Below are positions 1 to 64,000 of a stretch of DNA of 64,000 nt, in pieces (position 1 is the first letter of the stretch; each line of letters begins with the position of its first letter). The notes beneath the pieces were generated by a model. The model searched no databases. It had not been told where the DNA came from and was given only the letters and a program-made list of their open reading frames with translations. A program made the position numbers and the translations under genes. Source of the DNA: Patescibacteria group bacterium (GTDB lineage Bacteria; Patescibacteriota; Patescibacteriia; Buchananbacterales; UBA6539). Location of the stretch: NCBI GenBank assembly GCA_028688055.1, contig JAQTYZ010000004.1, forward strand, positions 33,021 to 97,020, read 5' to 3'.

Positions 1-217
1 ACGGCGTATAGCCGGCGATTTCTGAATAAAACAGACTGCCCAACGTCGCGGTCAGCGCCACAATAAATGCCAGCCATAAGCCGTAACGATTTAGAAACAC
101 TAGGGCCCCTTGCGCCTTGCCATAACGTCCCATTACCAGCACCACCAAAATAGCAACCGCCATTATTTCTGATACTACGGTTAATAAGCTTAAAATTTGA
201 TTAATTGTTTCAACCAT
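1..217 (-). CDS. Polytopic membrane protein, possibly VKOR-family. Partial: N-terminal 72 aa only, continues past the window start.
   Basis: Reverse-strand ATG at 215-217 gives an open frame to position 1 (MVETINQILSLLTVVSEIMAVAILVV...), hydrophobic throughout. It sits 4 nt downstream of a Trx-like CPHC protein, a pairing typical of VKOR/Trx-like gene pairs. Confidence 0.35.
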   Translation of the reverse strand, partial: MVETINQILSLLTVVSEIMAVAILVVLVMGRYGKAQGALVFLNRYGLWLAFIVALTATLGSLFYSEIAGYTP

Positions 218-221
218 AAAA

Positions 222-602
222 TTATTTTATTGAGCAGCCGGTTTTATCAGCTAACTCTTGTAAAGTTTTAACGCCAACCTCGCGCGAGCCGTCGGGATAT
301 TCCCAAGTCGGGTATGATTGAATGCCTTTTTGCTGACAGCTGATTAACATTGATTGTCCGTCAGCGGTTGAACATTCAACATACGGTAACAGTTTGGCTG
401 AATTGCCAAACTCTTTTTTCTGATCTTGGCAATGGGGGCACCAAAAAGCGCCATAAAAAATCGCGCCTTTATCTTTAAGGCATTGAGCGAAAGTATCATA
501 GTCACCCGGCTTGTTTTTATTATAAATCGAATAGCCAATACCGACGGCCATGACCAAAATTACCGCGGCAATAATGACTAAATTCTTTTGTTTTTTATTC
601 AT
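222..602 (-). CDS. Membrane-anchored thioredoxin-like thiol-disulfide oxidoreductase.
   Basis: 126 aa with an N-terminal TM helix, a WCPHC active-site motif and a second Cys pair. Thioredoxin-fold pattern. Confidence 0.7.
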   Translation of the reverse strand: MNKKQKNLVIIAAVILVMAVGIGYSIYNKNKPGDYDTFAQCLKDKGAIFYGAFWCPHCQDQKKEFGNSAKLLPYVECSTADGQSMLISCQQKGIQSYPTWEYPDGSREVGVKTLQELADKTGCSIK

Positions 603-702
603 TGGCTAAAACTAATGTTTATATTTTGATTATAACATTATCAGGCTAAAATCCGCAAAATTAACGACCCCGAGTTTAACTGCTATAATATAAGATAATA
701 AC

Positions 703-1065
703 ATGAAAAAAATAACCTACCATAAACTCATTCGCGATAAAATTCCCGAGGTGATTGCGGCGCACGGTTCACAGGCCAAAACCAAAAAACTCAACGCCAA
801 AGATTTTGAGATCGCCTTGCTTAATAAACTCAGCGAAGAAGCCCGCGAAGTAGTCGCGGCTAAAAGTAAAATCGAACTGACATTCGAAGTCGGCGACGTT
901 TTAGATGTCCTCGACGAAATTATTAAATTAAAAAAACTCAAACCCGCCGACATAAAAAAAGCGCGCCAAATAAATCTGGCACGCAAGGGCGGATTTAAAA
1001 AAAGATTGTTTTTACTCTGGTCGTCCGACGACGGCTATAAAACCCGCAAAAAAAATTTAACCTAG
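703..1065 (+). CDS. Predicted all-alpha NTP pyrophosphohydrolase (MazG/HisE-like).
   Basis: 120 aa with an HKLIRDKIPEVI ... EE..E ... DVLDVLDEI pattern typical of PRA-PH/MazG-like house-cleaning pyrophosphatases. Confidence 0.45.
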   Translation: MKKITYHKLIRDKIPEVIAAHGSQAKTKKLNAKDFEIALLNKLSEEAREVVAAKSKIELTFEVGDVLDVLDEIIKLKKLKPADIKKARQINLARKGGFKKRLFLLWSSDDGYKTRKKNLT

Positions 1066-1067
1066 CT

Positions 1068-2906
1068 TTAATTAACCGCCGCCGTCGATAATAAAATTTC
1101 ATTCAATAATTTCGTTTTGTTGCTTTCGGCCGTCAAACTAATTTTTCCATTCACCACTTCAAAAGGAAAATAGCTAATTCGCCAGCTATTTTTTTCTTCA
1201 GGATTTTTATTGAAGGTCAAACCAATTGCAAGCCCCCGTTGAGTCTCGGCAGAAAAATACTGATCAAAGATAAAATTTCCCAGTGAATAAAAAATCGGCT
1301 TATCTTTATAAATTTCAACACCCTGAATCACATGCGGATGGCTACCAATAATAACGTCGGCACCACTATCAATTAATTCATGGGCAATTTTTTGTTGGCG
1401 CTCATTGAATTGAGCTTGGTACTCTTGTCCCCAATGAATACTAACAATAACCGCATCATTTTCGCTCGAAAGCTTTCTTAATAGTTGAGTCGCTTTATTC
1501 AAATCAATTTGATTATAGACCATACTAAAACCAACCATGGCGATTTTTAAATCACGGACGGACACAATCTTTGAGCTACAGTCATCAACGCTGCCGTCCG
1601 AACAGCCACTAAAATTAAAATTCAATTCGCTTAAATTTTTAGCAGTTTCCGTAACGCCTTTGACCCCTTGATCAGTCAGATGATTATTGGCGATATTAAA
1701 AAAATTAAAGTTATATCGACTTAGATTTTTAACTGTCGCGGGATCAAACGCAAAATCATTAGTTAGTTCGGGCGGATAATGACTACCATTATTAGTCACC
1801 GCTCCTTCTAGATTAGCAACTACAATATCAATACCTCTGAAAAAACGCTTTTCTTCGCCCGCCAAATCTTTGAGGAGATAATCAAAACTTTTAGCCTTAA
1901 CTATTTCCTTAACATTTCGATCCAGCATAATATCGCCAAAAAACAAAAAATTTGCAACCGAAGATTCTTTCTTTTGCCCCTGATAAAAATAAAAAATATT
2001 GTGGCTCGTTGTTGGTAGATCGGCATTGCCTAACAATGCTCCGGAGTTGGTTGAAAACAAAAGGTCACTCTTCTCAGCCTGCTGAAATTCAAGATATTTT
2101 AATAAAACATACAATGACGGACCAGAACAGGTATCAAGCGCGCGCAGGCTGTCAAAATCAAAATTTTCAATTGCCGCAATACTTTTTTGATCATGAAATG
2201 AGGCCACGTCCAAGGGTTGGTAATGAGAAAAATCAACGCTGGTTAATACCAGAGTATTGGTTGGATTAACATTTTCGTCAAGCAACTGCGCCAACTTTTT
2301 CAATTCAACTAATGGCGTATTATCTTTAATAATAATGGGGATAAATTTCGCTTGGGGCAGGCTTTTTTTTATAAAACTAACCAACCCAGAGATTGAATGC
2401 TCGACAATAAATGGCTCTTCTTCAACCCTTAAGTTAGAAATTTTCTTCTGCATTTCAAGCTTCGGTTCCAAGGCTCCATAAGGTGTCGCCCAAACTGCCC
2501 GTGACGTAATAATATTATCCGCCCCTCCATTATAGTGGTTTGGACCAATTAAAATAACGGTTTGATAATCAAATTTTTCCAGGCCTTCAAAAAAAGCAGC
2601 GATTTTGTCCTTAACAATCAAGTGATGGGGAATAATTCCACCAATCACCTTTGCTTTTGGTAAAACTTTTTCCGATTCAGCCTGGCTATAAGCATCATCA
2701 AAAAAATCGCGCTCGGAAAAAAATGAATAATGAACAGGCAGATTATCCAAAGTTTTTAGATCCTTAATATTGGATGTAGTCAGTTGCGATTGTGGCGTCA
2801 GCCAAAAAAAATATAGCAGCACAAATTGCGATACCATCAGAGCTGCTATAATTCCGTAAATTATTTTTTTAACCATACAAACTAACGATGAAGCGCGCCA
2901 CCCCAC
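1068..2906 (-). CDS. Fusion protein: N-terminal TM anchor, MEMO1-like (AmmeMemoRadiSam system protein B) domain, then a CapA/PgsA-family metallophosphoesterase domain.
   Basis: 612 aa. IIPHHLIVKDK ... GPNHY resembles MEMO1. The C-terminal half has IHWGQEYQ ... GSHPHVIQGVE ... LGNFIFDQ motifs of the CapA family. It overlaps the upstream gene by 25 nt. Confidence 0.6.
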   Translation of the reverse strand: MGWRASSLVCMVKKIIYGIIAALMVSQFVLLYFFWLTPQSQLTTSNIKDLKTLDNLPVHYSFFSERDFFDDAYSQAESEKVLPKAKVIGGIIPHHLIVKDKIAAFFEGLEKFDYQTVILIGPNHYNGGADNIITSRAVWATPYGALEPKLEMQKKISNLRVEEEPFIVEHSISGLVSFIKKSLPQAKFIPIIIKDNTPLVELKKLAQLLDENVNPTNTLVLTSVDFSHYQPLDVASFHDQKSIAAIENFDFDSLRALDTCSGPSLYVLLKYLEFQQAEKSDLLFSTNSGALLGNADLPTTSHNIFYFYQGQKKESSVANFLFFGDIMLDRNVKEIVKAKSFDYLLKDLAGEEKRFFRGIDIVVANLEGAVTNNGSHYPPELTNDFAFDPATVKNLSRYNFNFFNIANNHLTDQGVKGVTETAKNLSELNFNFSGCSDGSVDDCSSKIVSVRDLKIAMVGFSMVYNQIDLNKATQLLRKLSSENDAVIVSIHWGQEYQAQFNERQQKIAHELIDSGADVIIGSHPHVIQGVEIYKDKPIFYSLGNFIFDQYFSAETQRGLAIGLTFNKNPEEKNSWRISYFPFEVVNGKISLTAESNKTKLLNEILLSTAAVN

Positions 2907-4675
2907 TCAACGACAGTAAAACCATTACGACTCGGGGCGGTTAACTTTTGCGCCGCAACATTAGCGTAATCATCCAAACCTTGATAATCCATAAAAATTC
3001 TAATGACCGTATCGGGTTTAGGAGTTACCTCAAGCGGCGCCAATTTATCAAACTCGGTTTGCGGCACAAATGAAATCAAATAATAATTTTTTGCCTGCAT
3101 TTTAGGTAACCAAAAATCGATAAATTCATCATACTCATTTTTTACTAACCCCAATTTACTCAATGAGTCAACCAAAAAATCTTTAACATTTTCTTGCTTA
3201 ACAACAAAGCCTTCCTGCGGCCGATCATAGTTTAAAGCGTAGCCTTCCCAAAATAAATAGGGATAAATTTTACCATCAGCATAATTATAGATTGATCCAT
3301 CCGGACTGGCTTTAACAAACCAACCGTTTCGATAAAGCGGTTCGGTAATGGTCAGGCCGCCAGCCGGTTTGACTTTGACACTCACGTCCTGGACTTGTTG
3401 AGGGTATAAATAAATAACCGGCTTGCCGCACTCGACCGCCGGCAAATATTTGGCATTACGAAATTCAATAAACTTACCGAACGGATCTTGCCAAAAAATA
3501 ATCGGCCGCTGGGTCAAAAATGATTCAAAACTAATTTTTGGCTTTTCTTTTGATGCGTTGCTATCGTACCCTGGATAATACTGATTATACATGGTCTTCA
3601 AGACTGAATCTGTATCCTTGCTGTTAGCCTTAAGCGAAATATTTTTGAGGTCATAGACAGGATCGCCACTCGAAGTTTTGCCAATTTGTTCAAGCGGCGA
3701 AACATCTTTAAGATAACTCGCGTAGTTGTAACAACCACTAGCACCGCAACCGCCAATATTTTTAAAAATATATTCATTTGAATTTTTACTGCCATCATTC
3801 CAAGTCACGTCTAAAACATATGGCGTTGCTCCGGCGTACTGACTCGGTTCCCCCGCTTTCGTGGCAAACGTGAGATTGAAATAATATTCTCGAACCGTGC
3901 CGTCAGCTGCTTTGATCAGGAAACAGCCTTGATTATTGTCTTTGTAAAGATAATGCTCACCGTCATATTTGAATAATTTTTCCACATTATCATATGAGGT
4001 CAAAAATCGATACGGCTCTTTATCGGCCCGATCCAACACTAGCTTTGAATTCGGGATTAAGACCGACTCAGGCGTGCCAAGATTACCAATCGTTAGCGTG
4101 TCATTTATTTCAAAGATTTTTTGGCCAAAACCGTAAGGCGCGGCTGAAGAAATTTTTGTTAAAACAATTAAGCGATTGCCGTCCTTAATCACGCGATACA
4201 TTTGCGGCCAAGCTGGACCGCTGACATCTTGATAAATTACGTCGTACAAAACGGCGGCACTAAATTGGCCGCCCTGATTCACGGTGCCAACTTTATAAAT
4301 TTTAAAACCCGCAAAATAATTAGCAACGGAATTTTGATAATAGTCTTTAATGTCAGTGTCATTTTTACTAAGTGTTTCAACACTTTGAGTATCAAAAAAA
4401 TTATAATAGGCTACTTCAACCGGCCAATCGCTCCAAGCTATTGAAAGCGACCCGCTGGTTGTATCAATATTCGCCGACGTTTCTGTTGTCGTCGGAACCT
4501 GAGACGAATCAATTGGCGTAGTGTTAGTATTTACCACCGTCGCTTCGCTATTAACATTATCATCCGAAACGGCTTTATTTTTTTGCAGCAGTAAAAAAAT
4601 TGTCACCCCATTAAATAATACTAAAATAATTATTACCAGCGCGCTGAGATATTTTTTTAGCGACAATGTATTCAT
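2882..4675 (-). CDS. Membrane-anchored extracytoplasmic protein, function unknown.
   Basis: 597 aa with a single N-terminal TM helix followed by a Thr/Asn/Ser-rich linker. No recognisable catalytic motif. Confidence 0.5.
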   Translation of the reverse strand: MNTLSLKKYLSALVIIILVLFNGVTIFLLLQKNKAVSDDNVNSEATVVNTNTTPIDSSQVPTTTETSANIDTTSGSLSIAWSDWPVEVAYYNFFDTQSVETLSKNDTDIKDYYQNSVANYFAGFKIYKVGTVNQGGQFSAAVLYDVIYQDVSGPAWPQMYRVIKDGNRLIVLTKISSAAPYGFGQKIFEINDTLTIGNLGTPESVLIPNSKLVLDRADKEPYRFLTSYDNVEKLFKYDGEHYLYKDNNQGCFLIKAADGTVREYYFNLTFATKAGEPSQYAGATPYVLDVTWNDGSKNSNEYIFKNIGGCGASGCYNYASYLKDVSPLEQIGKTSSGDPVYDLKNISLKANSKDTDSVLKTMYNQYYPGYDSNASKEKPKISFESFLTQRPIIFWQDPFGKFIEFRNAKYLPAVECGKPVIYLYPQQVQDVSVKVKPAGGLTITEPLYRNGWFVKASPDGSIYNYADGKIYPYLFWEGYALNYDRPQEGFVVKQENVKDFLVDSLSKLGLVKNEYDEFIDFWLPKMQAKNYYLISFVPQTEFDKLAPLEVTPKPDTVIRIFMDYQGLDDYANVAAQKLTAPSRNGFTVVEWGGALHR

Positions 4676-4692
4676 AAATTTAAATTTATTTT

Positions 4693-6951
4693 CTATTTGG
4701 TCAAAACCGGCGCTTTCTCTTCAACTTTCACATTACCCGGTCCGGCAATCGGCACAGAGAAACAGAACTGCGAGCCTTTGCCTTCGCCGTCGCTGTCCAC
4801 CCAAATTTTTCCTTTATGCGCGTCAATCAACATTTTAGCAACATACAACCCCAAGCCAACGCCTTCGGTGTGAATGCGGAAACTGTCCTTGCCGCGCGTA
4901 AACTTTTGAAATAATTTTTCTTGAATATCTTTGGACACGCCGATACCGGTGTCCTTAACACAAAAGGTTACCATCCCTTTCGGATTGGCCCGCAAAATAA
5001 CTTCAATTTTTCCTTCCTTGGTATATTTAATGGAATTGTCGATAAAATTCATCATCACCTCGTGTAACTTGGCGTCATCCGCGACAATCATTGGAATATT
5101 ACCTTCCGGCTTGACCAAAATTAATTTCAAACCTTTTTGCTCAGCGTTATTTTTGAGCGTCTCAACAATTTCTTTGGCCTTGGCAACAGCATCAACTTTT
5201 GACCAAATAAATTCCTGACGGCCGCTTTCAATGCGTGAAATGTCGAGCAAATTTTCCACCAACCCAATTAATCGTTCGTTGGACAGATAAACTTTATCCA
5301 AATTCTGCATAATTTGATCAGGCACTGGCCCAAATGAACCTTCTTTCATCATTGAAATATAACCCTTAATAACGGTTAACGGCGTGCGCAATTGGTGCGA
5401 TGCGATCGAAATGAATTCCGACTTCGCTTTATCAAGCTGTTTTAAATTAGCGTTGGCTTTGCGTAACTCCGCGGTCTTGCGACGGACTTCTTCTTCTAAC
5501 TTTACATTGAAATCTTTTAATTCATCGTAAAGTCTAGCGTTTTCAATCGCAATCCCCGCCTGACCGCCGATAATTTTGAGCGTGTTAATATCTTGATTGT
5601 TATAGGTATCACCGGATTTTTTATTACCTAAAGCTAGTACGCCAATTAAATTTTCTTGCACAAACAACGGAATGATTAAAGCGATATCGTTGTCGTGCAG
5701 GGCTTTAAGTAAAACTGGATTAACGGGCTGGAATTCGCCGTTCTCAAATTGCGTTACCATTTCGTCAATAACCAAAATTCCCGGCGTTTGTTTTAACTCC
5801 TGCTGCAAAATTTTGACGACATCTGGGAAGGCAATTAATTGTTCGGCCACACCGGCCTTAAAACCATCCTTATGTAGGATCTCGAGTTTACTATCTTTAT
5901 CAAGTAAAACAATACCGACTTTTTGAAAATGGAAAGCCTCACCTAAAGTCTTGGCTATTGAAGCTAAAAGATTTTTTAAGTCTAGAATTGAAGAAGTGAC
6001 TTCAGAGATTTGTGACAGCAATTTATCTGGATCATAGGTTTTTTTATAGAGAAACTTATCAGTTGATCTTTCAATAATTCTTCGCAACGGCTGATACCCA
6101 GCGGCGATCAGAATTGACATTACTAAACCGACAAGAATATTTGATCTAAAACCAATCAAGCTTTCAAAAAAAGAAGCAATAATTACTGATAAAACCGAAT
6201 AGAGTGAAACTAATAGCAAAACAATTAAACCAAAAACCAGCGTACGAGCAACAATCAAACGAATATCCATTAAACGATATTGACTTATTGCATAATAAAT
6301 AAACCCAACCATTATCACAGAAAAAGCTGGCCCCAAATTATTAAAGTTGAATATACCAAATCTTGGTAAAATTAAATTAGTTATAAATGCCATAAAAGAA
6401 AACAACATTATACCTATAAAAAAATATTTCATCTGCTGACGTTGAATTGCTAACTTGGTACTTCTATATCCATATATCATCAAATAAAGAATAAATAAAA
6501 AATTTAAGATATAGTAAACTACTAAATAATTATAAAATCTACCTAAAACTAGGCTTACTCCTGTGAAATATATTGATTTATTTGAAACTGTAATATCATA
6601 TATAATAAACTTCGTAAATGATATTAACCAAAAAAAAGTGCCCATTACAATAAATAGATAAACTGCATAATTTAATAAGTTGCTAAATTTAACAACTTTT
6701 TTAATATAATTTTTAAGAAACAACGTAAAAAGAATAAAAGCGGCTGAAACAAACCAAAATGCAAACCTAGGCCATATTATTTTATTTGTGATGGTCATCA
6801 TCGCAATAGAAAAACCCCAGCCACAAATATTTAAAATAAAAATCGATAAATAAATATTGGAGAAATTTTTTTTATTTTTCAAAAAAATAATAATACCTAA
6901 AAATAGATTTATTATTATTAAAGAAAATAAAACCAAATTAGCAAAATTCAT
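4693..6951 (-). CDS. Sensor histidine kinase with a multi-TM N-terminal sensor domain, a GAF-like domain, HisKA and HATPase_c. No cognate response regulator lies in this window.
   Basis: 752 aa. Roughly 300 aa of TM helices come first, then an SHQLRTPLTVIKGY H-box, then N/G1/G2 boxes (DTGIGV, GVGLGL). Confidence 0.85.
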   Translation of the reverse strand: MNFANLVLFSLIIINLFLGIIIFLKNKKNFSNIYLSIFILNICGWGFSIAMMTITNKIIWPRFAFWFVSAAFILFTLFLKNYIKKVVKFSNLLNYAVYLFIVMGTFFWLISFTKFIIYDITVSNKSIYFTGVSLVLGRFYNYLVVYYILNFLFILYLMIYGYRSTKLAIQRQQMKYFFIGIMLFSFMAFITNLILPRFGIFNFNNLGPAFSVIMVGFIYYAISQYRLMDIRLIVARTLVFGLIVLLLVSLYSVLSVIIASFFESLIGFRSNILVGLVMSILIAAGYQPLRRIIERSTDKFLYKKTYDPDKLLSQISEVTSSILDLKNLLASIAKTLGEAFHFQKVGIVLLDKDSKLEILHKDGFKAGVAEQLIAFPDVVKILQQELKQTPGILVIDEMVTQFENGEFQPVNPVLLKALHDNDIALIIPLFVQENLIGVLALGNKKSGDTYNNQDINTLKIIGGQAGIAIENARLYDELKDFNVKLEEEVRRKTAELRKANANLKQLDKAKSEFISIASHQLRTPLTVIKGYISMMKEGSFGPVPDQIMQNLDKVYLSNERLIGLVENLLDISRIESGRQEFIWSKVDAVAKAKEIVETLKNNAEQKGLKLILVKPEGNIPMIVADDAKLHEVMMNFIDNSIKYTKEGKIEVILRANPKGMVTFCVKDTGIGVSKDIQEKLFQKFTRGKDSFRIHTEGVGLGLYVAKMLIDAHKGKIWVDSDGEGKGSQFCFSVPIAGPGNVKVEEKAPVLTK

Positions 6952-7700
6952 AGAAAGTTTTTATATTTAAACCAGTCTTCATTAATCTTAGCATCGATCT
7001 CATGCATCAATTTTTTGTTTTTTTGATAATTAGTTCTGATATTTTTTGAAAAATAATTAAATAAAATTTTATTTTTTGACCTAAAATAAATAAAAGATTC
7101 ATTAACATTTAAAAACACGGGGACCACATGGTGCTCAGGCATTGGGTTCCACCGTTTTGGTTCATTAAAAATGATAAAAGGTATACCTAAACGATTAAAC
7201 AAAACCCAATTTGGATAAAAAATTATAGCTACCCAATAATCTATTTTTTTTTCAATACTATATTGCATCAATTCCCTAGCGAGATTAAATGTAACCTCAT
7301 GTCCTCTACCTCTTTTTTGTTTGGAAACAATAAATCTCGATAATTCAACAACTGTGCCGCGCCTAATATACTCTGGTAAGTTTAAATATTCCTCTGCCTG
7401 AATTTTGTGATCACCCTTACCTAAAATTAAACGAGCGGTACCAACAATATTTCCATGGCTATCCCTAGTTATGAACGATATTGAATGTTGGTCATACTTA
7501 TCTTTCTCCCTATAATCCTCATAAAATTTAGCGTCTAAATAGTTTTTTTCAGTACAATAAACCTCATATCTCAATTTATATATATCATCATAATCTATGT
7601 CATTTTCTGCGATATAGGTTTTATATTCTTCCTTAATAAACCCAATACTACTGAGATAAAGCTTTAATGCATAATAAATTTTTTTTATATACCTCTTCAT
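6948..7700 (-). CDS. GNAT-fold N-acyltransferase, FeeM/N-acyl amino acid synthase-like (autoinducer-synthase-like).
   Basis: 250 aa. YKLRYEVYCTEKNYL ... GTARLILG resembles the exosortase-associated N-acyl amino acid synthase family. Its start overlaps the histidine kinase gene by 4 nt. Confidence 0.5.
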   Translation of the reverse strand: MKRYIKKIYYALKLYLSSIGFIKEEYKTYIAENDIDYDDIYKLRYEVYCTEKNYLDAKFYEDYREKDKYDQHSISFITRDSHGNIVGTARLILGKGDHKIQAEEYLNLPEYIRRGTVVELSRFIVSKQKRGRGHEVTFNLARELMQYSIEKKIDYWVAIIFYPNWVLFNRLGIPFIIFNEPKRWNPMPEHHVVPVFLNVNESFIYFRSKNKILFNYFSKNIRTNYQKNKKLMHEIDAKINEDWFKYKNFL

Positions 7701-7732
7701 TAAGAATTATCACTAAATTACTAAAAATTTTT

Positions 7733-8440
7733 CTACTTAGTGGCCGTATTTAGAATGGCTTGACCAGCATAAACAAATTTATCATCGGAAATATTTACAA
7801 AATGTGCACTGCGCATTAACTTAGCCTGCTCACCAGTCCTCATAAAATCATAATCACCAAATACACCCTCCTTTTTTATTAAATAATTATAATAAAACAT
7901 TAAAAAAGTTGGGTATGCCATTTTAGATACATTAATAAGTACATTCAATAAACTATGGACTCTGAATTCATTATTTAGATGAGACATATAAATTTTAAAT
8001 GGACTCCACCCCTCCTTCACGTTTGATACAACAACCATTCCACCCTTCTTTAAAACACGATAAAATTCTTCAAATATTTTTTTTCGTATCTCGGCGTTGA
8101 TGGTGTATATAACATTGTTACAAACAATACCATCAAAACTTTCATCTTCAAAAGGCAATCTACCATCAGAAAGATTAATTAGGTGGGTAGCAATATTACT
8201 ATTCTTATCCTTTATAATGTCTAAGGCTATATCGCTATTATCAAGCGCTGATACAGTTGCACCATTGTGCGCAAACGCAATCGCAAAATTGCCAGTACCA
8301 GCACCTACGTCTAAAATTTTTTTACCTTCAACATTACCAAAAATTGATAAAAACTCATTAATAAGATTTTGGTAAGGTATTACTATTTTTAAAACATCAT
8401 AGACGGAAAAATATTTTTTCCAAAATAAATTAGTAAGCAT
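7733..8440 (-). CDS. Class I SAM-dependent methyltransferase.
   Basis: ILDVGAGTGNFAIAFA glycine-rich motif I, then an acidic motif II (ALDNSD). Confidence 0.75.
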   Translation of the reverse strand: MLTNLFWKKYFSVYDVLKIVIPYQNLINEFLSIFGNVEGKKILDVGAGTGNFAIAFAHNGATVSALDNSDIALDIIKDKNSNIATHLINLSDGRLPFEDESFDGIVCNNVIYTINAEIRKKIFEEFYRVLKKGGMVVVSNVKEGWSPFKIYMSHLNNEFRVHSLLNVLINVSKMAYPTFLMFYYNYLIKKEGVFGDYDFMRTGEQAKLMRSAHFVNISDDKFVYAGQAILNTATK

Positions 8441-9113
8441 CTTTAAAAATTATTTGATTAACATACATTAAAATTGTAAAAACTGACATCGCGCCAATAA
8501 CCGAGGTATCAAACGTAGTAAAAAAATAAATTGACATACTAAATAAAACATTAAAAATTATTGTTACTAAAGTTCCTAAAACTATTTTTTTTATTTTTAA
8601 CTTATAAATTCCATCAATCGTATAATAAACTTTCAAAAGATTGACAAGTGCAGCAATTGAATAAATCAAAAAAGCAAGGATAAATATAAACAAACCTATT
8701 GGATTAATCGACGTATAAAAATATGGAAAAACACTAACAGCACTCAAGGAATATAAGCCTGGGACAAAAAAAGAAAATGACAAAACCATAGTTACAAAGT
8801 ACGCAATTAACGCTTTTACTTTCCTTCTATTAACTTCAAAAGGGTAGGTTAAAGTAAAAATATAAAAAAAATGAACGATTAACAGGCCAAAAAGAAAAGA
8901 AAAATTTTCAATAACTAAAAGGGTAATAAATCTAAAATTTAAAAAAGATAAAAAAAGATCAGCCAGCCAAAATGTCAATGCAAGCTGTGCCATTCCAAAA
9001 TTAAAATATATTGGCTTTCCTTTTGACTTTGACAATAGAATAATTGAATACAATAAACTGATCAAAGCCATTAATCCATCAAGATATATAGATAATGTAA
9101 ACAATAATTTCAT
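8430..9113 (-). CDS. Stand-alone multi-TM (about 7 TM) sensor-domain paralog, homologous to the N-terminal membrane domain of the 4693-6951 histidine kinase.
   Basis: 227 aa, all hydrophobic helices. It shares the (K/R)xK...YFxFG(M/L)Axxxxxxxx(W/F) pattern with its neighbours and with the kinase N-terminus. Confidence 0.6.
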   Translation of the reverse strand: MKLLFTLSIYLDGLMALISLLYSIILLSKSKGKPIYFNFGMAQLALTFWLADLFLSFLNFRFITLLVIENFSFLFGLLIVHFFYIFTLTYPFEVNRRKVKALIAYFVTMVLSFSFFVPGLYSLSAVSVFPYFYTSINPIGLFIFILAFLIYSIAALVNLLKVYYTIDGIYKLKIKKIVLGTLVTIIFNVLFSMSIYFFTTFDTSVIGAMSVFTILMYVNQIIFKDAY

Positions 9114-9129
9114 TAAATTATAATAAAAA

Positions 9130-9804
9130 TTAATCCTTAAATAAAATAGAATAAATGTAAAACAGAATTATAAAGGTAAAAAATATACCAATAGCGGTTA
9201 AATCAAAGTTAGTATAATAAAAATTTAAAAGACTAAATATAATATTTGACAGCACCACAAACGCTGATCCAACAATAATCTTTCTTAACTGAATTTTATA
9301 AATTCCTCCGCTTCCTTCGTAGCTAACAAACAAATTCTTGAACGACAGGGCAGAAAATAGAAAAAAATAAGTATTATAAATCGTCAGGTAAAATGGATTA
9401 ATTGTTCGGTATCTGAACGGAAAATTTGAATAGGCGGAAGTTATAAATTCGGGCCAAAAAGAAATAAAAGCAATAAAAATAACAATGCCATAAAAAAAAT
9501 AATATTTTGATTTAGGGGCAGCGTCAGGTACCGGAAAATTTCTAGTAAATAGGTAAAAGAAAATTAAAACCAAAGCTCCGGTTAGAAAACCCATTTGTGC
9601 GTGGAAAATGGGCGATAATGGAGTGAGTCTAAAATAATCAGAGAGAGTAAAGAGCATCCACAGACCCAGCACCAAAAGTGCCATCCCGAAATAATGAACC
9701 CCGCTACCCTTTCTTTTCAATAAAATATAGGACAAACAAAAACTGACAACCATTAAAATTACATTGATATATAGTATTACTGATAATAAATACTTTAAAA
9801 TCAT
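9130..9804 (-). CDS. Stand-alone multi-TM sensor-domain paralog.
   Basis: 224 aa. Closest to the 8430-9113 product (LLKRKGSGVHYFGMALLVLGLWM versus LLSKSKGKPIYFNFGMAQLALTFWL). Confidence 0.6.
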   Translation of the reverse strand: MILKYLLSVILYINVILMVVSFCLSYILLKRKGSGVHYFGMALLVLGLWMLFTLSDYFRLTPLSPIFHAQMGFLTGALVLIFFYLFTRNFPVPDAAPKSKYYFFYGIVIFIAFISFWPEFITSAYSNFPFRYRTINPFYLTIYNTYFFLFSALSFKNLFVSYEGSGGIYKIQLRKIIVGSAFVVLSNIIFSLLNFYYTNFDLTAIGIFFTFIILFYIYSILFKD

Positions 9805-9808
9805 AAAC

Positions 9809-10498
9809 TTACTTTATATAAAGTTTCTTATCCCCCAACAAAATAAACCAGGTTAAAACAATAACCATCGGCAAAGAAAGATATGCAACATACCATGGAT
9901 TATCAACCCCATAAATTAAAGGCAATATTACGCCCGGCAAAGTCCCAAAAATTGCCAATGATCCTGTAGCCAATAGTATAATTAAAGAATTTTTCTTTAT
10001 TAAACCTTGTGATTTAAAAAACTTTTTCATTAAAATATAAAATGCTATTAGCAAATACGAACAAAAAAATACTGAGTAATATACTCTGCCCGGCAGAGCG
10101 GAGCTAAAATTATTAAATGGGGGCATTAAAATAATATGATCCAAATATAAAGATGGGGTGATAATTATTATTATATCAATAAATAAACTAGCTACAATCA
10201 AAAATTTAAGATATGGCTTAATTTTAAATGATTGATATGGATAATAAATACAAAAAATAAAAAAGCTAACTGGAACCAATGATCCCGATAAGTTCTCAAA
10301 TATTGCCCAAAAAGTTGCCGCTGATAAATCAACCGATTCACGAAACATTGATTCTCCTAATGCCCATAATGCGAGAAGCATAAGGGATAATGCCAACATC
10401 AAATTGATCTTACTGTTTCTATTTCTCAACCATACCAATAAGCCGAGGAAAAAATTAAGAAAAGAAACTAAAATTTCACCAATGTTTATGGAATTCAT
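9809..10498 (-). CDS. Stand-alone multi-TM sensor-domain paralog.
   Basis: 229 aa. Aligns end-to-end with the 12220-12918 product. Confidence 0.6.
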   Translation of the reverse strand: MNSINIGEILVSFLNFFLGLLVWLRNRNSKINLMLALSLMLLALWALGESMFRESVDLSAATFWAIFENLSGSLVPVSFFIFCIYYPYQSFKIKPYLKFLIVASLFIDIIIIITPSLYLDHIILMPPFNNFSSALPGRVYYSVFFCSYLLIAFYILMKKFFKSQGLIKKNSLIILLATGSLAIFGTLPGVILPLIYGVDNPWYVAYLSLPMVIVLTWFILLGDKKLYIK

Positions 10499-10507
10499 AT
10501 CAAAATT

Positions 10508-10753
10508 TCACTTCAATTTTAATTTCATCGACAAAAATACTAGTCGAGCATGAAAATTCAACGAAAATTGAGTAGCCCTAAAATAATCTGAAAAAGACAT
10601 AAACATCCAAGTTAACAAAGCGACATTGGCTAATCCAAAACTAAAATAAATCTTAGTATTTTTAGCTCTGGAGATCAAAATTGAAGCTGTAATTAATAAT
10701 GCGAACATCATTGATGTATCAAGTAATAGTACCTCTTCAAAAAATAGTTTCAT
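10508..10753 (-). pseudogene. Internally deleted mini-paralog of the 7TM family (N-terminal helix fused to the C-terminal tail). Probably a pseudogene or mini-protein.
   Basis: 81 aa. The N-terminus (ISRAKNTKIYFSFGLANVALLTWMF) matches the paralogs. The C-terminal codons (VFLSMKLKLK) match the tail of the 12220-12918 product at DNA level. Confidence 0.4.
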
Positions 10754-10783
10754 AATAGATTAGTTATCCTTAATATTAAGAAT

Positions 10784-11908
10784 CTACCTAATCGACAAAT
10801 AACCAGCCCTCGTCCCTTGTTTCGAAAAAACTATCTGCCAAAGTTGTGTTTTCCTGGTTCTAAATAGAGCCGCCGAGGACAAAAGGTAATATTTCCACAT
10901 TCTATAAAATGTCTCATTGTAGCCTTCTTTTAAATTGTTCCAATTTTTATCAAAATTACTAAACCAGGCTAAAAGCGTTTTGTCGTAATCAAGACCAAAA
11001 TTATGCCAATCTTCCATAATAAATAATCCCTTCGACGACCGAATAATCTCTTCGGCAGCTGGTAACATTGAATTCGGGAAAATATACTTTAGTAACCAGG
11101 CATCCGAAATGGCTTTACTCTTGTTACATCCTATAGTGTGCAGTAAAAATAGTCCACCCATTTTCAAATTTTTATTCACAATAGACATATATGCTCTGTA
11201 ATTCTTGTTTCCAACATGTTCAAACATTCCTAAGGAAACAATATGATCAAACTTTTCATTAACCTCACGATAGTCTTGAAGTCGAATTTCTACCGGCAAA
11301 TCAGCACATATTCTATTACCTAAATCGACCTGCTCTTTTGAAACAGTTATTCCGACTACTGACACCCCATACTTTTCGGCTGCGTATTTTGCAAAACTGC
11401 CCCATCCGCAGCCAATATCTAAAATTTTTTGTCCTGACCTCAATTTTAACTTTCTGCACACCAAATCAAGTTTATTTTCCTGAGCTTCATCTATATTTTT
11501 AGCATCTTCCCAATATGCACACGTATAAACCATTCTTTTATCTAGCATTGCTTTATACAAATCATTTCCTATATCATAATGCTGCATACCGACATCAAAT
11601 GCATGGGAAACATCTTGTAAGTTTAAAAATTTTGCTCGAAAAATGCTAATAATTGTTTTCAAATTTTTTTTCAAATACTTATTAAGCCTGGCCTTAAAAA
11701 CTTTTTCGAAAAATTTGTCTAATTCCTTTACATCCCACCAACCAGCCATGTATGTTTCACCCATACCCAAAGTATTACCCGTCAAAAAACGCTGATAGAC
11801 CCTATCATCTTTAATTTGAATATCCCAAGACTTATCTCCGTTTACCTTAATTCCCGCTCCAGCAAGAAGCCCTTGGACTATTTTTTTATATTGGTTAAAA
11901 TTTATCAT
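10784..11908 (-). CDS. cfa: Cyclopropane-fatty-acyl-phospholipid synthase family methyltransferase.
   Basis: 374 aa. Collinear with E. coli Cfa across the catalytic core (LDIGCGWGSFAKYAAEKYGVSVVGITVS ... LQDYR ... FDHIVSLGMFEHVG ... LLHTIG ... YIFPN ... MEDWHNFG ... LWQIVFSK). Confidence 0.85.
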   Translation of the reverse strand: MINFNQYKKIVQGLLAGAGIKVNGDKSWDIQIKDDRVYQRFLTGNTLGMGETYMAGWWDVKELDKFFEKVFKARLNKYLKKNLKTIISIFRAKFLNLQDVSHAFDVGMQHYDIGNDLYKAMLDKRMVYTCAYWEDAKNIDEAQENKLDLVCRKLKLRSGQKILDIGCGWGSFAKYAAEKYGVSVVGITVSKEQVDLGNRICADLPVEIRLQDYREVNEKFDHIVSLGMFEHVGNKNYRAYMSIVNKNLKMGGLFLLHTIGCNKSKAISDAWLLKYIFPNSMLPAAEEIIRSSKGLFIMEDWHNFGLDYDKTLLAWFSNFDKNWNNLKEGYNETFYRMWKYYLLSSAALFRTRKTQLWQIVFSKQGTRAGYLSIR

Positions 11909-11949
11909 TTAGAATATATAACTTCTAATTATAATTAATAATTCATTTA

Positions 11950-12213
11950 TTAACCCCATCTTAACCTTGATGTCATCCATAAAAATACGTCCGCCATTAA
12001 AACTGGGTACAGCCAGACGATAAACTGACCGTAGAAATAAGTTCCGGTGAAATCAGCGACAAAATTGAAGATGCCACCGGCAAGACCGAAATTTAAATAA
12101 ACCTTATTGTTTTTAGATCTAGCAAGCAGTGTAAGAGATATAAAAAATGTTGCGACCATTAAAAAAATATCAACGAAAAAAATTCCAATTAATATATGCT
12201 TAAAAATATTCAT
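11950..12213 (-). pseudogene. Internally deleted mini-paralog of the 7TM family.
   Basis: 87 aa. The N-terminal helix (LARSKNNKVYLNFGLAGG) plus a C-terminal IVWLYPVLM segment match the two ends of the 12220-12918 product. Confidence 0.4.
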
Positions 12214-12219
12214 AATATT

Positions 12220-12918
12220 TCAAAACTTTATTTTAAATTTAATTTCATCAACAAAAATACCATAAGTCACAATTATCGGATATAGCCAAACAATAAAATC
12301 ACCATAGGGATAAATACCGAGCGTCTGAGGCAAAAAATTGGATCCTCCACCCAATGATAGTACAAGTGACCCAAGCAAAAGATAAAATGTCTTCTGCTTT
12401 ATTATGCCATCATTTGATGAATAAGCTACGTAAATCCAATAAATAGCCAAAAGCACATAAGCCCAGAAATAAACAATAAATAATGGATACCAACTGCCAG
12501 CATCGACCCAAGATGAAAAACCAAGTTTCGGCGATGAACCAGCAACTATTTTATCAGTAAAGCTCAAGGCTAAAAAAAATAAAGCTAAGAAATACCCTAA
12601 GCTTATTAAAACTATATTTTTTTTACTTCTAGCCTGATGGGTAAAACTCCAAATAAAATGTAAGAAAAAAATTGGGATAAAAGCGGCCGCCGCGTGTAAA
12701 ATTTTTGAGAAATAAACCCCTTCAGAACTCGTATCGCTCCCGATCAAAAAAAATAAACCGGTGGCCCAAAGTCCGATTGCAAGACAAAGTAAAAACCAAA
12801 ATTTTACCGTTAATGATTTTGGATTTTTTAAAATGCTAAACAGCCCTAATAGAAATGATAATACTGCCAGTAATCCGATACTAAATTCTAAAATTTGATT
12901 ACTCATCATAATTACCAA
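12220..12918 (-). CDS. Stand-alone multi-TM sensor-domain paralog. First gene of the minus-strand block.
   Basis: 232 aa. Homologous to the 9809-10498 product and to the kinase N-terminal domain. Confidence 0.6.
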   Translation of the reverse strand: MVIMMSNQILEFSIGLLAVLSFLLGLFSILKNPKSLTVKFWFLLCLAIGLWATGLFFLIGSDTSSEGVYFSKILHAAAAFIPIFFLHFIWSFTHQARSKKNIVLISLGYFLALFFLALSFTDKIVAGSSPKLGFSSWVDAGSWYPLFIVYFWAYVLLAIYWIYVAYSSNDGIIKQKTFYLLLGSLVLSLGGGSNFLPQTLGIYPYGDFIVWLYPIIVTYGIFVDEIKFKIKF

Positions 12919-12984
12919 AAAAGTATATTACAAAATATCTTAATTTTGACGGTTAAATTATACCACAAAACTATCATCTTTAGT

Positions 12985-13025
12985 AAATAAAAAAGCTCGA
13001 TTTCCCAGACTGGCAAAATCGAGCG
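12985..13025 (-). terminator. Rho-independent terminator downstream of the 13094-16828 gene.
   Basis: Minus strand has a GCTCGATTT/AAATCGAGC stem followed by TTTTTTATTT. Confidence 0.6.
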
Positions 13026-13093
13026 TCGCGCTTTGATTACGGCAAGGTTCGCGGTGATAATATCACCTCATTTTCGGCGTGGTCGGCAATTCC

Positions 13094-16000
13094 TCACGGC
13101 AGCGCGGGGTAGTTTCGCACCTCCAGGTAATCAAGGTTGATAGGTGTTTGGTTACCCCACTCATACCAACTACCGATCTCGTGCGCTCCGGCGGTCAAAT
13201 TGACCACCAGACTTGCTTCACCCCAGACATCCCATTGGTCTGGTCCGAGACTTGGCAGTGTCAACGTGTCGACCAACTGTCCGTCGACATAGATGTTGCG
13301 TGTCGCGTCGTCACTAGTGCCGTTGGCGTACCGGAATACCAGTTGGTATTGGCCGGCTTCAGGAATGGCGAGGGTAAAGTCCGCGCCACGGTTAGGGCTG
13401 TCAAAACCGTCAGCGAATCCGGTACCGGAGTAACCCCAGTGACCGGTGTTGATGCCAAGGCCCGTCAGGGTCGCCGCTTCGGCTTCAAGATGTTCAATCG
13501 GTGTCGCGACTTCAGTGACTTCCAGCGCGTCAAGGTTGATCGCCCCACCGTTCATCCAGTCTTGGACTAAGCCAATGGTGTGAGCGCCAGCGGTTAAATT
13601 CACGAGCACTTCGCTGTTGCCCCAGACGTCCCAGCTACTGCCAAGACCGAGGAAGGTTTGACGACTAAAATAGTCACAGTCAAGATAGACATTGCGGGTG
13701 GCCGGACTGGGGTCACCCCGGCTGTAGCGGAAACGTAAACGATAGGTGGCGTTCATTGGAACAGTGACGGCGAAATCAACGGCGTCACCAACACTTTCAT
13801 ATTGGTCGACAAAACCACTGCCAACATAATCAACGTGGTCAGTATCAACTGCGGTGTTGGTTAGTGAGGCCGTTTCGGCTTCCAAGCGTTGCCACCAATT
13901 GGGCAGTTGGGTCACTTCGAGGTAATCAAGATTGATCGCCCCGCTGTCAGACCACTCCGACGACAATTCAATCGTGTGAACACCGGCCGTCAGTGACCCT
14001 AATTGTGACGCGGTGCTCCAATCATCCCAAGTGCCAAGACTGGGAAATACCAGCGAGCTAAAATACTCGCCGTCAATCCAGATATGGCGAACCGCCGCGT
14101 CTGGGTAACCATTGGCGTAGCCGAAATCAAAGCGGTAGGTTCCGGCCAGCGGGACGTTAACCGTGAAACTGACAACATCACCAAAGCTTTCGAATTCATC
14201 GACAAAACCAATACCGCTGAAACCAGCGTGATCGGTGTCAACCGCGACGTTAGTCAATGTCGCCGCTTCGGCTTCAGACCGCTGGTGGTACATCAGCGTT
14301 GGATTGTTGAGCGTCAGCAGACAATGGCTAACGTCATTGTCCGTTCTGACATTTTGGACTGCATTGTCCGTATTGACCACGAGCCTTAAGTCGTACTGGC
14401 CGCTGGGAATTGAGCTGAAATCCAGCGTCGTTTCCCAGACTTCCCGTACCGCCAGTTGCGGTGCGAGTAATGACGCCACTAATGTGTCGTCGAGATAGAC
14501 TTCGTAGCGAAACGACGCGCAAGTGCTGTTGGCTTCGTTGCTCAGCGTCAGCGGCACCGCTGACGCGTCCACGTTCATGGTTGCCGGCAAATCCGACGCC
14601 GGATCAGTGAAGCGCACCACTTGCAGGTAGTCTTGGAAACTTCGATTGATACCTAGTAGCCCCAAGCTTGGCATGTCGCCATCAGCTTCAAACCAAACAC
14701 TGACGGCGACACTGGACGACAATAGGTAATCACTTCCGGTATGGAAGGTAACCGTGCAGAGAAACACTGTTGAGTAAGGCGCGATGTACGAAGGCAGTTG
14801 GTAGGTATTGGAATCCAACGTTGCCCAACTGCTGTTCACGGCAATACCGGAGTGACTACCAACAAAGTCAGTAATCGGATCGGCCGTATTGTTGAAGATG
14901 TAGTACGTCCGGGTGTAGGTTTGGTTTGGCAACAGCACAACAGGGCTATCGTAAGTAACGATGCTGACGTTCTGTCCCAAGGTCAGTGCCGCGCTACCCG
15001 CAGCGAGCACTACGCCGGTGGCTGAATACGCCGACACGTGAACCGTGACGGTTTGGCCGTTGCTCAGGTTGTAAATCGTGCACTGGGCATTCTGGAAATT
15101 GTTGTAGAAACTGCCGTTGACGCTGACGCGGTAGTAGGCCGCGCCGGCAATCGTTAACCAACTGGCATCCAAAGACAAAGTGCGGGGCTGCAAGACAACC
15201 TGCAAATTTTGCAGGGCGGGAGCGACAGGCAAGGTAACGGTCACGGTCGACGAGGTCGCCAAAACATTAGCGTTACCATCAACGGCCTCCAGGTGATAGC
15301 TATGCGAGGAGCTGGGAGCCAGGTTGCTCACCGTGAAGTCGAGCGTGGCTGGATTCAAGGTGCCGAGGTACTGGTTGTCTTGATAGACGCGATAGTACGA
15401 CGTACCAGTGACCGCACTGCCAGACAGGTAGACGGTGGTTGATGAAGTCTCGTTGGCGTAGAGGTTGAGACTGGTACCGTTGCCGGGGATGGTGGCATAG
15501 TGAAAACCTGCACTTAATGTTCCACGAACATCACTGTAGCCATAGACGGTGTCATAGACTAGATAGCCGTTGGCCATCTTTTGGACTGCCAACTGATGAC
15601 CGTTATAGTCATCCGTCGCATATTTTTCCTCCTCAACGGGACCGCCAAGTGTTCCCGAAGACATTTGGATATTTGGCCCACCGTAGGCTCTGTAGAAATC
15701 CCAGAGTTGACCATGAATGACGAAGGCTTTACTCTGGCTATGCTGAGAATCATACACTATTGCACACCCATTCAGAGAATCACCAGAGAAATTCTGAATC
15801 CAGCAACTACCCCATTGATGCGCCGCGACAGGACTAGCGTTGTCTGATACTGGCTCACCGACGAGTGAAGCTTTACCATTATCGTTAAAACAACTCACGA
15901 TAACAGGAGAGAGATCAGGACGCCAACCATTAACGGTTTCTCCAGGGCAAACAGAGTTTGACCATCCAGAGATTATGATAGAGTTGTTAGCGGTTAGATA

Positions 16001-16828
16001 CATCACCGCATGGCGAAAATCTTGACGCCAACCACTTCCATCTGAATAGAGAGGCGTGACAGCAAAGCCATATGACGACTCTCCGCCGCCGTTGGCCCAG
16101 GCTTGTCTTAAAGCTGTGTCAACTGGGTAGCGTCCACAAATTATGGGGCTGATGGTTAACACTCGGTCTAATCCGACCGAGGAAGGTGTATAAATAACAC
16201 CTTGGCCTGAGGTAGTGCCATTCCAGGTGGTATTGATGTTACCAAATGGATCATTGACTACTATTCTATAGTCATCAGTATAGCCAATGATTACCAGGTA
16301 ATGGCCATAGGTACTGGCTAAGTGACCAATTAATGGTCTACCGGCATCAATCTCTGATTTGATGGTAGACATCAGGCTGGAATAGATCCAAGCGCTACCT
16401 GTCGTTAACCCATGACGCTGGAGATATTCTACCGATGCTGAAGCATCAGCTTTCCAATCACCATCAATGGGCTTAACGATATAGCCATGCGCACCATACA
16501 CTACATGAGGATTGGTGTCATTTGAAGGATTCCAATCCCTAGCCCAGCTAGTCGTGTAGTCTTCACCGCTGACATCAGTACATCCCGAATATGCGTTGTA
16601 GACATACCATCCTTTGTAGCTGGACGGGTTGTCCGGTTGTAGGCCGTAGTAGCTCGTAATCATCACCGCACTTGTCGGCGCACACGCATTGTAACCAAGA
16701 AAGTCACCCTGATTCATATCCTGAACTTGATGGATGTAGGGAACATCCAATGTTACTGCCGCCGAGACTGAGCGACACACACCGACCAACATCAAAGACA
16801 CTAACATGACCATCAACTTAGCTTTCAT
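13094..16828 (-). CDS. Large secreted multidomain protein: signal peptide, C39-like (papain-like) peptidase domain, Ig/FN3-like beta region, then three tandem CBM6/CBM35-like (galactose-binding-like) repeats of about 130 aa.
   Basis: 1244 aa. AGGAG RBS 8 nt upstream. The N-terminus has a signal peptide, then YIHQVQDMNQGDFLGYNACAPTSAVM (Cys nucleophile context) and a later His/Asp. The C-terminal repeats carry LEAEAATLTNxAVDTDHxGxxGxGFVDxFESxGDxVxFxVxVP ... YRxxFRYANG ... NLTAGxHTIxL ... INLDYLEV. GC content is far above the flanks. Confidence 0.7.
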   Translation of the reverse strand: MKAKLMVMLVSLMLVGVCRSVSAAVTLDVPYIHQVQDMNQGDFLGYNACAPTSAVMITSYYGLQPDNPSSYKGWYVYNAYSGCTDVSGEDYTTSWARDWNPSNDTNPHVVYGAHGYIVKPIDGDWKADASASVEYLQRHGLTTGSAWIYSSLMSTIKSEIDAGRPLIGHLASTYGHYLVIIGYTDDYRIVVNDPFGNINTTWNGTTSGQGVIYTPSSVGLDRVLTISPIICGRYPVDTALRQAWANGGGESSYGFAVTPLYSDGSGWRQDFRHAVMYLTANNSIIISGWSNSVCPGETVNGWRPDLSPVIVSCFNDNGKASLVGEPVSDNASPVAAHQWGSCWIQNFSGDSLNGCAIVYDSQHSQSKAFVIHGQLWDFYRAYGGPNIQMSSGTLGGPVEEEKYATDDYNGHQLAVQKMANGYLVYDTVYGYSDVRGTLSAGFHYATIPGNGTSLNLYANETSSTTVYLSGSAVTGTSYYRVYQDNQYLGTLNPATLDFTVSNLAPSSSHSYHLEAVDGNANVLATSSTVTVTLPVAPALQNLQVVLQPRTLSLDASWLTIAGAAYYRVSVNGSFYNNFQNAQCTIYNLSNGQTVTVHVSAYSATGVVLAAGSAALTLGQNVSIVTYDSPVVLLPNQTYTRTYYIFNNTADPITDFVGSHSGIAVNSSWATLDSNTYQLPSYIAPYSTVFLCTVTFHTGSDYLLSSSVAVSVWFEADGDMPSLGLLGINRSFQDYLQVVRFTDPASDLPATMNVDASAVPLTLSNEANSTCASFRYEVYLDDTLVASLLAPQLAVREVWETTLDFSSIPSGQYDLRLVVNTDNAVQNVRTDNDVSHCLLTLNNPTLMYHQRSEAEAATLTNVAVDTDHAGFSGIGFVDEFESFGDVVSFTVNVPLAGTYRFDFGYANGYPDAAVRHIWIDGEYFSSLVFPSLGTWDDWSTASQLGSLTAGVHTIELSSEWSDSGAINLDYLEVTQLPNWWQRLEAETASLTNTAVDTDHVDYVGSGFVDQYESVGDAVDFAVTVPMNATYRLRFRYSRGDPSPATRNVYLDCDYFSRQTFLGLGSSWDVWGNSEVLVNLTAGAHTIGLVQDWMNGGAINLDALEVTEVATPIEHLEAEAATLTGLGINTGHWGYSGTGFADGFDSPNRGADFTLAIPEAGQYQLVFRYANGTSDDATRNIYVDGQLVDTLTLPSLGPDQWDVWGEASLVVNLTAGAHEIGSWYEWGNQTPINLDYLEVRNYPALP
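15322..15620. repeat. Copy 1 of a roughly 300-bp, about 94%-identical duplicated segment, lying inside the large secreted-protein gene.
   Basis: Direct alignment with 17840-18138 shows identical runs of 69 and 85 bp. Flanking homology continues at lower identity. Confidence 0.85.
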
Positions 16829-16982
16829 TGTACCAACTCCTTGTTGTTTGCCCTAAGACACAATCTTCACTTTTCAAAGAACTGACGTATAGGTTCATAC
16901 AGGAACCTTGATTGCCGCTATACAAAAAACATAGCATCGCACCAAACAAGGTGACTGTCGCGCTATGTTTTTTATTTATGTT

Positions 16983-17702
16983 TTAATTTATGTATTCTAT
17001 AGTTTGTAGAAAATTATTTTCAAGATTCTCTTTTCCATTAACACTTATATAATCATAATAGATATAATCGGAATCCGTCACATAAGGAGGTGCCTCAACT
17101 TTTTTGGAATAAACTAAATAATACATCTTTCCAATAAAGACACCAGCATGCTGACACATTTGACATGGACCAGACTGATCTGTAGTTTTGCAAGGCTGAC
17201 AAGGGCCATATTGGATAGCCAACTGATATGCATCAATATTATTATTCTGACCAACCAAAACTTTTGTGCGACTAATTAATTTGGTAGGTTCTCCAAAATC
17301 TTGTTTCCAGCCATACTTCACAATATAATCCTCAAGATTATCAGCGACCGGAAAAGCATCCCTAATGCTGCCTAAATGCATATATAGCGGCGTTGATGAC
17401 TTATCGTTATAACTTATATCAATGCTCGAACGGTCAGTTATAACATAAAGTTTATCATCCTTATCCTCAAACCTAAACTTAATTCCCCAATCTTTATTAG
17501 TATACGTTTTCCAACCATCCGCATCTTTAGTCAAAGTTATGTTTTCTTCCTTTAAGTCTGCAGTACTACTTGAAGTGTTAACATTTTGATTCACCGACTC
17601 ATTGGTATTAATCTTAACTGGTGGTTTTTTGTAGCATCCCGAAAGAATCGTGCTAAGGGCAAGGACGGTGAGTGTAAAAATTGTTAGTTTAAATTTGGAC
17701 AT
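16983..17702 (-). CDS. Lipoprotein, paralog A of three.
   Basis: 239 aa. Signal peptide with an LSGC lipobox, and a WKTYTNKDWGIKFRFEDK motif shared with the 19079-19723 and 22116-22769 products. Confidence 0.7.
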   Translation of the reverse strand: MSKFKLTIFTLTVLALSTILSGCYKKPPVKINTNESVNQNVNTSSSTADLKEENITLTKDADGWKTYTNKDWGIKFRFEDKDDKLYVITDRSSIDISYNDKSSTPLYMHLGSIRDAFPVADNLEDYIVKYGWKQDFGEPTKLISRTKVLVGQNNNIDAYQLAIQYGPCQPCKTTDQSGPCQMCQHAGVFIGKMYYLVYSKKVEAPPYVTDSDYIYYDYISVNGKENLENNFLQTIEYIN

Positions 17703-17732
17703 AATTTTGTAAAAAATAAAGCGCTTGAAGCG

Positions 17733-18917
17733 CTATGTTGGTAAAATGATGTTGTAGTAATTATCATCAGTAAATATATAGTGTTTAGGATAAAGTGTCA
17801 ACGGCCACGAGATAGTAGGTGGGGTTGAGCTTGGAGCTAGGTTGCTCACCGTGAAGTCGAGCGTGGCTGGATTCAAGGTACCGAGATACTGGTTGTCCTG
17901 ATAGACGCGATAGTACGACGTACCAGTGACTGCACTACCGGACAAGTAGACAGTGGTTGGTGATTGGGCCGTGGCGTAGAGGTTGAGACTGGTACCGTTG
18001 CCGGGGATGGTGGCATAGTGAAAACCTGCACTTAATGTTCCACGAGCATCGCTGTAGCCATAGACGGTGTCATAGACTAGATAGCCGTTGGCCATCTTTT
18101 GGACTGCCAACTGATGACCGTTATAGTCATCCGTCGCGTAGCGTTCTTGGTCGACTGGACCACCTAAATAACCAAGTACTGAAGTGTTGGCCTTAATGAA
18201 GTACCACAGTTGATTGTGGACTACGAACGCCTGGTTCGGGCTGTTAACAGTGTCATACAAAATGGCACATTCACCCAACGTGCCACCACTGAACATCTGG
18301 AACAGACAATTTGACACATTGGGCCAAACACTGACACGCCCGTCTGTGAAAGGCACCTCTAAATTAGCAACGGTGCATCCGATTTTTATGTTGTCACCGT
18401 TAGTGTGATAACAACACAAAAATTCCTTACAGTTGCTTCCATCCTGATTTCTGCCAACCATTAAACGGTAGAAATAAACTTGGTGATTAGGCTTTGTAGA
18501 GACGTAGGCATATGGGTCCCAATTATGATCCCTCACTTTAAAATCCTGGGGATCACTATAGTTGGAATCTACTACTTCATAGTAGCTTCCACTAATACCT
18601 GCGTAGACAGCGGAATGATAGATGTAGTAATCATCCCACTCATAGTTAATAGTTGGATTACTGGTCTGGATGATGTCACCAGACTGCAGAACCGATACTT
18701 CTGTAAAGCCTGCATCTAGATAGCAGTCATGATATCCAGCTCCCAGGGTACCCCCAATCTGACCAATAACAAACTGCACAAACTCCTTACAGGACCAGCC
18801 GTATTGACCAACATACGTCTTTGCCTTGTCAGCAATGTTGATGTTGGTCTGGGCAAACGCTTGACCAATACACATCATTATGACACAAACAAAAAAAACA
18901 ATCTGCTTATTTTTCAT
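17733..18917 (-). CDS. Secreted CHAP/NlpC-P60-like cysteine peptidase or amidase domain protein. Its C-terminal beta region is shared with the 13094-16828 protein.
   Basis: Start moved to MKNKQIVFF (AAGGAAGG RBS). Signal peptide, then a GWSCKEFVQ Cys and YHSAVY His (CHAP-like). A C-terminal roughly 130 aa is near-identical to an internal segment of the large protein. Confidence 0.6.
   Translation of the reverse strand: MKNKQIVFFVCVIMMCIGQAFAQTNINIADKAKTYVGQYGWSCKEFVQFVIGQIGGTLGAGYHDCYLDAGFTEVSVLQSGDIIQTSNPTINYEWDDYYIYHSAVYAGISGSYYEVVDSNYSDPQDFKVRDHNWDPYAYVSTKPNHQVYFYRLMVGRNQDGSNCKEFLCCYHTNGDNIKIGCTVANLEVPFTDGRVSVWPNVSNCLFQMFSGGTLGECAILYDTVNSPNQAFVVHNQLWYFIKANTSVLGYLGGPVDQERYATDDYNGHQLAVQKMANGYLVYDTVYGYSDARGTLSAGFHYATIPGNGTSLNLYATAQSPTTVYLSGSAVTGTSYYRVYQDNQYLGTLNPATLDFTVSNLAPSSTPPTISWPLTLYPKHYIFTDDNYYNIILPT
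17840..18138. repeat. Copy 2 of the duplicated segment, lying inside the CHAP-like gene.
   Basis: See copy 1. Confidence 0.85.
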
Positions 18918-19078
18918 CACACACCTTCCTTTCAAGTTGTCAAAGTTCATCATCTCCCTCTTTTTGCCACAAGGCATCAAGAGAAAAGCCCTCAACCTAG
19001 AGGACTTCTCAAAATAATAGATAGCACTATTACTTAGAGAAACACTCTAAGAAATGCGCTATGTTGATTATAAAAAAA

Positions 19079-19723
19079 TTATTTTACTAGCTGAAAGGAT
19101 TTAACTAAGTCATTATATACTTCTAAGTCTTTATCTAACTGATCAACATCAGTATTATCATACCTTCGGTGGAATCTAAGAACAACATAGATATTTTTAT
19201 TTGGAACATTAACGGAAGTATCTACTATTCTGATCCATATATTTGGGATAGTACTACCCTCAGGATCTTTGTAAGGTAGATCTCCGGATATTTTAACAAA
19301 ATTATTTCCGTTAGCAACAACTTCTTTTTCTACCACGTTGGTGATAATAGACATTTGTGATTCATTCAATGTATTTGGGCTATCTCCAATAGATACAGAA
19401 ATTTTTGCGTCTGGCAAATTAACATTACACGCAACTTTTGTATCAGATAAAATTAATAGGTTATCATAAGTATTTTGATCACAGCTATCTAGATACCACT
19501 GGAGTGGATACTTAAACTCAAACCCATACTCATCGTTTCTGTAAGTTTTCCAATCTGATGTATTGATATCGGCAGTGGTTGTTGCACTATTAGTATTTTG
19601 ATCAGCATTCACATTCTGCCCTTCAACATTGCTCAGGGTGACTGGTTTTTTATAACACCCCGAAACCACCGTGCTGACAGCAAGGACTATGAGGGTAAAA
19701 ATTGTTAGTTTAAGCTTGGTCAT
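19079..19723 (-). CDS. Lipoprotein, paralog B.
   Basis: 214 aa. VSGC lipobox, DWKTYRNDEYGFEFKYPLQW motif. Confidence 0.7.
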   Translation of the reverse strand: MTKLKLTIFTLIVLAVSTVVSGCYKKPVTLSNVEGQNVNADQNTNSATTTADINTSDWKTYRNDEYGFEFKYPLQWYLDSCDQNTYDNLLILSDTKVACNVNLPDAKISVSIGDSPNTLNESQMSIITNVVEKEVVANGNNFVKISGDLPYKDPEGSTIPNIWIRIVDTSVNVPNKNIYVVLRFHRRYDNTDVDQLDKDLEVYNDLVKSFQLVK

Positions 19724-19890
19724 ATTTTTGTAAAAAATAAAGCGCTCTAGGCGCTATGTCATTAAAACGATGTTGTAGTAATTATCATCAGTAAATATAT
19801 AGCGTGTGATCTAAAAAGTCAACGGCCACGAGATAGTAGGTGTGGGTTGAGCTGGGAGCTCGGTTGCTCACCATGAAATTGAGCGTGGTC
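19724..19890. repeat. Truncated third copy of the duplicated unit (the 3' end of a secreted-enzyme gene plus the intergenic terminator region).
   Basis: 19724-19817 matches 17703-17810 (ttttgtaaaaaataaagcgc...gatgttgtagtaattatcatcagtaaatatatag). 19818-19890 matches 17811-17880, the 3' end of the CHAP-like gene and the start of the identical block. Homology then breaks off abruptly. Confidence 0.7.
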
Positions 19891-19916
19891 GGCTAAATTC
19901 TTTGGTTTATAAATTT

Positions 19917-20432
19917 TCATAAATCATCGTGATCTTTCAAAACTTTATAATCATGCAAATTAATTCCGTATTTTTCATAAACCATTTTTGTTGTAATGGG
20001 AAAATGTTTTACATAACCCATTCTTTTTATTGCCTCTAACACCGCTGACTTGCTGCCACCTTCAATTTCGATATAGGGAGGAATCATTGGCCATTCTTCA
20101 ATGGTAATTTCCACATCATTCCATCTACAACTTTGTTCATAATTATATTGCTCAGCTATTAATTCACACCCCAATACTTTTAATAATTTAGCGGCTTTTT
20201 CAGGATTAACTTCAAATTCAAATTCTTCAATACCACCAATAGTATAAGTTTTATAATTTTTATAACTTAAAGTGTTATCTATTATTCTAATCCAGGCTTT
20301 GTCTTCTTTATTTGGGAGATCAAACACTAAACGCTTAATTAATCTTCGAGATGTAAACACTGCTCCATCTAGTTTTTCCTTTAATGAAGCAATGTCGATG
20401 TCTAATATTTTTGTTTCAAATTCTAAATCCAT
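19917..20432 (-). CDS. CYTH-domain protein (triphosphate tunnel metalloenzyme, class IV adenylyl cyclase-like).
   Basis: LEFETKILDIDIASLKEKL (ExExK-type N-terminal motif) ... IEIEGGS. An ATG at 20432 is preferred. An alternative GTG start at 20483 would add 17 aa. Confidence 0.6.
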   Translation of the reverse strand: MDLEFETKILDIDIASLKEKLDGAVFTSRRLIKRLVFDLPNKEDKAWIRIIDNTLSYKNYKTYTIGGIEEFEFEVNPEKAAKLLKVLGCELIAEQYNYEQSCRWNDVEITIEEWPMIPPYIEIEGGSKSAVLEAIKRMGYVKHFPITTKMVYEKYGINLHDYKVLKDHDDL

Positions 20433-20488
20433 AACATAATAAAGGGCAGGAGAAAGGAGACAGCTTCCTCTCTCCTGCCTCACGGTTA

Positions 20489-21403
20489 TTAGAGTTTGAG
20501 TCTATCGGCAACCAGTTGACCGCATCCGACCTTAATGTCCTTCATCGGGCCAAAGACGTAGGCGTTAGCGCCGGCTTCTTGAGCACAGCTCAGGAGCTGA
20601 TGATGCTGCGATTCTCCAACGCATCTCAAGCCATGAGCATCAGAACAATCCGTCGCATTGAGGAAGGAAAGCTTGAATTCAGAGCCATCCAATACTCCGC
20701 ATTGTTTCAGCCGTTCAACGGTACCCCTAACTACCTCTTCGTTGTCGTTGAACCCGGCAATGCAGATGAAATTGAATTTGATGCGGATATCAGGTCGCAA
20801 AGTCTTGATCTCACGGACCGCCAGCAGAACCTGCTCGGAATCGTAACCATTCCTATTGCCGAGAATATGTTTCAACTGGTCATTCTCGTAATGAGGGAAG
20901 GTCACTTGTAGTGCCTCCCAATTCGGGATCTCACGAGCTAATAATAACATACCCTCCGGCCTTGCGCCCATCGTTGAGATTTTAAACCTTGAGCCGGGAT
21001 AAAGCCCTAGGATCTCTTGGGCCGATGCGATGACCACTTTCGGTATCAGTGAAGATTCACCAATACCTTGATAGCAAAAATGCTTCGGCACTTCATCGTG
21101 CTCGGCCAAATCTGCCAAACAACAGGCCTGCTCGACAATCTCCTCGACGCTCAATAAAGACGCTTTGCCAAGATTGCCACTAGCGCAAAAAAGACAGCCA
21201 ATCGGGCATCCGAACATACTGGAGACTTCAATGGCATACCTGATCGGAACACCGTCATGCCTTTGCTCGTAAATCGAGCCTTCAATCATCTTGCCTGTCC
21301 GCCGGACCTTAAAAACGTAACGTCTTGCCCGCTGGCCATTGAAACACCGGCCAACATACGGATAGGCATCTTCAAACCGTTGCACGATCTCCATTGTCTT
21401 CAT
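20489..21403 (-). CDS. RlmN/Cfr-family radical SAM enzyme (RNA adenosine C2/C8 methyltransferase-like) lacking the N-terminal HhH domain.
   Basis: 304 aa. VSSMFGCPIGCLFCASGNLG matches VSSQVGCALGCTFCATG of RlmN, and YQGIGESS matches MGMGEPL. ISTMG and GCGQLVAD are also conserved. About 52% GC versus about 30% for the next gene downstream. Confidence 0.65.
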   Translation of the reverse strand: MKTMEIVQRFEDAYPYVGRCFNGQRARRYVFKVRRTGKMIEGSIYEQRHDGVPIRYAIEVSSMFGCPIGCLFCASGNLGKASLLSVEEIVEQACCLADLAEHDEVPKHFCYQGIGESSLIPKVVIASAQEILGLYPGSRFKISTMGARPEGMLLLAREIPNWEALQVTFPHYENDQLKHILGNRNGYDSEQVLLAVREIKTLRPDIRIKFNFICIAGFNDNEEVVRGTVERLKQCGVLDGSEFKLSFLNATDCSDAHGLRCVGESQHHQLLSCAQEAGANAYVFGPMKDIKVGCGQLVADRLKL

Positions 21404-21590
21404 TGCTCACACTCCTTTAACTAAAGGACATCACCTCCTCCCTTGCTTTAGGGTTAAGAGGCCAAGCCTTCCCCAATGGAAAACTTTTCTAAAAATAAAA
21501 CACAGCATTTTATTCTTAGAAAAAATTTCCAAGAATTTGCGCTATGTCGATTAAATTTATAAATTGAGTTTTTTAAATTTGTTTTGGCGT

Positions 21591-22007
21591 TTAAGCGTGA
21601 CTAGATTTTATTAATCCTTTCCGTAACATTCTTTTGGCATTCGGCCAGATAAAATTATAATTATCCAAATCATCGGCAGCCACCCATTCCATTTTACTAT
21701 GTTCATGGCTCAAACTTATCTGGTCATTATCATTTTTTATTAAATAAGCCACACCGCTGTAAGGTTTACCTGAAGACGAATACCAAACATCAAAATCGAT
21801 TAAATCAATGATCTCAAAATCAGACAAATTCAATTCCTCTTTAATTTCTCTTCTAAAGGCGGCTTCGCCATTTTCTTTTTCATCAATTCTTCCTCCCGGC
21901 AATCCCCAGTAACCGCGCCGGTCCGAAAATTCTAAAACTAAACATTTGTTATTTCTGACTAAAACTGCCACTTGGCTGATCGTAAATTTTTCAAATTTTT
22001 TATTCAT
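21591..22007 (-). CDS. NUDIX hydrolase.
   Basis: Nudix box GLPGGRIDEKENGEAAFRREIKEELNL. Confidence 0.85.
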   Translation of the reverse strand: MNKKFEKFTISQVAVLVRNNKCLVLEFSDRRGYWGLPGGRIDEKENGEAAFRREIKEELNLSDFEIIDLIDFDVWYSSSGKPYSGVAYLIKNDNDQISLSHEHSKMEWVAADDLDNYNFIWPNAKRMLRKGLIKSSHA

Positions 22008-22115
22008 AGATCTAAAAAATATGTACAGTCATACTCTTAGAGAAAGTCTCCAAAATGCGCTATGTATAGTTAAACTATCCTACACAAATTTTAAATTAAA
22101 ATTAAAATAAAAAAA

Positions 22116-22769
22116 TTAATTAATAAATCTAAAGGAATCTATTAACCCAAAATAAACTTTATCAATTTCAGCATTAATTTCCTTCGAGCCAAGATTTACT
22201 TTAGATATTGAATATTGTTTATAATTCTTAAAAATATCAGTTTCAACCCCTAAATAATCAGAACTTTGGACTGCATGGTCGCTTCTTTCAATTGATACTT
22301 CTTTGACAACACCCCCTCTATTGTCTTTTATATTGATTAAGTCACTCCTCCAATTATTAAAGGAAAAATCACGACTAATACTAATAACATTTATACTTAT
22401 CAAATAAGTAATGGATCCCTCAAGAGCATAAGAATTTCGACTATCTCTAAATTCAACAATGCCAGAAGAGCTTATTTTATATTCCCAACTTTTAGGATAT
22501 TTAAATTCAAACCCATACTGATCATTTCGGTAAGTCTTCCAACTTGGAGTATCAATCTCAGCCGTGGTAGTGGAAGTATCGGCATTAACATTTTCATTCA
22601 GATTAACATTCTGATTCTCATTCTGGATTCCCGTCGGCACGGGAATGACAGCGTTGGTATTAGTATTTGTATTGTCATTCTGAACTTGTTTCAGAATCTG
22701 ACACCCCGAAACCACCGTGCTGACAGCAAGGACTATGAGGGTAAAAATTGTTAGTTTAAGCTTGGACAT
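22116..22769 (-). CDS. Lipoprotein, paralog C.
   Basis: 217 aa. VSGC lipobox, SWKTYRNDQYGFEFKYPKSWEY motif. Confidence 0.7.
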   Translation of the reverse strand: MSKLKLTIFTLIVLAVSTVVSGCQILKQVQNDNTNTNTNAVIPVPTGIQNENQNVNLNENVNADTSTTTAEIDTPSWKTYRNDQYGFEFKYPKSWEYKISSSGIVEFRDSRNSYALEGSITYLISINVISISRDFSFNNWRSDLINIKDNRGGVVKEVSIERSDHAVQSSDYLGVETDIFKNYKQYSISKVNLGSKEINAEIDKVYFGLIDSFRFIN

Positions 22770-22964
22770 ATTTCATCATTTCTCTGATTATTCTAGCATT
22801 AAAGTCCTATTATCGGGAGCCCAGGCTCAATCCACCTTCATCAAGTACTCTTTGCGGGCTCCAGGCTCAACATAGCGCGAAAAGCTCAAGGACCCGCAAA
22901 GAACATTTGATAACATTGGCGGACAAACACCGCGCGAAAGCTCAAAGCTCCCGATAATAACCCT

Positions 22965-23195
22965 CTACGCCCGACTCAATAAACGGCACTCTAGCGTATT
23001 GCCGTTTGGTAATTTGACTGTCACCTGACTCGGATAACGCTTGCCTAGCAACGCCCTGGCCAAAGGCGACAGATAGGAAATGACGCCGTGTTTCGGATCG
23101 CCGGTCGGCACGTCAACAATTTCCAGCTCCCTTATCGCACCGTCCAAAATCACTTTAACTTTGTCGCCGATATTAACTGTATAGTTGCTACTCAT
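22965..23195 (-). CDS. Small GreA/GreB C-terminal-domain-like protein.
   Basis: 76 aa. ISYLSPLARALLGKRYPSQVTVKLPNG resembles the GreA C-terminal FKBP-like domain (SPIGKALLGK...). Confidence 0.5.
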   Translation of the reverse strand: MSSNYTVNIGDKVKVILDGAIRELEIVDVPTGDPKHGVISYLSPLARALLGKRYPSQVTVKLPNGNTLECRLLSRA

Positions 23196-23410
23196 ATAAT
23201 TTTTTAATTTCTAATGAGGTTATCCACTTATTTTCGCGACGGCGGAGCAAGCCGACGGCGCTAGTTCATCTTTTTAAAAAAATTCCACCGGCATTAATTT
23301 ATTGAGTGGTATTTTTTTAAAGTCCGCTTTAATTTTATTTTTCGCGACGGCGCAATGTGTTGCGACGGCGCAATTTCTATATTCATCTTAGCAAATTTAT
23401 TAACTTTGTC

Positions 23411-23436
23411 AAGAAAAACCCCGCCTCGGCGGGGTT
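23411..23436 (-). terminator. Rho-independent terminator of the 24992-23458 operon.
   Basis: Minus strand has a CCCCGCC/GGCGGGG stem followed by TTTTTCTT. Confidence 0.65.
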
Positions 23437-23457
23437 TAGATCAAAACTAAATAAAAA

Positions 23458-24060
23458 TTATTTTTTGATAAACTTTTGATACGCCTCGTCGGCATCAATT
23501 AAATCCTCAATTTTATGACGCAAAAAATCCGCTTTCGAAATTTTAGTATTATGAGTTTTCCATTGCAAATATCTTTCAATTCTCGAGGTAATGCGCAAGG
23601 TAAATTTAATGGTCGGCACTTCACGCCCTTCACCTTTCTCCACATTTTCCAAAAATTCAGTTATGACGCTGCCCAAACTCTTCTCATTATAATTTGCCAG
23701 CGTCAACAAACGCGAAGTGTTTTTATCTTTTTGTAAATGAAGCAAATTTTTATTAAGCAGTTTGCCTTTTTCCACCAAATACAAAATCGGTTTTTGATGA
23801 GTCAACGCAATCGCAATTAGATAGCCACTTTCCGGCACCGTTCGACTGCCTTCGATAACCAGCGCATCCATTCGCTCAATCAAAACTTCGCCCGACTGAT
23901 TAATTTTTTCCAAATCTTGGCTGGAAAATCCGCTGACACTGCGATCCACCAAGTTACTCATAATCAAAACGCCCGACGCCGTCAAAATCTCAATAATTTT
24001 TGAGAAATTTTTCTGCAGTCTTTCCTCGGCTTGATTGTCGGCGGTAAAGTATATTCTCAT
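23458..24060 (-). CDS. Hypothetical protein with a nucleoside 2-deoxyribosyltransferase-like (Rossmann/SLOG-like) N-terminal half and a possible RHH-like C-terminal tail.
   Basis: 200 aa. MRIYFTADN ... ALVIEGSRTVPESGYLIAIAL resembles the NDT-like fold pattern. Weak. Confidence 0.35.
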   Translation of the reverse strand: MRIYFTADNQAEERLQKNFSKIIEILTASGVLIMSNLVDRSVSGFSSQDLEKINQSGEVLIERMDALVIEGSRTVPESGYLIAIALTHQKPILYLVEKGKLLNKNLLHLQKDKNTSRLLTLANYNEKSLGSVITEFLENVEKGEGREVPTIKFTLRITSRIERYLQWKTHNTKISKADFLRHKIEDLIDADEAYQKFIKK

Positions 24061-24062
24061 AA

Positions 24063-24992
24063 TTATGTTTTGATTATTTCGCCGGCCACATCTTTAGCCA
24101 TCAGTTCACGAATTTTTGAAATATTTTTCGTTTGTCCCAATACCCACATCAACTTCGTCACGGCGGCGGGCCAAGTGATATCAGACACAATAATCAAATT
24201 TTTCGGCAAAATAATTTGATTTCTGATTTTATCAGACCAGATGACCACCGGTAAATCGTTGGTAATTTTTTCCAAAAAAAACAACACATCCGCCGGCAAA
24301 TTGAGATAACTACTGGCGTCAATGATAATCGCGTCGCGATCAATTACCTTTTTTGCCAACGTCCGTAAATTAATTACCGGCGCTAAAGTTAGAACTTCGA
24401 TATTGCCGTTGAGGTCGGCTACTAATTTAGTCACGCCTTTATTTTTAGTAATCAACTTATCGGCCAGGCGGATACTAAAATCAATTCGTCCTAAAACCGC
24501 TGACGGACTGGCCGTAAATAAATTAAGTGATTCATCAGCCGAGCGAACGGCTTGATTAGCGCGAAGCAAACGATTCCCAAACATTAAACCGACATCGCTA
24601 TATTGATAACCCGCGGCCTGAACGGCATTAATCAAATTAGCCTTAACTTCCAATTTGCGGTCTGACTGGCTGACATAATGTCCGCCGGTAAAAATAACCG
24701 GCTTGGTTAAATTTGTCAGCATAAAAGAAATCGCCGAACTTGAGTACAAAATATTATCAACATCATGAAAAACGACAAACCCATCAACCGCTTTTAGGCG
24801 GGCAAAAATTTCGGCCGCCAAATTCTGCCAAACTTCAGGGATAATGTCCGCCGACGGCTTATCAAAAACCACCACCGGTTCGATGTCAGCCAAAATACCA
24901 ACTTCCGGCATCTGACTAAACCAATGGTCGGGTCCAATGGTCGCATTTTGACCGCAGAGTAAAAAACAAATTTTTTTTCGGTTTGTTACCAT
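24063..24992 (-). CDS. Asparaginase/GatD-family protein with diverged catalytic motifs.
   Basis: 309 aa. ICFLLCGQNATIG sits in place of TGGTIAG, and FVVFHDVDNIL in place of ITHGTDTME. Collinear with type I asparaginases but without the nucleophilic Thr residues. Confidence 0.55.
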   Translation of the reverse strand: MVTNRKKICFLLCGQNATIGPDHWFSQMPEVGILADIEPVVVFDKPSADIIPEVWQNLAAEIFARLKAVDGFVVFHDVDNILYSSSAISFMLTNLTKPVIFTGGHYVSQSDRKLEVKANLINAVQAAGYQYSDVGLMFGNRLLRANQAVRSADESLNLFTASPSAVLGRIDFSIRLADKLITKNKGVTKLVADLNGNIEVLTLAPVINLRTLAKKVIDRDAIIIDASSYLNLPADVLFFLEKITNDLPVVIWSDKIRNQIILPKNLIIVSDITWPAAVTKLMWVLGQTKNISKIRELMAKDVAGEIIKT

Positions 24993-25085
24993 AAAATTGC
25001 GCCGTCAGTGTTAATTGCGCCGTCACAATTATTTTACCGCTTTTAAAGGTAAAAAACAAACCCCGCCGGATATTCCATTGGGGTC

Positions 25086-25535
25086 TTAAGTCGGTTGGCC
25101 CGACTGGCGTTCGGCTTGGTCCAAAGTTCTGCTTGCCAAAGCCATTGGCATTGGCTCAGGTTTCACAAAACGCAGCTGCTCCTCAAAAAATGAGCCGAGC
25201 CGATAAAGCGAAATGATTGGCGCAATCTGGGCCCTTGATTGAAAGATCAACTGCCACTCGGCGTTGCGGCGAATGGCAATGGCGGCCAGCTCAATTAGCA
25301 CAGCAATAACATCACTGCCAAAACCTTCGCCGTCCGCGGTTCTCAGCGCCACGAAATCGACTTCCAGTCTTTGCCAGTGATTAGACTGGCGAATTTTTTT
25401 CATCGCCCAAAAGACTCGAGCGACATTGCCACACATATTCCAAACGCCCGATAGACGCAAAGAATAAGTTTTAGTTGAGCGTCGATAAACTAGCGACGCT
25501 CGGACTTTATGGCCTTTTTTGAAAAGTCCAAACAT
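25086..25535 (-). CDS. Hypothetical protein, GC-rich.
   Basis: Start set at MFGLFKKGHK with GGAGG 8 nt upstream. A terminator hairpin lies downstream at 25040-25075. Confidence 0.4.
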   Translation of the reverse strand: MFGLFKKGHKVRASLVYRRSTKTYSLRLSGVWNMCGNVARVFWAMKKIRQSNHWQRLEVDFVALRTADGEGFGSDVIAVLIELAAIAIRRNAEWQLIFQSRAQIAPIISLYRLGSFFEEQLRFVKPEPMPMALASRTLDQAERQSGQPT

Positions 25536-25695
25536 CGCGCTACCCTCCATCGGTTGTCAGACACTTGGTTAAGTATAACTAAAAAATTAAAATAAAAAAA
25601 AGAGCTACAAGGGGGATGGCTTGTAACTCGAGAGGGTTAAGTTGCCCGTAAGGCAACAGAGAGCAGAACAACGCTACCCTGCGAAAGCCGATGGG

Positions 25696-25866
25696 CTACC
25701 AGTTCGCGAGAGCCGCGTTTGCGTTCGTCAGATTGACGTCGTTGCCGCCGTTTTCTTTGGCGTTCGGGTTGGCGCGTCCGCGTGCCAGATTCGTCGGATT
25801 GCCGTTCGTCGTGTTTGCCGGATTGCCTTCCTGATGGTGCGCCTTGACGGGGCCGGACTGCGTGAT
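25696..25866 (-). CDS. Small (57 aa) low-complexity Asn/Gly/Pro/Ala-rich protein. Hypothetical.
   Basis: GGAGG 8 nt upstream of ATG. Product is MITQSGPVKAHHQEGNPANTTNGNPTNLARGRANPNAKENGGNDVNLTNANAALANW. A hairpin-plus-T-run terminator lies about 70 nt downstream on the minus strand (25588-25625). Confidence 0.3.
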   Translation of the reverse strand: MTQSGPVKAHHQEGNPANTTNGNPTNLARGRANPNAKENGGNDVNLTNANAALANW

Positions 25867-26497
25867 CATAGGATGTTCCTCCAAAACGTTGGACGTTGTT
25901 GTTTTCCGCTGCCCGCAACGGGCAATCGGAGATACTACTCGAGACTAGCCGTGCTCAGGGCTTCCTTGGTGTTGTCACAATTGCGACATTACTTTAGAAG
26001 CCATTGGCCGCAAATCCCCGAAACGCCGTAGCGTTTCCCTTATTGGCCTTTGACAGCCCTCCGTTTTGTCACTGAAAGCGACAAACACTTTGGTTGCCTA
26101 AGCAGCTGCTATAAAAAAAATCCTAACAAATTAATAAAAAAAATGCAAGCGTTTCTCAACAAAATAACGTCCTCCCCGCACAGCGCTACGCTCGTGCGTG
26201 GTTTTCCTGAGCTCCGCTATTCGCTAGCCCCACGGCGTCATACTGAACTTGCTTTGGAATTAGAATTTTATGCCGCCCCTTCTTTTTTTGTCATGCCGAA
26301 TGACGCTTGCTCCGCCGTGGCGGTGGGTTCGGTATCTCTAGCGATCCTTTGACCTCCGCTAAGGCGGGGCAAACAAACTTAGGATAACAGATAAAACAAG
26401 ATGACAGACAAAAAAATGTCATTCCCGCATCCGCTCGGGGTTTCCTTTTGGGCAAGAAAAAGCCCAGCGCGAGCTGAACCTTCATTAACGACAAAAA

Positions 26498-27085
26498 TTA
26501 CTTGGTAATTGATCGAAAAACTTTTACTGACTCACAATTGATTGATTTCAGTTGTTGGTAAAACGGCGCGACTTCTTGTTTGAATTCCGGCAGACTGATT
26601 TTGGCAAAACCTTTCGCCAGGTGTTTTAAAACCCAGGCCGATTTTTCGCACGGTTCTTTTTTTGACAGCAAACCAAATAACGGCGAATAAATCACCTGCG
26701 CGGCACCGTCGGCTGATGACACAATTTTTTCTTCAATTGAACTCTTGGCTGACGCGCGCGCTGAATGGTTTAAAATGCACGTCACCACTTGCTCGATTTC
26801 ATCATTTTGATAATTCAATTTTTTTAAAATTTTACGCGCCAGAGCCGCTCCCAATTCCTGATGCGGTTTGTCATGATGACCGCGGCCGTGATCGTGCAAC
26901 AACGCCGCCGCCGCGATCACGCGGCGATTACCGCCAAATCTTTTTTGTAAGTCCAGCGCAATTTTATAAACAAAAGCCACATGACAAACGTATTCGTTGG
27001 GGTGCGCTTGATAAACAATTTTTTTCAATTTTTCATCAGCCATAGCAACCCAATAAAATTTACTGTAATAAATAACGCCCATCAT
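26498..27085 (-). CDS. HD-domain phosphohydrolase.
   Basis: H ... LLHDHGRGHHD ... D motif set. Its start overlaps the acyl-CoA synthetase stop (TAATG). Confidence 0.7.
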   Translation of the reverse strand: MMGVIYYSKFYWVAMADEKLKKIVYQAHPNEYVCHVAFVYKIALDLQKRFGGNRRVIAAAALLHDHGRGHHDKPHQELGAALARKILKKLNYQNDEIEQVVTCILNHSARASAKSSIEEKIVSSADGAAQVIYSPLFGLLSKKEPCEKSAWVLKHLAKGFAKISLPEFKQEVAPFYQQLKSINCESVKVFRSITK

Positions 27086-28815
27086 TAATACATTGCGGCC
27101 AGTGATTTTTGGTAATGTTCCTCAATGATTTTCCGTCTTAATTTCAACGTCGGCGTCACCTCGTCTTTATCGGCGGAAAACTCATTGGGCACCAAAATAA
27201 ATTTCCGAATTTTTTCCCACTCCGCTAACTGATCATTAATTTTTTCCAACCGCTGATTAAAAATATTTACAAAATTACTATCTTTAATTAAAACTTCAGG
27301 CTCGCTACTGCTAATTCTAAACGCTGATAAATTATTGGTAATTTCCGACCAATCCGGAACAATCAGAGCTGTGAGATAACTTTTATCGTTGCCATAAACC
27401 ATCGACTGATTAATGAACCGATCATTATTTAAAATAACTTCCAATTGTTCGGGCCAAGCAATTTTGCCATTTGACAGCGAGATCATTTCTTTTTTGCGGC
27501 CGATGATTACCAAATAACCGTCTTGCGTCAGGTGACCCAAATCACCGGTATGAAACCAGCCGTCCTGATCAATAACTTCGGCGGTGAGCGCGTCATTTTT
27601 ATAATAGCCCTTCATCACGTTTGCCCCTTTAACTAAAATCTCTTTGTCCGCGGCGATTTTAACTTCCACGCCGGCTAACTGTTTACCGACAGTGCCAAAT
27701 TTAAAATTGTCCAAACGATTGCAGGTAATGATCGGCGCGGTTTCGGTTAACCCATAACCTTCAACAATCATAATTCCCATCCGCCAGAAAAATCGCGCCA
27801 ACTTATGATTCAGCGTCGCGCCGCCGGAGATTGTCAACCGCAAGCGTCCGCCAAAACCGGCGCGAATTTTTTTAAAAACTAATTGATCAGCGATGAAATG
27901 TCCGATGGTATGCGGCTCTTGCTTTAAGGCCCAGACAAAAATTTTGTATTTTAATTTCGATCCCTGCTTAACCTTTTCCCAAATACCGTTGTGAATTTTT
28001 TCAAAAATTCTTGGAATCGAAACAATAATTGTTGGCTTAATTTCTTTAAAATTCTGCGTCAACGTTTTAATACTCTCCGCGTAAGCGATACAACAACCGC
28101 GACAAACCAGCGGCGCATAATACCCCGCGGTCCGCTCCAATACGTGCGACAACGGCAGAAAAGACAATAACACATCCTGCTCAGTCACTGGCACTGCCGT
28201 TACCGCTTCAATGGCGTTAAACATTAAATTAGCGTGCGTTAACATAACGCCCTTCGGCAGCGCCGTTGTCCCTGACGTATAAACAATACTCGCAACATCA
28301 TCGGGCCTAACCTCAAATTTATAAACATTTTTTGATTCACGGCCTAATTTCATCACCTCGCTAAGGCTAATCAATTTCGGTTGCAGCTGCTGCGAGTTAG
28401 GATCATCTAAATTTAAATAAACAATCATCTCTAACTTTGGTAATTCCGGTGCCACTAACATCAATTTATTAAACTGGATTTGATTTGACACAAAAACAAT
28501 CCGGCTTTCAGAATTGTTTAGAATATGACCAATAATTTTGGACGATAGCGTCGTATGTAACGGCACGGTTACCGCGCCAATTTTCAGCGCTGCTAAATCA
28601 ACTCTCACCCACTCACTACGATTCTCAGACAATATTGCCACTCGATCCCCTTTGATAATTCCCAAATCGCTCAAGCCAACGGCTAAAACCTCAATTCTCC
28701 TCAATAGTTCAGCAAACGACAAACTGATATAGGCGCCTTGATACTTAAATTTAAGCGCCGGCCGCTTTGAAAATTTATTGGCTGTGACCGCAAATTGTTC
28801 AAAAATAGTTTTCAT
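27085..28815 (-). CDS. Long-chain fatty-acid--CoA ligase (AMP-binding family).
   Basis: IVYTSGTTALPKGVMLTHANL AMP-binding motif. GYGLTE and DGWFHTGD motifs are also present. Start set at MKTIFEQF. Confidence 0.8.
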   Translation of the reverse strand: MKTIFEQFAVTANKFSKRPALKFKYQGAYISLSFAELLRRIEVLAVGLSDLGIIKGDRVAILSENRSEWVRVDLAALKIGAVTVPLHTTLSSKIIGHILNNSESRIVFVSNQIQFNKLMLVAPELPKLEMIVYLNLDDPNSQQLQPKLISLSEVMKLGRESKNVYKFEVRPDDVASIVYTSGTTALPKGVMLTHANLMFNAIEAVTAVPVTEQDVLLSFLPLSHVLERTAGYYAPLVCRGCCIAYAESIKTLTQNFKEIKPTIIVSIPRIFEKIHNGIWEKVKQGSKLKYKIFVWALKQEPHTIGHFIADQLVFKKIRAGFGGRLRLTISGGATLNHKLARFFWRMGIMIVEGYGLTETAPIITCNRLDNFKFGTVGKQLAGVEVKIAADKEILVKGANVMKGYYKNDALTAEVIDQDGWFHTGDLGHLTQDGYLVIIGRKKEMISLSNGKIAWPEQLEVILNNDRFINQSMVYGNDKSYLTALIVPDWSEITNNLSAFRISSSEPEVLIKDSNFVNIFNQRLEKINDQLAEWEKIRKFILVPNEFSADKDEVTPTLKLRRKIIEEHYQKSLAAMY

Positions 28816-28870
28816 CTTACTTATTATATAATACTTTCTAAAAAAAGACCCCACTCCCAAGAAAGCAGGG

Positions 28871-29131
28871 CTAATAACTGCGAAAGGTAACGGAAAAATG
28901 TTTAACCTCCTTTTCCCCGCGGGCCTCAAGATTGGCGCAAATCACCCGCGCCGCTGCCTCGGCTGTCTGATAGTTAGGCACAAAACGACGAAAGTGCAAA
29001 ACACACTCGATGTCGCCACTAGGCCACCCAACTTCAGTAACCCGTTGATATCGACCCTTAAACGACAACCGATCTGGCAATGGCGTACCATTAAGCGGCA
29101 CAACAAAAAGGGCAATTTCAAAATGACACAT
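28871..29131 (-). CDS. Small hypothetical protein, GC-rich.
   Basis: 86 aa from MCHFEIAL, with GGAGGG 8 nt upstream. Confidence 0.35.
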   Translation of the reverse strand: MCHFEIALFVVPLNGTPLPDRLSFKGRYQRVTEVGWPSGDIECVLHFRRFVPNYQTAEAAARVICANLEARGEKEVKHFSVTFRSY

Positions 29132-29190
29132 AGGCCACCCTCCATCAACCAAATTATCTATAAGATAGTGCCAAAGCTAAAATACGTCAA

Positions 29191-29970
29191 CTACTCAAAA
29201 CTGTTAATGAAGCGCAAAATCGAACGATAAATCAACCAGCGCTTATCATCAGTTGCCAACGTATGGTGACGACTATTCACCCAAAGGATTCTTTTATCAT
29301 CAGACCCCAAATGTTCATGAAGATAAAACGCTGAAAGCGGATCGACAATCCGATCATCACTCGATTGAATAATCAAAGTCGGCACGATGACTGAATTCAA
29401 GATCGGAATCGTATATTGACTAATAAATTTAAAAAAACGCCTCAGGGAAGGAATGGGCATCACCGTATAGATAATTTGCTCCTGTTCCATATACTCCGAT
29501 TTAAAATGATGGCGTCGTTTTTTTTGATTTTTTTTAAACCAACCATAAGTATACAAGGCCAGCTTAAACAAGCGCTGCCAGCGCAAACGAATCGGCGTGC
29601 CCAGTGAAATAATTCCGTCAATTTTTTCACCCGTGGTGGCCGCCAAGTCAAAAGTTAGGTTACCACCAAACGAACTACCAATAATAAAAATCTTTTTGAC
29701 GCGCGGGCGCAAAAAAAGAAAAGAGTTTAAAACTGAATTTTTCCAATCGTTAATAGTCGACAAGGCTAAATCTTGAGGGGTCGTCCCATGCCCGGCAATT
29801 CGCGGCGCCAGCACCGTAATATTTCTCGACGTTAAGTAGTCAATCAAATCAATAAACTCATACGGTGTACTAGTATAGCTATGAACTAGCAAAACACCAA
29901 CCTCACTACCCCGCTCAACGTAGATCCGTCCCAAAGTATCGCTACCAAAATTATGTTTCTTAAAATTCAT
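29191..29970 (-). CDS. Alpha/beta hydrolase (esterase/lipase-like).
   Basis: GSSFGG nucleophile elbow. Later Asp and His residues are present. Confidence 0.7.
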   Translation of the reverse strand: MNFKKHNFGSDTLGRIYVERGSEVGVLLVHSYTSTPYEFIDLIDYLTSRNITVLAPRIAGHGTTPQDLALSTINDWKNSVLNSFLFLRPRVKKIFIIGSSFGGNLTFDLAATTGEKIDGIISLGTPIRLRWQRLFKLALYTYGWFKKNQKKRRHHFKSEYMEQEQIIYTVMPIPSLRRFFKFISQYTIPILNSVIVPTLIIQSSDDRIVDPLSAFYLHEHLGSDDKRILWVNSRHHTLATDDKRWLIYRSILRFINSFE

Positions 29971-30062
29971 GCTATCACTAATTCTAACAAATTACTGACA
30001 AAATCGAAATTACTCATTTACAAACACCATGATTATGGGTATTATTTATTTTATTCAATTAA

Positions 30063-30136
30063 GCCCTCGTAGCTCAACTGGATAGAGCAGGTCCGTCCTA
30101 AGGACAAGGTTGTAGGTTCAACTCCTGCCGAGGGCA
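30063..30136 (+). tRNA. tRNA-Arg (anticodon CCT).
   Basis: Hand-folded cloverleaf: acceptor GCCCTCG/CGAGGGC, D-arm GCTC..GAGC, anticodon loop GTCCTAA, T-arm GTAGG TTCAACT CCTGC. No encoded CCA. Confidence 0.8.
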
Positions 30137-30140
30137 TTTT

Positions 30141-30216
30141 GGGCCTGTAGCTCAGTTGGTAGAGCGCTACATTCGCATTGTAGAGGTCAGGGGTTCGACT
30201 CCCCTCAGGTCCACCA
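30141..30216 (+). tRNA. tRNA-Ala (anticodon CGC).
   Basis: Acceptor GGGCCTG with G3:U70, anticodon loop TTCGCAT, T-loop TTCGACT. CCA is encoded. Confidence 0.85.
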
Positions 30217-30223
30217 GTTAATT

Positions 30224-30250
30224 AGCGTCGTTTTGCGACGCTTTTTTTTA
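30224..30250 (+). terminator. Rho-independent terminator after the Arg-Ala tRNA pair.
   Basis: AGCGTCG ttttg CGACGCT followed by TTTTTTTT. Confidence 0.7.
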
Positions 30251-30344
30251 TTTAATTTTAGAGAAATTTTAAAATAAACCAAAAAAATTATAAACATATT
30301 TCAGCTAGCTTGACAAATTTAGCTAAATGTTATAGTATTCATAC

Positions 30345-30507
30345 TGCTCTTTTGTTTTAATTGATCACTCCGTGGGCTACCTCTTTGCCCACACAACCCA
30401 TATACGGGTCAAGCTCGCGGTGATGCCCCAAGCATCTGCGAGCCGGGAAGCTCATCCTACTTTACTTGTTGGCGCAAGAGGGTCACGGTGAGCTTCCCTC
30501 TTTTTTC
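30345..30507 (+). ncRNA. Candidate small structured RNA with its own promoter and terminator. Class unknown.
   Basis: TTGACA (30310-30315), 17-nt spacer, TAGTAT. The transcribed region is GC-rich with hairpins (GTGGGC..GCCCAC, GCTCGC..GCGAGC). It ends in a 10-bp GGGAAGCTCA/TGAGCTTCCC stem followed by TCTTTTTT. Confidence 0.3.
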
Positions 30508-30569
30508 ACTTTGACAGTATTTTTTTTTCATTTTATAATAAGTCGGTAATTTATTTATCTTGCTTTTTT

Positions 30570-30645
30570 GGGCCTGTAGCTCAGCTGGTAGAGCGCTTCC
30601 ATGGCATGGAAGAGGCCAGGAGTCCGAGTCTCCTCAGGTCCACCA
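30570..30645 (+). tRNA. tRNA-Ala (anticodon GGC).
   Basis: Acceptor GGGCCTG with G3:U70, anticodon loop ATGGCAT, CCA encoded. The T-loop TCCGAGT is atypical. Confidence 0.8.
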
Positions 30646-31357
30646 AAAAATTGTTCCACGTGGAACTTTTTTTTATTTATTTTTTCTGAGGTTTGTCTAA
30701 CTTTAAGCTAAGATTTGAAGTTTATATAATTTTATAGTTGTGGGCTATAAATAATTAACGCCAGAGAATTATTTATCTGCTTAATATAGTGAATCTTTTT
30801 TCTAGCGACCACTATATAACCAATAATAAATAAAGACCACTGATTTCTGTACTTTGACAACCTTCGCCATTAAAATTAGCTATTGCAGAAGCTTAGCTCT
30901 ATTTTTCAATTTTTGAAGTATTATTATTTAAATATCACAATTTATTAAGATCCTCTAAAATATTATGGCCGCTAAAGACTTTTAATTAATTAGCAGCAAT
31001 ACCTTTTAACAATAAATATTTTTGCTTTCATCAAAAAATTATAAAAACAAAATTGTCCCTTAAGCTAAATGTTCCACGTGGAACATTTTTTTGGAACAAC
31101 AAAATATATGCACGTTAAAAAATTATTTTACTTATTGCAACCGTAATTACCAAAAACTCCTAGGCGTAAATTAAATTTTTTAAAATATCCAAAAAAATTA
31201 TATTACAAATATTATTTAGCCATTTATTTTTTACGCTTCAATTTGTTTCACGCGGAACATTTACAAAAACGAAGCTAGTGCTGGTGATCAATAAAGGTGT
31301 TTATTAATAGCTAAGCTGGATTTAGGCCCGATCATTAAATACTACCCCCCAGTATAA

Positions 31358-31393
31358 ATTATATAATAAACAAGGGCGGAGTAGTGTCCGCCC
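31358..31393 (-). terminator. Terminator downstream of ldh.
   Basis: Minus strand has a GGGCGGA..TCCGCCC stem followed by TTGTTTATTAT. Confidence 0.55.
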
Positions 31394-31399
31394 TTAAAA

Positions 31400-32323
31400 C
31401 TAGATGCCCTTAACCACTTGTTTCAATTTTGTTGACGACTGGGTTAAGAGCTTCTTTTCCGTTGAGGATATTAGCGGATTGACACTAGCGACTAATCCTT
31501 CACTACCGACGATGGCCGGCATGCTAAGGGCTAAATTCTTAATTCCGTATTGACCATTAAGCAAATGCGAGACCGACATTACGGTTCGCTGATCATACAA
31601 AACTGAACGGGCAATTTCGGCAATACCGGCGCCGATGGCGTAATAAGTCGCTTGTTTACCTTCGATAATAGTATAGGCCGCATTCTTGGCCTCATTAAAA
31701 ATTTTCTTTTTCTCAGCCTCGGGAATCTTTTTGAATTTATCAAGTGGCGTATTGCCAACCGTCGCTGTGCTCCAAAGCGGTAGTTCACTATCGCCGTGCT
31801 CGCCAACAATATAGGCGTGAACACTTTTGGGGTTAACTTTCAAATAGCGACCAATCAGAAATCTAAAGCGGGAGGTGTCCAAAACGGTTCCGGAACCAAA
31901 AATTTGACCTTTTTTTTCTGGGTACATTTTAATCGCCAAGTAGGTCAGAATATCAACCGGATTTGTTACCATCAATAAAATAACTTGCGGGTTAGCTTTA
32001 AATACTTCGGGCAGAATACCTTTAACGATGGCCGAATTTTTTTTAACTAAATCAAGCCTTGTTTCACCGGGTTTTTGCGCGGCACCGCAAGTGATAACGA
32101 CCAACTTGCTGTCCTTAATATCAGCATAAGTTCCAACCTTAACCTTAGTATAGCTATAAAAAGGAACGGAGTGTTGTAAATCCATCACCTGCGACGAAAC
32201 TAATTTATCATTAATATCAATTAAGGCGATTTCTTCGGTAATGCCGGATTCAATCATACTAAAGGCGGCCGTGCTGCCAACCATACCAGCGCCGATAATG
32301 GTTACTTTATTTTTTAGTTGCAT
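31400..32323 (-). CDS. ldh: L-lactate dehydrogenase (LDH/MDH family).
   Basis: IIGAGMVGSTAAF Rossmann motif, GEHGDS, and a catalytic His context. Confidence 0.8.
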   Translation of the reverse strand: MQLKNKVTIIGAGMVGSTAAFSMIESGITEEIALIDINDKLVSSQVMDLQHSVPFYSYTKVKVGTYADIKDSKLVVITCGAAQKPGETRLDLVKKNSAIVKGILPEVFKANPQVILLMVTNPVDILTYLAIKMYPEKKGQIFGSGTVLDTSRFRFLIGRYLKVNPKSVHAYIVGEHGDSELPLWSTATVGNTPLDKFKKIPEAEKKKIFNEAKNAAYTIIEGKQATYYAIGAGIAEIARSVLYDQRTVMSVSHLLNGQYGIKNLALSMPAIVGSEGLVASVNPLISSTEKKLLTQSSTKLKQVVKGI

Positions 32324-32418
32324 AAATTTGTGTTTAAGCTTTAGTAGACTTCAGTATAACACTTTGAAAGTATTAAATAAAATTAGCGTCTTGGCGATTT
32401 TTTGTGTAAAATAAAAAG

Positions 32419-33636
32419 ATGAAAACCAAAAAAATTATTGTTCTGGCCGCGATCGCGGCGATTATTTTTCCAAATTTATCAGCGCGGGCGACCGAAAATT
32501 TAGCCGAGCGATTAGCTGGTAAAATTTTACTGCAAGTCGAAAGCTATGGCCGCGCTTGGTATATCAATCCGACAACCAAAGAGCGCTACTATTTGCAAGA
32601 CGGTAACGCCGCTTATGACTTAATGCGTCAGTTAAGTTTAGGTATCAGCAATAAAGACTTGGCCAATATTCCCATCAAGCGCGGCGCTAAAAGCGACGCC
32701 AAATTGGTTAATCGCTTAAAAGGCAAAATTTTACTACAAGTCGAAAGCCATGGGGAAGCGTGGTATGTCAACCCCGTTGACGGGCTGCGCTATTACCTAA
32801 AAGACGGCAACGCCGCTTATGACTTAATGAAAAAATTTGCCATTGGTATTAAAGATAAAGACTTGCGCACCATTCCGATGAATAAAACCCAGCGCGTGAT
32901 GGATACGACTTTCGATGATGTTGCCCACGTGTCGTTTGACGGCACTAATTATGCAGATCAATATCACGCCGACCAAATCTTAGCACCGGCCTCAATGACT
33001 AAGTTGATGACCGCCCTGGTGTTACTTGACCAACAGCTTGATTGGAATCAGATTGTTACCATTATGCCAGAAGACATTGCTTATCCAAAAATCTTTGTCG
33101 GCGATGATACCACCAGTGAAATTGATATTGCCATTGGCGATCAAGTTAGTATCGGGGACTTGTGGGTGGCGATGTTAGTATCATCGTCAAATCAAGCGGC
33201 CGCGGCTCTAACGCGGGTAACCGGCTTGGCCAAACAAGATTTTGTCGCCTTGATGAATCAAAAAGCCGAAAACCTTGGACTAAAAAAAACCTATTTCTAT
33301 GATGTCGCCGGCCTTGATTCACACGACGTAACGACGCCCAAGGAAATGGCCGTCATCGCTTATCATGCTTTTAATATTCCTAAAATCGCGGACACTTCAA
33401 TTATCCGCAGTTACACCCTCAATGTTGTTGACGCCAAAGGCAGCGCTAAGGCCGTTAAGGCGACTAACCGCAACTACAGCTTATTAGCATTTAATCCGCA
33501 AGGAGCAAAAACCGGCTATCTGGTTGAAGCCAAATGCACGGTGGCAGTTAAAATCAACAATGTTATCTATGTGGTGATGCACGCCAATCACGTCGCTAAC
33601 CGTAACAATATCCTCAAAAAAATCATCACCGACTGA
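32419..33636 (+). CDS. D-alanyl-D-alanine carboxypeptidase (S11 family) with an N-terminal tandem 68-aa duplicated domain.
   Basis: Signal peptide, two repeats of GKILLQVESxGxAWYxNP..ExRYYLxDGNAAYDLM ... KDL, then an ASMTK (SxxK) motif. Confidence 0.8.
   Translation: MKTKKIIVLAAIAAIIFPNLSARATENLAERLAGKILLQVESYGRAWYINPTTKERYYLQDGNAAYDLMRQLSLGISNKDLANIPIKRGAKSDAKLVNRLKGKILLQVESHGEAWYVNPVDGLRYYLKDGNAAYDLMKKFAIGIKDKDLRTIPMNKTQRVMDTTFDDVAHVSFDGTNYADQYHADQILAPASMTKLMTALVLLDQQLDWNQIVTIMPEDIAYPKIFVGDDTTSEIDIAIGDQVSIGDLWVAMLVSSSNQAAAALTRVTGLAKQDFVALMNQKAENLGLKKTYFYDVAGLDSHDVTTPKEMAVIAYHAFNIPKIADTSIIRSYTLNVVDAKGSAKAVKATNRNYSLLAFNPQGAKTGYLVEAKCTVAVKINNVIYVVMHANHVANRNNILKKIITD
32518..32925 (+). repeat. 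Intragenic tandem duplication, 2 x 204 bp (68 codons), in the carboxypeptidase gene.
   Basis: 32518-32721 and 32722-32925 align at about 75% nucleotide identity. Confidence 0.8.
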
Positions 33637-33666
33637 GACTTGACACGTGTCCGGGCTCAAATTTTT

Positions 33667-35169
33667 TTAACCAAGGCTCTGGCGCAATTTGCCTGACGCG
33701 ATGATATTGGCACCGAGTTTTTTGCCGCGTCGCCAATCAGTATAAAACTTTGATGACAAAGCCAGATGTTTTTTTGCTTTTGAAGACTTCGGGCCAAACT
33801 CGAGGCCAAAATATTGTTCTAAAATTTCCACGTCGTCCAAAACTTGAGCCCACGCTTTTTTAGTTTTGGCCAGCTTAATCAAATTTTCTTTATTCAAAAA
33901 TTCACCGGCCAAGCTTAAGTCTTTCTTAAAATTTAAATAATATTTTTCCAGTTTAATGCCGCGTTTAGCCAGCTGGACTAAACCACGACCAGTGCCGATA
34001 AATTCCGGTGGTACGCCCAGTGAATATAACACCGCGGTAAAAGGAATCGCGCGCGGCAAGCGTTTTTTTCCAAGCGCGCGCGAATAACCAAACAAACCGA
34101 CATGCAATTTTCGCTCGCGGCGAGTCGGTACCTGCTCGGCCAATTTATTAATCAAGCCCGCCAACGGCTCAACGGTTTGCTGATAAGGTTTCGAAAATAT
34201 TTGGCAAATCTCAGCCGCTTCCGATAATTCACGACGCTGATAAATTTTAATCGGCGTGGTCGGCAATTTTTCATTCAATTTTTTAATGGCTTTTTTTACA
34301 ACCCGTAAATCAAAATCATAACGAAAGGCTGACTGGATATAAACTGTTCTCATCCCCGAGTACTCCGCTAAAAAATCATTAATCCGCTCGGGCGACAAAC
34401 TGCCGCGAAAGGGCAGTGTACCAACCCCAATGGCCGGATAAATTTTAATCCCATGGTCTTGGCCAAAACGATGAAATTCGGACAAGGCGACCTTACCGGC
34501 CACCACCGCCGCGACTAAACCGGCATTCAGCGCCGGATCACTGCGGGCAATATGAAGCCGCAAATAGGCTGGCTGACCCTTAAAACTTGCCAAATGCAGT
34601 TTTAAATAATCATCCAATAAGGCCCGTGACTGTAATAAATTATCAATCCCTTCGATCAGCGGCCAAACATTGAGATAATCAAAATTTGAGTTTTCATTAA
34701 ACAGCTTATTTTTAAACTTTGCCAACTTAGCAAAAGTATTTTGGATATAAATGATATTTTCGGCCTTCACCGTCATTGGTAAAATTACTTCAAACAACGG
34801 TGGCGTGTGAAACTCCAAGTCGCGGGCAAAACTCTCGGCGGTTAATATTCCCATCATCGCGCGCGCCAAGCCATAACCTTTTTCCCGCCAAATATTGGGG
34901 ATGCGAAAAGTCAAAAATTTATCGCGCCCCAGCTGCTGCCGCTTAAAATAAGCATGATATTCGGAAAACATTTTATCAATCACGCCTTCGTCAACATACT
35001 TACCCTCCCAATCCCACATAAATTCCTCGCAATTCAAATCACGGAACGCCGAAACGCTTTCCCTGATTTCCTCTTTGGTCGACACAAAACCATCACCGTC
35101 CTGCTCCCAATAAGGAGCCGCGGCGTTATCAGGATGCTGGGTCGCCATGGTTGCTGGAATATGCCTCAT
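33667..35169 (-). CDS. ppcA: Archaeal-type phosphoenolpyruvate carboxylase (PepcA).
   Basis: 500 aa. An N-terminal IPATMATQHPDN motif and the overall length are typical of archaeal-type PEPC. Confidence 0.85.
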   Translation of the reverse strand: MRHIPATMATQHPDNAAAPYWEQDGDGFVSTKEEIRESVSAFRDLNCEEFMWDWEGKYVDEGVIDKMFSEYHAYFKRQQLGRDKFLTFRIPNIWREKGYGLARAMMGILTAESFARDLEFHTPPLFEVILPMTVKAENIIYIQNTFAKLAKFKNKLFNENSNFDYLNVWPLIEGIDNLLQSRALLDDYLKLHLASFKGQPAYLRLHIARSDPALNAGLVAAVVAGKVALSEFHRFGQDHGIKIYPAIGVGTLPFRGSLSPERINDFLAEYSGMRTVYIQSAFRYDFDLRVVKKAIKKLNEKLPTTPIKIYQRRELSEAAEICQIFSKPYQQTVEPLAGLINKLAEQVPTRRERKLHVGLFGYSRALGKKRLPRAIPFTAVLYSLGVPPEFIGTGRGLVQLAKRGIKLEKYYLNFKKDLSLAGEFLNKENLIKLAKTKKAWAQVLDDVEILEQYFGLEFGPKSSKAKKHLALSSKFYTDWRRGKKLGANIIASGKLRQSLG

Positions 35170-35255
35170 AGTTGTAATAATATCAATAATTCATCAGCAC
35201 GACAATTAATTGCCCAGTTCAGTTGCCAATAATTTTCTGCTATACTGTTAGTAGT

Positions 35256-35486
35256 ATGAAAAAAAATCAAACCAACTATTTGCACCGTCTCCACCGTTTA
35301 GTCGGTCAATTAACCGGCGTGGAAAAATTGGTCACCAACAACGCCGCGGTGGCCGACATTATTCAGCAAATTGAAGCCGTCCGTGGCAGCTTGCGCGGAC
35401 TGGAAAAAGAACTGCTGAGCGAAAAAATAAAAAAAATAAAAGACGCCGACTTAAAGCAAGCCCACGAATATTTGCTTAAACTCTAA
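35256..35486 (+). CDS. CsoR/RcnR/FrmR-family metal-sensing transcriptional repressor.
   Basis: YLHRLHRLVGQLTGVEKLV helical-bundle motif. Start set at MKKNQTNY. Confidence 0.75.
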   Translation: MKKNQTNYLHRLHRLVGQLTGVEKLVTNNAAVADIIQQIEAVRGSLRGLEKELLSEKIKKIKDADLKQAHEYLLKL

Positions 35487-35574
35487 AGACTGGACAAAAT
35501 AAAATCCAGACGCTATAATGATTTTATGTTTAAGCAAATGCTTAATATTTAATTACTAATGCTTGGAGACTCCT

Positions 35575-35904
35575 ATGGCCGAAGTTATCTTAAACGATCA
35601 AAATTTCGATGCTGAAGTTATTAATTCAACAGTGCCAGTGCTAGTTGATTTTTGGGCCCCCTGGTGCGGGCCGTGTAAAATGCAAGGTCCAATTATTGAA
35701 CAGTTGGCGAAAGAGTATGAAGGCAAAAATATTAAAATCGCCAAATTGGACGTTGATACAGCACCAATATCGGCCAGCCGCTTCCACGTGATGAGTATTC
35801 CAACTTTAATGATTTTCAAAGGTGGCCAGCCGCTTGCCCAAATGGTTGGCGTGCAGGATAAATCGACGCTAACAGCCAAGTTAAATCAAATCATCCAAGC
35901 ATGA
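35575..35904 (+). CDS. trxA: Thioredoxin.
   Basis: WAPWCGPCKM active site. GGAG RBS 6 nt upstream of the ATG at 35575. Confidence 0.9.
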   Translation: MAEVILNDQNFDAEVINSTVPVLVDFWAPWCGPCKMQGPIIEQLAKEYEGKNIKIAKLDVDTAPISASRFHVMSIPTLMIFKGGQPLAQMVGVQDKSTLTAKLNQIIQA

Positions 35905-36839
35905 CACTAAAAGACGTTTTAATTATTGGTGGCGGCATTGCCGGAAATACGGCCGCCCTCTACACGGCCCGAGCCAGCCTCGAACCGACGGTTTTTGTCG
36001 GCTTAAATCCAGACCAGCTCAGCCTGACGGCAATGGTTGAAAATTTTCCAGGTTTTATCAACGGCGTTTTAGGACCAGAACTGGTTGGCAACGCTAAAAA
36101 ACAAGCCGAAAAATTTGGGGCTACCTATATTAATGAGAACGTTGAATCGTTTGAAATTAACGACGGCGCTTTTACCATTATTACCGCTGATAAAACCTAC
36201 CAAAGCCGAACCGTCATCATTGCCACCGGCGCCTCAGCCAGATTTCTCGGTGTCAAAGGGGAAAGTGACTATATCGGCAAAGGCGTTTCGACTTGCGCGA
36301 CTTGCGACGCCGCTTTTTACCGCGATCGAGAAGTGGTCGTGATCGGCGGCGGTGATTCAGCAATGGAAGATTCCAGTGTCCTCTACAAATTCGCCAAAAA
36401 AATTACCATTATCCATCGACGTAATGAATTTAAAGCGAGTAAAATAATGCAGGATCGGATTTTTGGACTTAAAGACAAAATTGGCATTGTTTGGAATTCC
36501 GCTGTTGAAGAAATTATCGGCAATGGCCAATTCGTTACCGGTATCAAAATTAAAAATGTTGAAACGGGTGAACTTTCCGAACTTAAAACCGATGGCGTTT
36601 TTCTGGCTATCGGTCATGACGCCAATACCAAACTATTTGCCGGTAAAGTTGAACTTGATCAGCAAAATTATATTATTACTGATAAAAGAGCGCGAACGTC
36701 GGTCCCGGGAATTTTCGCCGCTGGCGATGTTGCTGATCCGACTTTCCGCCAAGCGATCACTTCCGCCGGTACCGGTTGTGCCGCGGCTATGGAAGCGGAA
36801 AAATATATTGAAAATCTCAAAGCGAACAAAAAATACTAA
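35901..36839 (+). CDS. trxB: Thioredoxin-disulfide reductase.
   Basis: GGGIAG FAD motif, CATCDAAFY redox-active CxxC, GGGDSAME NADPH motif. ATGA overlap with trxA. Confidence 0.9.
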   Translation: MTLKDVLIIGGGIAGNTAALYTARASLEPTVFVGLNPDQLSLTAMVENFPGFINGVLGPELVGNAKKQAEKFGATYINENVESFEINDGAFTIITADKTYQSRTVIIATGASARFLGVKGESDYIGKGVSTCATCDAAFYRDREVVVIGGGDSAMEDSSVLYKFAKKITIIHRRNEFKASKIMQDRIFGLKDKIGIVWNSAVEEIIGNGQFVTGIKIKNVETGELSELKTDGVFLAIGHDANTKLFAGKVELDQQNYIITDKRARTSVPGIFAAGDVADPTFRQAITSAGTGCAAAMEAEKYIENLKANKKY

Positions 36840-36967
36840 AAAAAATTTCAAAAAGTCGACGCGCACAGTCGGCTTTTTAGATTCACAAATAATGTAAAAG
36901 CATTAATATTCTATAGTTAAGTGCTGTTTAACAATGTTGTTAGCTTCATCTCAAGGAGGGAACGCCA

Positions 36968-38155
36968 ATGAAGTTAATGTCGCCACATCTGTTTGATCGG
37001 CAACTAGCTACTGCCGATGCAAAAGCCAAAATCAAGCTTAGGAAACAGCTTCGCGAATTTGACGAAGACTGGGTGCTCCAGTTTATGCAGCAAGCCATTA
37101 AGGGGATGTTGGATGTTTCTTCAGATGTCGGACGAGATCTCGTCAAGGTCGCCATTGAGCGACGACGCGGCGCCGAGTTAATCGGCATGATGATCCGCAT
37201 TAGTCTCGAAAAAGACTTGCCGGTTGATGATATTCCGAAGTATATCCTGCTGACGGTGACATTTTTGGTAATCAACCCGATGATTTCCGTCCAATTGTTC
37301 AAGGCCTGTCGGAATAACGACGGGTTACTCAAAATGGTGCAACTGCTAATGCTTGCTTACTACAAGCGTGGTGGATGCATTAAAGTTGTTAATCATGTAA
37401 CCAACGACAACCGCCTCGAAACACCCGTGTACAGTAACGACCCAATGGTTATAAACTGGGCGGTTCCGTCCATGCACCAAGCCATGGCCCTCGACATTGT
37501 CACGGCGGCCAGGGCAATCTGTGAGCATGACAATCAACTACTGTCCCAAACTTTTAACGCGGATTGTCGCTGGGATTTAGTTGATGGACTGTGGCGAAAA
37601 ATCAAGGAGGACGCCACCTACGTTCTGCACACTCAGGGTGACCAGATTGAGGTGAAAGTCGAATTACTTAGAGCTTTCAACTTCACCCACTTTACCATTA
37701 AAGCCAGCGGTGTATTTCCCAATGCCAGCGTGGTCTGCCACTTCGACAAAATGGGCGTCGACGGCATTCTGGAGTGCGAACTCATTGACGGACGACTCAT
37801 GACTGACGGGTTTGACTTGTGCTTGAACGAATACATCCGTTTTGTCGCCACCGCGACCCTGCTTTCCGGCTACTGGAAAATTGTCAGCGGCGAAGATGAC
37901 GAACACTCTCATACCAGTAAGCGTGGTAACGGTAGTGTTAGAACTACTGAACGGTGTCGACCAAAACCTCATCCGATGAGATTGCGGGAGGGATTTCATC
38001 CCAGCCGAAAAGCCATTGAAGAGTGCCTTCGTCTGCGCGGTCAAGCACCGGCGCCAGGAAAAACCTGGCGGACGCCCTTACATGGTGCCATTGTCGTGTC
38101 CAAAGCGACAACAACAGTTACCGACGACGATCTTTCGCAAGCCCTGGCGGTCTGA
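36968..38155 (+). CDS. Hypothetical protein with no recognisable domain. GC-rich and Cys-rich.
   Basis: 395 aa with a strong GGAGGG RBS. A terminator-like hairpin and T-run follow at 38140-38180, and a TATAAT box for the next gene lies just after that. Confidence 0.5.
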   Translation: MKLMSPHLFDRQLATADAKAKIKLRKQLREFDEDWVLQFMQQAIKGMLDVSSDVGRDLVKVAIERRRGAELIGMMIRISLEKDLPVDDIPKYILLTVTFLVINPMISVQLFKACRNNDGLLKMVQLLMLAYYKRGGCIKVVNHVTNDNRLETPVYSNDPMVINWAVPSMHQAMALDIVTAARAICEHDNQLLSQTFNADCRWDLVDGLWRKIKEDATYVLHTQGDQIEVKVELLRAFNFTHFTIKASGVFPNASVVCHFDKMGVDGILECELIDGRLMTDGFDLCLNEYIRFVATATLLSGYWKIVSGEDDEHSHTSKRGNGSVRTTERCRPKPHPMRLREGFHPSRKAIEECLRLRGQAPAPGKTWRTPLHGAIVVSKATTTVTDDDLSQALAV

Positions 38156-38216
38156 ACTTTCAGCCGCTTTTTTTTATACCAAAAACTGTTATAATTTAGA
38201 CACTAATTTCACCTTG

Positions 38217-39419
38217 ATGTTAAAAACTTCGCAGCGTTCAAATAAAATAATTGCTTCGCCAATCAGAAAATTTCTGCCTCTAGTTAACGCGGCCGAAAAA
38301 AGAGGTATTAAAGTCATTAAATTGAATGTCGGTGAGCCTGATTTAGAACCACCGACCAGTTTTTTTAAGGCCATCAAAAAATATCCGACGGGCAAACTAG
38401 GCTATGCGCCATCACCAGGGACAAGACAACATAATGAAGCCTGGATTAAATATTATCAGCAATTTGGCGTAACGCTTAAGCCAGAAAACATCATTCCCAC
38501 TGTTGGCGGGGCCGAAGCCATGCTCATGTCCTTACTGGCCGTGGCCGATCCTGGTGATGAAATTTTGGTCTTTGAGCCGCTTTACACCAGCTACAAAGGT
38601 TTTGCCGCGATGGCTAACGTTAAACTAGTACCAATAACTTTAGCGGTCGAAAATAATTTTTCCCTCCCTCACAAATCGGCCATTGAAAAAAAAATCAACA
38701 ACAAAACCAAAGCCATCATTATTATTAATCCCAATAATCCGACCGGATCGGTTTTGACTGACTCCGAAATAAAGCTCCTCAGCGACCTGGCACTTAAAAA
38801 TAATTTATTTATTATTGCTGATGAGATCTACCGCGAGATAATTTTTACTACTACCCCCTCGACCCTGCTAACAAAAACAAAAATAAAAAATAATTTAATC
38901 GTGATTGATAGTGTTTCAAAACGCTTTTCCTGCCCCGGCGCCCGCAGCGGTTGTTTAATTAGTTTTAATCGTGAAATTTTGGCGGCCATTTTAAAAATGG
39001 CAATGATCAGGCTGTCGACGCCGACCCTTGAGCAAGCAGCGATTGTTCCCATGCTGAAAAATTCCCAAGTTTACACCACTAAAATTCAAAAAATATACCA
39101 GGAACGAAAAAAAGTTTTATGCCGTGAATTATCTAAAATTCCCGGCGTTCAATTTCACCACCCCGACGGTACTTTTTATTTAGTCGCCAAATTGCCAGTT
39201 GATAATACCGAAAATTTTATTAAATGGCTTTTGACCAAATTTCAAGTAAACAAAAAAACGGTTTTACTGACACCGCTGGCCGAATTTTATATCACGCCTC
39301 ATCAGGGCGAGCAAGAAATCCGAATTGCCTACGTTGTCAATACCACCAAAATCAAGCAAGCAATCAAGATTCTTAGTCAGGCACTTAAAGTTTACCCTAA
39401 TAAAAAACCGGCCCGTTAG
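38217..39419 (+). CDS. Class I/II pyridoxal-phosphate aminotransferase (aspartate/aromatic type).
   Basis: IIINPNNPTG ... SVSKRFSCPGARSG (PLP-Lys). Start set at MLKTSQRS (38217). Confidence 0.8.
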   Translation: MLKTSQRSNKIIASPIRKFLPLVNAAEKRGIKVIKLNVGEPDLEPPTSFFKAIKKYPTGKLGYAPSPGTRQHNEAWIKYYQQFGVTLKPENIIPTVGGAEAMLMSLLAVADPGDEILVFEPLYTSYKGFAAMANVKLVPITLAVENNFSLPHKSAIEKKINNKTKAIIIINPNNPTGSVLTDSEIKLLSDLALKNNLFIIADEIYREIIFTTTPSTLLTKTKIKNNLIVIDSVSKRFSCPGARSGCLISFNREILAAILKMAMIRLSTPTLEQAAIVPMLKNSQVYTTKIQKIYQERKKVLCRELSKIPGVQFHHPDGTFYLVAKLPVDNTENFIKWLLTKFQVNKKTVLLTPLAEFYITPHQGEQEIRIAYVVNTTKIKQAIKILSQALKVYPNKKPAR

Positions 39420-39490
39420 CCGTTTTGGAAAAACTAAACCCCCACCCGTAATTTTAAATTATGGTTTGAAAACGAAACTTTAACCGTCAG

Positions 39491-39679
39491 TTACACCACT
39501 AAGCGCTGATGGAGTGAACGAAGTAAAACTTCATTCATTTCCTCCATTAACAACAAGTCGTGCAAAACTGCTTTCACCTTGGGGTTGTCCGCTCGCTGCG
39601 ACATCTTGCGGTAGCAGTCCTGCAATTTAATCTCGACGGTTAATGCCCGCTGTGCTTCATTGAGCAATTCATTGGACAT
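39491..39679 (-). CDS. Small hypothetical protein (62 aa).
   Basis: GGAG 7 nt upstream of the ATG. No homology recognised. Confidence 0.3.
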   Translation of the reverse strand: MSNELLNEAQRALTVEIKLQDCYRKMSQRADNPKVKAVLHDLLLMEEMNEVLLRSLHQRLVV

Positions 39680-39885
39680 ACAAATCTCCGAGCTAATAAA
39701 TTAAAGGGGCAGGGTTTTGCCATAATAGCGCCAGCGACAAATAGCGTCAATGCCAAATTTAATACTAAAATTAGCCAAATAATTTGTCAAAATTAAATTT
39801 TCTTGCCAAGTTTTCGATAAACTGAAAAAACCGGTCACTTAATCACCACTTAACCAAAGCTTGTCCACAAATTAACCACAATCTA

Positions 39886-40497
39886 ATGCCATATCCAAAT
39901 TTAAAAGTTGAACGAAAGCTGAATCGCCAGGGGTTTAAATTAGTAGCCGGTATTGACGAGGCTGGCAAAGGATCATGGGCGGGTCCAATTGTTGCCGCCG
40001 CGGTGATTTTAGATCCAAAGAAAAAAATTTCCGGTATCAAAGATTCCAAACTACTGCGTTCGCCACAGCGCCGAGAATTATTCAAAAAAATTACCGACAC
40101 GGCCTTGGCTTGGTCAATTGGCATCATCAGCCATGACTTAATTGATCAACATGGGATAAAGTCTGCCAACATCATGGCCATTGAACAAGCGCTTGATTAC
40201 CTCCGACCGAAACCTAATTACATTTTGGTTGATGCGTTAGAAATTCAATATCATAAAATTCCCAGCCTCGGGATCATTGACGGGGACTACAAAATAAAAT
40301 CCATTGCCGCAGCCTCGATTGTCGCCAAAGTTGTTCATGATTTAATTATGGATGAACTTGACGACCCTTATCCACAATATGGTTTTAAGCAACACAAAGG
40401 TTATGGCACCAATCATCATTTTCAAATGGTCATGCAGCATGGCGTTTCCAAAATTCATCGTCATACCTTTCAACCGATGAAACATTTACTTAATTAA
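39886..40497 (+). CDS. rnhB: Ribonuclease HII.
   Basis: GIDEAGKGSWAGPIVAAAVIL catalytic motif. Confidence 0.9.
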   Translation: MPYPNLKVERKLNRQGFKLVAGIDEAGKGSWAGPIVAAAVILDPKKKISGIKDSKLLRSPQRRELFKKITDTALAWSIGIISHDLIDQHGIKSANIMAIEQALDYLRPKPNYILVDALEIQYHKIPSLGIIDGDYKIKSIAAASIVAKVVHDLIMDELDDPYPQYGFKQHKGYGTNHHFQMVMQHGVSKIHRHTFQPMKHLLN

Positions 40498-40533
40498 GCA
40501 TTTTTTCTATACTTAAATAGTTGATTAATTATT

Positions 40534-41085
40534 ATGGTCTACATTTCGGGCGGCAACGAATTATTGGACCCCTATGAAATTTTAAAAAAGTTGGGGGTGG
40601 AAACCGGATCCAAAATCGCAGACTTAGGTTGCGGTGGGGCTGGACATTTTATAATCCCAGCTGCTAATATAGTTGGTAAAGAAACAATCGTTTATGCCGT
40701 CGACATCCTTAAGACCGTTTTAAAATCAGTGGTGAGTAAAGCGAGAATTGAGGGGGTTTATAACATTAAAACGATTTGGTCCAACCTTGAGATCATCGGC
40801 GCGACTAAAATAAAAACCGGCGGCCTTGATTTCGCGCTCTTAATCAACACCTTATTTCAAACTCAGCAGCATGATGCGATTATGGCCGAAGCCGTGCGAC
40901 TCATAAAGCCAGGCGGCAAACTACTGGTCATTGACTGGGGTCAGTCGCTGACGCCATTTGGCCCGCCGCCATCACACCGCGTCAAAGCCGATGAAGTTAA
41001 ACAGGCTGCCGCCCGACTAAAATTAAATTTAGACGAAGAATTTAAAGCCGGCACCTATCATTATGGATTAATTTTTAGCAAATGA
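40534..41085 (+). CDS. Class I SAM-dependent methyltransferase.
   Basis: IADLGCGGAGHF motif I. Confidence 0.65.
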   Translation: MVYISGGNELLDPYEILKKLGVETGSKIADLGCGGAGHFIIPAANIVGKETIVYAVDILKTVLKSVVSKARIEGVYNIKTIWSNLEIIGATKIKTGGLDFALLINTLFQTQQHDAIMAEAVRLIKPGGKLLVIDWGQSLTPFGPPPSHRVKADEVKQAAARLKLNLDEEFKAGTYHYGLIFSK

Positions 41086-41486
41086 CTGACTACCTTAAAT
41101 ATTTTTTCAACTTAAACCACTTACTCAATTTACGGCCTGAGCCACTGCACTCCCGGGCAATTATTGCTGGGGTGATTATTTTTGGGGCCCTGGTGCTACT
41201 CGGCGTTGCCTGCAAAATTATGTCACGGGCGACTAAAGACGGTTTAAAAATAAAAGGCTACCGAAAATTTTTCAATTTATTTTTAACTATGGGCCTAATC
41301 GGTTTTGTCTATTTATTCTTTGCCTGGCAAGGAGTGGTGTTGTTGTCTTCCCGGCTCGTACTTCTAGCCTGGGCAATTATTTCAGTGATTTGGCTTTTAT
41401 TCATCCTGAAATATATAATTATCGAAGTTCCAAAAACCAGAAAACAGCTTCAAGCCAGACGACAATTCGAAAAGTACTTACCATAA
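41082..41486 (+). CDS. Small membrane protein, hypothetical.
   Basis: 134 aa with three predicted TM helices. Overlaps the upstream gene. Confidence 0.5.
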   Translation: MTDYLKYFFNLNHLLNLRPEPLHSRAIIAGVIIFGALVLLGVACKIMSRATKDGLKIKGYRKFFNLFLTMGLIGFVYLFFAWQGVVLLSSRLVLLAWAIISVIWLLFILKYIIIEVPKTRKQLQARRQFEKYLP

Positions 41487-41525
41487 TTAAATTCATCAAC
41501 ATAGCGCCTTAAACCAAGGCGTTTT

Positions 41526-41885
41526 ATGTTAACCAAAAAAAATCTGGGAGCAATCGGCGAGCGAATCGCCAAAAACTATTTGCGGCTTCGCGGCTATCAA
41601 ATTATCAAAACCAATTTCTACACGCGTTATGGCGAGGTCGATATTATCGCCAAAAAAAATAAAACCATTCACTTTGTCGAAGTTAAAACCCGAAGCAATA
41701 AAAATTTCGGCTACCCCGAGCAGGCGGTTGACCGGAACAAAAGCTCCAAAATCGCGCTGGCGGCTGAAATTTTTTTACTCGCCTTTAATATTAACACGGC
41801 CTGGCAAATTGACGTGATTGCCATTGAATTCAAATCAAAACTCAACCGGCGGCTAACGCACATCCAAAATATCATTATCGAGTAA
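41526..41885 (+). CDS. yraN: YraN-family (UPF0102) predicted endonuclease.
   Basis: GERIAKNYLRLRGYQIIKTNF ... GEVDIIA ... FVEVKTR motif set. Confidence 0.8.
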   Translation: MLTKKNLGAIGERIAKNYLRLRGYQIIKTNFYTRYGEVDIIAKKNKTIHFVEVKTRSNKNFGYPEQAVDRNKSSKIALAAEIFLLAFNINTAWQIDVIAIEFKSKLNRRLTHIQNIIIE

Positions 41886-41998
41886 GCATCATTGACATTC
41901 TAATGACTAGCTGTTAAGATACTTGTAGTTAATCTGAATTGCTGTCTACGGTCGCCTCCGGCGACCACTTTTTTTAGAAAAATTAATCATCTAAATTT

Positions 41999-43318
41999 AT
42001 GGATCAATCATCAATCGCCGAAGCGGTCAAGCAAATTTGCGACGAAAAAGGTATCCCGGTCGCGTCGGTTATCGCCACCATTGAAGCGGCCCTAGCAGCG
42101 GCTTATCGCAAAGATTTTGGCGAGAAAAATCAAAACATTAAAGTCGAATTTGATTTAGCCACTGGCAAATCAAACGTTTTTGATGTTAAAACAGTCGTTG
42201 AAGATGTCCCCGAAGAATTGTTGGAGACAGCGCTAGAGGCTGAAGACGAAAAAATCGAAACAACTAAAAAAGAAGCTGAGACCATTGAAACTGCCGACGA
42301 GGTTAAAAAATTCAACCCTAAAACAGAAGTTCAAATTTCCGAAGCCAAGGCACTTAAAAAAAATGCGGCCCTGGGTGATGAAATCAAAACACCCCTGGAA
42401 GTTCCCGGCGACTTCGGCCGAATGGCCGCTCAGACCGCCAAGCAAGTCATCGTCCAAAAACTTCGCGAGACTGAACGCGAGACCCTGTACGCTGAGTACA
42501 AAGACCGCGAGGGAGAAATTATTGTCGGCACGGTGCAGCGGCGCGAAGGCAATATGATTTTAGTCGACCTAGGCCGGATTACGGCCTTACTACCGCCGGA
42601 AGAACAAATCCGCGGTGAAAATTACACCCCTGGTTCACATGTTAAAATTTACATTATTGCTGTTAGCGAAACCACAAAGGGGCCGGAAATTATTGTCTCA
42701 CGCGCTCATCCGGAAATTGTCAGAAAATTATTCTGGTTAGAAATTCCGGAAATTGCTAACGGTACTGTTGAAATTAAATCAGTCGCCAGAGAAGCCGGTT
42801 CACGTTCGAAAATCGCGGTGTGGACTGATCAAGAAAATATTGATCCAATCGGATCATGCATTGGCCAGCGCGGTGCCAGAATTCAAACCATTATTTCGGA
42901 ATTAAAGGGTGAAAAAGTTGACATCATTAAATACTCCGAGGATCCACTTGAATTCATTGCCAACGCTTTGTCGCCAGCCAAAATTATTGAAATCAAACTC
43001 AACAATGAAAATAAAACTGCCACCGCCAAAGTCGCCGAGGATCAGTTGTCCTTAGCCATTGGCAAGGCCGGCCAAAATGTCAGACTAGCAGCTAAATTAA
43101 CCGGTTGGAAAATTGATATTGTTGCCGACGGCCAAAAAGCACCAGTTGCCAGCACTGAAGAAAATGTTGAAACCGCCGAGGAAATTAATAAAGCTGAAGC
43201 TGCTACCGAACCAGCCGTTGACGAGATGGCCGACGCCGCAACTGAAGTCAAAAAAACCAAGGCCGAAAAACCAAGCAAAGCCAAAAAGGCTAAGGCCACT
43301 AAAACTAAAAAAGGTTAA
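41999..43318 (+). CDS. nusA: Transcription termination/antitermination factor NusA.
   Basis: N-terminal domain, an S1 domain (GEIIVGTVQRREGNMILVDLG) and two KH domains, then a Lys/Ala-rich tail. Confidence 0.9.
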   Translation: MDQSSIAEAVKQICDEKGIPVASVIATIEAALAAAYRKDFGEKNQNIKVEFDLATGKSNVFDVKTVVEDVPEELLETALEAEDEKIETTKKEAETIETADEVKKFNPKTEVQISEAKALKKNAALGDEIKTPLEVPGDFGRMAAQTAKQVIVQKLRETERETLYAEYKDREGEIIVGTVQRREGNMILVDLGRITALLPPEEQIRGENYTPGSHVKIYIIAVSETTKGPEIIVSRAHPEIVRKLFWLEIPEIANGTVEIKSVAREAGSRSKIAVWTDQENIDPIGSCIGQRGARIQTIISELKGEKVDIIKYSEDPLEFIANALSPAKIIEIKLNNENKTATAKVAEDQLSLAIGKAGQNVRLAAKLTGWKIDIVADGQKAPVASTEENVETAEEINKAEAATEPAVDEMADAATEVKKTKAEKPSKAKKAKATKTKKG

Positions 43319-43334
43319 CTATTAATTTTAATAA

Positions 43335-45323
43335 TTGTCTATGGAACAGTACTTACTTTGGGCTGGAATGATTGCGTTAGTTGCCCTGGCCACTGCCGCT
43401 ATTTTAGCCCACCGCATCAAATCGGTTAAAGTTACCGACCCAAAAGTCGCCGAAATTTCCGGTTATATTCATGAAGGGGCGATGACTTTTTTGAACAAAC
43501 AATACCGAATCTTAATCGGTTTTATTATTGTGGTTGCTTTATTAATCGCTTTTGTCCCTGGTTTAAGCTGGAAGACAGCCGTCTTATTTGTTATGGGGGC
43601 GGTTATTTCAATTGCTTCGGGAAACATTGGCATGCGTATCGCCACAAATGCCAACGCCAAAACGGCCGAAGCCGTTAAAAAAAGTGTAGGTGAAGGTTTA
43701 AAAATTTCATTTTTTGCCGGCAGTGTCAGCGGCCTAGCCGTTGTCGGCTTAGGACTACTTGGTGTCATCGCTGCTTATTTGCTGTTCAAAGATGTTGACG
43801 CGATGTTTGGCTTTGCGTTCGGCGCGTCATCGGTTGCCTTATTCGCTCGCGTCGGCGGTGGGATTTATACTAAAGCGGCTGATGTCGGTGCTGACTTGGT
43901 TGGAAAAGTTGAAGCCGGAATTCCGGAAGACGACCCGCGCAATCCCGCCGTTATTGCTGACAACGTCGGCGACAACGTCGGCGATGTGGCCGGTATGGGC
44001 GCTGACTTATATGAAACTTATGTTGATGCGATTATCGCGGCCACGGCCCTAGGTTCAATCAGTGTTGCCACCTTTGGCAACAAAGCCTTGTTTGTCCCAA
44101 TTTTGTTAGCCGCCGCCGGAATTTTAGGCACCCTAATCGGCAACCTAGTGGTTAAGTTTTTCAATCATCCCAAGCCACACATTGTTATGAACGCCGCAAT
44201 TGCCGTGGCTAATCTGTCATCAATTCTTTTGGCCGCCCCAGTCGTTTACACTTTACTGCCCGGCAACTTCAATGTTTTTTGGGCCCTAGTTACCGGTTTA
44301 CTGGCCGGCGTAATTATCAGCGTTTCAACTGAATACTTTACTTCAACTCGTTATCAACCGGTTAAAAAAATCGCTGCGGCGGCTCAAACTGGTCCGGCCA
44401 CCGCGATTATTGCTGGTTTGGCGGTTGGAATGATTAGCACGATTGTACCAATTGTTTCAGTTTCTGCAGCCATTTTGATCGCTTTCCATTTTGCCGGATT
44501 ATTTGGCATTGCCATTGCGGCAATTGGTATGCTAGCTTCACTCGGAATTACTTTAGCAACGGATACCTACGGTCCAATTGCTGACAACGCCGCCGGGATT
44601 GCGGAGATGGCTGGGATGGGCCCAGAAACGCGCGAACGCGCTGAAATGCTAGATGCAGTTGGTAATTCCACAGCGGCCATCGGTAAAGGTTTTTCCGTTT
44701 CCGCCGCCGCTTTAATCGCGTTAGTCTTACTAATTAGTTTTTCGAAGATTGTTAATTTAACGACGGTTAATTTGCTTGATCCAAAAGTTTTAGTCGGTAT
44801 GTTTATTGGCGGCTTACTACCATTTATCTTCGCCGCTCTAACAATGCAGTCAGTCGGCAAGGCGGCTTTCCAAATGGTCCAAGAAGTTCGTCGACAATTC
44901 CGTGAGATCCCTGGACTACTTGAAGGGACTGGCAAACCTGACTACAAACAGTGTGTTGGTATTTCAACTGACGCCGCACTTAAAGAAATGATGTTACCGG
45001 GCATCTTGGCGATTGTTTTTCCGCTCGGCGTGGGCTTTGGTTTAGGCGCCGCCGCACTAGCCGGTTTTCTGGCCAGCTCAATGATCGTCGGATTTTTAAT
45101 GGCGATTTTTATGGCCAACACCGGCGGCGCTTGGGACAACGCTAAAAAATATATTGAAGCTGGCAACCTGGGCGGCAAAGGTTCTGACGCGCACAAGGCC
45201 GCCGTGATTGGTGATACAGTCGGCGATCCGTTTAAAGACACTTCCGGCCCAGCCGTTAATATCTTAATTAAAGTTGTCGCCACGGCTTCCATTGTTATCG
45301 CCCCACTATTACTATTGATGTAA
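43335..45323 (+). CDS. hppA: Membrane-bound proton-translocating pyrophosphatase.
   Basis: DNVGDNVGDVAGMGADL and GDTVGDPFKDTSGP motifs, about 16 TM helices. The start may be the ATG at 43341. Confidence 0.9.
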   Translation: MSMEQYLLWAGMIALVALATAAILAHRIKSVKVTDPKVAEISGYIHEGAMTFLNKQYRILIGFIIVVALLIAFVPGLSWKTAVLFVMGAVISIASGNIGMRIATNANAKTAEAVKKSVGEGLKISFFAGSVSGLAVVGLGLLGVIAAYLLFKDVDAMFGFAFGASSVALFARVGGGIYTKAADVGADLVGKVEAGIPEDDPRNPAVIADNVGDNVGDVAGMGADLYETYVDAIIAATALGSISVATFGNKALFVPILLAAAGILGTLIGNLVVKFFNHPKPHIVMNAAIAVANLSSILLAAPVVYTLLPGNFNVFWALVTGLLAGVIISVSTEYFTSTRYQPVKKIAAAAQTGPATAIIAGLAVGMISTIVPIVSVSAAILIAFHFAGLFGIAIAAIGMLASLGITLATDTYGPIADNAAGIAEMAGMGPETRERAEMLDAVGNSTAAIGKGFSVSAAALIALVLLISFSKIVNLTTVNLLDPKVLVGMFIGGLLPFIFAALTMQSVGKAAFQMVQEVRRQFREIPGLLEGTGKPDYKQCVGISTDAALKEMMLPGILAIVFPLGVGFGLGAAALAGFLASSMIVGFLMAIFMANTGGAWDNAKKYIEAGNLGGKGSDAHKAAVIGDTVGDPFKDTSGPAVNILIKVVATASIVIAPLLLLM

Positions 45324-45334
45324 ATAAATTAATA

Positions 45335-45366
45335 AAAAACCCCGCCAGCTGGCGGGGTTTTTTATT
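45335..45366 (+). terminator. Rho-independent terminator after hppA.
   Basis: AAAAAACCCCGCC agct GGCGGGGTTTTTTATTT. Confidence 0.8.
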
Positions 45367-45458
45367 TCTTGCCTCACCTTCAATATTGACTGACAACCTT
45401 TTTTTTGCTAGATTAAAAAAGCGTCAAAACGCATTTTTATTTATAATTTTAACCAGCT

Positions 45459-46739
45459 ATGAATGTTGTTGCTAAAAAATTACCGCGCGGACAGGTTGAA
45501 TTAAATATTGAATTAACCGTTGATGAGTATCAGCCTTTTTTGGCCATCGCGGCCAAAAAAATTTCCGCTGAGCTAAAAATTCCAGGCTTCCGGCCCGGCA
45601 AAGCTGATTTAGCAACGGTCAAAAAAACCGTCGGCGAAGCTCACCTTTGGGAAGAAGCCCTTGAAGGGGCAGTGCAAAAAACTTTCGTCAAAGCGGTTGA
45701 TGAACAAAAATTAATCACCGTTGGCGCACCGCAAATTGATGTGGTCAAATTGGCCCCGGGAAATCCCATTAGCTATAAAGCGCTGGTCAGTATTATGCCT
45801 GAAGTTGAGCTGGGTGAAATCCCACCAAAATATTTTGCCAAAAAAGAAGCTGATATTAAAACCGACGATGTTAAAAAAATTATTACTGATTTACAAAAAT
45901 CACGCTCGACGGAAGCCAAAGTTAATCGCGCCGCCGCACTTAACGATAAAATAATTATTAATTTTCATACTTACCTAGATAAAATTCCGGTCGACAATGG
46001 ACGACAAGATAAATTTCCGCTCGTGATCGGCGAAAAAACTTTTATTCCCGGGTTTGAAGAAGAGCTAGTTGGATTAAGTGCCGATCAAGAAAAAGAGTTT
46101 CAATTAAAATTTCCGGAGAACTATCATCAAAAAAACTTAGCCGGAAAATTTGTGGACTTCAAAGTTAAAATGCTGGAAGTTTATGAATTAACGCCGCCGG
46201 CATTAAATGATGATTTTGCCAAGGCAATTGGTTTCCCAACTATGGCTGAAGCAGAAACAGCCATAAAGGAAAATTTAAAAACGGAAGCCGATCAGAAAGA
46301 AAATCAAAGACTGGAAGATGAAATTATTGAAAAAATAATTGACCTCAGTAAGTTTACCGACGTACCCGATAATCTCATCGATTCGGAGGTTAAAAAAATG
46401 ATTGAAGAACTGGAACATAATTTAGCTCATCAGGGTTTAAAATTTGAAGATTATTTAGTCCACCTTAAAAAAAATAAAGCAGAATTAATGTTGGATTTTT
46501 CGCCGCAAGCGATTAAGCGCATCAAAAGTGCGGTGGCCTTAAGGAAAATTCGTGAAAATAATAAGATTGAAGTTAGCGAATCGGAAGTTGACGAGGAAAT
46601 CAAAAATACCTTAGCCGCCTACAGCGGCAATCCGGACGTTGAAAAAAGTGTCGGCCAAGTGGCTTACCGCAGCTATCTTAAAAATGTTTTAGCGGCCCGC
46701 AAAGTAATTGATTATCTCAAGTCGGTAATGGTAAAATAG
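45459..46739 (+). CDS. tig: Trigger factor.
   Basis: Ribosome-binding N-terminal domain (GFRPGK) and an FKBP-type PPIase core (GEKTFIPGFEEELVGL). Confidence 0.9.
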   Translation: MNVVAKKLPRGQVELNIELTVDEYQPFLAIAAKKISAELKIPGFRPGKADLATVKKTVGEAHLWEEALEGAVQKTFVKAVDEQKLITVGAPQIDVVKLAPGNPISYKALVSIMPEVELGEIPPKYFAKKEADIKTDDVKKIITDLQKSRSTEAKVNRAAALNDKIIINFHTYLDKIPVDNGRQDKFPLVIGEKTFIPGFEEELVGLSADQEKEFQLKFPENYHQKNLAGKFVDFKVKMLEVYELTPPALNDDFAKAIGFPTMAEAETAIKENLKTEADQKENQRLEDEIIEKIIDLSKFTDVPDNLIDSEVKKMIEELEHNLAHQGLKFEDYLVHLKKNKAELMLDFSPQAIKRIKSAVALRKIRENNKIEVSESEVDEEIKNTLAAYSGNPDVEKSVGQVAYRSYLKNVLAARKVIDYLKSVMVK

Positions 46740-46759
46740 TTTTACCTAAACAAAAAACT

Positions 46760-47611
46760 ATGCAATTTGGACTTCATGTTTCGGCCGCTGGCGGCGTCTT
46801 TAACGCGCCAATTAAGGCCGCTGAGCTTGGCTGCGAAACATTCCAATTCTTTACCCGTTCGCCGCGCGGCGGCGCGGCGCCAAAATTAACCTCCGACATC
46901 ATCAAACAATTTCTTGAAAATTGCCAAAAATTTAAATTTAGCAATTACTACGTGCACGCTCCGTATTACATAAATTTAGCGTCATCAAATCCCAAGATTG
47001 CCAGCGACTCCGCCAAAATTATTCGGGAAGAACTGGACCGAAGTTCAAAATTAAAGGTAGGCGGATTGATGGCGCACCTTGGTAGTGCCAAGGAATTAGA
47101 TCGAACCATTGCCATCAACAAAGTTATTGAGGGGTTAAAAATCATCTTGCAAGGCTACCAAGGCACCACCCAATTTTTAATTGAAATCTCGGCTGGATCT
47201 GGTAATGTCATCGGTGACACTTTTGAAGAAATAGCGGAGTTAATCGAAAAAACTCAAAAAGTAATTTCAACGCCAATCGGCGTTTGTTTTGATACCGCCC
47301 ACGCTTTTGCGTCCGGCTATGATCTACGAACGGCGACCAAAGTCAATGACACCCTGTCAAAATTTGACCAGCTCATCGGACTAAAAAGGCTAAAACTGAT
47401 CCACGGCAACGACTCAAAAGTTGATTTTAACTCACACGTTGATCGACATTGGCATATCGGCCAAGGAAAAATTGGTTTAGCGTGTTTTAAAACTATTATC
47501 AACCATCCAAAATTAAAAAATGTCGATATGATTTTAGAAACCCCTGACAATGATGGTGGCTGGGATAAAAAAAATATGGCAACGGTTAAAAAATTACGGT
47601 TAAAAAATTAA
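46760..47611 (+). CDS. nfo: Endonuclease IV (AP endonuclease, xylose-isomerase-like TIM barrel).
   Basis: MQFGLHVS ... HAPYYINLAS ... metal-binding His/Glu/Asp set. Confidence 0.85.
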   Translation: MQFGLHVSAAGGVFNAPIKAAELGCETFQFFTRSPRGGAAPKLTSDIIKQFLENCQKFKFSNYYVHAPYYINLASSNPKIASDSAKIIREELDRSSKLKVGGLMAHLGSAKELDRTIAINKVIEGLKIILQGYQGTTQFLIEISAGSGNVIGDTFEEIAELIEKTQKVISTPIGVCFDTAHAFASGYDLRTATKVNDTLSKFDQLIGLKRLKLIHGNDSKVDFNSHVDRHWHIGQGKIGLACFKTIINHPKLKNVDMILETPDNDGGWDKKNMATVKKLRLKN

Positions 47612-47622
47612 CGGTACCCATT

Positions 47623-48123
47623 ATGAAGTTCGCCATCATCTCCGACAGCCATGACAACGTTCCCAATCTTGAAAAATTTTTAGCTTGGGCCAAAGTTAAT
47701 GATATTGAATTGATAATCCATTGCGGCGACCTGGCCGCTCCCGCTGTTATTAAAAAAATCTTTGGGCCAAATTGGACCAAACCATTTCATTTTATTCACG
47801 GCAACGTCGCTGATCGTGATTTAAATGAAAAAGTGGCGGCGGAATTTGAGCATGTTACTTGTCATGGCGACTTAGGCGAACTGGAAGTAGACGGCAAAAA
47901 AATTGTTTTTAACCATTACCCCAATGAGGCCAAACAACTTGCCGCCAGCGGCCAGTATGATTTGGTTTTTTATGGCCACGATCATAAGCCGTGGGAGGAA
48001 AAAATCGGCCAAACGGTTTTACGCAATCCCGGCACCTTAGCGGGAATGTTTAACAAAGCGACCTTCGCAGTTTATGACACCGCCAGTGACACCGCCAAAC
48101 TAATACTGCTGGAAAAAATATAA
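47623..48123 (+). CDS. YfcE/MJ0936-family metallophosphoesterase.
   Basis: ISDSHDN ... GD ... GNVAD ... GHDH motifs. Confidence 0.75.
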   Translation: MKFAIISDSHDNVPNLEKFLAWAKVNDIELIIHCGDLAAPAVIKKIFGPNWTKPFHFIHGNVADRDLNEKVAAEFEHVTCHGDLGELEVDGKKIVFNHYPNEAKQLAASGQYDLVFYGHDHKPWEEKIGQTVLRNPGTLAGMFNKATFAVYDTASDTAKLILLEKI

Positions 48124-48154
48124 GTGTCTTGTAAATTTATTTGAATTTAAAAAA

Positions 48155-48412
48155 ATGACATTTACTGATCATAAAAAAATATTTGAAGTTACGGTAATTA
48201 CTAACGCCAAACAATCAAAAATTGTTGAAGAGGCTGATCATTTTCTAAAGGTTAAGCTAACCGCAATTCCCGAAAAGGGGAAAGCCAATACTGAACTGAT
48301 AAAAATTTTAGCTAAAAAATTTGACGTTAGTAAATCGCAAATTGAGATTGTTAAGGGTTTGACAACGAAAAAAAAATTGGTTAGGATTGAATTTATCAAA
48401 AGTCAAAAATAA
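48155..48412 (+). CDS. DUF167 (YggU/UPF0235) family protein.
   Basis: 85 aa with a KVKLTAIPEKGKANTELIKILAKKF pattern. Confidence 0.65.
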   Translation: MTFTDHKKIFEVTVITNAKQSKIVEEADHFLKVKLTAIPEKGKANTELIKILAKKFDVSKSQIEIVKGLTTKKKLVRIEFIKSQK

Positions 48413-48492
48413 AAAATACCGCCTAGCGGTAATAGTAAAATAAAAATAAATCGCTAAATTAAGCGATTTTTTGGTTTTTTACAGTAATACTC

Positions 48493-48521
48493 TTGACAAC
48501 AATCAAATGTTATGCTATAGT
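48493..48521 (+). promoter_or_regulatory. Sigma70-like promoter driving the 48563-48810 element.
   Basis: TTGACA, 17-nt spacer, TATAGT. A terminator for the upstream gene lies just before it (48451-48475). Confidence 0.5.
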
Positions 48522-48562
48522 GATTAGTTATCGTAATTTGACAAAGTAATTTAAATTTCCGT

Positions 48563-48810
48563 CCAAAAGTCTGCAGACAGCCCAAAACGGGTCAGTATCC
48601 TCCCATGTGCTTTCCGTGCCCATAGCGGAGGGGCTAGCAGTGCCTGTAGTACTTGGTTGGCAAGAAAAAATTTGTACCTTTCAATACAAACCTCCTTTCA
48701 CTTGCCATCCAAGCTCTGCAGGCACGACAAGCACGAAATTTGTTTCTTGGAAAATCCGGCTCCGGCTCGATTTTTCCCAGAAAAAAATTTCTTGTCTGCA
48801 GACTTTTGTA
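48563..48810 (+). ncRNA. Candidate structured RNA, or a MITE-like element with 17-22 bp terminal inverted repeats. Class unknown.
   Basis: The ends CCAAAAGTCTGCAGACAG and CTTGTCTGCAGACTTTTG pair as a 17-bp closing helix. Internal hairpins include CCTCC..GGAGG, GGCAAG..CTTGCC, CCAAG..CTTGG and GGAAAAT..ATTTTCC. No credible ORF is present. Confidence 0.3.
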
Positions 48811-48867
48811 CGGGAGCAATTCCGATACTTACTTTGAACCGTTAACGACTATTGTCGTTAGCGGTTT

Positions 48868-50742
48868 TTAGTTAATCGTTGGTTCAATTATCGCCTCCGG
48901 CACTACCGTTTCAGTTGACGAAGCGTTTGGATCAACACCAATTTTCCAGACTTCCGGCCACGCCACATAATGACTGTGAAAATTCTGTTCTTTCTTGTCG
49001 CCGTTGGGATAAATAACCGTGTAGGTAAAATCAGTGTCAGCACCATTATGAGCGTGCTCAACAATTTTTTTCTCACCCGGCTTTAAATCGGTCGTCTCAA
49101 TGTAGTGCGGCTCACCCGGTCGAGTGACGTTATAAATTTTTGGCGGGTTGGGATCAAGAATAACTTGCCGGCCATCTTTAGTACCGTAAAATTCAAAAAT
49201 TAAATTATCACCTTCAAGCTTGGTCACAAATAATATATCGTGGCCGGTATCATTTAAAAATTTCATATCCGGGGCGGGATCATAAATAGTTGCGTCCATT
49301 CCGGCCGGTTCATAATACACCACGCGATAAGAATGATTCCGTCTTTCCGTAATTGGCAAACCGGCATTGAGCGCGGCCCGAAAGGTTGTGGTACCAATTT
49401 GGCACAAGCCACCACCGTATTCCGGCAAAGTTCGGTCGCCTTTAATAACCAGCTCTTGCAAATAACCATGATTGCCATCAATTGGTCCCAGCGCTTTTAA
49501 CAATGAAAAATCTTCGCCTGGTTTAATCAACACGCCGTTCAACGAACCGGCACCGACGGCAATATTTACTCGTCGATTTTTTGGACTGCCTTTAAAATTT
49601 GACGTCCCGCGACCGATCAATTCAACGATACCTAAATTATTTAAATCCCCATTAGCGACTTTGGCGGTAACGACTTCAACACTCAATGGAATATCATCAC
49701 TAATACCGGCTACGACCTGATTATTTATTTTCTCATAACTCTTATCAATATTAAGTGATTTACCATCCTGGATTGACTGAAAACTAGTCACGCGACCGTC
49801 ACTAATTTCAAACTTCGCGTCCTTAACTTCCACGTCAAGCTGCTCTTTAATCGGCTGCAAAAATTCAGCCACCAGCGCTTTGTTTAACCCAATAACAATT
49901 TCATTATTTCGCTGCTGAAATTCCAACCAACTCTGTAATTGCTTAGCAGTAATGGTCCAGCTATCCTGACCAGCGGTCAATTTCAACGACTCAATTTTTA
50001 AAATAGCCTCTAAGCCGTTTAACGCTGAGCCCAAATTTTGTTTTTTGATTTGGGGCTCCTGGAAGCTTAAAGTCATTGGAATCGGCACAAAATCCAAGTT
50101 ATTTAAATTCTTTTCCAAAGTATCAATGGCCGATTGATAATCAAAAACTTTTCCTGATTGCTCACCAATTATTTCCGGTGCCTGGTTATTAATAACCAGC
50201 CGGGCATTTAAGGGCGGCTGCTCCTGATCAAAAAAATTAGATTTTAACGTTGCTAACAATTCCGTTTTATCCAACACAAATACCGGGCTGGTGTGATGGC
50301 CAAACATAACCGTGCTCGCTTGTGACAAAAGATCGTTAATTAAATTACCACCGCGGCCATTGCGATAAGCAACATTTACCGTTTGCGACCAATCAAAATA
50401 TAAAACCGGTTTGGCTAAATCCGGGTCGGTCGCCGAAATATTAATCAGCTCAATATTAATATTTTTGCCCGCTGAACTAAAAATTAATCCCTTTGATTGA
50501 AGCTTGGCTTCAATATTTTTTAGACTCTCAAGTGCTTGATTTTTGGTCAGACCACCGACATCCAGATAACCAATTTTGGTGTTAGGATAAAACTTCGACG
50601 CGCAAGTAACTTCAAACGTAATAACCAGACCAATAATGACAACGAAGAGCATAAAAAAAACAGCGGCCACGATTAACCACCATTTATTATGATGCGACTT
50701 TTCAAAAATATCCTCAGACTTTTTATTATCTTGCTTGCTCAT
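48868..50742 (-). CDS. VanW-family protein with an N-terminal TM helix and peptidoglycan-binding-like region.
   Basis: 624 aa. YGGGLCQIGTTTFRAALNAGLPITERRNHSYRV VanW core. Confidence 0.75.
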   Translation of the reverse strand: MSKQDNKKSEDIFEKSHHNKWWLIVAAVFFMLFVVIIGLVITFEVTCASKFYPNTKIGYLDVGGLTKNQALESLKNIEAKLQSKGLIFSSAGKNINIELINISATDPDLAKPVLYFDWSQTVNVAYRNGRGGNLINDLLSQASTVMFGHHTSPVFVLDKTELLATLKSNFFDQEQPPLNARLVINNQAPEIIGEQSGKVFDYQSAIDTLEKNLNNLDFVPIPMTLSFQEPQIKKQNLGSALNGLEAILKIESLKLTAGQDSWTITAKQLQSWLEFQQRNNEIVIGLNKALVAEFLQPIKEQLDVEVKDAKFEISDGRVTSFQSIQDGKSLNIDKSYEKINNQVVAGISDDIPLSVEVVTAKVANGDLNNLGIVELIGRGTSNFKGSPKNRRVNIAVGAGSLNGVLIKPGEDFSLLKALGPIDGNHGYLQELVIKGDRTLPEYGGGLCQIGTTTFRAALNAGLPITERRNHSYRVVYYEPAGMDATIYDPAPDMKFLNDTGHDILFVTKLEGDNLIFEFYGTKDGRQVILDPNPPKIYNVTRPGEPHYIETTDLKPGEKKIVEHAHNGADTDFTYTVIYPNGDKKEQNFHSHYVAWPEVWKIGVDPNASSTETVVPEAIIEPTIN

Positions 50743-50986
50743 CTTTATTTTTCAAAACCTGATTTAAAATTGCTTTTGCCAACTTATTCCGCTCAGTTTC
50801 GCTCGCTTCATTTAAAATCACTAACTTCACTTCAGCACCAAGTTCCGAACCGGCTGGCAGAAAATCGGTCGGCCATTTAACAGTCTGCCCATCGGCCAAA
50901 GTAATCGTTGCCACACTCTTATCCAACGCTTCAATTTTACCGACTAAAAAATTTTGATTCTGGGCAATAACCGATTCAGGTGACAT
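50726..50986 (-). CDS. DUF3006-like small protein.
   Basis: 86 aa. VGKIEALDKSVATITLADGQTVKWPTDFLPAGSELGAEVKLVI pattern. Confidence 0.45.
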   Translation of the reverse strand: MSPESVIAQNQNFLVGKIEALDKSVATITLADGQTVKWPTDFLPAGSELGAEVKLVILNEASETERNKLAKAILNQVLKNKDEQAR

Positions 50987-50998
50987 AAAACAACAAAA

Positions 50999-51406
50999 TT
51001 AACTGTTAACTTTAATGGAAATATTTTGACGTCGTTCAGCTTTTGGTAAGGTAACGGTCAAAATACCATCTTTTAAAACTGCCGAAATCTTATCAGGTTT
51101 AACTTCAACTGGCAAGATGATTGAACGGGAAAAATTGCCCCAATAGCATTCCTGATAAAAATAATCAACCGCTTCGTTCACTTCTTCTCGTGAGCGCTTG
51201 CCCCTGATCGTGAGCATATCATTATTTAACGAAACCTCCAGCTCCGCCGGATCAACGCCGGCCATCGTCGAACAAACATAAATATTTTTTTGGTCTTGGT
51301 AAACATCCAGCATCAACTGACCTTCCGACTCATCGTCTAGCCAAGCTTCGGATTGCCCCAATTCGCCAAAAGAAATTTTTAAATTGTTTTTATTTTGCTC
51401 ACTCAT
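50999..51406 (-). CDS. Hsp20/alpha-crystallin small heat-shock protein.
   Basis: 135 aa. GILTVTLPKAERRQ C-terminal motif and an alpha-crystallin domain pattern. Confidence 0.85.
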   Translation of the reverse strand: MSEQNKNNLKISFGELGQSEAWLDDESEGQLMLDVYQDQKNIYVCSTMAGVDPAELEVSLNNDMLTIRGKRSREEVNEAVDYFYQECYWGNFSRSIILPVEVKPDKISAVLKDGILTVTLPKAERRQNISIKVNS

Positions 51407-51848
51407 TTATTTGTCTTTTAATACTAATATTATAAGGTAAAACGACATTAATTTCAACTGAATTATGAATGATTCAGATTGTCGTAATCATATTTTATTT
51501 TTTCCACGCCACAGCAAAATATCAAGGTTGGAATAACTTGGTTTTAATTCTAATCAACCATCACTTGAGTCTAACCGGAATTAGCAACGTGATTTTCAGA
51601 CATTACCGAAGAAAAACTGTTAACCCGACGCTAGTGTGGTTTGTTTTTTTGTTAATCAAAACATTCCATCGGTAATACCAACGTTTCACCAAACATTAAC
51701 CAACACGTTACTGCCACCATCCAATAAGCCTTAAATAAAAGCCTAAAACCACAGTCTTTTATTTTGTCTTACTCTGTTTTCTAGCCACTATCTTAGCAAC
51801 ACTTAGTTAATAGTTGATTAGGCGGTTTCAGTACTATGGTCTGCGGTT

Positions 51849-51941
51849 GTCATTGCGAGGAGTGCAACGACGAAGCAATCCCTTGATTATTTCCGGGCAA
51901 TCATGAGATTGCTTCGCTCACTGCCGTTCGCTCGCAATGAC
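51849..51941. repeat. 93-nt nested inverted repeat (long hairpin) in a 700-bp intergenic region.
   Basis: GTCATTGCGAG pairs with CTCGCAATGAC (11 bp), CGAAGCAATC with GATTGCTTCG (10 bp), TGATT with AATCA. Confidence 0.7.
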
Positions 51942-52055
51942 CTAAATTGAGAGGCTCATTGTCTAAGCCCAGTTATCAACTAATGACCATTCTTGACCTA
52001 GAAAAACTGCTACCGTTCATAACAGATAGTTAATAATGATTTACAACCTTTAATA

Positions 52056-52084
52056 CTTGACAATATATTAAAACAATGCTATAA
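52056..52084 (+). promoter_or_regulatory. Sigma70-like promoter for the 52125 gene.
   Basis: TTGACA, 17-nt spacer, TATAAT, about 40 nt upstream of the ATG. Confidence 0.6.
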
Positions 52085-52124
52085 TTTACTATTAATTAAA
52101 ACAATAGCTATAATAACCCATCAA

Positions 52125-54386
52125 ATGACCAATAAACTATTAAATTTAGCCAAAAAATGGTTAATAGCTTCCATTGCTATTATCTCGATTTTAGGTACTT
52201 TTTTACCGGCCATTAACGTTGCGGCAATTGATCCACTGACAATTTCAAACATTAATATCACTTCGACTGATAAATCAGCGGTCATCACCTGGAACACCAA
52301 TCGAACGGCTTACGCTAAAATCCAGTACGGCTTAAACACCGGGGCCTACACTTTTACGATTCAAACCAACCAAAAAGCCACCACTCAAACGATGACAATT
52401 TTTGGTTTATCAGCGGAGACCACTTATTACTTTAAAATAATGTCCGACGACGGTACCAACCAAGTTTATTCAACTGAACGCAGTTTCAAAACCAGCAAAG
52501 CAATTGATAATCAGGCGACCACCATTTCGGGTGTTTCCGTTGTTTATACCACCGGTTCGACGGCGACCATTCAATGGCAGACCGATGAAGATGCAACTAC
52601 CGAAGTTGAATACGGGATGTCCCAAACTTACGGCGCGTCAAAAGTTGACGGTCGCTTAGTTCGCAGCCACGATATCACGTTAACCGGTTTAATTGACGGA
52701 ACTTCCTATCACTTCCGTGTTAAATCAAAAGACAAAAGTAATAATATTTCAACTTGGTCTGATTCAACTTTCTCAACCAAAGTCACAAATGTGTCCGACA
52801 ATCAGGCGCTGACCATCTATAATATCAAACCGGCCGCGGAAAATGATGTCAACATCAAGCAAACTTCCGTGATCATTTCTTGGTGGACCAATAAATTAAG
52901 CGAAGGTTGGGTTCGCTTTGGCACCAGCCCGGCTTATGGTCAAGTTTTCAATACCACGCCACCGCGTGATTTTATGAATAGCGTTACCATCACTAACTTA
53001 AAACCGAACACCACTTATTATTTCGAAATTAACGGCCGTGATGTTAACGGCAAAACCGCTAACTCCGGTGGCTTCTCCTTCAAAACCGCCGCGGTTGATC
53101 AAAACAATACTGGTTCGGGCTCAACTGGTTCCGGCACTGGCTACACTGGTACTGGTTCAATTACTGGTAGTACTGGCGGAACAGTTTTAGGAATTTCCAA
53201 CTGTGACGTGAATTTAAGTTCGGATTTTGGTTATTTCGGTTTGTATTACAATTTAACTCCGGCTCATCCTGATTTTGAAACCTGGCAGCAAACGGTAAAA
53301 ACCGCCGGCCAAAATGACTGGTACAGCGCCCAATATTATGCCTTTAGTCGCGTTGATAGTACTTTAGATTTTGGTCAAAATTTTTTTCCTGTTGATGAGA
53401 AAAAAGCCAACGACCCGCACGACTTTGCGGTTCACTGGCGCGCGATTATGAATGTTCCCGACACCGGCACCTACACCTATAAAGTCAGCTCGGATGACGA
53501 TTCCTGGGTTTTTGTTGACGACATTCTCAGCGTTGACTTACACGGCATTCACAACAATCAAGATAAGCTTGTTAATATGAGCTTAACGCCGGGCTACCAC
53601 AAAATTGAAATCTACTATGCTGATCGCCAAAGCTCGCGCGCGGCCTTCACTTTTGTCAACGACAAAAAAATTAAAATTAATCCTTTACCTGACGGTTGCG
53701 AAATTTCTGATGTCTTAGCTTACAACAAAGGCTTAGGCCAAGGTTACGGCGCTGGCGGCGGTTATGTCGTCGGCACTAACAATGGCTCTGGCGGCAAAGT
53801 ATTAGGTGCCTCCAATATTGATGACGACCCCTACCGTGGCTATGCCTGTAATCCTGATTTAGGTTATACCAAAATTAAGGCTCTCTACAAAACTTCAGAC
53901 AGTCCTGACATTTGGGCGATTTTAGAAACTGGCCAGCGCAGTTATATCACCAGCCCGTTATCATTCAACGAATATCAGTGCCGTTGGAATAAGGTAAAAA
54001 CCGTATCGCGTGCCTTACTCAATAGCTATGCCTCGGCCACTTTGGTTCGAACGCCAACCGATCCAGTCATTTATCATTTATTCCAACGACCAGATGTTAA
54101 ATGGTTGAAAATAAATATTCCGTCACCAACAGTTTTCATCAGCTATCCTAATAACTACTGGGGTAATGTGGCGCGCTTGAATCATTATGACTTAGAAGCT
54201 TACCCTAAAGTTCAATTGATAAAACTTGCGAACAAACCGGAGGTATATCTGATTGATGGTGCCAACAAGCGTCATATTGCCACGGAAGCGGTATTCAAGG
54301 CTCATTACTTTGAATGGTCAGAGGTGGTTGAGCTAAACCAAACCCATTTTGATAGTTATGACAACGGTGCCGAATTGACTGAGTAA
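52125..54386 (+). CDS. Large secreted surface protein: four FN3/purple-acid-phosphatase-N-like domains, a PA14 domain and a C-terminal domain.
   Basis: 753 aa. Signal peptide, repeated ITSTDKSAVITWNTN...Y.F-type FN3 modules, a Gly/Ser/Thr linker, then a PA14 signature (HWRAIMNVPDTGTYTYKVSSDDDSWVFVDD...YHKIEIYYAD). Confidence 0.7.
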   Translation: MTNKLLNLAKKWLIASIAIISILGTFLPAINVAAIDPLTISNINITSTDKSAVITWNTNRTAYAKIQYGLNTGAYTFTIQTNQKATTQTMTIFGLSAETTYYFKIMSDDGTNQVYSTERSFKTSKAIDNQATTISGVSVVYTTGSTATIQWQTDEDATTEVEYGMSQTYGASKVDGRLVRSHDITLTGLIDGTSYHFRVKSKDKSNNISTWSDSTFSTKVTNVSDNQALTIYNIKPAAENDVNIKQTSVIISWWTNKLSEGWVRFGTSPAYGQVFNTTPPRDFMNSVTITNLKPNTTYYFEINGRDVNGKTANSGGFSFKTAAVDQNNTGSGSTGSGTGYTGTGSITGSTGGTVLGISNCDVNLSSDFGYFGLYYNLTPAHPDFETWQQTVKTAGQNDWYSAQYYAFSRVDSTLDFGQNFFPVDEKKANDPHDFAVHWRAIMNVPDTGTYTYKVSSDDDSWVFVDDILSVDLHGIHNNQDKLVNMSLTPGYHKIEIYYADRQSSRAAFTFVNDKKIKINPLPDGCEISDVLAYNKGLGQGYGAGGGYVVGTNNGSGGKVLGASNIDDDPYRGYACNPDLGYTKIKALYKTSDSPDIWAILETGQRSYITSPLSFNEYQCRWNKVKTVSRALLNSYASATLVRTPTDPVIYHLFQRPDVKWLKINIPSPTVFISYPNNYWGNVARLNHYDLEAYPKVQLIKLANKPEVYLIDGANKRHIATEAVFKAHYFEWSEVVELNQTHFDSYDNGAELTE

Positions 54387-54442
54387 TATTGACTAAGAAC
54401 AAAGTTTAATTTATACTATTTCTTGTTACAATCAAAGTTGAG

Positions 54443-54462
54443 TCCGCCTTCGGGCGGATTTA
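54443..54462 (+). terminator. Terminator after the 52125-54386 gene.
   Basis: TCCGCC ttcg GGCGGA followed by TTTAACTT, within a longer CTTGTTACAA..TTGTAACAA inverted repeat. Confidence 0.6.
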
Positions 54463-54485
54463 ACTTGTAACAATAAATTGAATAT

Positions 54486-54560
54486 GGGGCTATCGTCTAG
54501 TGGTTAGGACATCAGGCTTTCATCCTGATAACCGGGGTTCAATTCCCCGTGGCCCTACCA
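54486..54560 (+). tRNA. tRNA-Glu (anticodon TTC).
   Basis: TCGTCTAGTGGTTAGGAC D-arm typical of Glu, anticodon loop CTTTCAT, T-arm CGGGG TTCAATT CCCCG, CCA encoded. The acceptor stem has G1-U72 and U6-G67 wobble pairs. Confidence 0.8.
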
Positions 54561-54570
54561 TATCGAAAAG

Positions 54571-54594
54571 CAGAGCCTAAAGCTCTGTTTTTTG
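54571..54594 (+). terminator. Terminator after tRNA-Glu.
   Basis: CAGAGC ctaaa GCTCTG followed by TTTTTTG. Confidence 0.6.
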
Positions 54595-54624
54595 TTTTAG
54601 CCAAAGTAGATAATAAAACAAAAA

Positions 54625-55362
54625 TTATCTATTCCAATGTACAAAATATTTTTCCGCATGTCTAATAATTTTATTTAACAAAAACCCCAGTAAACCCACC
54701 ACTAAGATATACCCGTACATATCTGGAATTCTGTAGGCAGTATAACTGTCAAAAATTTTCTGACCCAATCCTAACTTTGTTCCAATCGACATCTCTGCCA
54801 CAATAACCAACACTAAGGCTAGAGATAGTCCTGTTCTGAGGCCAGTAAAAATTTCCGGCAAAGCATCATAAAAAGTAATATAGCGAAGACTTTGATAGCT
54901 ATTGGCACCAAAGACTTTACCGACGCTGATCCTAATTTGAGAAGTATGCCAAACACCATGGATAGTGTTAACTAAAATAATCCAAAAAGCAATAAAAGCA
55001 GCAACTGCTATTTTGGATGCATCACCAATACCAAAAAACAATAAAGCTAAGGGGAATAAAGCAGGGGCTGGCAGGGAACGAAAAAAATCAATTACAAACT
55101 CCAACGACCAATATACTTTTTTATAATATCCGATTATAACGCCGAGTGGCACAGCTAAAAAAACAGCGATAAAAAATCCGAGCACGGCCCGATAGCTTGT
55201 CGCCCAAAAATCAGCGCCGTGAAATAAAATAATTTGCTTCAGGGCTATGATAGTCTCACTCAAAGATGGTAAGTAGAGTGGAGTAATTATTTTAAACTTG
55301 GTAAAAAATGTCCAACCCAAAACTAAGCCAAGTGGTCCAATACATTTCCACCAATAAGACAT
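54625..55362 (-). CDS. ABC transporter permease (SsuC/TauC nitrate-sulfonate-bicarbonate family).
   Basis: 245 aa, 6 TM helices, binding-protein-dependent transport signature region. Confidence 0.75.
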   Translation of the reverse strand: MSYWWKCIGPLGLVLGWTFFTKFKIITPLYLPSLSETIIALKQIILFHGADFWATSYRAVLGFFIAVFLAVPLGVIIGYYKKVYWSLEFVIDFFRSLPAPALFPLALLFFGIGDASKIAVAAFIAFWIILVNTIHGVWHTSQIRISVGKVFGANSYQSLRYITFYDALPEIFTGLRTGLSLALVLVIVAEMSIGTKLGLGQKIFDSYTAYRIPDMYGYILVVGLLGFLLNKIIRHAEKYFVHWNR

Positions 55363-55365
55363 AAG

Positions 55366-56346
55366 CTAATAACGATAAAGCCAGTCGGAAACAATTGGCT
55401 TTTTATCTAAAATTTTATACTTAATTTCAATATCAGCTAAACGGTTAACATTATCTAGATTAATATTTTTACTATTGCCATATTTGGGCAGTGGCATATT
55501 CTGAGCAACGGCACTATCTAGCCCTAGATACTTCTGAAAAATTTCCCGAGTTTTTTGTTCATTTTTTTCAATATACCCTATCGCTTTTTCAATCGACTGA
55601 ACAAACTTTTGTGCTTCCCGAGGGTGTTGCTCTATGAATCTCACACTTAAAGCAGCAGCGGCCACCGGAAAAGGATTAATAACATATTTAGCACGGGGGC
55701 TAATAATTAAAGTGGTGCCTAGGCCTTTTTCTACAATATCAGTGGCGGCTGGTTGAATATCTAGGTAAGCAGAAATCTCTGGTTTAGCAAAGGTTAACAC
55801 AAGAAGTGGCGGATCAACTTGAACAAACTCAATTTTTTTTGGATCTAAGCCAAGAGCGCTCAAAACCAATTCACCTTGAGCCTTTGAAGACAAACCTGAA
55901 CGCATAACTACTTTTTTACCTACTAGCTGCTCTGGGGAAGTAATACCGCTATCTTTTTTCACAATCAACTGAGACCAGCCCGTGTCTTGATTTTCTGTCC
56001 AGCCCTCATAAAGCTTAAATATTCCAGGGGATCTATTTTCAAAAGCCAATAACGTTGAGTAAGAGACAGCCGCCGCGACATCAATATCACCTCGAGACAA
56101 AGCTTCCATAACCAGGTTAGTATTAGAAAATTTTTCTAACTGTACGTCTAAACCAGCTTCATCAAAATAACCCATTTCTTTAGCTACAAAAGCAACGTGG
56201 GGTAAAGGATTATATCCTAACTTAACTACCATTTTTTCTGGCTCGCCGCCCGGAGCGTTAAAACTAGGCTTAACAAAAGTAAAAACTGCCGCTGTTAATA
56301 AAACCACTGCCGTTAAACCAAGAATGATTTTTTTACTCATATCCAT
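55366..56346 (-). CDS. ABC transporter substrate-binding protein (NMT1/SsuA/TauA-like).
   Basis: 326 aa with a signal/TM anchor and a periplasmic binding-protein fold pattern. Confidence 0.7.
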   Translation of the reverse strand: MDMSKKIILGLTAVVLLTAAVFTFVKPSFNAPGGEPEKMVVKLGYNPLPHVAFVAKEMGYFDEAGLDVQLEKFSNTNLVMEALSRGDIDVAAAVSYSTLLAFENRSPGIFKLYEGWTENQDTGWSQLIVKKDSGITSPEQLVGKKVVMRSGLSSKAQGELVLSALGLDPKKIEFVQVDPPLLVLTFAKPEISAYLDIQPAATDIVEKGLGTTLIISPRAKYVINPFPVAAAALSVRFIEQHPREAQKFVQSIEKAIGYIEKNEQKTREIFQKYLGLDSAVAQNMPLPKYGNSKNINLDNVNRLADIEIKYKILDKKPIVSDWLYRY

Positions 56347-56363
56347 TTGATTGTTTATTAATT

Positions 56364-57098
56364 TTAATTCACTGTATTTATCGCTTGCATAATATCCTTC
56401 TTTAAATTAATAAAGGATGGGCTATCTATTGAAGCTAGTGTTCTGGGAAAAGGCAGATCATTTTTGAATACTTTTACTACCTTAGTTGGATTGCCAGCTA
56501 ACACTACGATGGTGGTTGAAAAAAATACCGCCTCTTCACCATCATGAGAGACAAAAAATGCTGTCAATTTTTCTTGTTTTAAAATTTCAACACAAATTTT
56601 AAGCATCATCAGACTAGTTTGATAATCAAAAGATGAAAAAGGTTCGTCCAATAAATAGATATCTGGACGAACTATTAAACCTCGCAACAACGCCACTAAT
56701 TGCTGCTGTCCACCGCTTAACTGGTATGGATATGCTTTTGAGTTAATATGAGGAGCAAATTTTTTTAATAATTCTTTGGCCTTAACTCGGCGCGATTGAA
56801 TATCTACTTTTTGTAGGAGCAAGGGAAAGCTTATATTATCTTCAACGGTAAGCCATGGGAGAAGGGATTCTCGATAATTTTGGAAAATATACCCAACTTT
56901 AAATTTATCTTGATGGTTAAACAAAATTTCTCCCTGCTCTGCGGGTTGCACCCCAGCAATCAAATTCAAAAGCGTAGTTTTGCCACAACCGTTGGGACCG
57001 TAGACGCTCACCAGCTCTCCGGTGGGAACTTCCAAATTAAAATTACTAAAAACTTGGTATTTGGAATAAGTTTTATTAATATTTATTAGTTGGATCAT
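56364..57098 (-). CDS. ABC transporter ATP-binding protein (SsuB/TauB-like).
   Basis: Walker A (GPNGCGKTT), LSGGQQQ signature, Walker B (LLDEPFS). Confidence 0.85.
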   Translation of the reverse strand: MIQLININKTYSKYQVFSNFNLEVPTGELVSVYGPNGCGKTTLLNLIAGVQPAEQGEILFNHQDKFKVGYIFQNYRESLLPWLTVEDNISFPLLLQKVDIQSRRVKAKELLKKFAPHINSKAYPYQLSGGQQQLVALLRGLIVRPDIYLLDEPFSSFDYQTSLMMLKICVEILKQEKLTAFFVSHDGEEAVFFSTTIVVLAGNPTKVVKVFKNDLPFPRTLASIDSPSFINLKKDIMQAINTVN

Positions 57099-57216
57099 AA
57101 AATAGCTTAGTACTAAATACTAACACAGTGATTTTAGCTTAACAATAATTCTGGCAAGCTTAAGAATAAAGACTTGATTTATCCTTTATTTACTGGTATT
57201 ATTAAGCTAAATTTTG

Positions 57217-57235
57217 TTGTCAAAAATGTTGACAA
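57217..57235 (+). promoter_or_regulatory. Inverted repeat (candidate operator) overlapping the -35 region of the TrmB-family regulator gene.
   Basis: TTGTCAA aaatg TTGACAA. An ATAATA -10 lies about 6 nt before the ATG at 57247, so the transcript is possibly leaderless. Confidence 0.4.
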
Positions 57236-57246
57236 TATGATAATAT

Positions 57247-57972
57247 ATGCAGCTAGAAACCATATTAAAACAATACGGACTCAATCAAAAGCAAGCCAAG
57301 GTCTACTTGGCTACGTTGGAATTGGGATCTGCCTCGGTCAGTAAAATAGCGGAAAAAGCCAATTTACCTCGTTCAACCACCTACATCACTCTTGAAAACT
57401 TGCAAGAAAAAGGATTAGCCTCTTCATTTAAGAAAAAAAGTATCAAGTGGTTTTCCGCCCAAGACCCGAAAACAGTTATTGATCTAGCTAAACAAAAACT
57501 TAAACTGATAGAAGAAAGTCTACCTCAATTTTTGGCAATTTATGCCACCGCTACTGCAAAACCAGATGTAAGATTTTACCAAGGTAACGAGGGGGTGCAT
57601 TTAATTCTTGAGGAGATATTAGCCGAGGCCAAAGAATTATTATCATTTAGCTCTACAGCCGATTTATTTAAAGCTATCGAAGATTATCCAAACTTTGTTA
57701 AAAGACGAGTTGAGCATAAAATTTCAGTTCGAGTAATAGCCCGGGATTCCGACATAGCTCGAGAACGAAAAAAAACTGGACAATCTCAATTACGACAAAT
57801 GAAACTAATGCCAGCTGATTTTCCTCACCACGGTACAATTTATATTTGGGCCAATAAAGTAGCAATTTTATCTTTTGGGTATAAAACCTCATCACTAGTG
57901 ATTGAAAGTGAAGAGATGATGTTGGTACAAAAATCAATGTTTGAAATGATTTGGGAAGCCTTGCCTAACTAA
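57247..57972 (+). CDS. TrmB-family transcriptional regulator.
   Basis: N-terminal wHTH (KVYLATLELGSASVSKIAEKANLPRSTTYITLENLQEKGL) plus a C-terminal effector domain. Confidence 0.75.
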   Translation: MQLETILKQYGLNQKQAKVYLATLELGSASVSKIAEKANLPRSTTYITLENLQEKGLASSFKKKSIKWFSAQDPKTVIDLAKQKLKLIEESLPQFLAIYATATAKPDVRFYQGNEGVHLILEEILAEAKELLSFSSTADLFKAIEDYPNFVKRRVEHKISVRVIARDSDIARERKKTGQSQLRQMKLMPADFPHHGTIYIWANKVAILSFGYKTSSLVIESEEMMLVQKSMFEMIWEALPN

Positions 57973-58071
57973 TAGCTTACCCACTGATTCAGAAAGCCGT
58001 ACCATTTAAACAATCGCCGCGTCACCACCACCGCGGGACGAGCAGGCGGTTTTTTGGTAAACTTAATAGTA

Positions 58072-58818
58072 ATGAAAAAATTAGGAAAATTTGGAGCGTT
58101 GGTAAAACAATATGAACGGGCCCGGCGGCAATACCCACCCGAAGTTTTTATTTTTTTGAAAAGCAAATTAGCGATTCAAAAACCAGCAATCTTGGATTTG
58201 GGTTGTGGGACAGGGATTTCGACCAGACAATTGGCGCGACTTGGTGCGGTTATCATCGGTTGCGACCCGGACTACCCGATGCTCGTGGCTGCTAAAAAAC
58301 ATCAAAAAATCGGACCAGAAAAATACGTCCTCGGGGCGGCGGAAAAGTTACCTTTTAAGAATTCAACGTTTGATGTCGTCACAGCGTTTGGGGCGTTTCA
58401 CTGGTTTGATGATCGGAAAAGTATTGCCGAAATAAAACGAGTGTTGAAACCGAGTGGCATAATTTTTATCGTCAATAAAAATGGTTTAAAGAGTTGGAGC
58501 GAAGGCTATCGCCAAGCGATCATCAAAACCATCGGCCAAAAAATTGCCAACTTTCAAAAGAATACTTATGACCCAAAACGAAGTTTAGAAAAAAATGGCT
58601 TTAAAAAAATCCAAGTCAGACGCTGGCCAGAAGCAGAATTATACACCTTGGATAGTGTCCTTGAGTTTATCCAATCAGTCTCAATTTGGAACTCCGTACC
58701 GCCGCCCCTGAGAACCAAAGCGCTGGCAGGATTAAAAATATATTTTAAAAAAATGAAACAAAGTAAGGGTAAAATTGAAAGAAAGTTGGCAATAACGGTA
58801 GTTACTGGGATAAAATAA
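58072..58818 (+). CDS. Class I SAM-dependent methyltransferase.
   Basis: LDLGCGTGISTRQLA motif I. Start set at MKKLGKFG. Confidence 0.7.
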   Translation: MKKLGKFGALVKQYERARRQYPPEVFIFLKSKLAIQKPAILDLGCGTGISTRQLARLGAVIIGCDPDYPMLVAAKKHQKIGPEKYVLGAAEKLPFKNSTFDVVTAFGAFHWFDDRKSIAEIKRVLKPSGIIFIVNKNGLKSWSEGYRQAIIKTIGQKIANFQKNTYDPKRSLEKNGFKKIQVRRWPEAELYTLDSVLEFIQSVSIWNSVPPPLRTKALAGLKIYFKKMKQSKGKIERKLAITVVTGIK

Positions 58819-58908
58819 CCCAAAGTTATGCCAATTTCACATCCAATAATTTACCATGACGATTGTTGGATCAATAATACGATGCTTGGCTTTAAACGCC
58901 AAAGACAA

Positions 58909-60189
58909 TTATTGTTTGAATAAAGTATAGAACATGGCCAGCGCCGAGGCGGCCATAAAGATGAACGTTATCCAAACTAAAATTTTTGATGCCTTACCAC
59001 TTTTGTATTTACCCATTATTTTTTTGTTACCAGCAATTTTAGCAATGAGAAAAATTAGTGGTACGGCGGCAACGCCGTTAAATACAGCAGCGAAAATCAA
59101 CGCCTGGATTGGGTTGATACCAATAAAATTTATCATTAAGCCAATGATCGTGGCAATGGTAATGACGCCGTAAAAACCGTGAGCTTTTTTTAGTTTAAGA
59201 TTGAGCCCTTCTTTCATATTAAAAGCTTCTGATACGGCATAAGCCGCCGAGCCAGATAATACCGGGATGCCCAAAAGTCCCAAACCGATGACACCGGTGG
59301 CAAAAATCAGCTTGGCCAAAAAACCGGCATGCGGGAAGGTCTGGACCAATGGTTCCAAGGCCTTAGCGGCATCAGCGGCCGAAGCAACATTAAATATGCC
59401 GTTGGCGTTTAAGACGGTTGCCGCCACCACGATGATTGACCAGGTGGCAAAATTGGAAAACACCATGCCAATTAAATTATCGAGGCGAAGATTTTTAATG
59501 AAGCGATCACTAATTTTTGGGGCTTGATTTTTTTTAATTAAATGTTTGGCCTTTTCTTCTTCCACTTCTTCTGAGGCTTCCCAAAAAAACATATACGGTG
59601 AGATGGTCGTGCCGAGCACGCCGGTGATAATAAAAAAGAAAGCAAAACTTAATTCAAAATGGGGCACAAAAGTCGCTTGGAGAATAGTTAGCCATGGCTG
59701 ACTAATCATAAAAACTGTTATCGGATACGCCAAAAGCGTCAAAGCCAGCCATTTTAATATTCGGGAATAAACTTTATAAGAAGTAAAAATTTCCAGAATT
59801 AAAATTAACGCCGTAAAACCAAGCGTCAAAACCACGAAGTTTAGCGGAATTATTAATTGCGCGGCCGCGGCCAAAGCGCCAATATCCGCGCCAATATTGA
59901 TAGTGTTGGCGGCCAAAACCAATAGCACCACGGCATACAAAATTTTCTTATTATAATTTTCCTTAACCACGGCCGCCAACCCTTTACCGGTCACCGCGCC
60001 GATGCGGGCGCAGGCTTCTTGCGTCGCGGTCATAAAAGGTAAAATTAACAGCGCCACCCACAGTTGGCCGTAGCCGAACTGCGAGCCGGTTTGGGTGTAA
60101 GTGGCGATGCCGGAAGGATCATCATCGGCCGCGCCGGTAATGACGCCCGGTCCAAGAATTTTAAAGAATTTTTTTATTTTTCGTAGCAT
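58909..60189 (-). CDS. mntH: NRAMP-family divalent metal (Mn2+/Fe2+) transporter.
   Basis: GPGVITGAADDDPSGIATYTQTGSQFGY consensus transport motif, 11 TM helices. Confidence 0.85.
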   Translation of the reverse strand: MLRKIKKFFKILGPGVITGAADDDPSGIATYTQTGSQFGYGQLWVALLILPFMTATQEACARIGAVTGKGLAAVVKENYNKKILYAVVLLVLAANTINIGADIGALAAAAQLIIPLNFVVLTLGFTALILILEIFTSYKVYSRILKWLALTLLAYPITVFMISQPWLTILQATFVPHFELSFAFFFIITGVLGTTISPYMFFWEASEEVEEEKAKHLIKKNQAPKISDRFIKNLRLDNLIGMVFSNFATWSIIVVAATVLNANGIFNVASAADAAKALEPLVQTFPHAGFLAKLIFATGVIGLGLLGIPVLSGSAAYAVSEAFNMKEGLNLKLKKAHGFYGVITIATIIGLMINFIGINPIQALIFAAVFNGVAAVPLIFLIAKIAGNKKIMGKYKSGKASKILVWITFIFMAASALAMFYTLFKQ

Positions 60190-60409
60190 AGTTTTTAATA
60201 GCTAGTACTTAATTAATTTAAAAGTTATCATTCGTAATCCTAATACCCATTATACTACATAATGGGACAGCACGACTAACATCGCCACCAAAACGACTTT
60301 TTGGTATCATTAGTATAATTATGCAGACAAAAAATCACTACCATATCCCAATTAATTTAAAACAAGTAACCAACATTGAGATTACAAATCAGCATCGCAT
60401 CAAGGCGAT

Positions 60410-60760
60410 TTGCAATACTCAATTGATTATGATGCACCGGCAGGAACAGCGGTTACAGCGGCACTAGACGGTTTAGTGATCGCCGTCAAAATTGATTCTA
60501 AAATCGGTGGCCTCAATCGAGCGTTTGAAAATCACGGCAACTACATTGAAATTCTGCATCGTAACAACGAAGTCTCAGAATATGAGCATTTAAAATTTGG
60601 CTCGGCCAAAGTGAAGGTCGGCGATAAAATCAAAACCAATCAAATAATCGCTGAAGTTGGCAATACGGGCTGGAGCGCCTGTCCGCATCTTCATTTTATG
60701 GTTTACCCCAATCAGCAAAAATATAAAACCCGAAAAATAATTTTTACTGAGAAAAAATAG
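60410..60760 (+). CDS. M23 (LytM-type) metallopeptidase catalytic domain only, possibly a gene remnant.
   Basis: Apparent TTG start with no upstream ATG (in-frame TGA at 60377). SIDYDAPAGTAVTA and HLHF motifs are present. There is no signal peptide or N-terminal region. Confidence 0.45.
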   Translation: MQYSIDYDAPAGTAVTAALDGLVIAVKIDSKIGGLNRAFENHGNYIEILHRNNEVSEYEHLKFGSAKVKVGDKIKTNQIIAEVGNTGWSACPHLHFMVYPNQQKYKTRKIIFTEKK

Positions 60761-60901
60761 CTAACCACCCCTGAAAAAAATTGCCACTTGCGCAAAAAAA
60801 TTATGTCTATTTTTCGAGCGCAAAATATCCCTCACTAAAAAACTGGTAAAACTTTAGTGGAAACAAAAAACGCCGTAACGATCCGGCGTTTTTTATAAAC
60901 T

Positions 60902-61846
60902 TTATTTAGTTGCAGCTAGCAGCGCCGTTCGCGTCTGAGGGCCAGTTTGACCATAACCCGTCGTTGCCTCACTACCCTGGCAAACAATATTCTTTTCACA
61001 CTGGAAGCGCTGCACCGCGGCGCGCGTCAGCGAACCAAAATATTCGGTTTCGTTACCCACCGCGCCCGGACCGGATTTGGCAATAATAAAGCCAGATTTA
61101 TTTAATAGTTGCTGTAAAATTTTAACCTGTGAGTTGGTATCGCCAAGCTTTAAATTTAACGTTAACAAATTACTGGAAGCCACCGGCGCCGAACCCTTAA
61201 CACACCCAGCCCAAGGTCGAGTTCCCAACTGACCATATAAATATTTGGCATAGGCCATATTGCCATCAAGCGTATAAATATCCATCCCTAAACTTTTCGC
61301 AAAATCAGCGTGAACCTTGGCCGCAATTTGAAAAACCCCGATATATAAGCCATGACCAAGCAGGGGCGTCCCGTCGTTATTGTACTGACGAAATCCGGAT
61401 TCACATTTGGCAACGGTAATCATCACTGGCGTCTCAATAAAATAAGCACGCACTTTAGCTTCCGTTTCAGCCAAGGTCGGCAGTGCTGGCGTTGAGGTGA
61501 CCATTGGATCACCAATTAAATATTTGGTTAGGGCCTCATCAGTAACAGTAACAATGTTGCCCCATTTAAAATCCAAGGCCTTAAAGGTTACCTCATCTGG
61601 TATCCAGCGCAGCATATTATTTTCCGACAACACATAAACTTCGGTGCCACTACCCTTGACTAAATCGCCGCTTTTCAAGGTTGCCAATTTTAGGTCAAAA
61701 GGTAATGACGTAGTAGCCGTGGTAGTAACGTCAGCGGTGACTAATTGCGGCCATAAAATCGGCCCTAAAAAAATCGCACTTATTACCGCGCCCTGAATAA
61801 TAACGTTAAATTTATAAAAAATATTTTTTTTATTAGCCATCTCCAA
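60902..61846 (-). CDS. Secreted cell-wall hydrolase: Rpf-like transglycosylase domain plus a C-terminal peptidoglycan-binding (PG_binding_1) domain.
   Basis: Signal peptide, then AKCESGFRQYNNDGTPLLGHGLYIGVFQI (Rpf/SLT-like catalytic Glu context). The C-terminal LGDTNSQVKILQQLLNKSGF ... AVQRFQ matches the PG-binding repeat. Confidence 0.65.
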   Translation of the reverse strand: MEMANKKNIFYKFNVIIQGAVISAIFLGPILWPQLVTADVTTTATTSLPFDLKLATLKSGDLVKGSGTEVYVLSENNMLRWIPDEVTFKALDFKWGNIVTVTDEALTKYLIGDPMVTSTPALPTLAETEAKVRAYFIETPVMITVAKCESGFRQYNNDGTPLLGHGLYIGVFQIAAKVHADFAKSLGMDIYTLDGNMAYAKYLYGQLGTRPWAGCVKGSAPVASSNLLTLNLKLGDTNSQVKILQQLLNKSGFIIAKSGPGAVGNETEYFGSLTRAAVQRFQCEKNIVCQGSEATTGYGQTGPQTRTALLAATK

Positions 61847-61958
61847 AGCGAAATTAATTAAATATTTTAGAACTATATTCTACCACAATCAGGTCCGAGC
61901 AACAAATTGTAAAAATCGTCGAGTCGACGATTTTTTGGTATAGTTATTATATCATCAT

Positions 61959-62153
61959 ATGAATGGAAATATACGTCATCATCTTAAAGCCGGGCTGGAA
62001 GTTGAGATTGTCTTGAAAGAAGATCAGTCTTCGGGCAAACTAACGCGCGGCGTGGTGGCCGATATTTTAACTAACTCTGAACAGCACCCGCACGGTATTA
62101 AAGTTCGGCTCGTTTCCGGCCAAGTCGGCCGCGTCCAAAATATCATCGCTTGA
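61959..62153 (+). CDS. YwbE-family small protein (TIGR03833-like).
   Basis: 64 aa. GLEVEIVLKEDQSSGKLTRGVVADILTNSEQHPHGIKVRLVSGQVGRVQNI. Confidence 0.7.
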   Translation: MNGNIRHHLKAGLEVEIVLKEDQSSGKLTRGVVADILTNSEQHPHGIKVRLVSGQVGRVQNIIA

Positions 62154-62154
62154 T

Positions 62155-62424
62155 ATGTACTATTTATACATTTTAAAATGCGCCGACCAAACGCTCTACA
62201 GTGGTATCACCACCCATCTGGCGCGACGACTCAACGAACATAATTCATCAAAACTTGGCGCCAAATATACCCTGAGCCGCCGACCAGTTAAACTCGTTTA
62301 TTCGAAAAAATATCGCAACCGGTCGACCGCGACGCAAGCCGAACTAAAAATCAAAAAACTGTCACGTCGGGGAAAAATCGAACTGATGAAAACAGCAAAG
62401 AATATTCAATTTCCCAAGACATAG
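62155..62424 (+). CDS. GIY-YIG nuclease superfamily protein (UPF0213/YhbQ-like).
   Basis: MYYLYILKCADQTLYSGITTHLARRLNEHN. Confidence 0.8.
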   Translation: MYYLYILKCADQTLYSGITTHLARRLNEHNSSKLGAKYTLSRRPVKLVYSKKYRNRSTATQAELKIKKLSRRGKIELMKTAKNIQFPKT

Positions 62425-62508
62425 CCAAATAATTATCAAAAAACCCTTGAATCATATCACTTAGTGTGCTATATTAAGCAATATCAAAATTATACTGAAG
62501 CAAATTAT

Positions 62509-62976
62509 ATGGAAGAAAAAAAATTTTACGTCAAGGACTTTATGTCCACTCGACAAATTTCAATTAAAAAAACAGCTACCCTAAAAGAAGCCGTAGCCGT
62601 AATGATTACCGAGAAGACCAATGGTTTAGTCGTAACTAATGGTGAAAATAATATTGCTGGTATTATCTCAAGTTGGGACATTGTTAAGCACGTCGTACCA
62701 GATTATTTGGAAAATGAAGATCATCTTTCCTCATTTGAGGCCGAAGCGGTATTTACTTCACGCGTCAATGAAGTGGCCAATGACTCAATTGAAAATTTTA
62801 TGACTAAAAATGTCCATACAGCTCATCCCTCAGACACTTTGATGGAAGCCGCCGCTATTTTAGCCGAACATGGCATTCGACAATTGCCGGTCATTGATGA
62901 AAATAAAAAATATATTGGCTACATTAATCGAACCGATATCAAGCGCGCCATCGGCGATATTTTAAATATTAATTAA
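62509..62976 (+). CDS. CBS-domain pair protein.
   Basis: Two CBS motifs (FMSTRQISIKKTATLKEAVAVMI ... ; FMTKNVHTAHPSDTLMEAAAILAEHGIRQLPVID). Confidence 0.75.
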   Translation: MEEKKFYVKDFMSTRQISIKKTATLKEAVAVMITEKTNGLVVTNGENNIAGIISSWDIVKHVVPDYLENEDHLSSFEAEAVFTSRVNEVANDSIENFMTKNVHTAHPSDTLMEAAAILAEHGIRQLPVIDENKKYIGYINRTDIKRAIGDILNIN

Positions 62977-62989
62977 AACAAAAAAAGTA

Positions 62990-64000
62990 TGGAAATTCAG
63001 CTTAACGCTGTTTTTTGGTTTACGTTAATGATCTTTGTTGCCACGTATGCCATTATTATTTCAGAAAAAATTCACCGCACTGTCGCAGCACTTGCTGGCG
63101 CTGTCTTACTGATTTTATTAGGAATAATTACCCAAGAGCAAGCCGTCGAAGGGATTGACTTCAATACTCTGGGATTATTGATTGGCATGATGGTCATTGT
63201 CACTATTGCCAAACACTGCGGCATGTTTCAATATGTTGCAATTTTAGCCTCGCGACTTGGCAAGGGTAAACCACTGCCAATTTTTATTATGCTAGGGTTT
63301 ATTACCGCGATTTTTTCTGCCTTCCTTGATAACGTCACTACTGTTTTGCTCATGGTGCCAGTAATGTTCGTCGTCGCAAACAATCTAAAAGTTAACCCAA
63401 AACCTTATTTAATAGCGACAATTTTATTATCAAATATTGGTGGTGCCGCAACCTTGATTGGTGACCCACCAAATATTCTTATTGGCAGTGCCGCTGAATT
63501 AAGTTTCAACGATTTTTTAGTTAACGTTGCTCCAATTGCTTTTCTAGTTGCAATAATTACAACCGGCTTGTTGGTCATTTGGTATCGTAAAGAATTTGTG
63601 GTAAAGCCCGAGGCACAGGCGGCGATTATGAAATTTAATCCTAATGAAGCTATTACTGATAAAACTCTACTCCTTAAATCATTAATCGTCTTAGGAATTG
63701 TTTTGCTCGGATTTTTAACTCACGGTGCCACACACCTTGAAGGAGCAACCATTGCTTTAACCGGCGCTGTCTTGCTCTTATTACTGACCCTAAACGAACC
63801 AGATCATCACTTAAAAGAGGTTGAGTGGACCACAATTTTCTTTTTTATTGGTCTATTTATCTTGGTAGTTGGACTTGAACACGTTGGAGTAATTCGATTT
63901 TTAGCCGAACAGCTTTTGCAGGCCACTGGTGGCAATATGGTTTTAACGACTCTAAGTATTCTTTGGGGGTCAGCGGTACTCTCCGCGGCCGTCGATAATA
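62990..64000 (+). CDS. ArsB/NhaD-superfamily anion or Na+ permease (citrate-transporter-like). Partial: runs off the window.
   Basis: Open frame from the ATG at 62990 to the window end, polytopic. FLDNVTTVLLMVPV and IGDPPNILIG motifs. Confidence 0.7.

Follow-up and report, generated by a model that had tools for sequence, protein, structure and literature searches.

In the 64-kb window analysed here (the whole stretch of Patescibacteria DNA under study), a truncated radical SAM enzyme of the RlmN/Cfr type (rSAM) lies next to a CYTH protein, and the pair of rSAM and this CYTH subfamily recurs in five other distinct Patescibacteria loci. Fusions of rSAM relatives with nucleotide-hydrolysing and phage-defence domains occur, and therefore the pair probably acts on free nucleotides, not on ribosomes. 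We propose that the two genes form a conserved Patescibacteria module that modifies free nucleotides in a conflict or signalling role, a reading on which our confidence is evenly balanced. The features on which the argument draws are as follows, with positions counted in the window.

22007..21591, minus strand: NUDIX hydrolase, 138 aa (Pfam NUDIX, 2.7e-16)
21477..21547, minus strand: AT-rich 24-bp hairpin (21477-21531) and a ACATAGCGC element (21539-21547) in the spacer between the NUDIX and rSAM genes, terminator-like
about 20445-21478, minus strand: GC-rich island of ~1.03 kb with sharp edges, comprising a leader, the rSAM ORF and a 3' hairpin
21403..20489, minus strand: truncated RlmN/Cfr-type radical SAM enzyme (rSAM), 304 aa (Pfam Radical_SAM, 6.6e-9)
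20445..20479, minus strand: GC-rich hairpin (arms 20445-20458 and 20466-20479, 13/14 paired, 7-nt loop) with a U-rich tract
20435..19917, minus strand: CYTH / triphosphate-tunnel-metalloenzyme (TTM) protein, 172 codons with the initiator, identified by subfamily profile and AF2 fold
19724..19890, minus strand: recombination scar directly 3' of the CYTH stop codon, a ~89% identical duplicate

The three genes had been described from the sequence alone as adjacent and co-directional, and all three ORFs do lie on the minus strand. The start codon of the CYTH gene is likely the ATG at 20435 and not the GTG at 20483.

A truncated RlmN/Cfr-type enzyme and its clade

The best NCBIfam matches of rSAM are RlmN and Cfr, both far under cutoff: 48.9 bits to the RlmN model TIGR00048, for which the equivalog cutoff is 290, and 45.8-47.8 bits to the Cfr models, with cutoffs of 468-550. 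No viperin family was among the NCBIfam matches. The TIGR00048 match begins at model position 81, and the N-terminal RlmN domain is judged absent because the alignment spans only model positions 81-342 of 355; the sequence-only reading was correct in aligning the enzyme with RlmN/Cfr minus this domain. The AF2 model of rSAM (pLDDT 95.5) has its best Foldseek matches in E. coli RlmN and 6fz6 (TM 0.76-0.79), while viperin and PFL-AE structures reach just TM ~0.53. Also among the Foldseek matches is PDB 5hr6, the cross-linked C118A form of RlmN.

Residue equivalences were drawn from alignments to Cfr (9p0p) and to the RlmN-like structure 6fz6. The [4Fe-4S] cluster motif is C66-x3-C70-x2-C73, with all three cysteines invariant, and Cys294 (GCGQL) corresponds to RlmN Cys355 and Cfr Cys338, the rSAM segment VGCGQL aligning with AACGQL of Cfr. 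In RlmN, Cys355 is the methyl-carrying cysteine and Cys118 the resolving cysteine; turnover needs Cys118, and a C118A substitution traps the covalent adduct. The position of the resolving cysteine lies seven residues before the cluster motif, and there rSAM has Glu59 in place of RlmN Cys118 or Cfr Cys105 (EVSSMFGC vs CISSQCGC; 6fz6 has Cys at this position). Because its score is 49 bits where the cutoff is 290, the N-terminal domain is absent and the Cys118 position is occupied by Glu, rSAM is, on this profile and alignment evidence, not an rlmN orthologue. A tblastn search with canonical RlmN proteins found no canonical rlmN within the 64-kb window.

The clade to which rSAM belongs comprises 85 representative clusters at E<=1e-30. 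Residues were counted in a sample of 156 sequences, made up of the top matches and the CPR members: 95 carry Glu at the Cys118-equivalent position, 39 Asp and 16 Cys (Glu or Asp in 134/156). All but one of the 16 Cys-bearing sequences sit among the lowest-scoring matches (E about 1e-23 and weaker), and the lone better-scoring one, P0174 (8e-41), is a protein of 263 aa matched from its residue 9. The equivalent of Cys294 is kept in 143 of the 144 alignable clade sequences, only four cysteines are invariant across the clade, and a set of motifs is specific to it (Q166, N211, N219-D220, K244, S246, N249 and T251). One and the same profile gives family members 248-363 bits and canonical, PF21016-bearing RlmN at most 117 bits; clade members carry only the Pfam domain PF04055, whereas the canonical RlmN matches also carry PF21016, the HhH2-like RNA-binding domain at the N-terminus of RlmN. 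By these sequence measures the clade is separate from canonical RlmN. Its CPR members are rare: a set of 5.8 billion proteins contains about 11 clusters of them.

Elsewhere in the clade, MazG-rSAM fusions are found, as are Asp-type relatives in which the radical SAM domain lies N-terminal to a ThsA-like SIR2-SLOG module (PADLOC ThsA at 6.7e-26; Pfam SIR2_2 and STALD). The same nucleotide and conflict theme runs through the operons of other relatives: one encodes an ATPase, a MazG-rSAM fusion and a PNP_UDP protein and adjoins a CBASS CD-NTase; another, adjoining an integrase, encodes Ham1+kinase, rSAM and CHAT proteins; a further operon combines a class III cyclase, a TM protein, rSAM and a thymidylate-kinase-like protein; and in yet another, rSAM is accompanied by a 248-aa protein and SLOG LDcluster4, next to toxin-antitoxin genes.

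We could not find a published description of this large clade. The full-text literature searched, which did not take in Burroughs et al. (2015, NAR), yielded nothing relevant on CYTH with radical SAM, on radical SAM with SLOG/ThsA or on RlmN in an anti-phage role. The Ophion rSAM system was considered as a match and set aside for its different architecture. Phage-encoded clade members were likewise rejected: tblastn against phage genomes gave only 25-30% matches, the two phage matches examined have Gly or Cys, not Glu/Asp, at the key position, and a scan of viral contigs showed no relative of the CPR clade. Nor were plasmid-borne members found, the rSAM-SIR2-SLOG fusion P0182 matching plasmids through its SIR2 part only and the MazG-rSAM fusion P0149 having no plasmid match.

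The CYTH partner and the conserved pair

A single-sequence Pfam search leaves the CYTH protein under threshold (E 0.11; 12.7 bits vs a gathering cutoff of 23.2). With the profile of its subfamily, class IV adenylate cyclase proteins that carry PF01928 are matched at E-values between 1e-38 and 1e-25, and TTMs in the PDB at 1e-11. The ExExK motif is present as EFETK (E5, E7, K9), and all of 43 sequences compared share R35, R50, K59, E71, E123 and E125. The AF2 model (pLDDT 93.5) was matched by Foldseek to 7nsf, 7nsd, 2dc4, 1yem, 3n0z and 2fjt, with probability 1.0 and TM ~0.7; 7ns8-7nsf are SaTTM of S. acidocaldarius, and 2fjt and 3n0z are AC-IV of Y. pestis. Twelve clusters score 221-315 bits against the subfamily profile, followed by generic CYTH proteins at 149 bits or less. 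By sequence and predicted structure, the protein is a true TTM that retains its catalytic residues, in a subfamily of its own.

At the five other loci (L001/L002, L003, L004-6, L147 and L148/149), CYTH lies directly upstream of rSAM, and the pair family as a whole amounts to about 12 CYTH and about 11 rSAM clusters. The order is reversed in the window, where rSAM is upstream of CYTH. The Patescibacteria pairs sit beside housekeeping genes, namely SecY/Adk/Map/RuvX/RecO, guanylate kinase, TrpRS and PGK, or beside a 7TM-kinase signalling cluster, and no effector or known defence genes adjoin the pair at these loci. A more distant Saccharibacteria member of the rSAM clade (L008) has no CYTH neighbour. 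The 188-aa ORF before rSAM in L154 had been suggested by eye to be a CYTH protein and was rejected at an hhalign probability of 0.3; it has no match to a 120-sequence CYTH HMM and none in Pfam.

The NUDIX protein is readily assigned (PF00293, 60.2 bits vs a cutoff of 21.1) and has a nearly intact Nudix box (GGRIDEKENGEAAFRREIKEELNL), the penultimate Gly of GX5EX7REUXEEXGU being replaced by Asn. It matches the PADLOC candidate model PDC-S07 at 1.5e-15, the sole PADLOC match among the three genes; PADLOC-DB v2 gave no meaningful match for rSAM and none for CYTH. Matches to RNA pyrophosphohydrolase models are weak, at about 30 bits. The terminator-like elements in the spacer between NUDIX and rSAM suggest that the NUDIX gene is a separate transcription unit. 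Beside the pair at other loci a NUDIX gene is absent; only L007 has one nearby, two genes off, and it is unrelated to that of the window (BLASTP E 0.15). The rSAM gene of L007 also has a flavodoxin-like gene beside it. A third conserved component was therefore rejected, and with it the radical SAM-CYTH-NUDIX trio that had been put forward: set off by its own hairpins and absent at the other pairs, NUDIX adjoins the pair on its upstream side but is no conserved part of it.

Candidate chemistry and function

In the two-gene module that we propose, rSAM would use methyl-synthase chemistry of the RlmN/Cfr type. SAM would methylate Cys294, the 5'-deoxyadenosyl radical would activate the Cys294 methyl for addition to a purine at an sp2 carbon, and Glu59 could serve as the resolving base. 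Judged from gene context, the substrate is probably a free adenine nucleotide and neither rRNA nor tRNA. CYTH would cyclise or hydrolyse the triphosphate of the same nucleotide, and the product, again judged from context, may be a modified nucleotide that acts as a signal or antiviral analogue. Replacement of Cys118 might, on the other hand, abolish methyl-synthase chemistry instead of adapting it. The housekeeping neighbours of the Patescibacteria pairs, where effectors and known defence genes are absent, the lack of PADLOC matches for rSAM and CYTH, and the Saccharibacteria member that has no CYTH beside it also weigh against the proposal.

A wider proposal, tentative and on balance doubtful, is that Glu/Asp-type truncated RlmN-like enzymes in general are unrecognised nucleotide C-methyl synthases, with methylated adenine nucleotides serving as immune signals or antiviral analogues. 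Candidate products would be 2- or 8-methyl derivatives of ATP, cAMP or ADPR. The radical SAM domain of the SIR2-SLOG fusions would stand in for the Thoeris TIR signal generator, and in the Patescibacteria, CYTH would cyclise or trim the methylated nucleotide, making the pair a minimal two-gene version.

With RlmN and Cfr, rSAM shares the fold, the placement of CxxxCxxC and the C-terminal CGQL cysteine; it differs in having no PF21016, in having Glu for the resolving Cys and in scoring far under the equivalog cutoffs, and, instead of standing alone as a housekeeping gene, it occurs in its clade in pairs or fusions with domains of nucleotide processing and defence. The CYTH protein resembles class IV adenylate cyclase (CyaB) and other TTMs in its ExExK motif, its tunnel Arg/Lys/Glu residues and its predicted tunnel fold, but its subfamily always adjoins the truncated rSAM and is distinct by score (<=149 bits to generic CYTH). 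Prokaryotic viperins (pVips) are radical SAM enzymes that make antiviral ddhNTPs, often in the company of nucleotide kinases. Here the likeness would be one of functional analogy only, with free NTPs as the substrate of a radical SAM enzyme and with kinases or NTPases alongside in conflict-type contexts; rSAM belongs to another radical SAM family (TM ~0.53 to viperin vs 0.78 to RlmN), and the expected chemistry is C-methylation for rSAM and dehydration for viperin. Type I Thoeris consists of ThsA, a SIR2-SLOG effector, and ThsB, a TIR signal generator. In Asp-type relatives of rSAM, a SIR2-SLOG module similar to ThsA is part of the same protein, whereas the window has no SIR2, SLOG or TIR; near an rSAM-SIR2-SLOG fusion no TIR gene was seen on the single short contig available.

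Among the readings that compete with a nucleotide-modifying pair, the simplest is the one first offered for these genes, a reduced housekeeping rlmN beside unrelated neighbours, in which rSAM would still methylate rRNA A2503 and/or tRNA A37 and neither CYTH nor NUDIX would have a part. Some loci do lie amid translation and housekeeping genes, including those for aminoacyl-tRNA synthetases, canonical rlmN is absent from the 64-kb window, and rSAM retains the RlmN fold and the methyl-carrying Cys. We nonetheless consider this reading highly improbable: rSAM fails the RlmN and Cfr cutoffs (49 bits vs the equivalog cutoff of 290) and is missing both the N-terminal domain (PF21016) and a counterpart of Cys118; the clade in which it falls is a separate one and scarce in CPR genomes (the about 11 clusters given above); rSAM stands consistently with one CYTH subfamily, the same at five loci, even after the order was rearranged; and its relatives are fused to MazG or SIR2-SLOG. 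An RNA 5'-end module, with CYTH as a Cet1-like triphosphatase, an RppH-like NUDIX and an rSAM that methylates an adenine at the RNA 5' end or close to it, appears very doubtful as well. Among known structures the CYTH protein comes closest to small-molecule TTMs and class IV cyclases and not to Cet1, although RNA triphosphatases do belong to the CYTH superfamily; the NUDIX protein does resemble RNA pyrophosphohydrolase models weakly, at about 30 bits, but it does not recur beside the pair; and the parent family of rSAM acts on RNA, but rSAM itself has no RNA-binding N-terminal domain and the partners of its relatives (MazG, Ham1, nucleotide kinases, cyclase, PNP and SLOG) act on free nucleotides.

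A different kind of alternative retains the nucleotide substrate and dispenses with methylation, so that rSAM would perform viperin-like dehydration, cross-linking or cyclisation while CYTH supplies or processes the triphosphate. The acidic replacement of Cys118 throughout the clade, the family-specific motifs (Q166 to T251, as listed above) and the behaviour of RlmN itself, in which Cys118 is essential for turnover and C118A traps a covalent adduct (PDB 5hr6), are all consistent with such chemistry. Retention of the methyl-carrying CGQL Cys in 143/144 alignable sequences is hard to explain if no methyl group is transferred, and we regard the non-methylating reading as unlikely. As for the mosaic nucleotide-modification or signalling module that the sequence-only reading had raised, its outline survives in the conserved pair and in the nucleotide and conflict partners of the relatives; its mosaic character is confined to the window, and its NUDIX component is lost.

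To our knowledge, no class A radical SAM methyltransferase other than RlmN and Cfr has been characterised, and the substrate of these two is RNA. Should the methyl-synthase reading be true, a sister clade that has shed the RNA domain and substituted a carboxylate for Cys would extend class A methyl chemistry to free nucleotides, and the mechanistic question would be how the methylene cross-link is resolved without a second cysteine. The repeated recruitment of this clade beside NTP pyrophosphatases, kinases, cyclases and SIR2/SLOG/PNP/CHAT effectors would, if so, point to a new nucleotide-based immune or signalling module. Little is known of defence and signalling in the Patescibacteria, and for them the rSAM-CYTH pair would be a compact candidate of this kind that lends itself to testing.

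Compositional mosaic in the window

The rSAM gene has a GC content of 49.5% (GC3 0.544) and the CYTH gene one of 30.3% (GC3 0.214); the ORFs of the window have a mean GC3 of 0.405 (sd 0.093). The sharp break reported earlier is thus present and the figure of about 30% for CYTH is accurate, while that of about 52% for rSAM was too high. Within the pair, ΔGC3 is 0.33 in the window vs 0.09 or less in other loci, such that the pair is compositionally mosaic in the window only and has matched GC elsewhere. The leader of the GC-rich island holds a Shine-Dalgarno sequence, AAGGAG (21417..21412).

We interpret this island as a xenologous cassette: a ~1.03-kb rSAM unit, complete with ribosome-binding site and terminator hairpin, would have replaced one partner, upstream of the low-GC CYTH gene. 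The position of rSAM upstream of CYTH, which reverses the usual order, fits xenologous replacement of one partner in situ, and the replacement of one partner in place by a foreign copy suggests that selection keeps the pair together. Incongruent evolution of rSAM and CYTH was rejected, as their identity matrices are roughly congruent, and these matrices are therefore silent on which partner is foreign. No convincing direct repeats or target-site duplications were found flanking the cassette.

The hairpin at 20445-20479 separates the stop codon of rSAM from the start codon of CYTH. It sits at the 3' edge of the GC-rich block and, as had been pointed out before, exactly at the junction of the two genes, with a stem of 13/14 bp. 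Its RNA minimum free energy is -28.8 kcal/mol (z = -5.4 vs shuffles), it is followed by CUUUAUUAU and it scores as terminator-like. It is probably an intrinsic terminator or a 3' stabiliser of the rSAM cassette, and a terminator-like hairpin between rSAM and CYTH argues against tight co-transcription of the two in the window. On the far side of the CYTH gene, the scar at 19724..19890 repeats, at ~89% identity, the 3' end of the 420-aa ORF and the spacer preceding a lipoprotein gene.

The radical SAM and CYTH proteins

ORF calling bears out the three adjacent co-directional genes of the sequence-only reading, with the strand corrected to minus.

Genes of the NUDIX, radical SAM and CYTH trio
22007..21591, minus strand: NUDIX hydrolase, 138 aa (Pfam 2.7e-16), Nudix box nearly intact
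21403..20489, minus strand: RlmN/Cfr-like radical SAM gene (rSAM), 304 aa, Pfam Radical_SAM
ATG at 20435, minus strand: CYTH gene, start set by homologues and the NCBI annotation (171 aa, P0016)

The top NCBIfam matches of the rSAM are RlmN (48.9 bits; cutoff 290) and Cfr (46-48 bits; cutoffs 468-550), and its sequence matches in the PDB include Cfr (9p0p, 2.7e-10) and an RlmN-like protein (6fz6, 1.7e-8); judged by sequence, it is RlmN/Cfr-like, yet well outside both families. Positions 81-342 of the 355 in the RlmN model are covered and, as the match begins only at position 81, the N-terminal domain is missing, in line with the earlier reading. In HMMER alignments, Glu59 (EVSSMFGC), seven residues before the first cluster cysteine, occupies the position of Cfr Cys105 and RlmN Cys118, and Cys294 (VGCGQL) is aligned with the methyl-carrying Cys338 of Cfr and Cys355 of RlmN. 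The only invariant cysteines among nine close homologues are the three cluster ligands and Cys294. The AF2 model (pLDDT 95.5) is closest to RlmN structures (TM 0.76-0.79), while viperin, PFL-AE and LipA reach only about 0.5. Based on the residue alignments, the invariant cysteines and the RlmN-closest model, the rSAM has a class A methyl-synthase core which, unlike RlmN, is without the RNA-binding N-terminal domain and has a carboxylate at the resolving-cysteine position.

The third ORF is a CYTH protein, despite failing a single-sequence Pfam CYTH search (E 0.11). The ExExK signature of CYTH stands at the protein start (MDLEFETK), and a profile built from the ORF and three homologues picks up 12 close subfamily clusters (221-315 bits), followed in rank by PF01928-bearing proteins (1e-38 to 1e-25), several of them named class IV adenylate cyclase. 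A 43-sequence profile matches triphosphate tunnel metalloenzymes (TTMs) in the PDB at about 1e-11, and the AF2 model (pLDDT 93.5) superposes on the S. acidocaldarius TTM, Pyrococcus CYTH proteins, the Y. pestis class IV cyclase and thiamine triphosphatase. Domain identities and conserved catalytic residues are established for both proteins.

The pairing of rSAM and CYTH is conserved. A word-indexed search with the rSAM returned only nine clusters, one of which was the rSAM itself, on a 150,580-nt contig of a Patescibacteria MAG; in homologue loci, a 179-189-aa ORF without a Pfam match, 43-52% identical to the window CYTH, lies directly upstream of the rSAM gene and often overlaps it. Searching from the CYTH subfamily adds the CYTH-then-rSAM pairs L147 and L148/149, the latter with an rSAM of 51% identity to that of the window, for totals of ~12 CYTH-subfamily and ~11 rSAM clusters. 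In a local HMM search, CYTH adjoins rSAM at L001/L002, L003, L004-6, L067 (the same place as L147), L148/149 and in the window. No CYTH gene adjoins rSAM in L008, a more distant Saccharibacteria member (35% identity), and L007, with 76 nt only upstream of rSAM, lay outside the CYTH-adjacency assessment. As for conservation of the full radical SAM-CYTH-NUDIX neighbourhood, the pair recurs in five other distinct loci, but the NUDIX gene adjoins it in the window only.

The proposal of a reduced rlmN next to unrelated genes finds no support, given the loss of both the N-terminal domain and the resolving cysteine and the conserved CYTH pairing. As an rlmN orthologue the rSAM was rejected, given Glu59 for Cys118, the absent domain and 48.9 bits against a cutoff of 290. 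It is highly likely that rSAM and CYTH constitute a conserved functional module that is not rlmN.

At L007, a flavodoxin-like (FMN_red/Flavodoxin_2) gene (1027-1563) lies immediately 3' of the rSAM homologue, with an unrelated NUDIX gene after it, two genes downstream of rSAM. The flavodoxin-like protein could plausibly serve as the dedicated reductant of the [4Fe-4S] cluster.

The wider clade and its possible function

An exhaustive profile search of 1.84 billion representatives matched 85 clusters at E<=1e-30 and 1078 at E<=1e-10. Across the clade, the Cys118 position is changed to Glu or Asp and the methyl-carrier cysteine is retained: in an alignment of 156 sequences (148 among the matches listed, excluding CPR members, plus eight CPR members) 95 have Glu there, 39 Asp and 16 Cys, and the Cys294 equivalent is kept in 143 of 144 alignable sequences. 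All but one of the 16 Cys-type sequences score low (E about 1e-23 and weaker), in the range where RlmN of canonical length start to appear; P0174 (8e-41) is the exception, has 263 aa and matches from its residue 9. A 61-sequence profile gives 248-363 bits for members of the family and at most 117 bits for canonical RlmN bearing the PF21016 N-terminal domain. No clade-specific model is present in PADLOC v2, Pfam or NCBIfam.

N-terminal extensions occur in 25 Glu-type and C-terminal extensions in 13 Asp-type members among the aligned sequences. The tested N-terminal extensions (P0141, P0149, P0150) hold a MazG NTP-pyrophosphohydrolase domain, and another subgroup has a two-TM N-terminal region. 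SIR2_2 was found in all five scanned Asp-type C-terminal extensions (including P0170, P0182, P0211 and P0214), one with a sub-threshold STALD SLOG match, and both Asp-type extended members scanned with PADLOC matched ThsA (6.7e-26 and 1.3e-23).

Operon contexts are similarly rich in nucleotide-acting partners. A three-gene operon (L151 4562-9900; also L152 and L153) encodes an AAA_23/SMC-like ATPase, a MazG-rSAM fusion (608 aa) and a 686-aa PNP_UDP protein, and at L151 adjoins a CBASS CD-NTase and a transposase. Another combines a Ham1-like+P-loop kinase, a 188-aa protein, rSAM, CHAT and a Dam methylase, with an integrase alongside. At L068 (4341-9585), a Glu-type rSAM gene shares a co-directional, overlapping operon with genes for another radical SAM (398 aa), a class III nucleotide cyclase fusion (489 aa), a 289-aa TM protein and a thymidylate-kinase-like P-loop protein; this type of TM protein appears fused to rSAM in ~570-600-aa proteins (e.g., P0223). 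At L158 (137-2426) and on the P0153 contig, an Asp-type rSAM is joined by a ~250-aa protein without family match and SLOG LDcluster4 (5e-17 in the operon of rSAM and a 248-aa protein), at L158 followed by the toxin-antitoxin genes RelE, MqsA, UPF0175 and Unstab_antitox. Partners thus comprise enzymes of the phosphate chain of free nucleotides (MazG, Ham1, NUDIX, CYTH, kinases, cyclase) and nucleotide-sensing or -degrading effectors (SLOG, SIR2, PNP), and it is mainly for these activities that a free-nucleotide substrate is proposed.

In the proposed reaction, the rSAM would methylate a purine sp2 carbon, by analogy adenine C2 or C8, in a free nucleotide, through a methyl-Cys294 intermediate and with Glu59 as the base resolving the methylene-bridged adduct. 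CYTH would cyclise or hydrolyse the triphosphate of the substrate or product, and the product may be a signal or antiviral analogue. We put the chances of a free-nucleotide-modifying conflict or signalling module at about even, and methylated-adenine-nucleotide chemistry specifically is a tentative and rather unlikely refinement. The mosaic nucleotide-modification or signalling module envisaged from sequence retains its conserved pair, mosaic composition and, in relatives, nucleotide-acting partners, but loses NUDIX as a conserved member. Neighbour genes and PADLOC revealed neither effectors nor recognised defence neighbours at the Patescibacteria loci of the pair, and therefore its role there could be signalling or nucleotide metabolism rather than defence. 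Literature searches for CYTH with radical SAM, radical SAM with SLOG/ThsA and RlmN-like proteins with phage defence found no link, though earlier mention in nucleotide-centric conflict-system work is possible; we regard the system as a class A radical SAM core redeployed along the lines of viperin-type nucleotide modifiers.

Large phages, namely Moorella phage MTATph1 (L156 3881-4843) and a 462-kb uncultured phage (L157 3959-4846), also have short radical SAM proteins that resemble RlmN, with Gly or Cys, not Glu/Asp, at the Cys118 position. The MTATph1 copy is split into two ORFs and adjoins thymidylate synthase.

Composition and rearrangement of the window pair

The sharp GC break between rSAM and CYTH is confirmed, although the rSAM ORF has 49.5% GC, not 52% (CYTH, 30.3%). 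Third-codon-position GC (GC3) is 0.544 for rSAM, 0.214 for CYTH and 0.324 for NUDIX; relative to the window's 59 long ORFs (mean 0.405, sd 0.093), rSAM lies at about +1.5 sd and CYTH at about -2 sd. In a 60-nt sliding profile, the GC-rich block (~20445-21478) has two sharp edges and takes in the rSAM ORF, its 3' hairpin and a 75-nt leader that bears an AAGGAG ribosome-binding site. This junction hairpin had been recognized previously, with a stem of 12 bp that proves to be 14 bp.

Hairpin and lipoprotein genes around the trio
20445-20458 and 20466-20479, minus strand: arms of the rSAM 3' hairpin, 13/14 bases paired, 7-nt loop
16983-17702, minus strand: PsbP_2-like lipoprotein paralogue
19079-19723, minus strand: PsbP_2-like lipoprotein paralogue
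22116-22769, minus strand: PsbP_2-like lipoprotein paralogue

The hairpin RNA folds at -28.8 kcal/mol (z = -5.4 vs shuffles) and is directly followed by CUUUAUUAU, with a terminator-like score; between NUDIX and rSAM, the spacer contains an AT-rich hairpin of 24 bp as well as a ACATAGCGC element. Because of the spacer and 3' hairpins, the three genes appear to be transcribed separately or, at most, by read-through.

ACATAGCGC has six exact minus-strand copies within 16960-22065 and one plus-strand copy at 22870. Each minus-strand copy is intergenic and opens a hairpin followed by a T-run, with 3' arms that differ between copies. Allowing one mismatch, the whole-window count does not exceed chance, but the exact copies cluster tightly, and they resemble a local family of intergenic elements of terminator-like or REP-like type.

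The GC3 difference between partners is 0.33 in the window versus at most 0.09 in other loci, and gene order is reversed, with rSAM upstream of CYTH versus CYTH-then-rSAM elsewhere. Segment 19724-19890 is ~89% identical to 17703-17870, a duplication of a 420-aa ORF 3' end and the spacer preceding a lipoprotein gene, and one copy begins about 25 nt past the CYTH stop codon; 19724-19890 is a recombination scar at the site that rSAM occupies in other genomes. Paralogous lipoprotein genes with nearly identical signal-peptide-coding 5' ends flank the trio on both sides. The original downstream rSAM may have been lost in this rearrangement, and a foreign, GC-rich cassette bearing rSAM and its own terminator may then have been retained upstream. 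Such in-situ xenologous replacement is plausible and, if so, would argue that the rSAM and CYTH functions need each other; the rSAM and CYTH identity matrices roughly agree and give no sign of which partner is foreign. The near-identical 5' ends of the second and third lipoprotein copies form direct repeats flanking the NUDIX-rSAM-CYTH block.

Neighbouring genes

A cluster encoding HisKA_7TM proteins, a methyltransferase, a FeeM/autoinducer-synthase-like enzyme and a 7TM-GAF histidine kinase is located 0-7 kb from the pair in three genomes (window, L001 and L004); this proximity may reflect synteny or a functional link.

Other features of the window
4693-12918, minus strand: low-GC HisKA_7TM cluster (also L001 274-5283; L004 2071-7950)
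13094-16828, minus strand: 1244-aa ORF, 52% GC vs about 40% for the window; Peptidase_C39_2, CARDB, three CBM35/CBM6
22965-23195, minus strand: 76-aa ORF, GreA/GreB C-terminal domain only (Pfam 1.8e-13), GC-rich (GC3 0.58)

In the window, the cluster comprises several stand-alone HisKA_7TM proteins, cyclopropane-fatty-acid-synthase-like and UbiE-type methyltransferases, the FeeM/autoinducer-synthase-like acyltransferase and the 7TM-GAF histidine kinase; it abuts the CYTH-rSAM pair in L001 and L004 and may be a locus of lipid-signal production and sensing in a Patescibacterium. The 1244-aa ORF, a compositional outlier, is probably a surface or secreted protein.

Follow-up and report, generated by a model that had tools for sequence, protein, structure and literature searches.

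A probable stand-alone gene for a structured non-coding RNA convergent with a VanW operon in Patescibacteria

Introduction

CPR/Patescibacteria have tiny genomes and are almost uncultured. The stretch of 64,000 nucleotides analyzed here (the window), from a Buchananbacterales genome, contains an element of about 250 bp which is bounded by inverted repeats, lies downstream of a consensus-like promoter, and faces a VanW-family gene on the opposite strand. An earlier annotation made from the letters of this stretch alone, referred to as the sequence-only reading, left it open whether the element is a gene for a non-coding RNA or a non-autonomous mobile element (MITE). The two readings assign different roles to the repeats, as strands of an RNA helix or as binding sites of a transposase, and which of them applies is the question addressed here.

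Results

A sigma-70-type promoter of the form TTGACA-17-(TG)cTATAGT is located on the + strand at 48493-48521, with 11 of 12 consensus matches and a TG extension. It was the best-scoring promoter in a scan of the region, in agreement with the TTGACA-17-TATAGT of the sequence-only reading. Equivalent TTGACA-17-TAnnnT promoters occur in 22 of 23 homologous loci, likewise on the + strand and 34-60 nt upstream of the structured core. Transcription would start approximately 7 nt after the -10 box, giving an A/U-rich 5' leader (48528-48555, + strand), and comparison of the upstream sequences revealed a “GUUAU” motif just 3' of the -10 box that recurs in most homologs. At the other end, the fold, the repeat search, and the sequence point to an intrinsic terminator at 48837-48870 (+ strand), consisting of a 13-bp hairpin with arms at 48837-48849 and 48854-48866 followed by TTTTT. 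This confirms the hairpin and T-run previously placed at 48841-48870; the hairpin was absent from the output of a simple terminator scan of the region. Comparable terminators are found 3' of the RNA in most homologs.

The gene downstream (48868-50742) is of the VanW family and lies on the - strand, so that the element is not a 5' leader, as had already been recognized, and the locus does not have the arrangement of a cis-regulatory leader or riboswitch. An ORF on the same strand 3' of the RNA was found only in L022, L029, and L042, and in most loci the terminator directly follows the RNA. From these signals we infer + strand transcription from the consensus promoter to the terminator abutting the convergent VanW gene, with a primary transcript of ~340 nt and a folded core of ~260 nt; transcript ends and processing are likewise predicted from the sequence.

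The repeat search returned inverted arms at 48559-48579 and 48793-48813, which are 21 nt long, 95% complementary, and 213 nt apart. An 18-mer of the repeat occurs only at these two places in 64 kb, compared to 0.02 expected by chance. The terminal inverted repeats of the sequence-only reading are real at this length and complementarity, apart from a 2-nt slip, as its second arm starts at 48791 and not at 48793. The stable internal hairpins it described were also recovered, four to five in number, including I1 with 37-nt arms, I3 with 23-nt arms, and smaller ones. The minimum free energy (MFE) of 48528-48872 is -144.9 kcal/mol versus -80.0 +/- 4.6 in shuffles (z = -14.1).

In the modelled fold, a closing helix P1 encloses a multi-branch structure of P2, P3, P4, the invariant junction GGCACGACAAGCACG, and a UNCG-capped P5, all on the + strand. 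The “terminal inverted repeats” together make up P1, a helix of 21-26 bp, with the left repeat as 5' strand (UUUCCGUCCAAAAGUCUGCAGACA, 48556-48579) and the right repeat as 3' strand (UGUCUGCAGACUUUUGUACGGGAG, 48793-48816); repeat search and fold agree on both, and the alignment also supports the latter. The outer 12 bp of P1 covary, with UA6, CG6, GC3, and UG2 at column 4/388 and GC12 and AU8 at column 11/381, and the inner CUGCAGAC is invariant in the alignment. P2 (48581-48591) is a mini-hairpin CCC-AAAAC-GGG identified by fold and alignments, and a compensated CCU/AGG form can be read from the alignment in L021. In the P3 hairpin (48598-48632), whose stem is UCCUCC/GGAGGG, four of six pairs in helix 3 changed on both sides. 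Its nearly invariant loop GUGCUUuccGUGCC (48607-48620) is kept in every large-form homolog, with L053 reading AUGCAU where others have GUGCUU.

The long arm P4 (48640-48725) comprises a base of GUGCCUGUAG/CUGCAGGCAC, a middle part of GGUUGGCAAG/CUUGCCAUCC, and the apical hairpin P4a (48671-48690). Its 25 pairs (helix 4) are paired in 95% of cells and show many G.U to A-U or G-C exchanges among homologs, in which an extra hairpin of 0-125 nt is inserted after position 48699. The junction core GGCACGACAAGCACG (48721-48735) is present in every large form. For 20 sequences its invariance is partly an artefact, as the pattern used to find them included this block; the loci fetched through VanW show its conservation independently. 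P5 (48735-48791) ends in the tip GGC-UCCG-GCU, and 10 pairs of helices 6 and 7 changed on both sides; its UNCG-type loop at 48761-48764 reads UUCG, UCCG, UCAG, and similar in homologs.

As a separate observation, the RNA carries four CUGCAG-containing strands that appear “interchangeable”, which is an unusual design feature. CUGCAG is palindromic, as are CCGG elements of the RNA. A “strand-swapped” pairing of these segments is possible on paper and matches the closing helix of the reduced forms described below. It was rejected for the window sequence, where it is 29 kcal/mol worse than the MFE, and covariation of the helix parts adjoining the segments favours the nested fold.

Covariation in orthologous loci had been proposed as a check by the sequence-only reading. 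RNAalifold counted 23 compensated pairs. In a second alignment, which was itself fitted to the covariance model, pairing holds in 95.6% of cells and both partners have changed in 20 pairs; this level of pairing was matched by 0 of 500 shuffles, and slid partners pair in only 35-49%. G.U and U.G pairs outnumber A.C and C.A pairs by 115 to 28, which identifies the + strand as the RNA strand. A covariance model in which P1 was cut down to its inner 10 bp gave 195-258 bits for the + strand, compared to 37-60 bits for the reverse strand. The element shows what is generally expected of a structured RNA gene, with its own promoter and terminator, conservation beyond its flanks, covarying helices, and no conserved ORF. 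The RNA reading is upheld by the shared synteny of the homologs, the promoter retained on the same strand, the compensatory changes, and the G.U excess, and the element is most probably, at roughly 85%, a stand-alone gene for a structured non-coding RNA that matches no catalogued RNA family.

Homologs were collected by three routes. The element was identified by nhmmer in two Buchananbacteria MAGs with only 54-57% trigger-factor identity, and a 19-mer scan of metagenome contigs yielded 28 true homologs, of which 26 are full-size, L016 is reduced, and L019 is truncated, besides 8 random coding matches. The element was also present in every locus retrieved by way of VanW homologs with 46-74% identity. 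The closest relatives of the window's genome, L003 and L004 and the named VanW homologs, point to a bacterium of the Buchananbacteria type. Together, more than 30 homologs were found, one copy per contig and all at one syntenic site.

This distribution bears directly on the mobile element, in which a transposase would bind the 21-bp repeats and the internal hairpins would be incidental. The size of ~250 bp, the 21-nt inverted termini with 95% complementarity, the palindromic core GTCTGCAGAC, and a right-hand arm repeated two or three times in tandem in some relatives would all suit a MITE. However, the tandem arms belong to a second RNA with its own closing helix, self-BLAST and a pattern search of the 64-kb window found a single copy, and no direct repeat that would indicate a target-site duplication is common to the two flanks (...AATTTAAAT / TTTCCGTCC... 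and ...ACGGGAG / CAATTCCG...). Within the 64 kb, the search for further copies and duplications suggested by the sequence-only reading came back empty. Unlike MITEs, the element is also syntenic, has a conserved promoter at a fixed distance, and has arms which covary as an RNA helix by compensatory changes with G.U tolerated on one strand only. BLASTN against plasmid and phage collections gave no match. Two 15-mer core scans of IMG/VR viral contigs gave more than 160 matches, which are attributed to chance because none has the downstream signature UUGYCUG in an RNA-like context, leaving no homologs in these collections. One copy in the window, homologs at one locus, and the lack of a target-site duplication speak against the MITE alternative, which is now highly improbable.

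Equally improbable is that a small protein is encoded, by the 76-aa GTG ORF at 48607-48837 or by another stop-free frame. Two + strand frames are stop-free over ~78 codons in most homologs, and one GUG has a GGAGG 8 nt before it, but the start codon is not conserved and the frame relation between conserved blocks differs among homologs. Block spacings, which include 32-40, 60-70, and 47-162 nt, vary modulo 3, stop codons occur within insertions of 20-125 nt, and substitutions are compensatory within helices. The overlapping ORFs dismissed as junk by the sequence-only reading are indeed not conserved as reading frames.

Rfam searches for known RNA families covered the window together with 14 full-size and 4 reduced-form loci. 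Whether run at the gathering score or with permissive E-values, they gave only chance matches to miRNAs and leaders. For RNase P of types A and B, whose models include the P4 pseudoknot and the conserved CR-I/CR-V sequences, neither the window nor the 14 homologous loci gave a match at the gathering score, and 48380-48950 gave none at E <= 10. Inspection by eye found neither GGAAAGUCC nor ACAGAA, the RNase P motifs, in the sequence. For tmRNA, Rfam gave no match, and the window contains four tRNAs but no tmRNA according to ARAGORN; P1, at 21-26 bp, also differs from the 7-bp acceptor stem of tmRNA. SRP RNA (4.5S or large) had no Rfam match, and the P5 tip is of the UNCG type and not GNRA. ROOL, GOLLD, OLE, raiA, and HEARO were matched neither in the window nor in 18 related loci. 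None of the candidates named by the sequence-only reading (RNase P, tmRNA, 6S, ROOL, and GOLLD) was therefore recovered.

In general organization, the RNA resembles the raiA motif, ROOL, GOLLD, OLE, and HEARO RNAs, large orphan RNAs of bacteria identified by comparative genomics. Like these, it forms a transcription unit of its own, measures 200-400 nt, and combines many covarying helices with invariant nucleotides in the junction, a candidate pseudoknot, and variable peripheral insertions, and genomic context does not reveal its function. It differs from them in its CPR/Patescibacteria host range, the near-perfect closing duplex of 21-26 bp, the four CUGCAG strands, and the lack of an Rfam match.

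In distant CPR lineages the RNA occurs in a reduced form consisting of the long closing stem P1, CACGACAAGCAYG, the P5 hairpin, and UUG. Since these parts are retained, the junction is regarded as the ancestral conserved site, with CACGACAAGCAYG as the most widely conserved element of the RNA family. The junction core is also found in the reduced forms L016, L055, and L057, and in a degenerate version in L054, and is kept across lineages in which the neighbouring VanW is only 43-46% identical to that of the window.

The reduced forms recall RNA-polymerase-binding RNAs of the 6S or Ms1 type, for which the closing stem, the bubble (CACGACAAGCAYG opposite UU), and P5 would mimic an open promoter and the P3 loop of the large form would resemble the product RNA for which the bubble could be the template. 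This architecture of closing stem, internal bubble, and terminal stem is shared, as are a strong housekeeping-type promoter and a single copy; the P3 loop GUGCUUnUUGUGCC is almost an exact complement of the bubble, and 6S RNA is not mentioned together with CPR in the literature searched. In contrast, the Rfam 6S model had no match up to E <= 10 in the window element and E <= 5 in the reduced forms, the bubble is very asymmetric (13 nt versus 2-3 nt), and the large form has three extra helices within it. A 6S-like or Ms1-like role is considered quite unlikely.

The RNA is always convergent with the gene for a VanW protein of ~620 aa, which belongs to an operon of Hsp20, an 86-aa protein (DUF3006), and VanW. 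VanW-domain proteins have been described in one report as peptidoglycan 3-3 transpeptidases (PMC10980060). The gene on the promoter side varies between DUF167, a 253-aa inositol phosphatase, Laminin_G, Polysacc_synt, and clpP. That VanW linkage persists as the other flank changes could indicate a cis-antisense or 3'-overlap regulator, or a terminator or insulator of the operon, in which paired 3' ends set the stability of the VanW mRNA. In the window the terminator U-run overlaps the VanW stop codon, and in L055 the outer 3' strand of P1 and the U-run lie inside the last VanW codons. However, the apparent linkage is biased, as most of the distant loci were fetched through VanW, and the VanW operons of L056 and L225 lack the RNA. 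The overlap in the window spans just a few nucleotides, and in several relatives other RNA of 180-340 nt separates the element from VanW. If 3' ends simply overlapped, a complex pseudoknotted fold would not have to be conserved. Regulation in cis is accordingly judged unlikely.

Between P4a and the 3' strand of P4, the alignments revealed an anti-Shine-Dalgarno-like decamer, ACCUCCUUUC (48690-48699, + strand), which is nearly invariant among large-form homologs and which we take to be identical to the 3' tail of 16S rRNA (...CACCUCCUUUCU). Its absence from the reduced forms L055 and L057 excludes it as the ancestral function. Base-pairing sRNAs with C/U-rich anti-SD motifs, such as RsaE/RoxS and RNAIII of Firmicutes, likewise display motifs complementary to ribosome-binding sites, which in the RNA described here contain CCUCC. 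Those RNAs are shorter and carry the motifs in simple hairpin loops, whereas here the decamer, with its presumed identity to the 16S tail, lies inside a large conserved fold and is missing from the two reduced forms.

The P3 loop of the large form is complementary to the junction core, and 99% of cells can pair. One pair varies as G-C (22), G.U (1), and A-U (1), and the pairing was equalled by 40 of 500 shuffles because both sides hardly vary, which weakens the case for a pseudoknot. There is moderate support for a pairing of the loop (GUGCUU..UGUGCC) with the junction, as a putative pseudoknot or internal mask. RNAs of this size and complexity without a known family are uncommon, and some earlier ones turned out to be catalytic or to act as scaffolds of RNPs. 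Features typical of such RNAs are seen here in the junction of several helices, its invariant unpaired nucleotides, the candidate long-range pseudoknot, and the peripheral expansion site, with junction and pseudoknot as a possible catalytic or ligand-binding core. Rfam, however, showed no likeness to known ribozyme classes, the reduced forms lack the pseudoknot partner, and no protein gene besides the VanW operon is consistently associated, so this reading is very doubtful, slightly more so than that of a 6S-like RNA.

Discussion

As a tentative proposal, which may well prove wrong, the structured RNA would act in trans by binding or sequestering a partner. The invariant junction would serve as a docking site for a protein or RNA, and in Buchananbacteria ACCUCCUUUC, exposed and similar to the 16S tail, would in addition allow pairing with ribosome-binding sites of the GGAGG type or act as a decoy for a factor that recognises the 16S 3' end. 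Complements of the junction in the 64-kb window were found at 7 sites with up to 3 mismatches, compared to 9 expected, a number that does not exceed chance. Duplexes of the core with the start regions of hsp20, DUF3006, and vanW, predicted by RNAduplex for 12 loci, were weak and inconsistent (-1 to -12 kcal/mol). The long P1 duplex is probably a processing or stability element, and in the reduced forms P1 followed by a U-run probably serves as the terminator.

A more far-reaching and speculative version, considered rather improbable as a whole, would see a pseudoknotted RNA class specific to CPR/Patescibacteria. The ancient core of this RNA, with the closing stem, CACGACAAGCAYG, and a hairpin, would dock a partner, Buchananbacteria would have gained a domain of ~150 nt carrying the copy of the 16S tail, the RNA would influence the initiation of translation or serve as a decoy for a factor or nuclease that recognises the anti-SD tail, and the P3 loop would mask the core as a switch. 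No description of this RNA was found in literature searches on CPR non-coding RNAs, on 6S RNA in CPR, and on mimics of the anti-SD.

To our knowledge, CPR/Patescibacteria have essentially no described regulatory RNAs, and a strongly promoted, single-copy RNA of ~260 nt with covarying helices would for this reason offer a testable entry point into RNA-based regulation in this group. The presumed mimic of the 16S tail, ACCUCCUUUC, would be an unusual design feature of such an RNA, and the persistent linkage to the VanW operon suggests where a phenotype may be looked for.

Genomic locus and search against known families

In the window, the element occupies a 455-nt non-coding gap that separates a DUF167/YggU gene (48155-48412, forward strand) from a convergent VanW-family gene (48868-50742, reverse strand). 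At 48493-48521 stands a promoter close to consensus (TTGACA-17-TATAGT, TG-extended). It is followed by a 21-nt inverted repeat with 95% complementarity (arms 48559-48579 and 48793-48813), several further inverted repeats inside the element, and a 13-bp hairpin with a T-run at 48837-48870. The sequence-only reading had described the promoter, the inner repeats, the hairpin with its T-run and the opposite-strand downstream gene correctly; the arms of its long repeat also stand, with the right arm misplaced by 2 nt. Within 64 kb, the 18-mer of the left arm was found at the two arms only (0.02 expected). Back-to-back terminator-like hairpins lie 3' of the DUF167 gene and just 5' of the RNA promoter (48412-48482), one called on the reverse strand only (48417-48431) and one on both strands (48448-48469); this order of terminator then promoter also occurs in nearly all homologs. 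The forward-strand RNA 48528-48872 folds at -144.9 kcal/mol versus -80.0 +/- 4.6 kcal/mol for shuffles (z = -14.1), and the reverse strand of this interval reaches z = -9.8.

The sole Rfam (15, gathering scores) or ARAGORN matches in the 64-kb window were four tRNAs, of which Arg-CCU, Ala-CGC and Ala-GGC form a cluster (30063-30645) and tRNA-Glu lies apart (54486-54560). On the element itself, Rfam 15 produced no meaningful hit at E <= 10, and ARAGORN detected no tmRNA in the window. RNase P, tmRNA, 6S, SRP, ROOL, GOLLD, OLE, raiA and HEARO are therefore unsupported, among them the five families (RNase P, tmRNA, 6S, ROOL and GOLLD) that the sequence-only reading had named for checking. Rfam 15 does not contain the RNA, and no description of it was found in the searchable literature.

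Homologs and synteny

The window's own proteins are present on just one other assembly, and trigger-factor relatives place the window beside 'Candidatus Buchananbacteria' MAGs (54-57% identity). The element occurs at the same position in both Buchananbacteria loci (nhmmer E = 1.7e-31). When metagenomes were scanned for the invariant 19-mer CTGCAGGCACGACAAGCAC, 36 loci came up, with the complete element in 26; one is cut by a contig end (L019), one carries a reduced variant (L016), and eight are chance matches within unrelated coding sequence. The full element was also present in L048/49, L052, L053 and L226, which were fetched independently via VanW homologs (46-74% identity). Together with the window, these amount to 24 distinct sequences.

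The gene order Hsp20, DUF3006-like (~86 aa) and VanW (PG_binding_4 + VanW), found at 48868-51406 on the reverse strand of the window, is kept across all the CPR lineages compared. The RNA stays at the 3' end of this operon although the gene on its opposite side varies between DUF167, inositol phosphatase, Laminin_G, polysaccharide synthase and clpP. Antisense or 3'-overlap control of VanW is a possible role for an RNA in this position, but it would leave the fold unexplained.

Secondary structure and covariation

RNAalifold and the curated structure agree on helices P1, P2, P3, P4, P4a and P5. The closing helix P1 consists of an invariant inner part (CUGCAGAC/GUCUGCAG) and a freely covarying outer part of at least 12 bp. 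P2 (CCC/GGG) is compensated to CCU/AGG in L021, P3 (CCUCC/GGAGG) shows both-side changes in 4 of 6 pairs, and P4 (25 bp) shows many wobble exchanges. The hairpin P4a sits at the P4 apex, and P5, with a UNCG-type tip, has both-side changes in 10 pairs. In an alignment that was itself fitted to the model, pairing extends to 95.6% of cells, and both-side changes occur in 20 pairs; none of 500 shuffles reached these values, and slid partners were 35-49% paired. A MAFFT/RNAalifold analysis independent of the fitted alignment gave 23 compensated pairs.

A mobile element (MITE), the alternative offered from the sequence, is rejected, as the copy check gave a single, syntenic copy with no target-site duplication and the arms covary as an RNA helix. 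Plasmid, phage and viral collections held nothing similar to the element.

Every locus shares the same layout of upstream-gene terminator, promoter, A/U-rich leader, folded core and, usually, terminator, with a TTGACA-17-TAnnnT promoter 34-60 nt 5' of the core in 22 of 23 loci. Paired positions hold 115 G.U/U.G versus 28 A.C/C.A combinations, and with a covariance model of the core, forward-strand scores are 195-258 bits and those of the complement just 37-60 bits. The element is a gene on the forward strand. Conserved promoter, covarying fold and G.U excess bear out the ncRNA reading, to which we assign a probability of roughly 85-90%. Two of the three forward frames are stop-free over nearly the whole element (~78 codons; 48569-48803 in the window) and in most homologs, yet the frames differ between homologs; a coding reading is rejected, and the stop-free frames are probably a by-product of conserved sequence blocks. 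Gene orientation and the terminator 3' of the RNA reject a 5' leader or riboswitch.

P4 and P5 are separated by the conserved unpaired junction GGCACGACAAGCACG. The P3 loop GUGCUUnUUGUGCC is complementary to it at 12 of 14 positions, with wobbles besides, and RNAalifold prefers this pairing, of which the GUGCUU/AAGCAC half is compatible with P4 as a pseudoknot. The first pair of that half is G-C in 22 sequences, G.U in L052 and A-U in L053, and 40 of 500 shuffles matched the pairing; with one compensated pair, the putative pseudoknot is suggestive only. The P4 apex carries the anti-SD-like decamer ACCUCCUUUC, which has the same sequence as the 16S rRNA 3' tail of bacteria, with a variable hairpin of 0-125 nt inserted directly 3' of it. 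Four mutually complementary CUGCAG/CUGUAG strands (48570-48579, 48640-48650, 48715-48725 and 48792-48802) form P1 and the P4 base, and an exchange of partners resembling branch migration at a four-way junction is conceivable. This alternative pairing costs 29 kcal/mol in stability in the window RNA; its counterpart in the reduced forms is their closing helix.

Reduced forms and additional elements

A shorter RNA, encoded opposite to VanW, occupies the same position in L055 and L057, whose VanW proteins are 43-45% identical to that of the window, and in L016, which is GC-richer and where clpP lies upstream of the RNA. The shorter RNA has its own TTGACA promoter, a closing stem of 10-22 bp, CACGACAAGCAYG, a P5-like hairpin, UUG and the 3' strand, often with a U-run 3' of it. 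L054 holds a degenerate, A/U-rich version, and the L056 and L225 loci have no such RNA. Since the reduced forms share closing stem, CACGACAAGCAYG and hairpin, the ancestral unit consists of closing stem, 13-nt asymmetric junction and hairpin. The 5' domain (P2, P3, P4 and the anti-SD decamer) is added material found in the Buchananbacteria-type lineage; there, the original closing helix seems to have been divided between P1 and the base of P4. A 6S-like RNA is possible and fits the reduced-form architecture, but no model matched.

Some relatives carry another structured RNA, ~160-190 nt long, between the main RNA and VanW, with no terminator between the RNAs (L003 9204-9362, L015 693-862, L046 566-740; reverse strand, L012 6112-6300 and L020 1096-1286); the window is without it. 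The helix that closes this second RNA is a homolog of P1 (5' AAUCUGnnCAAAAAUUUGUAGAUCC, 3' GGGGUCUGCAGAUUnUUGnnCAGAU) and includes three invariant U.G pairs; the interior is unlike the main RNA and matched no Rfam family. A further, shorter cassette with the same 3' arm at its end is present in L003/L015 and L040. An enlarged intergenic region 5' of the RNA in L003 (~8346-8480) contains, by eye, a putative short GIY-YIG-type ORF (MYYVYILKSQKDGKLYIGYTNNLK...). Between promoter and reduced RNA in L054 (~4600-4625, reverse strand), a GTCATTCCCGCGAAAGCGGGAATCC hairpin resembles a putative dispersed REP/MITE-type repeat. In L022, L029 and L042, an ORF on the strand of the RNA, equipped with a strong GGAGG ribosome-binding site (AAAGGAGGUGAGCCAAGUG in L022, for instance), is inserted between RNA and VanW, apparently with no terminator after the RNA.

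Possible function

The RNA may act in trans via its junction, binding protein or RNA, with the P3 loop organising or masking the junction. The 16S-tail mimic would let the large form contact GGAGG-type ribosome-binding sites or, alternatively, a factor recognising the 16S 3' end. As no target was found in the window or the neighbouring operon, this mechanism is tentative and held with low confidence; a ribozyme or an RNP scaffold would be another explanation. The element can be placed as a new family among the orphan structured bacterial ncRNAs, a kind already known: the RNA is conserved and structured, has a promoter of its own, and its oldest part is the invariant junction.
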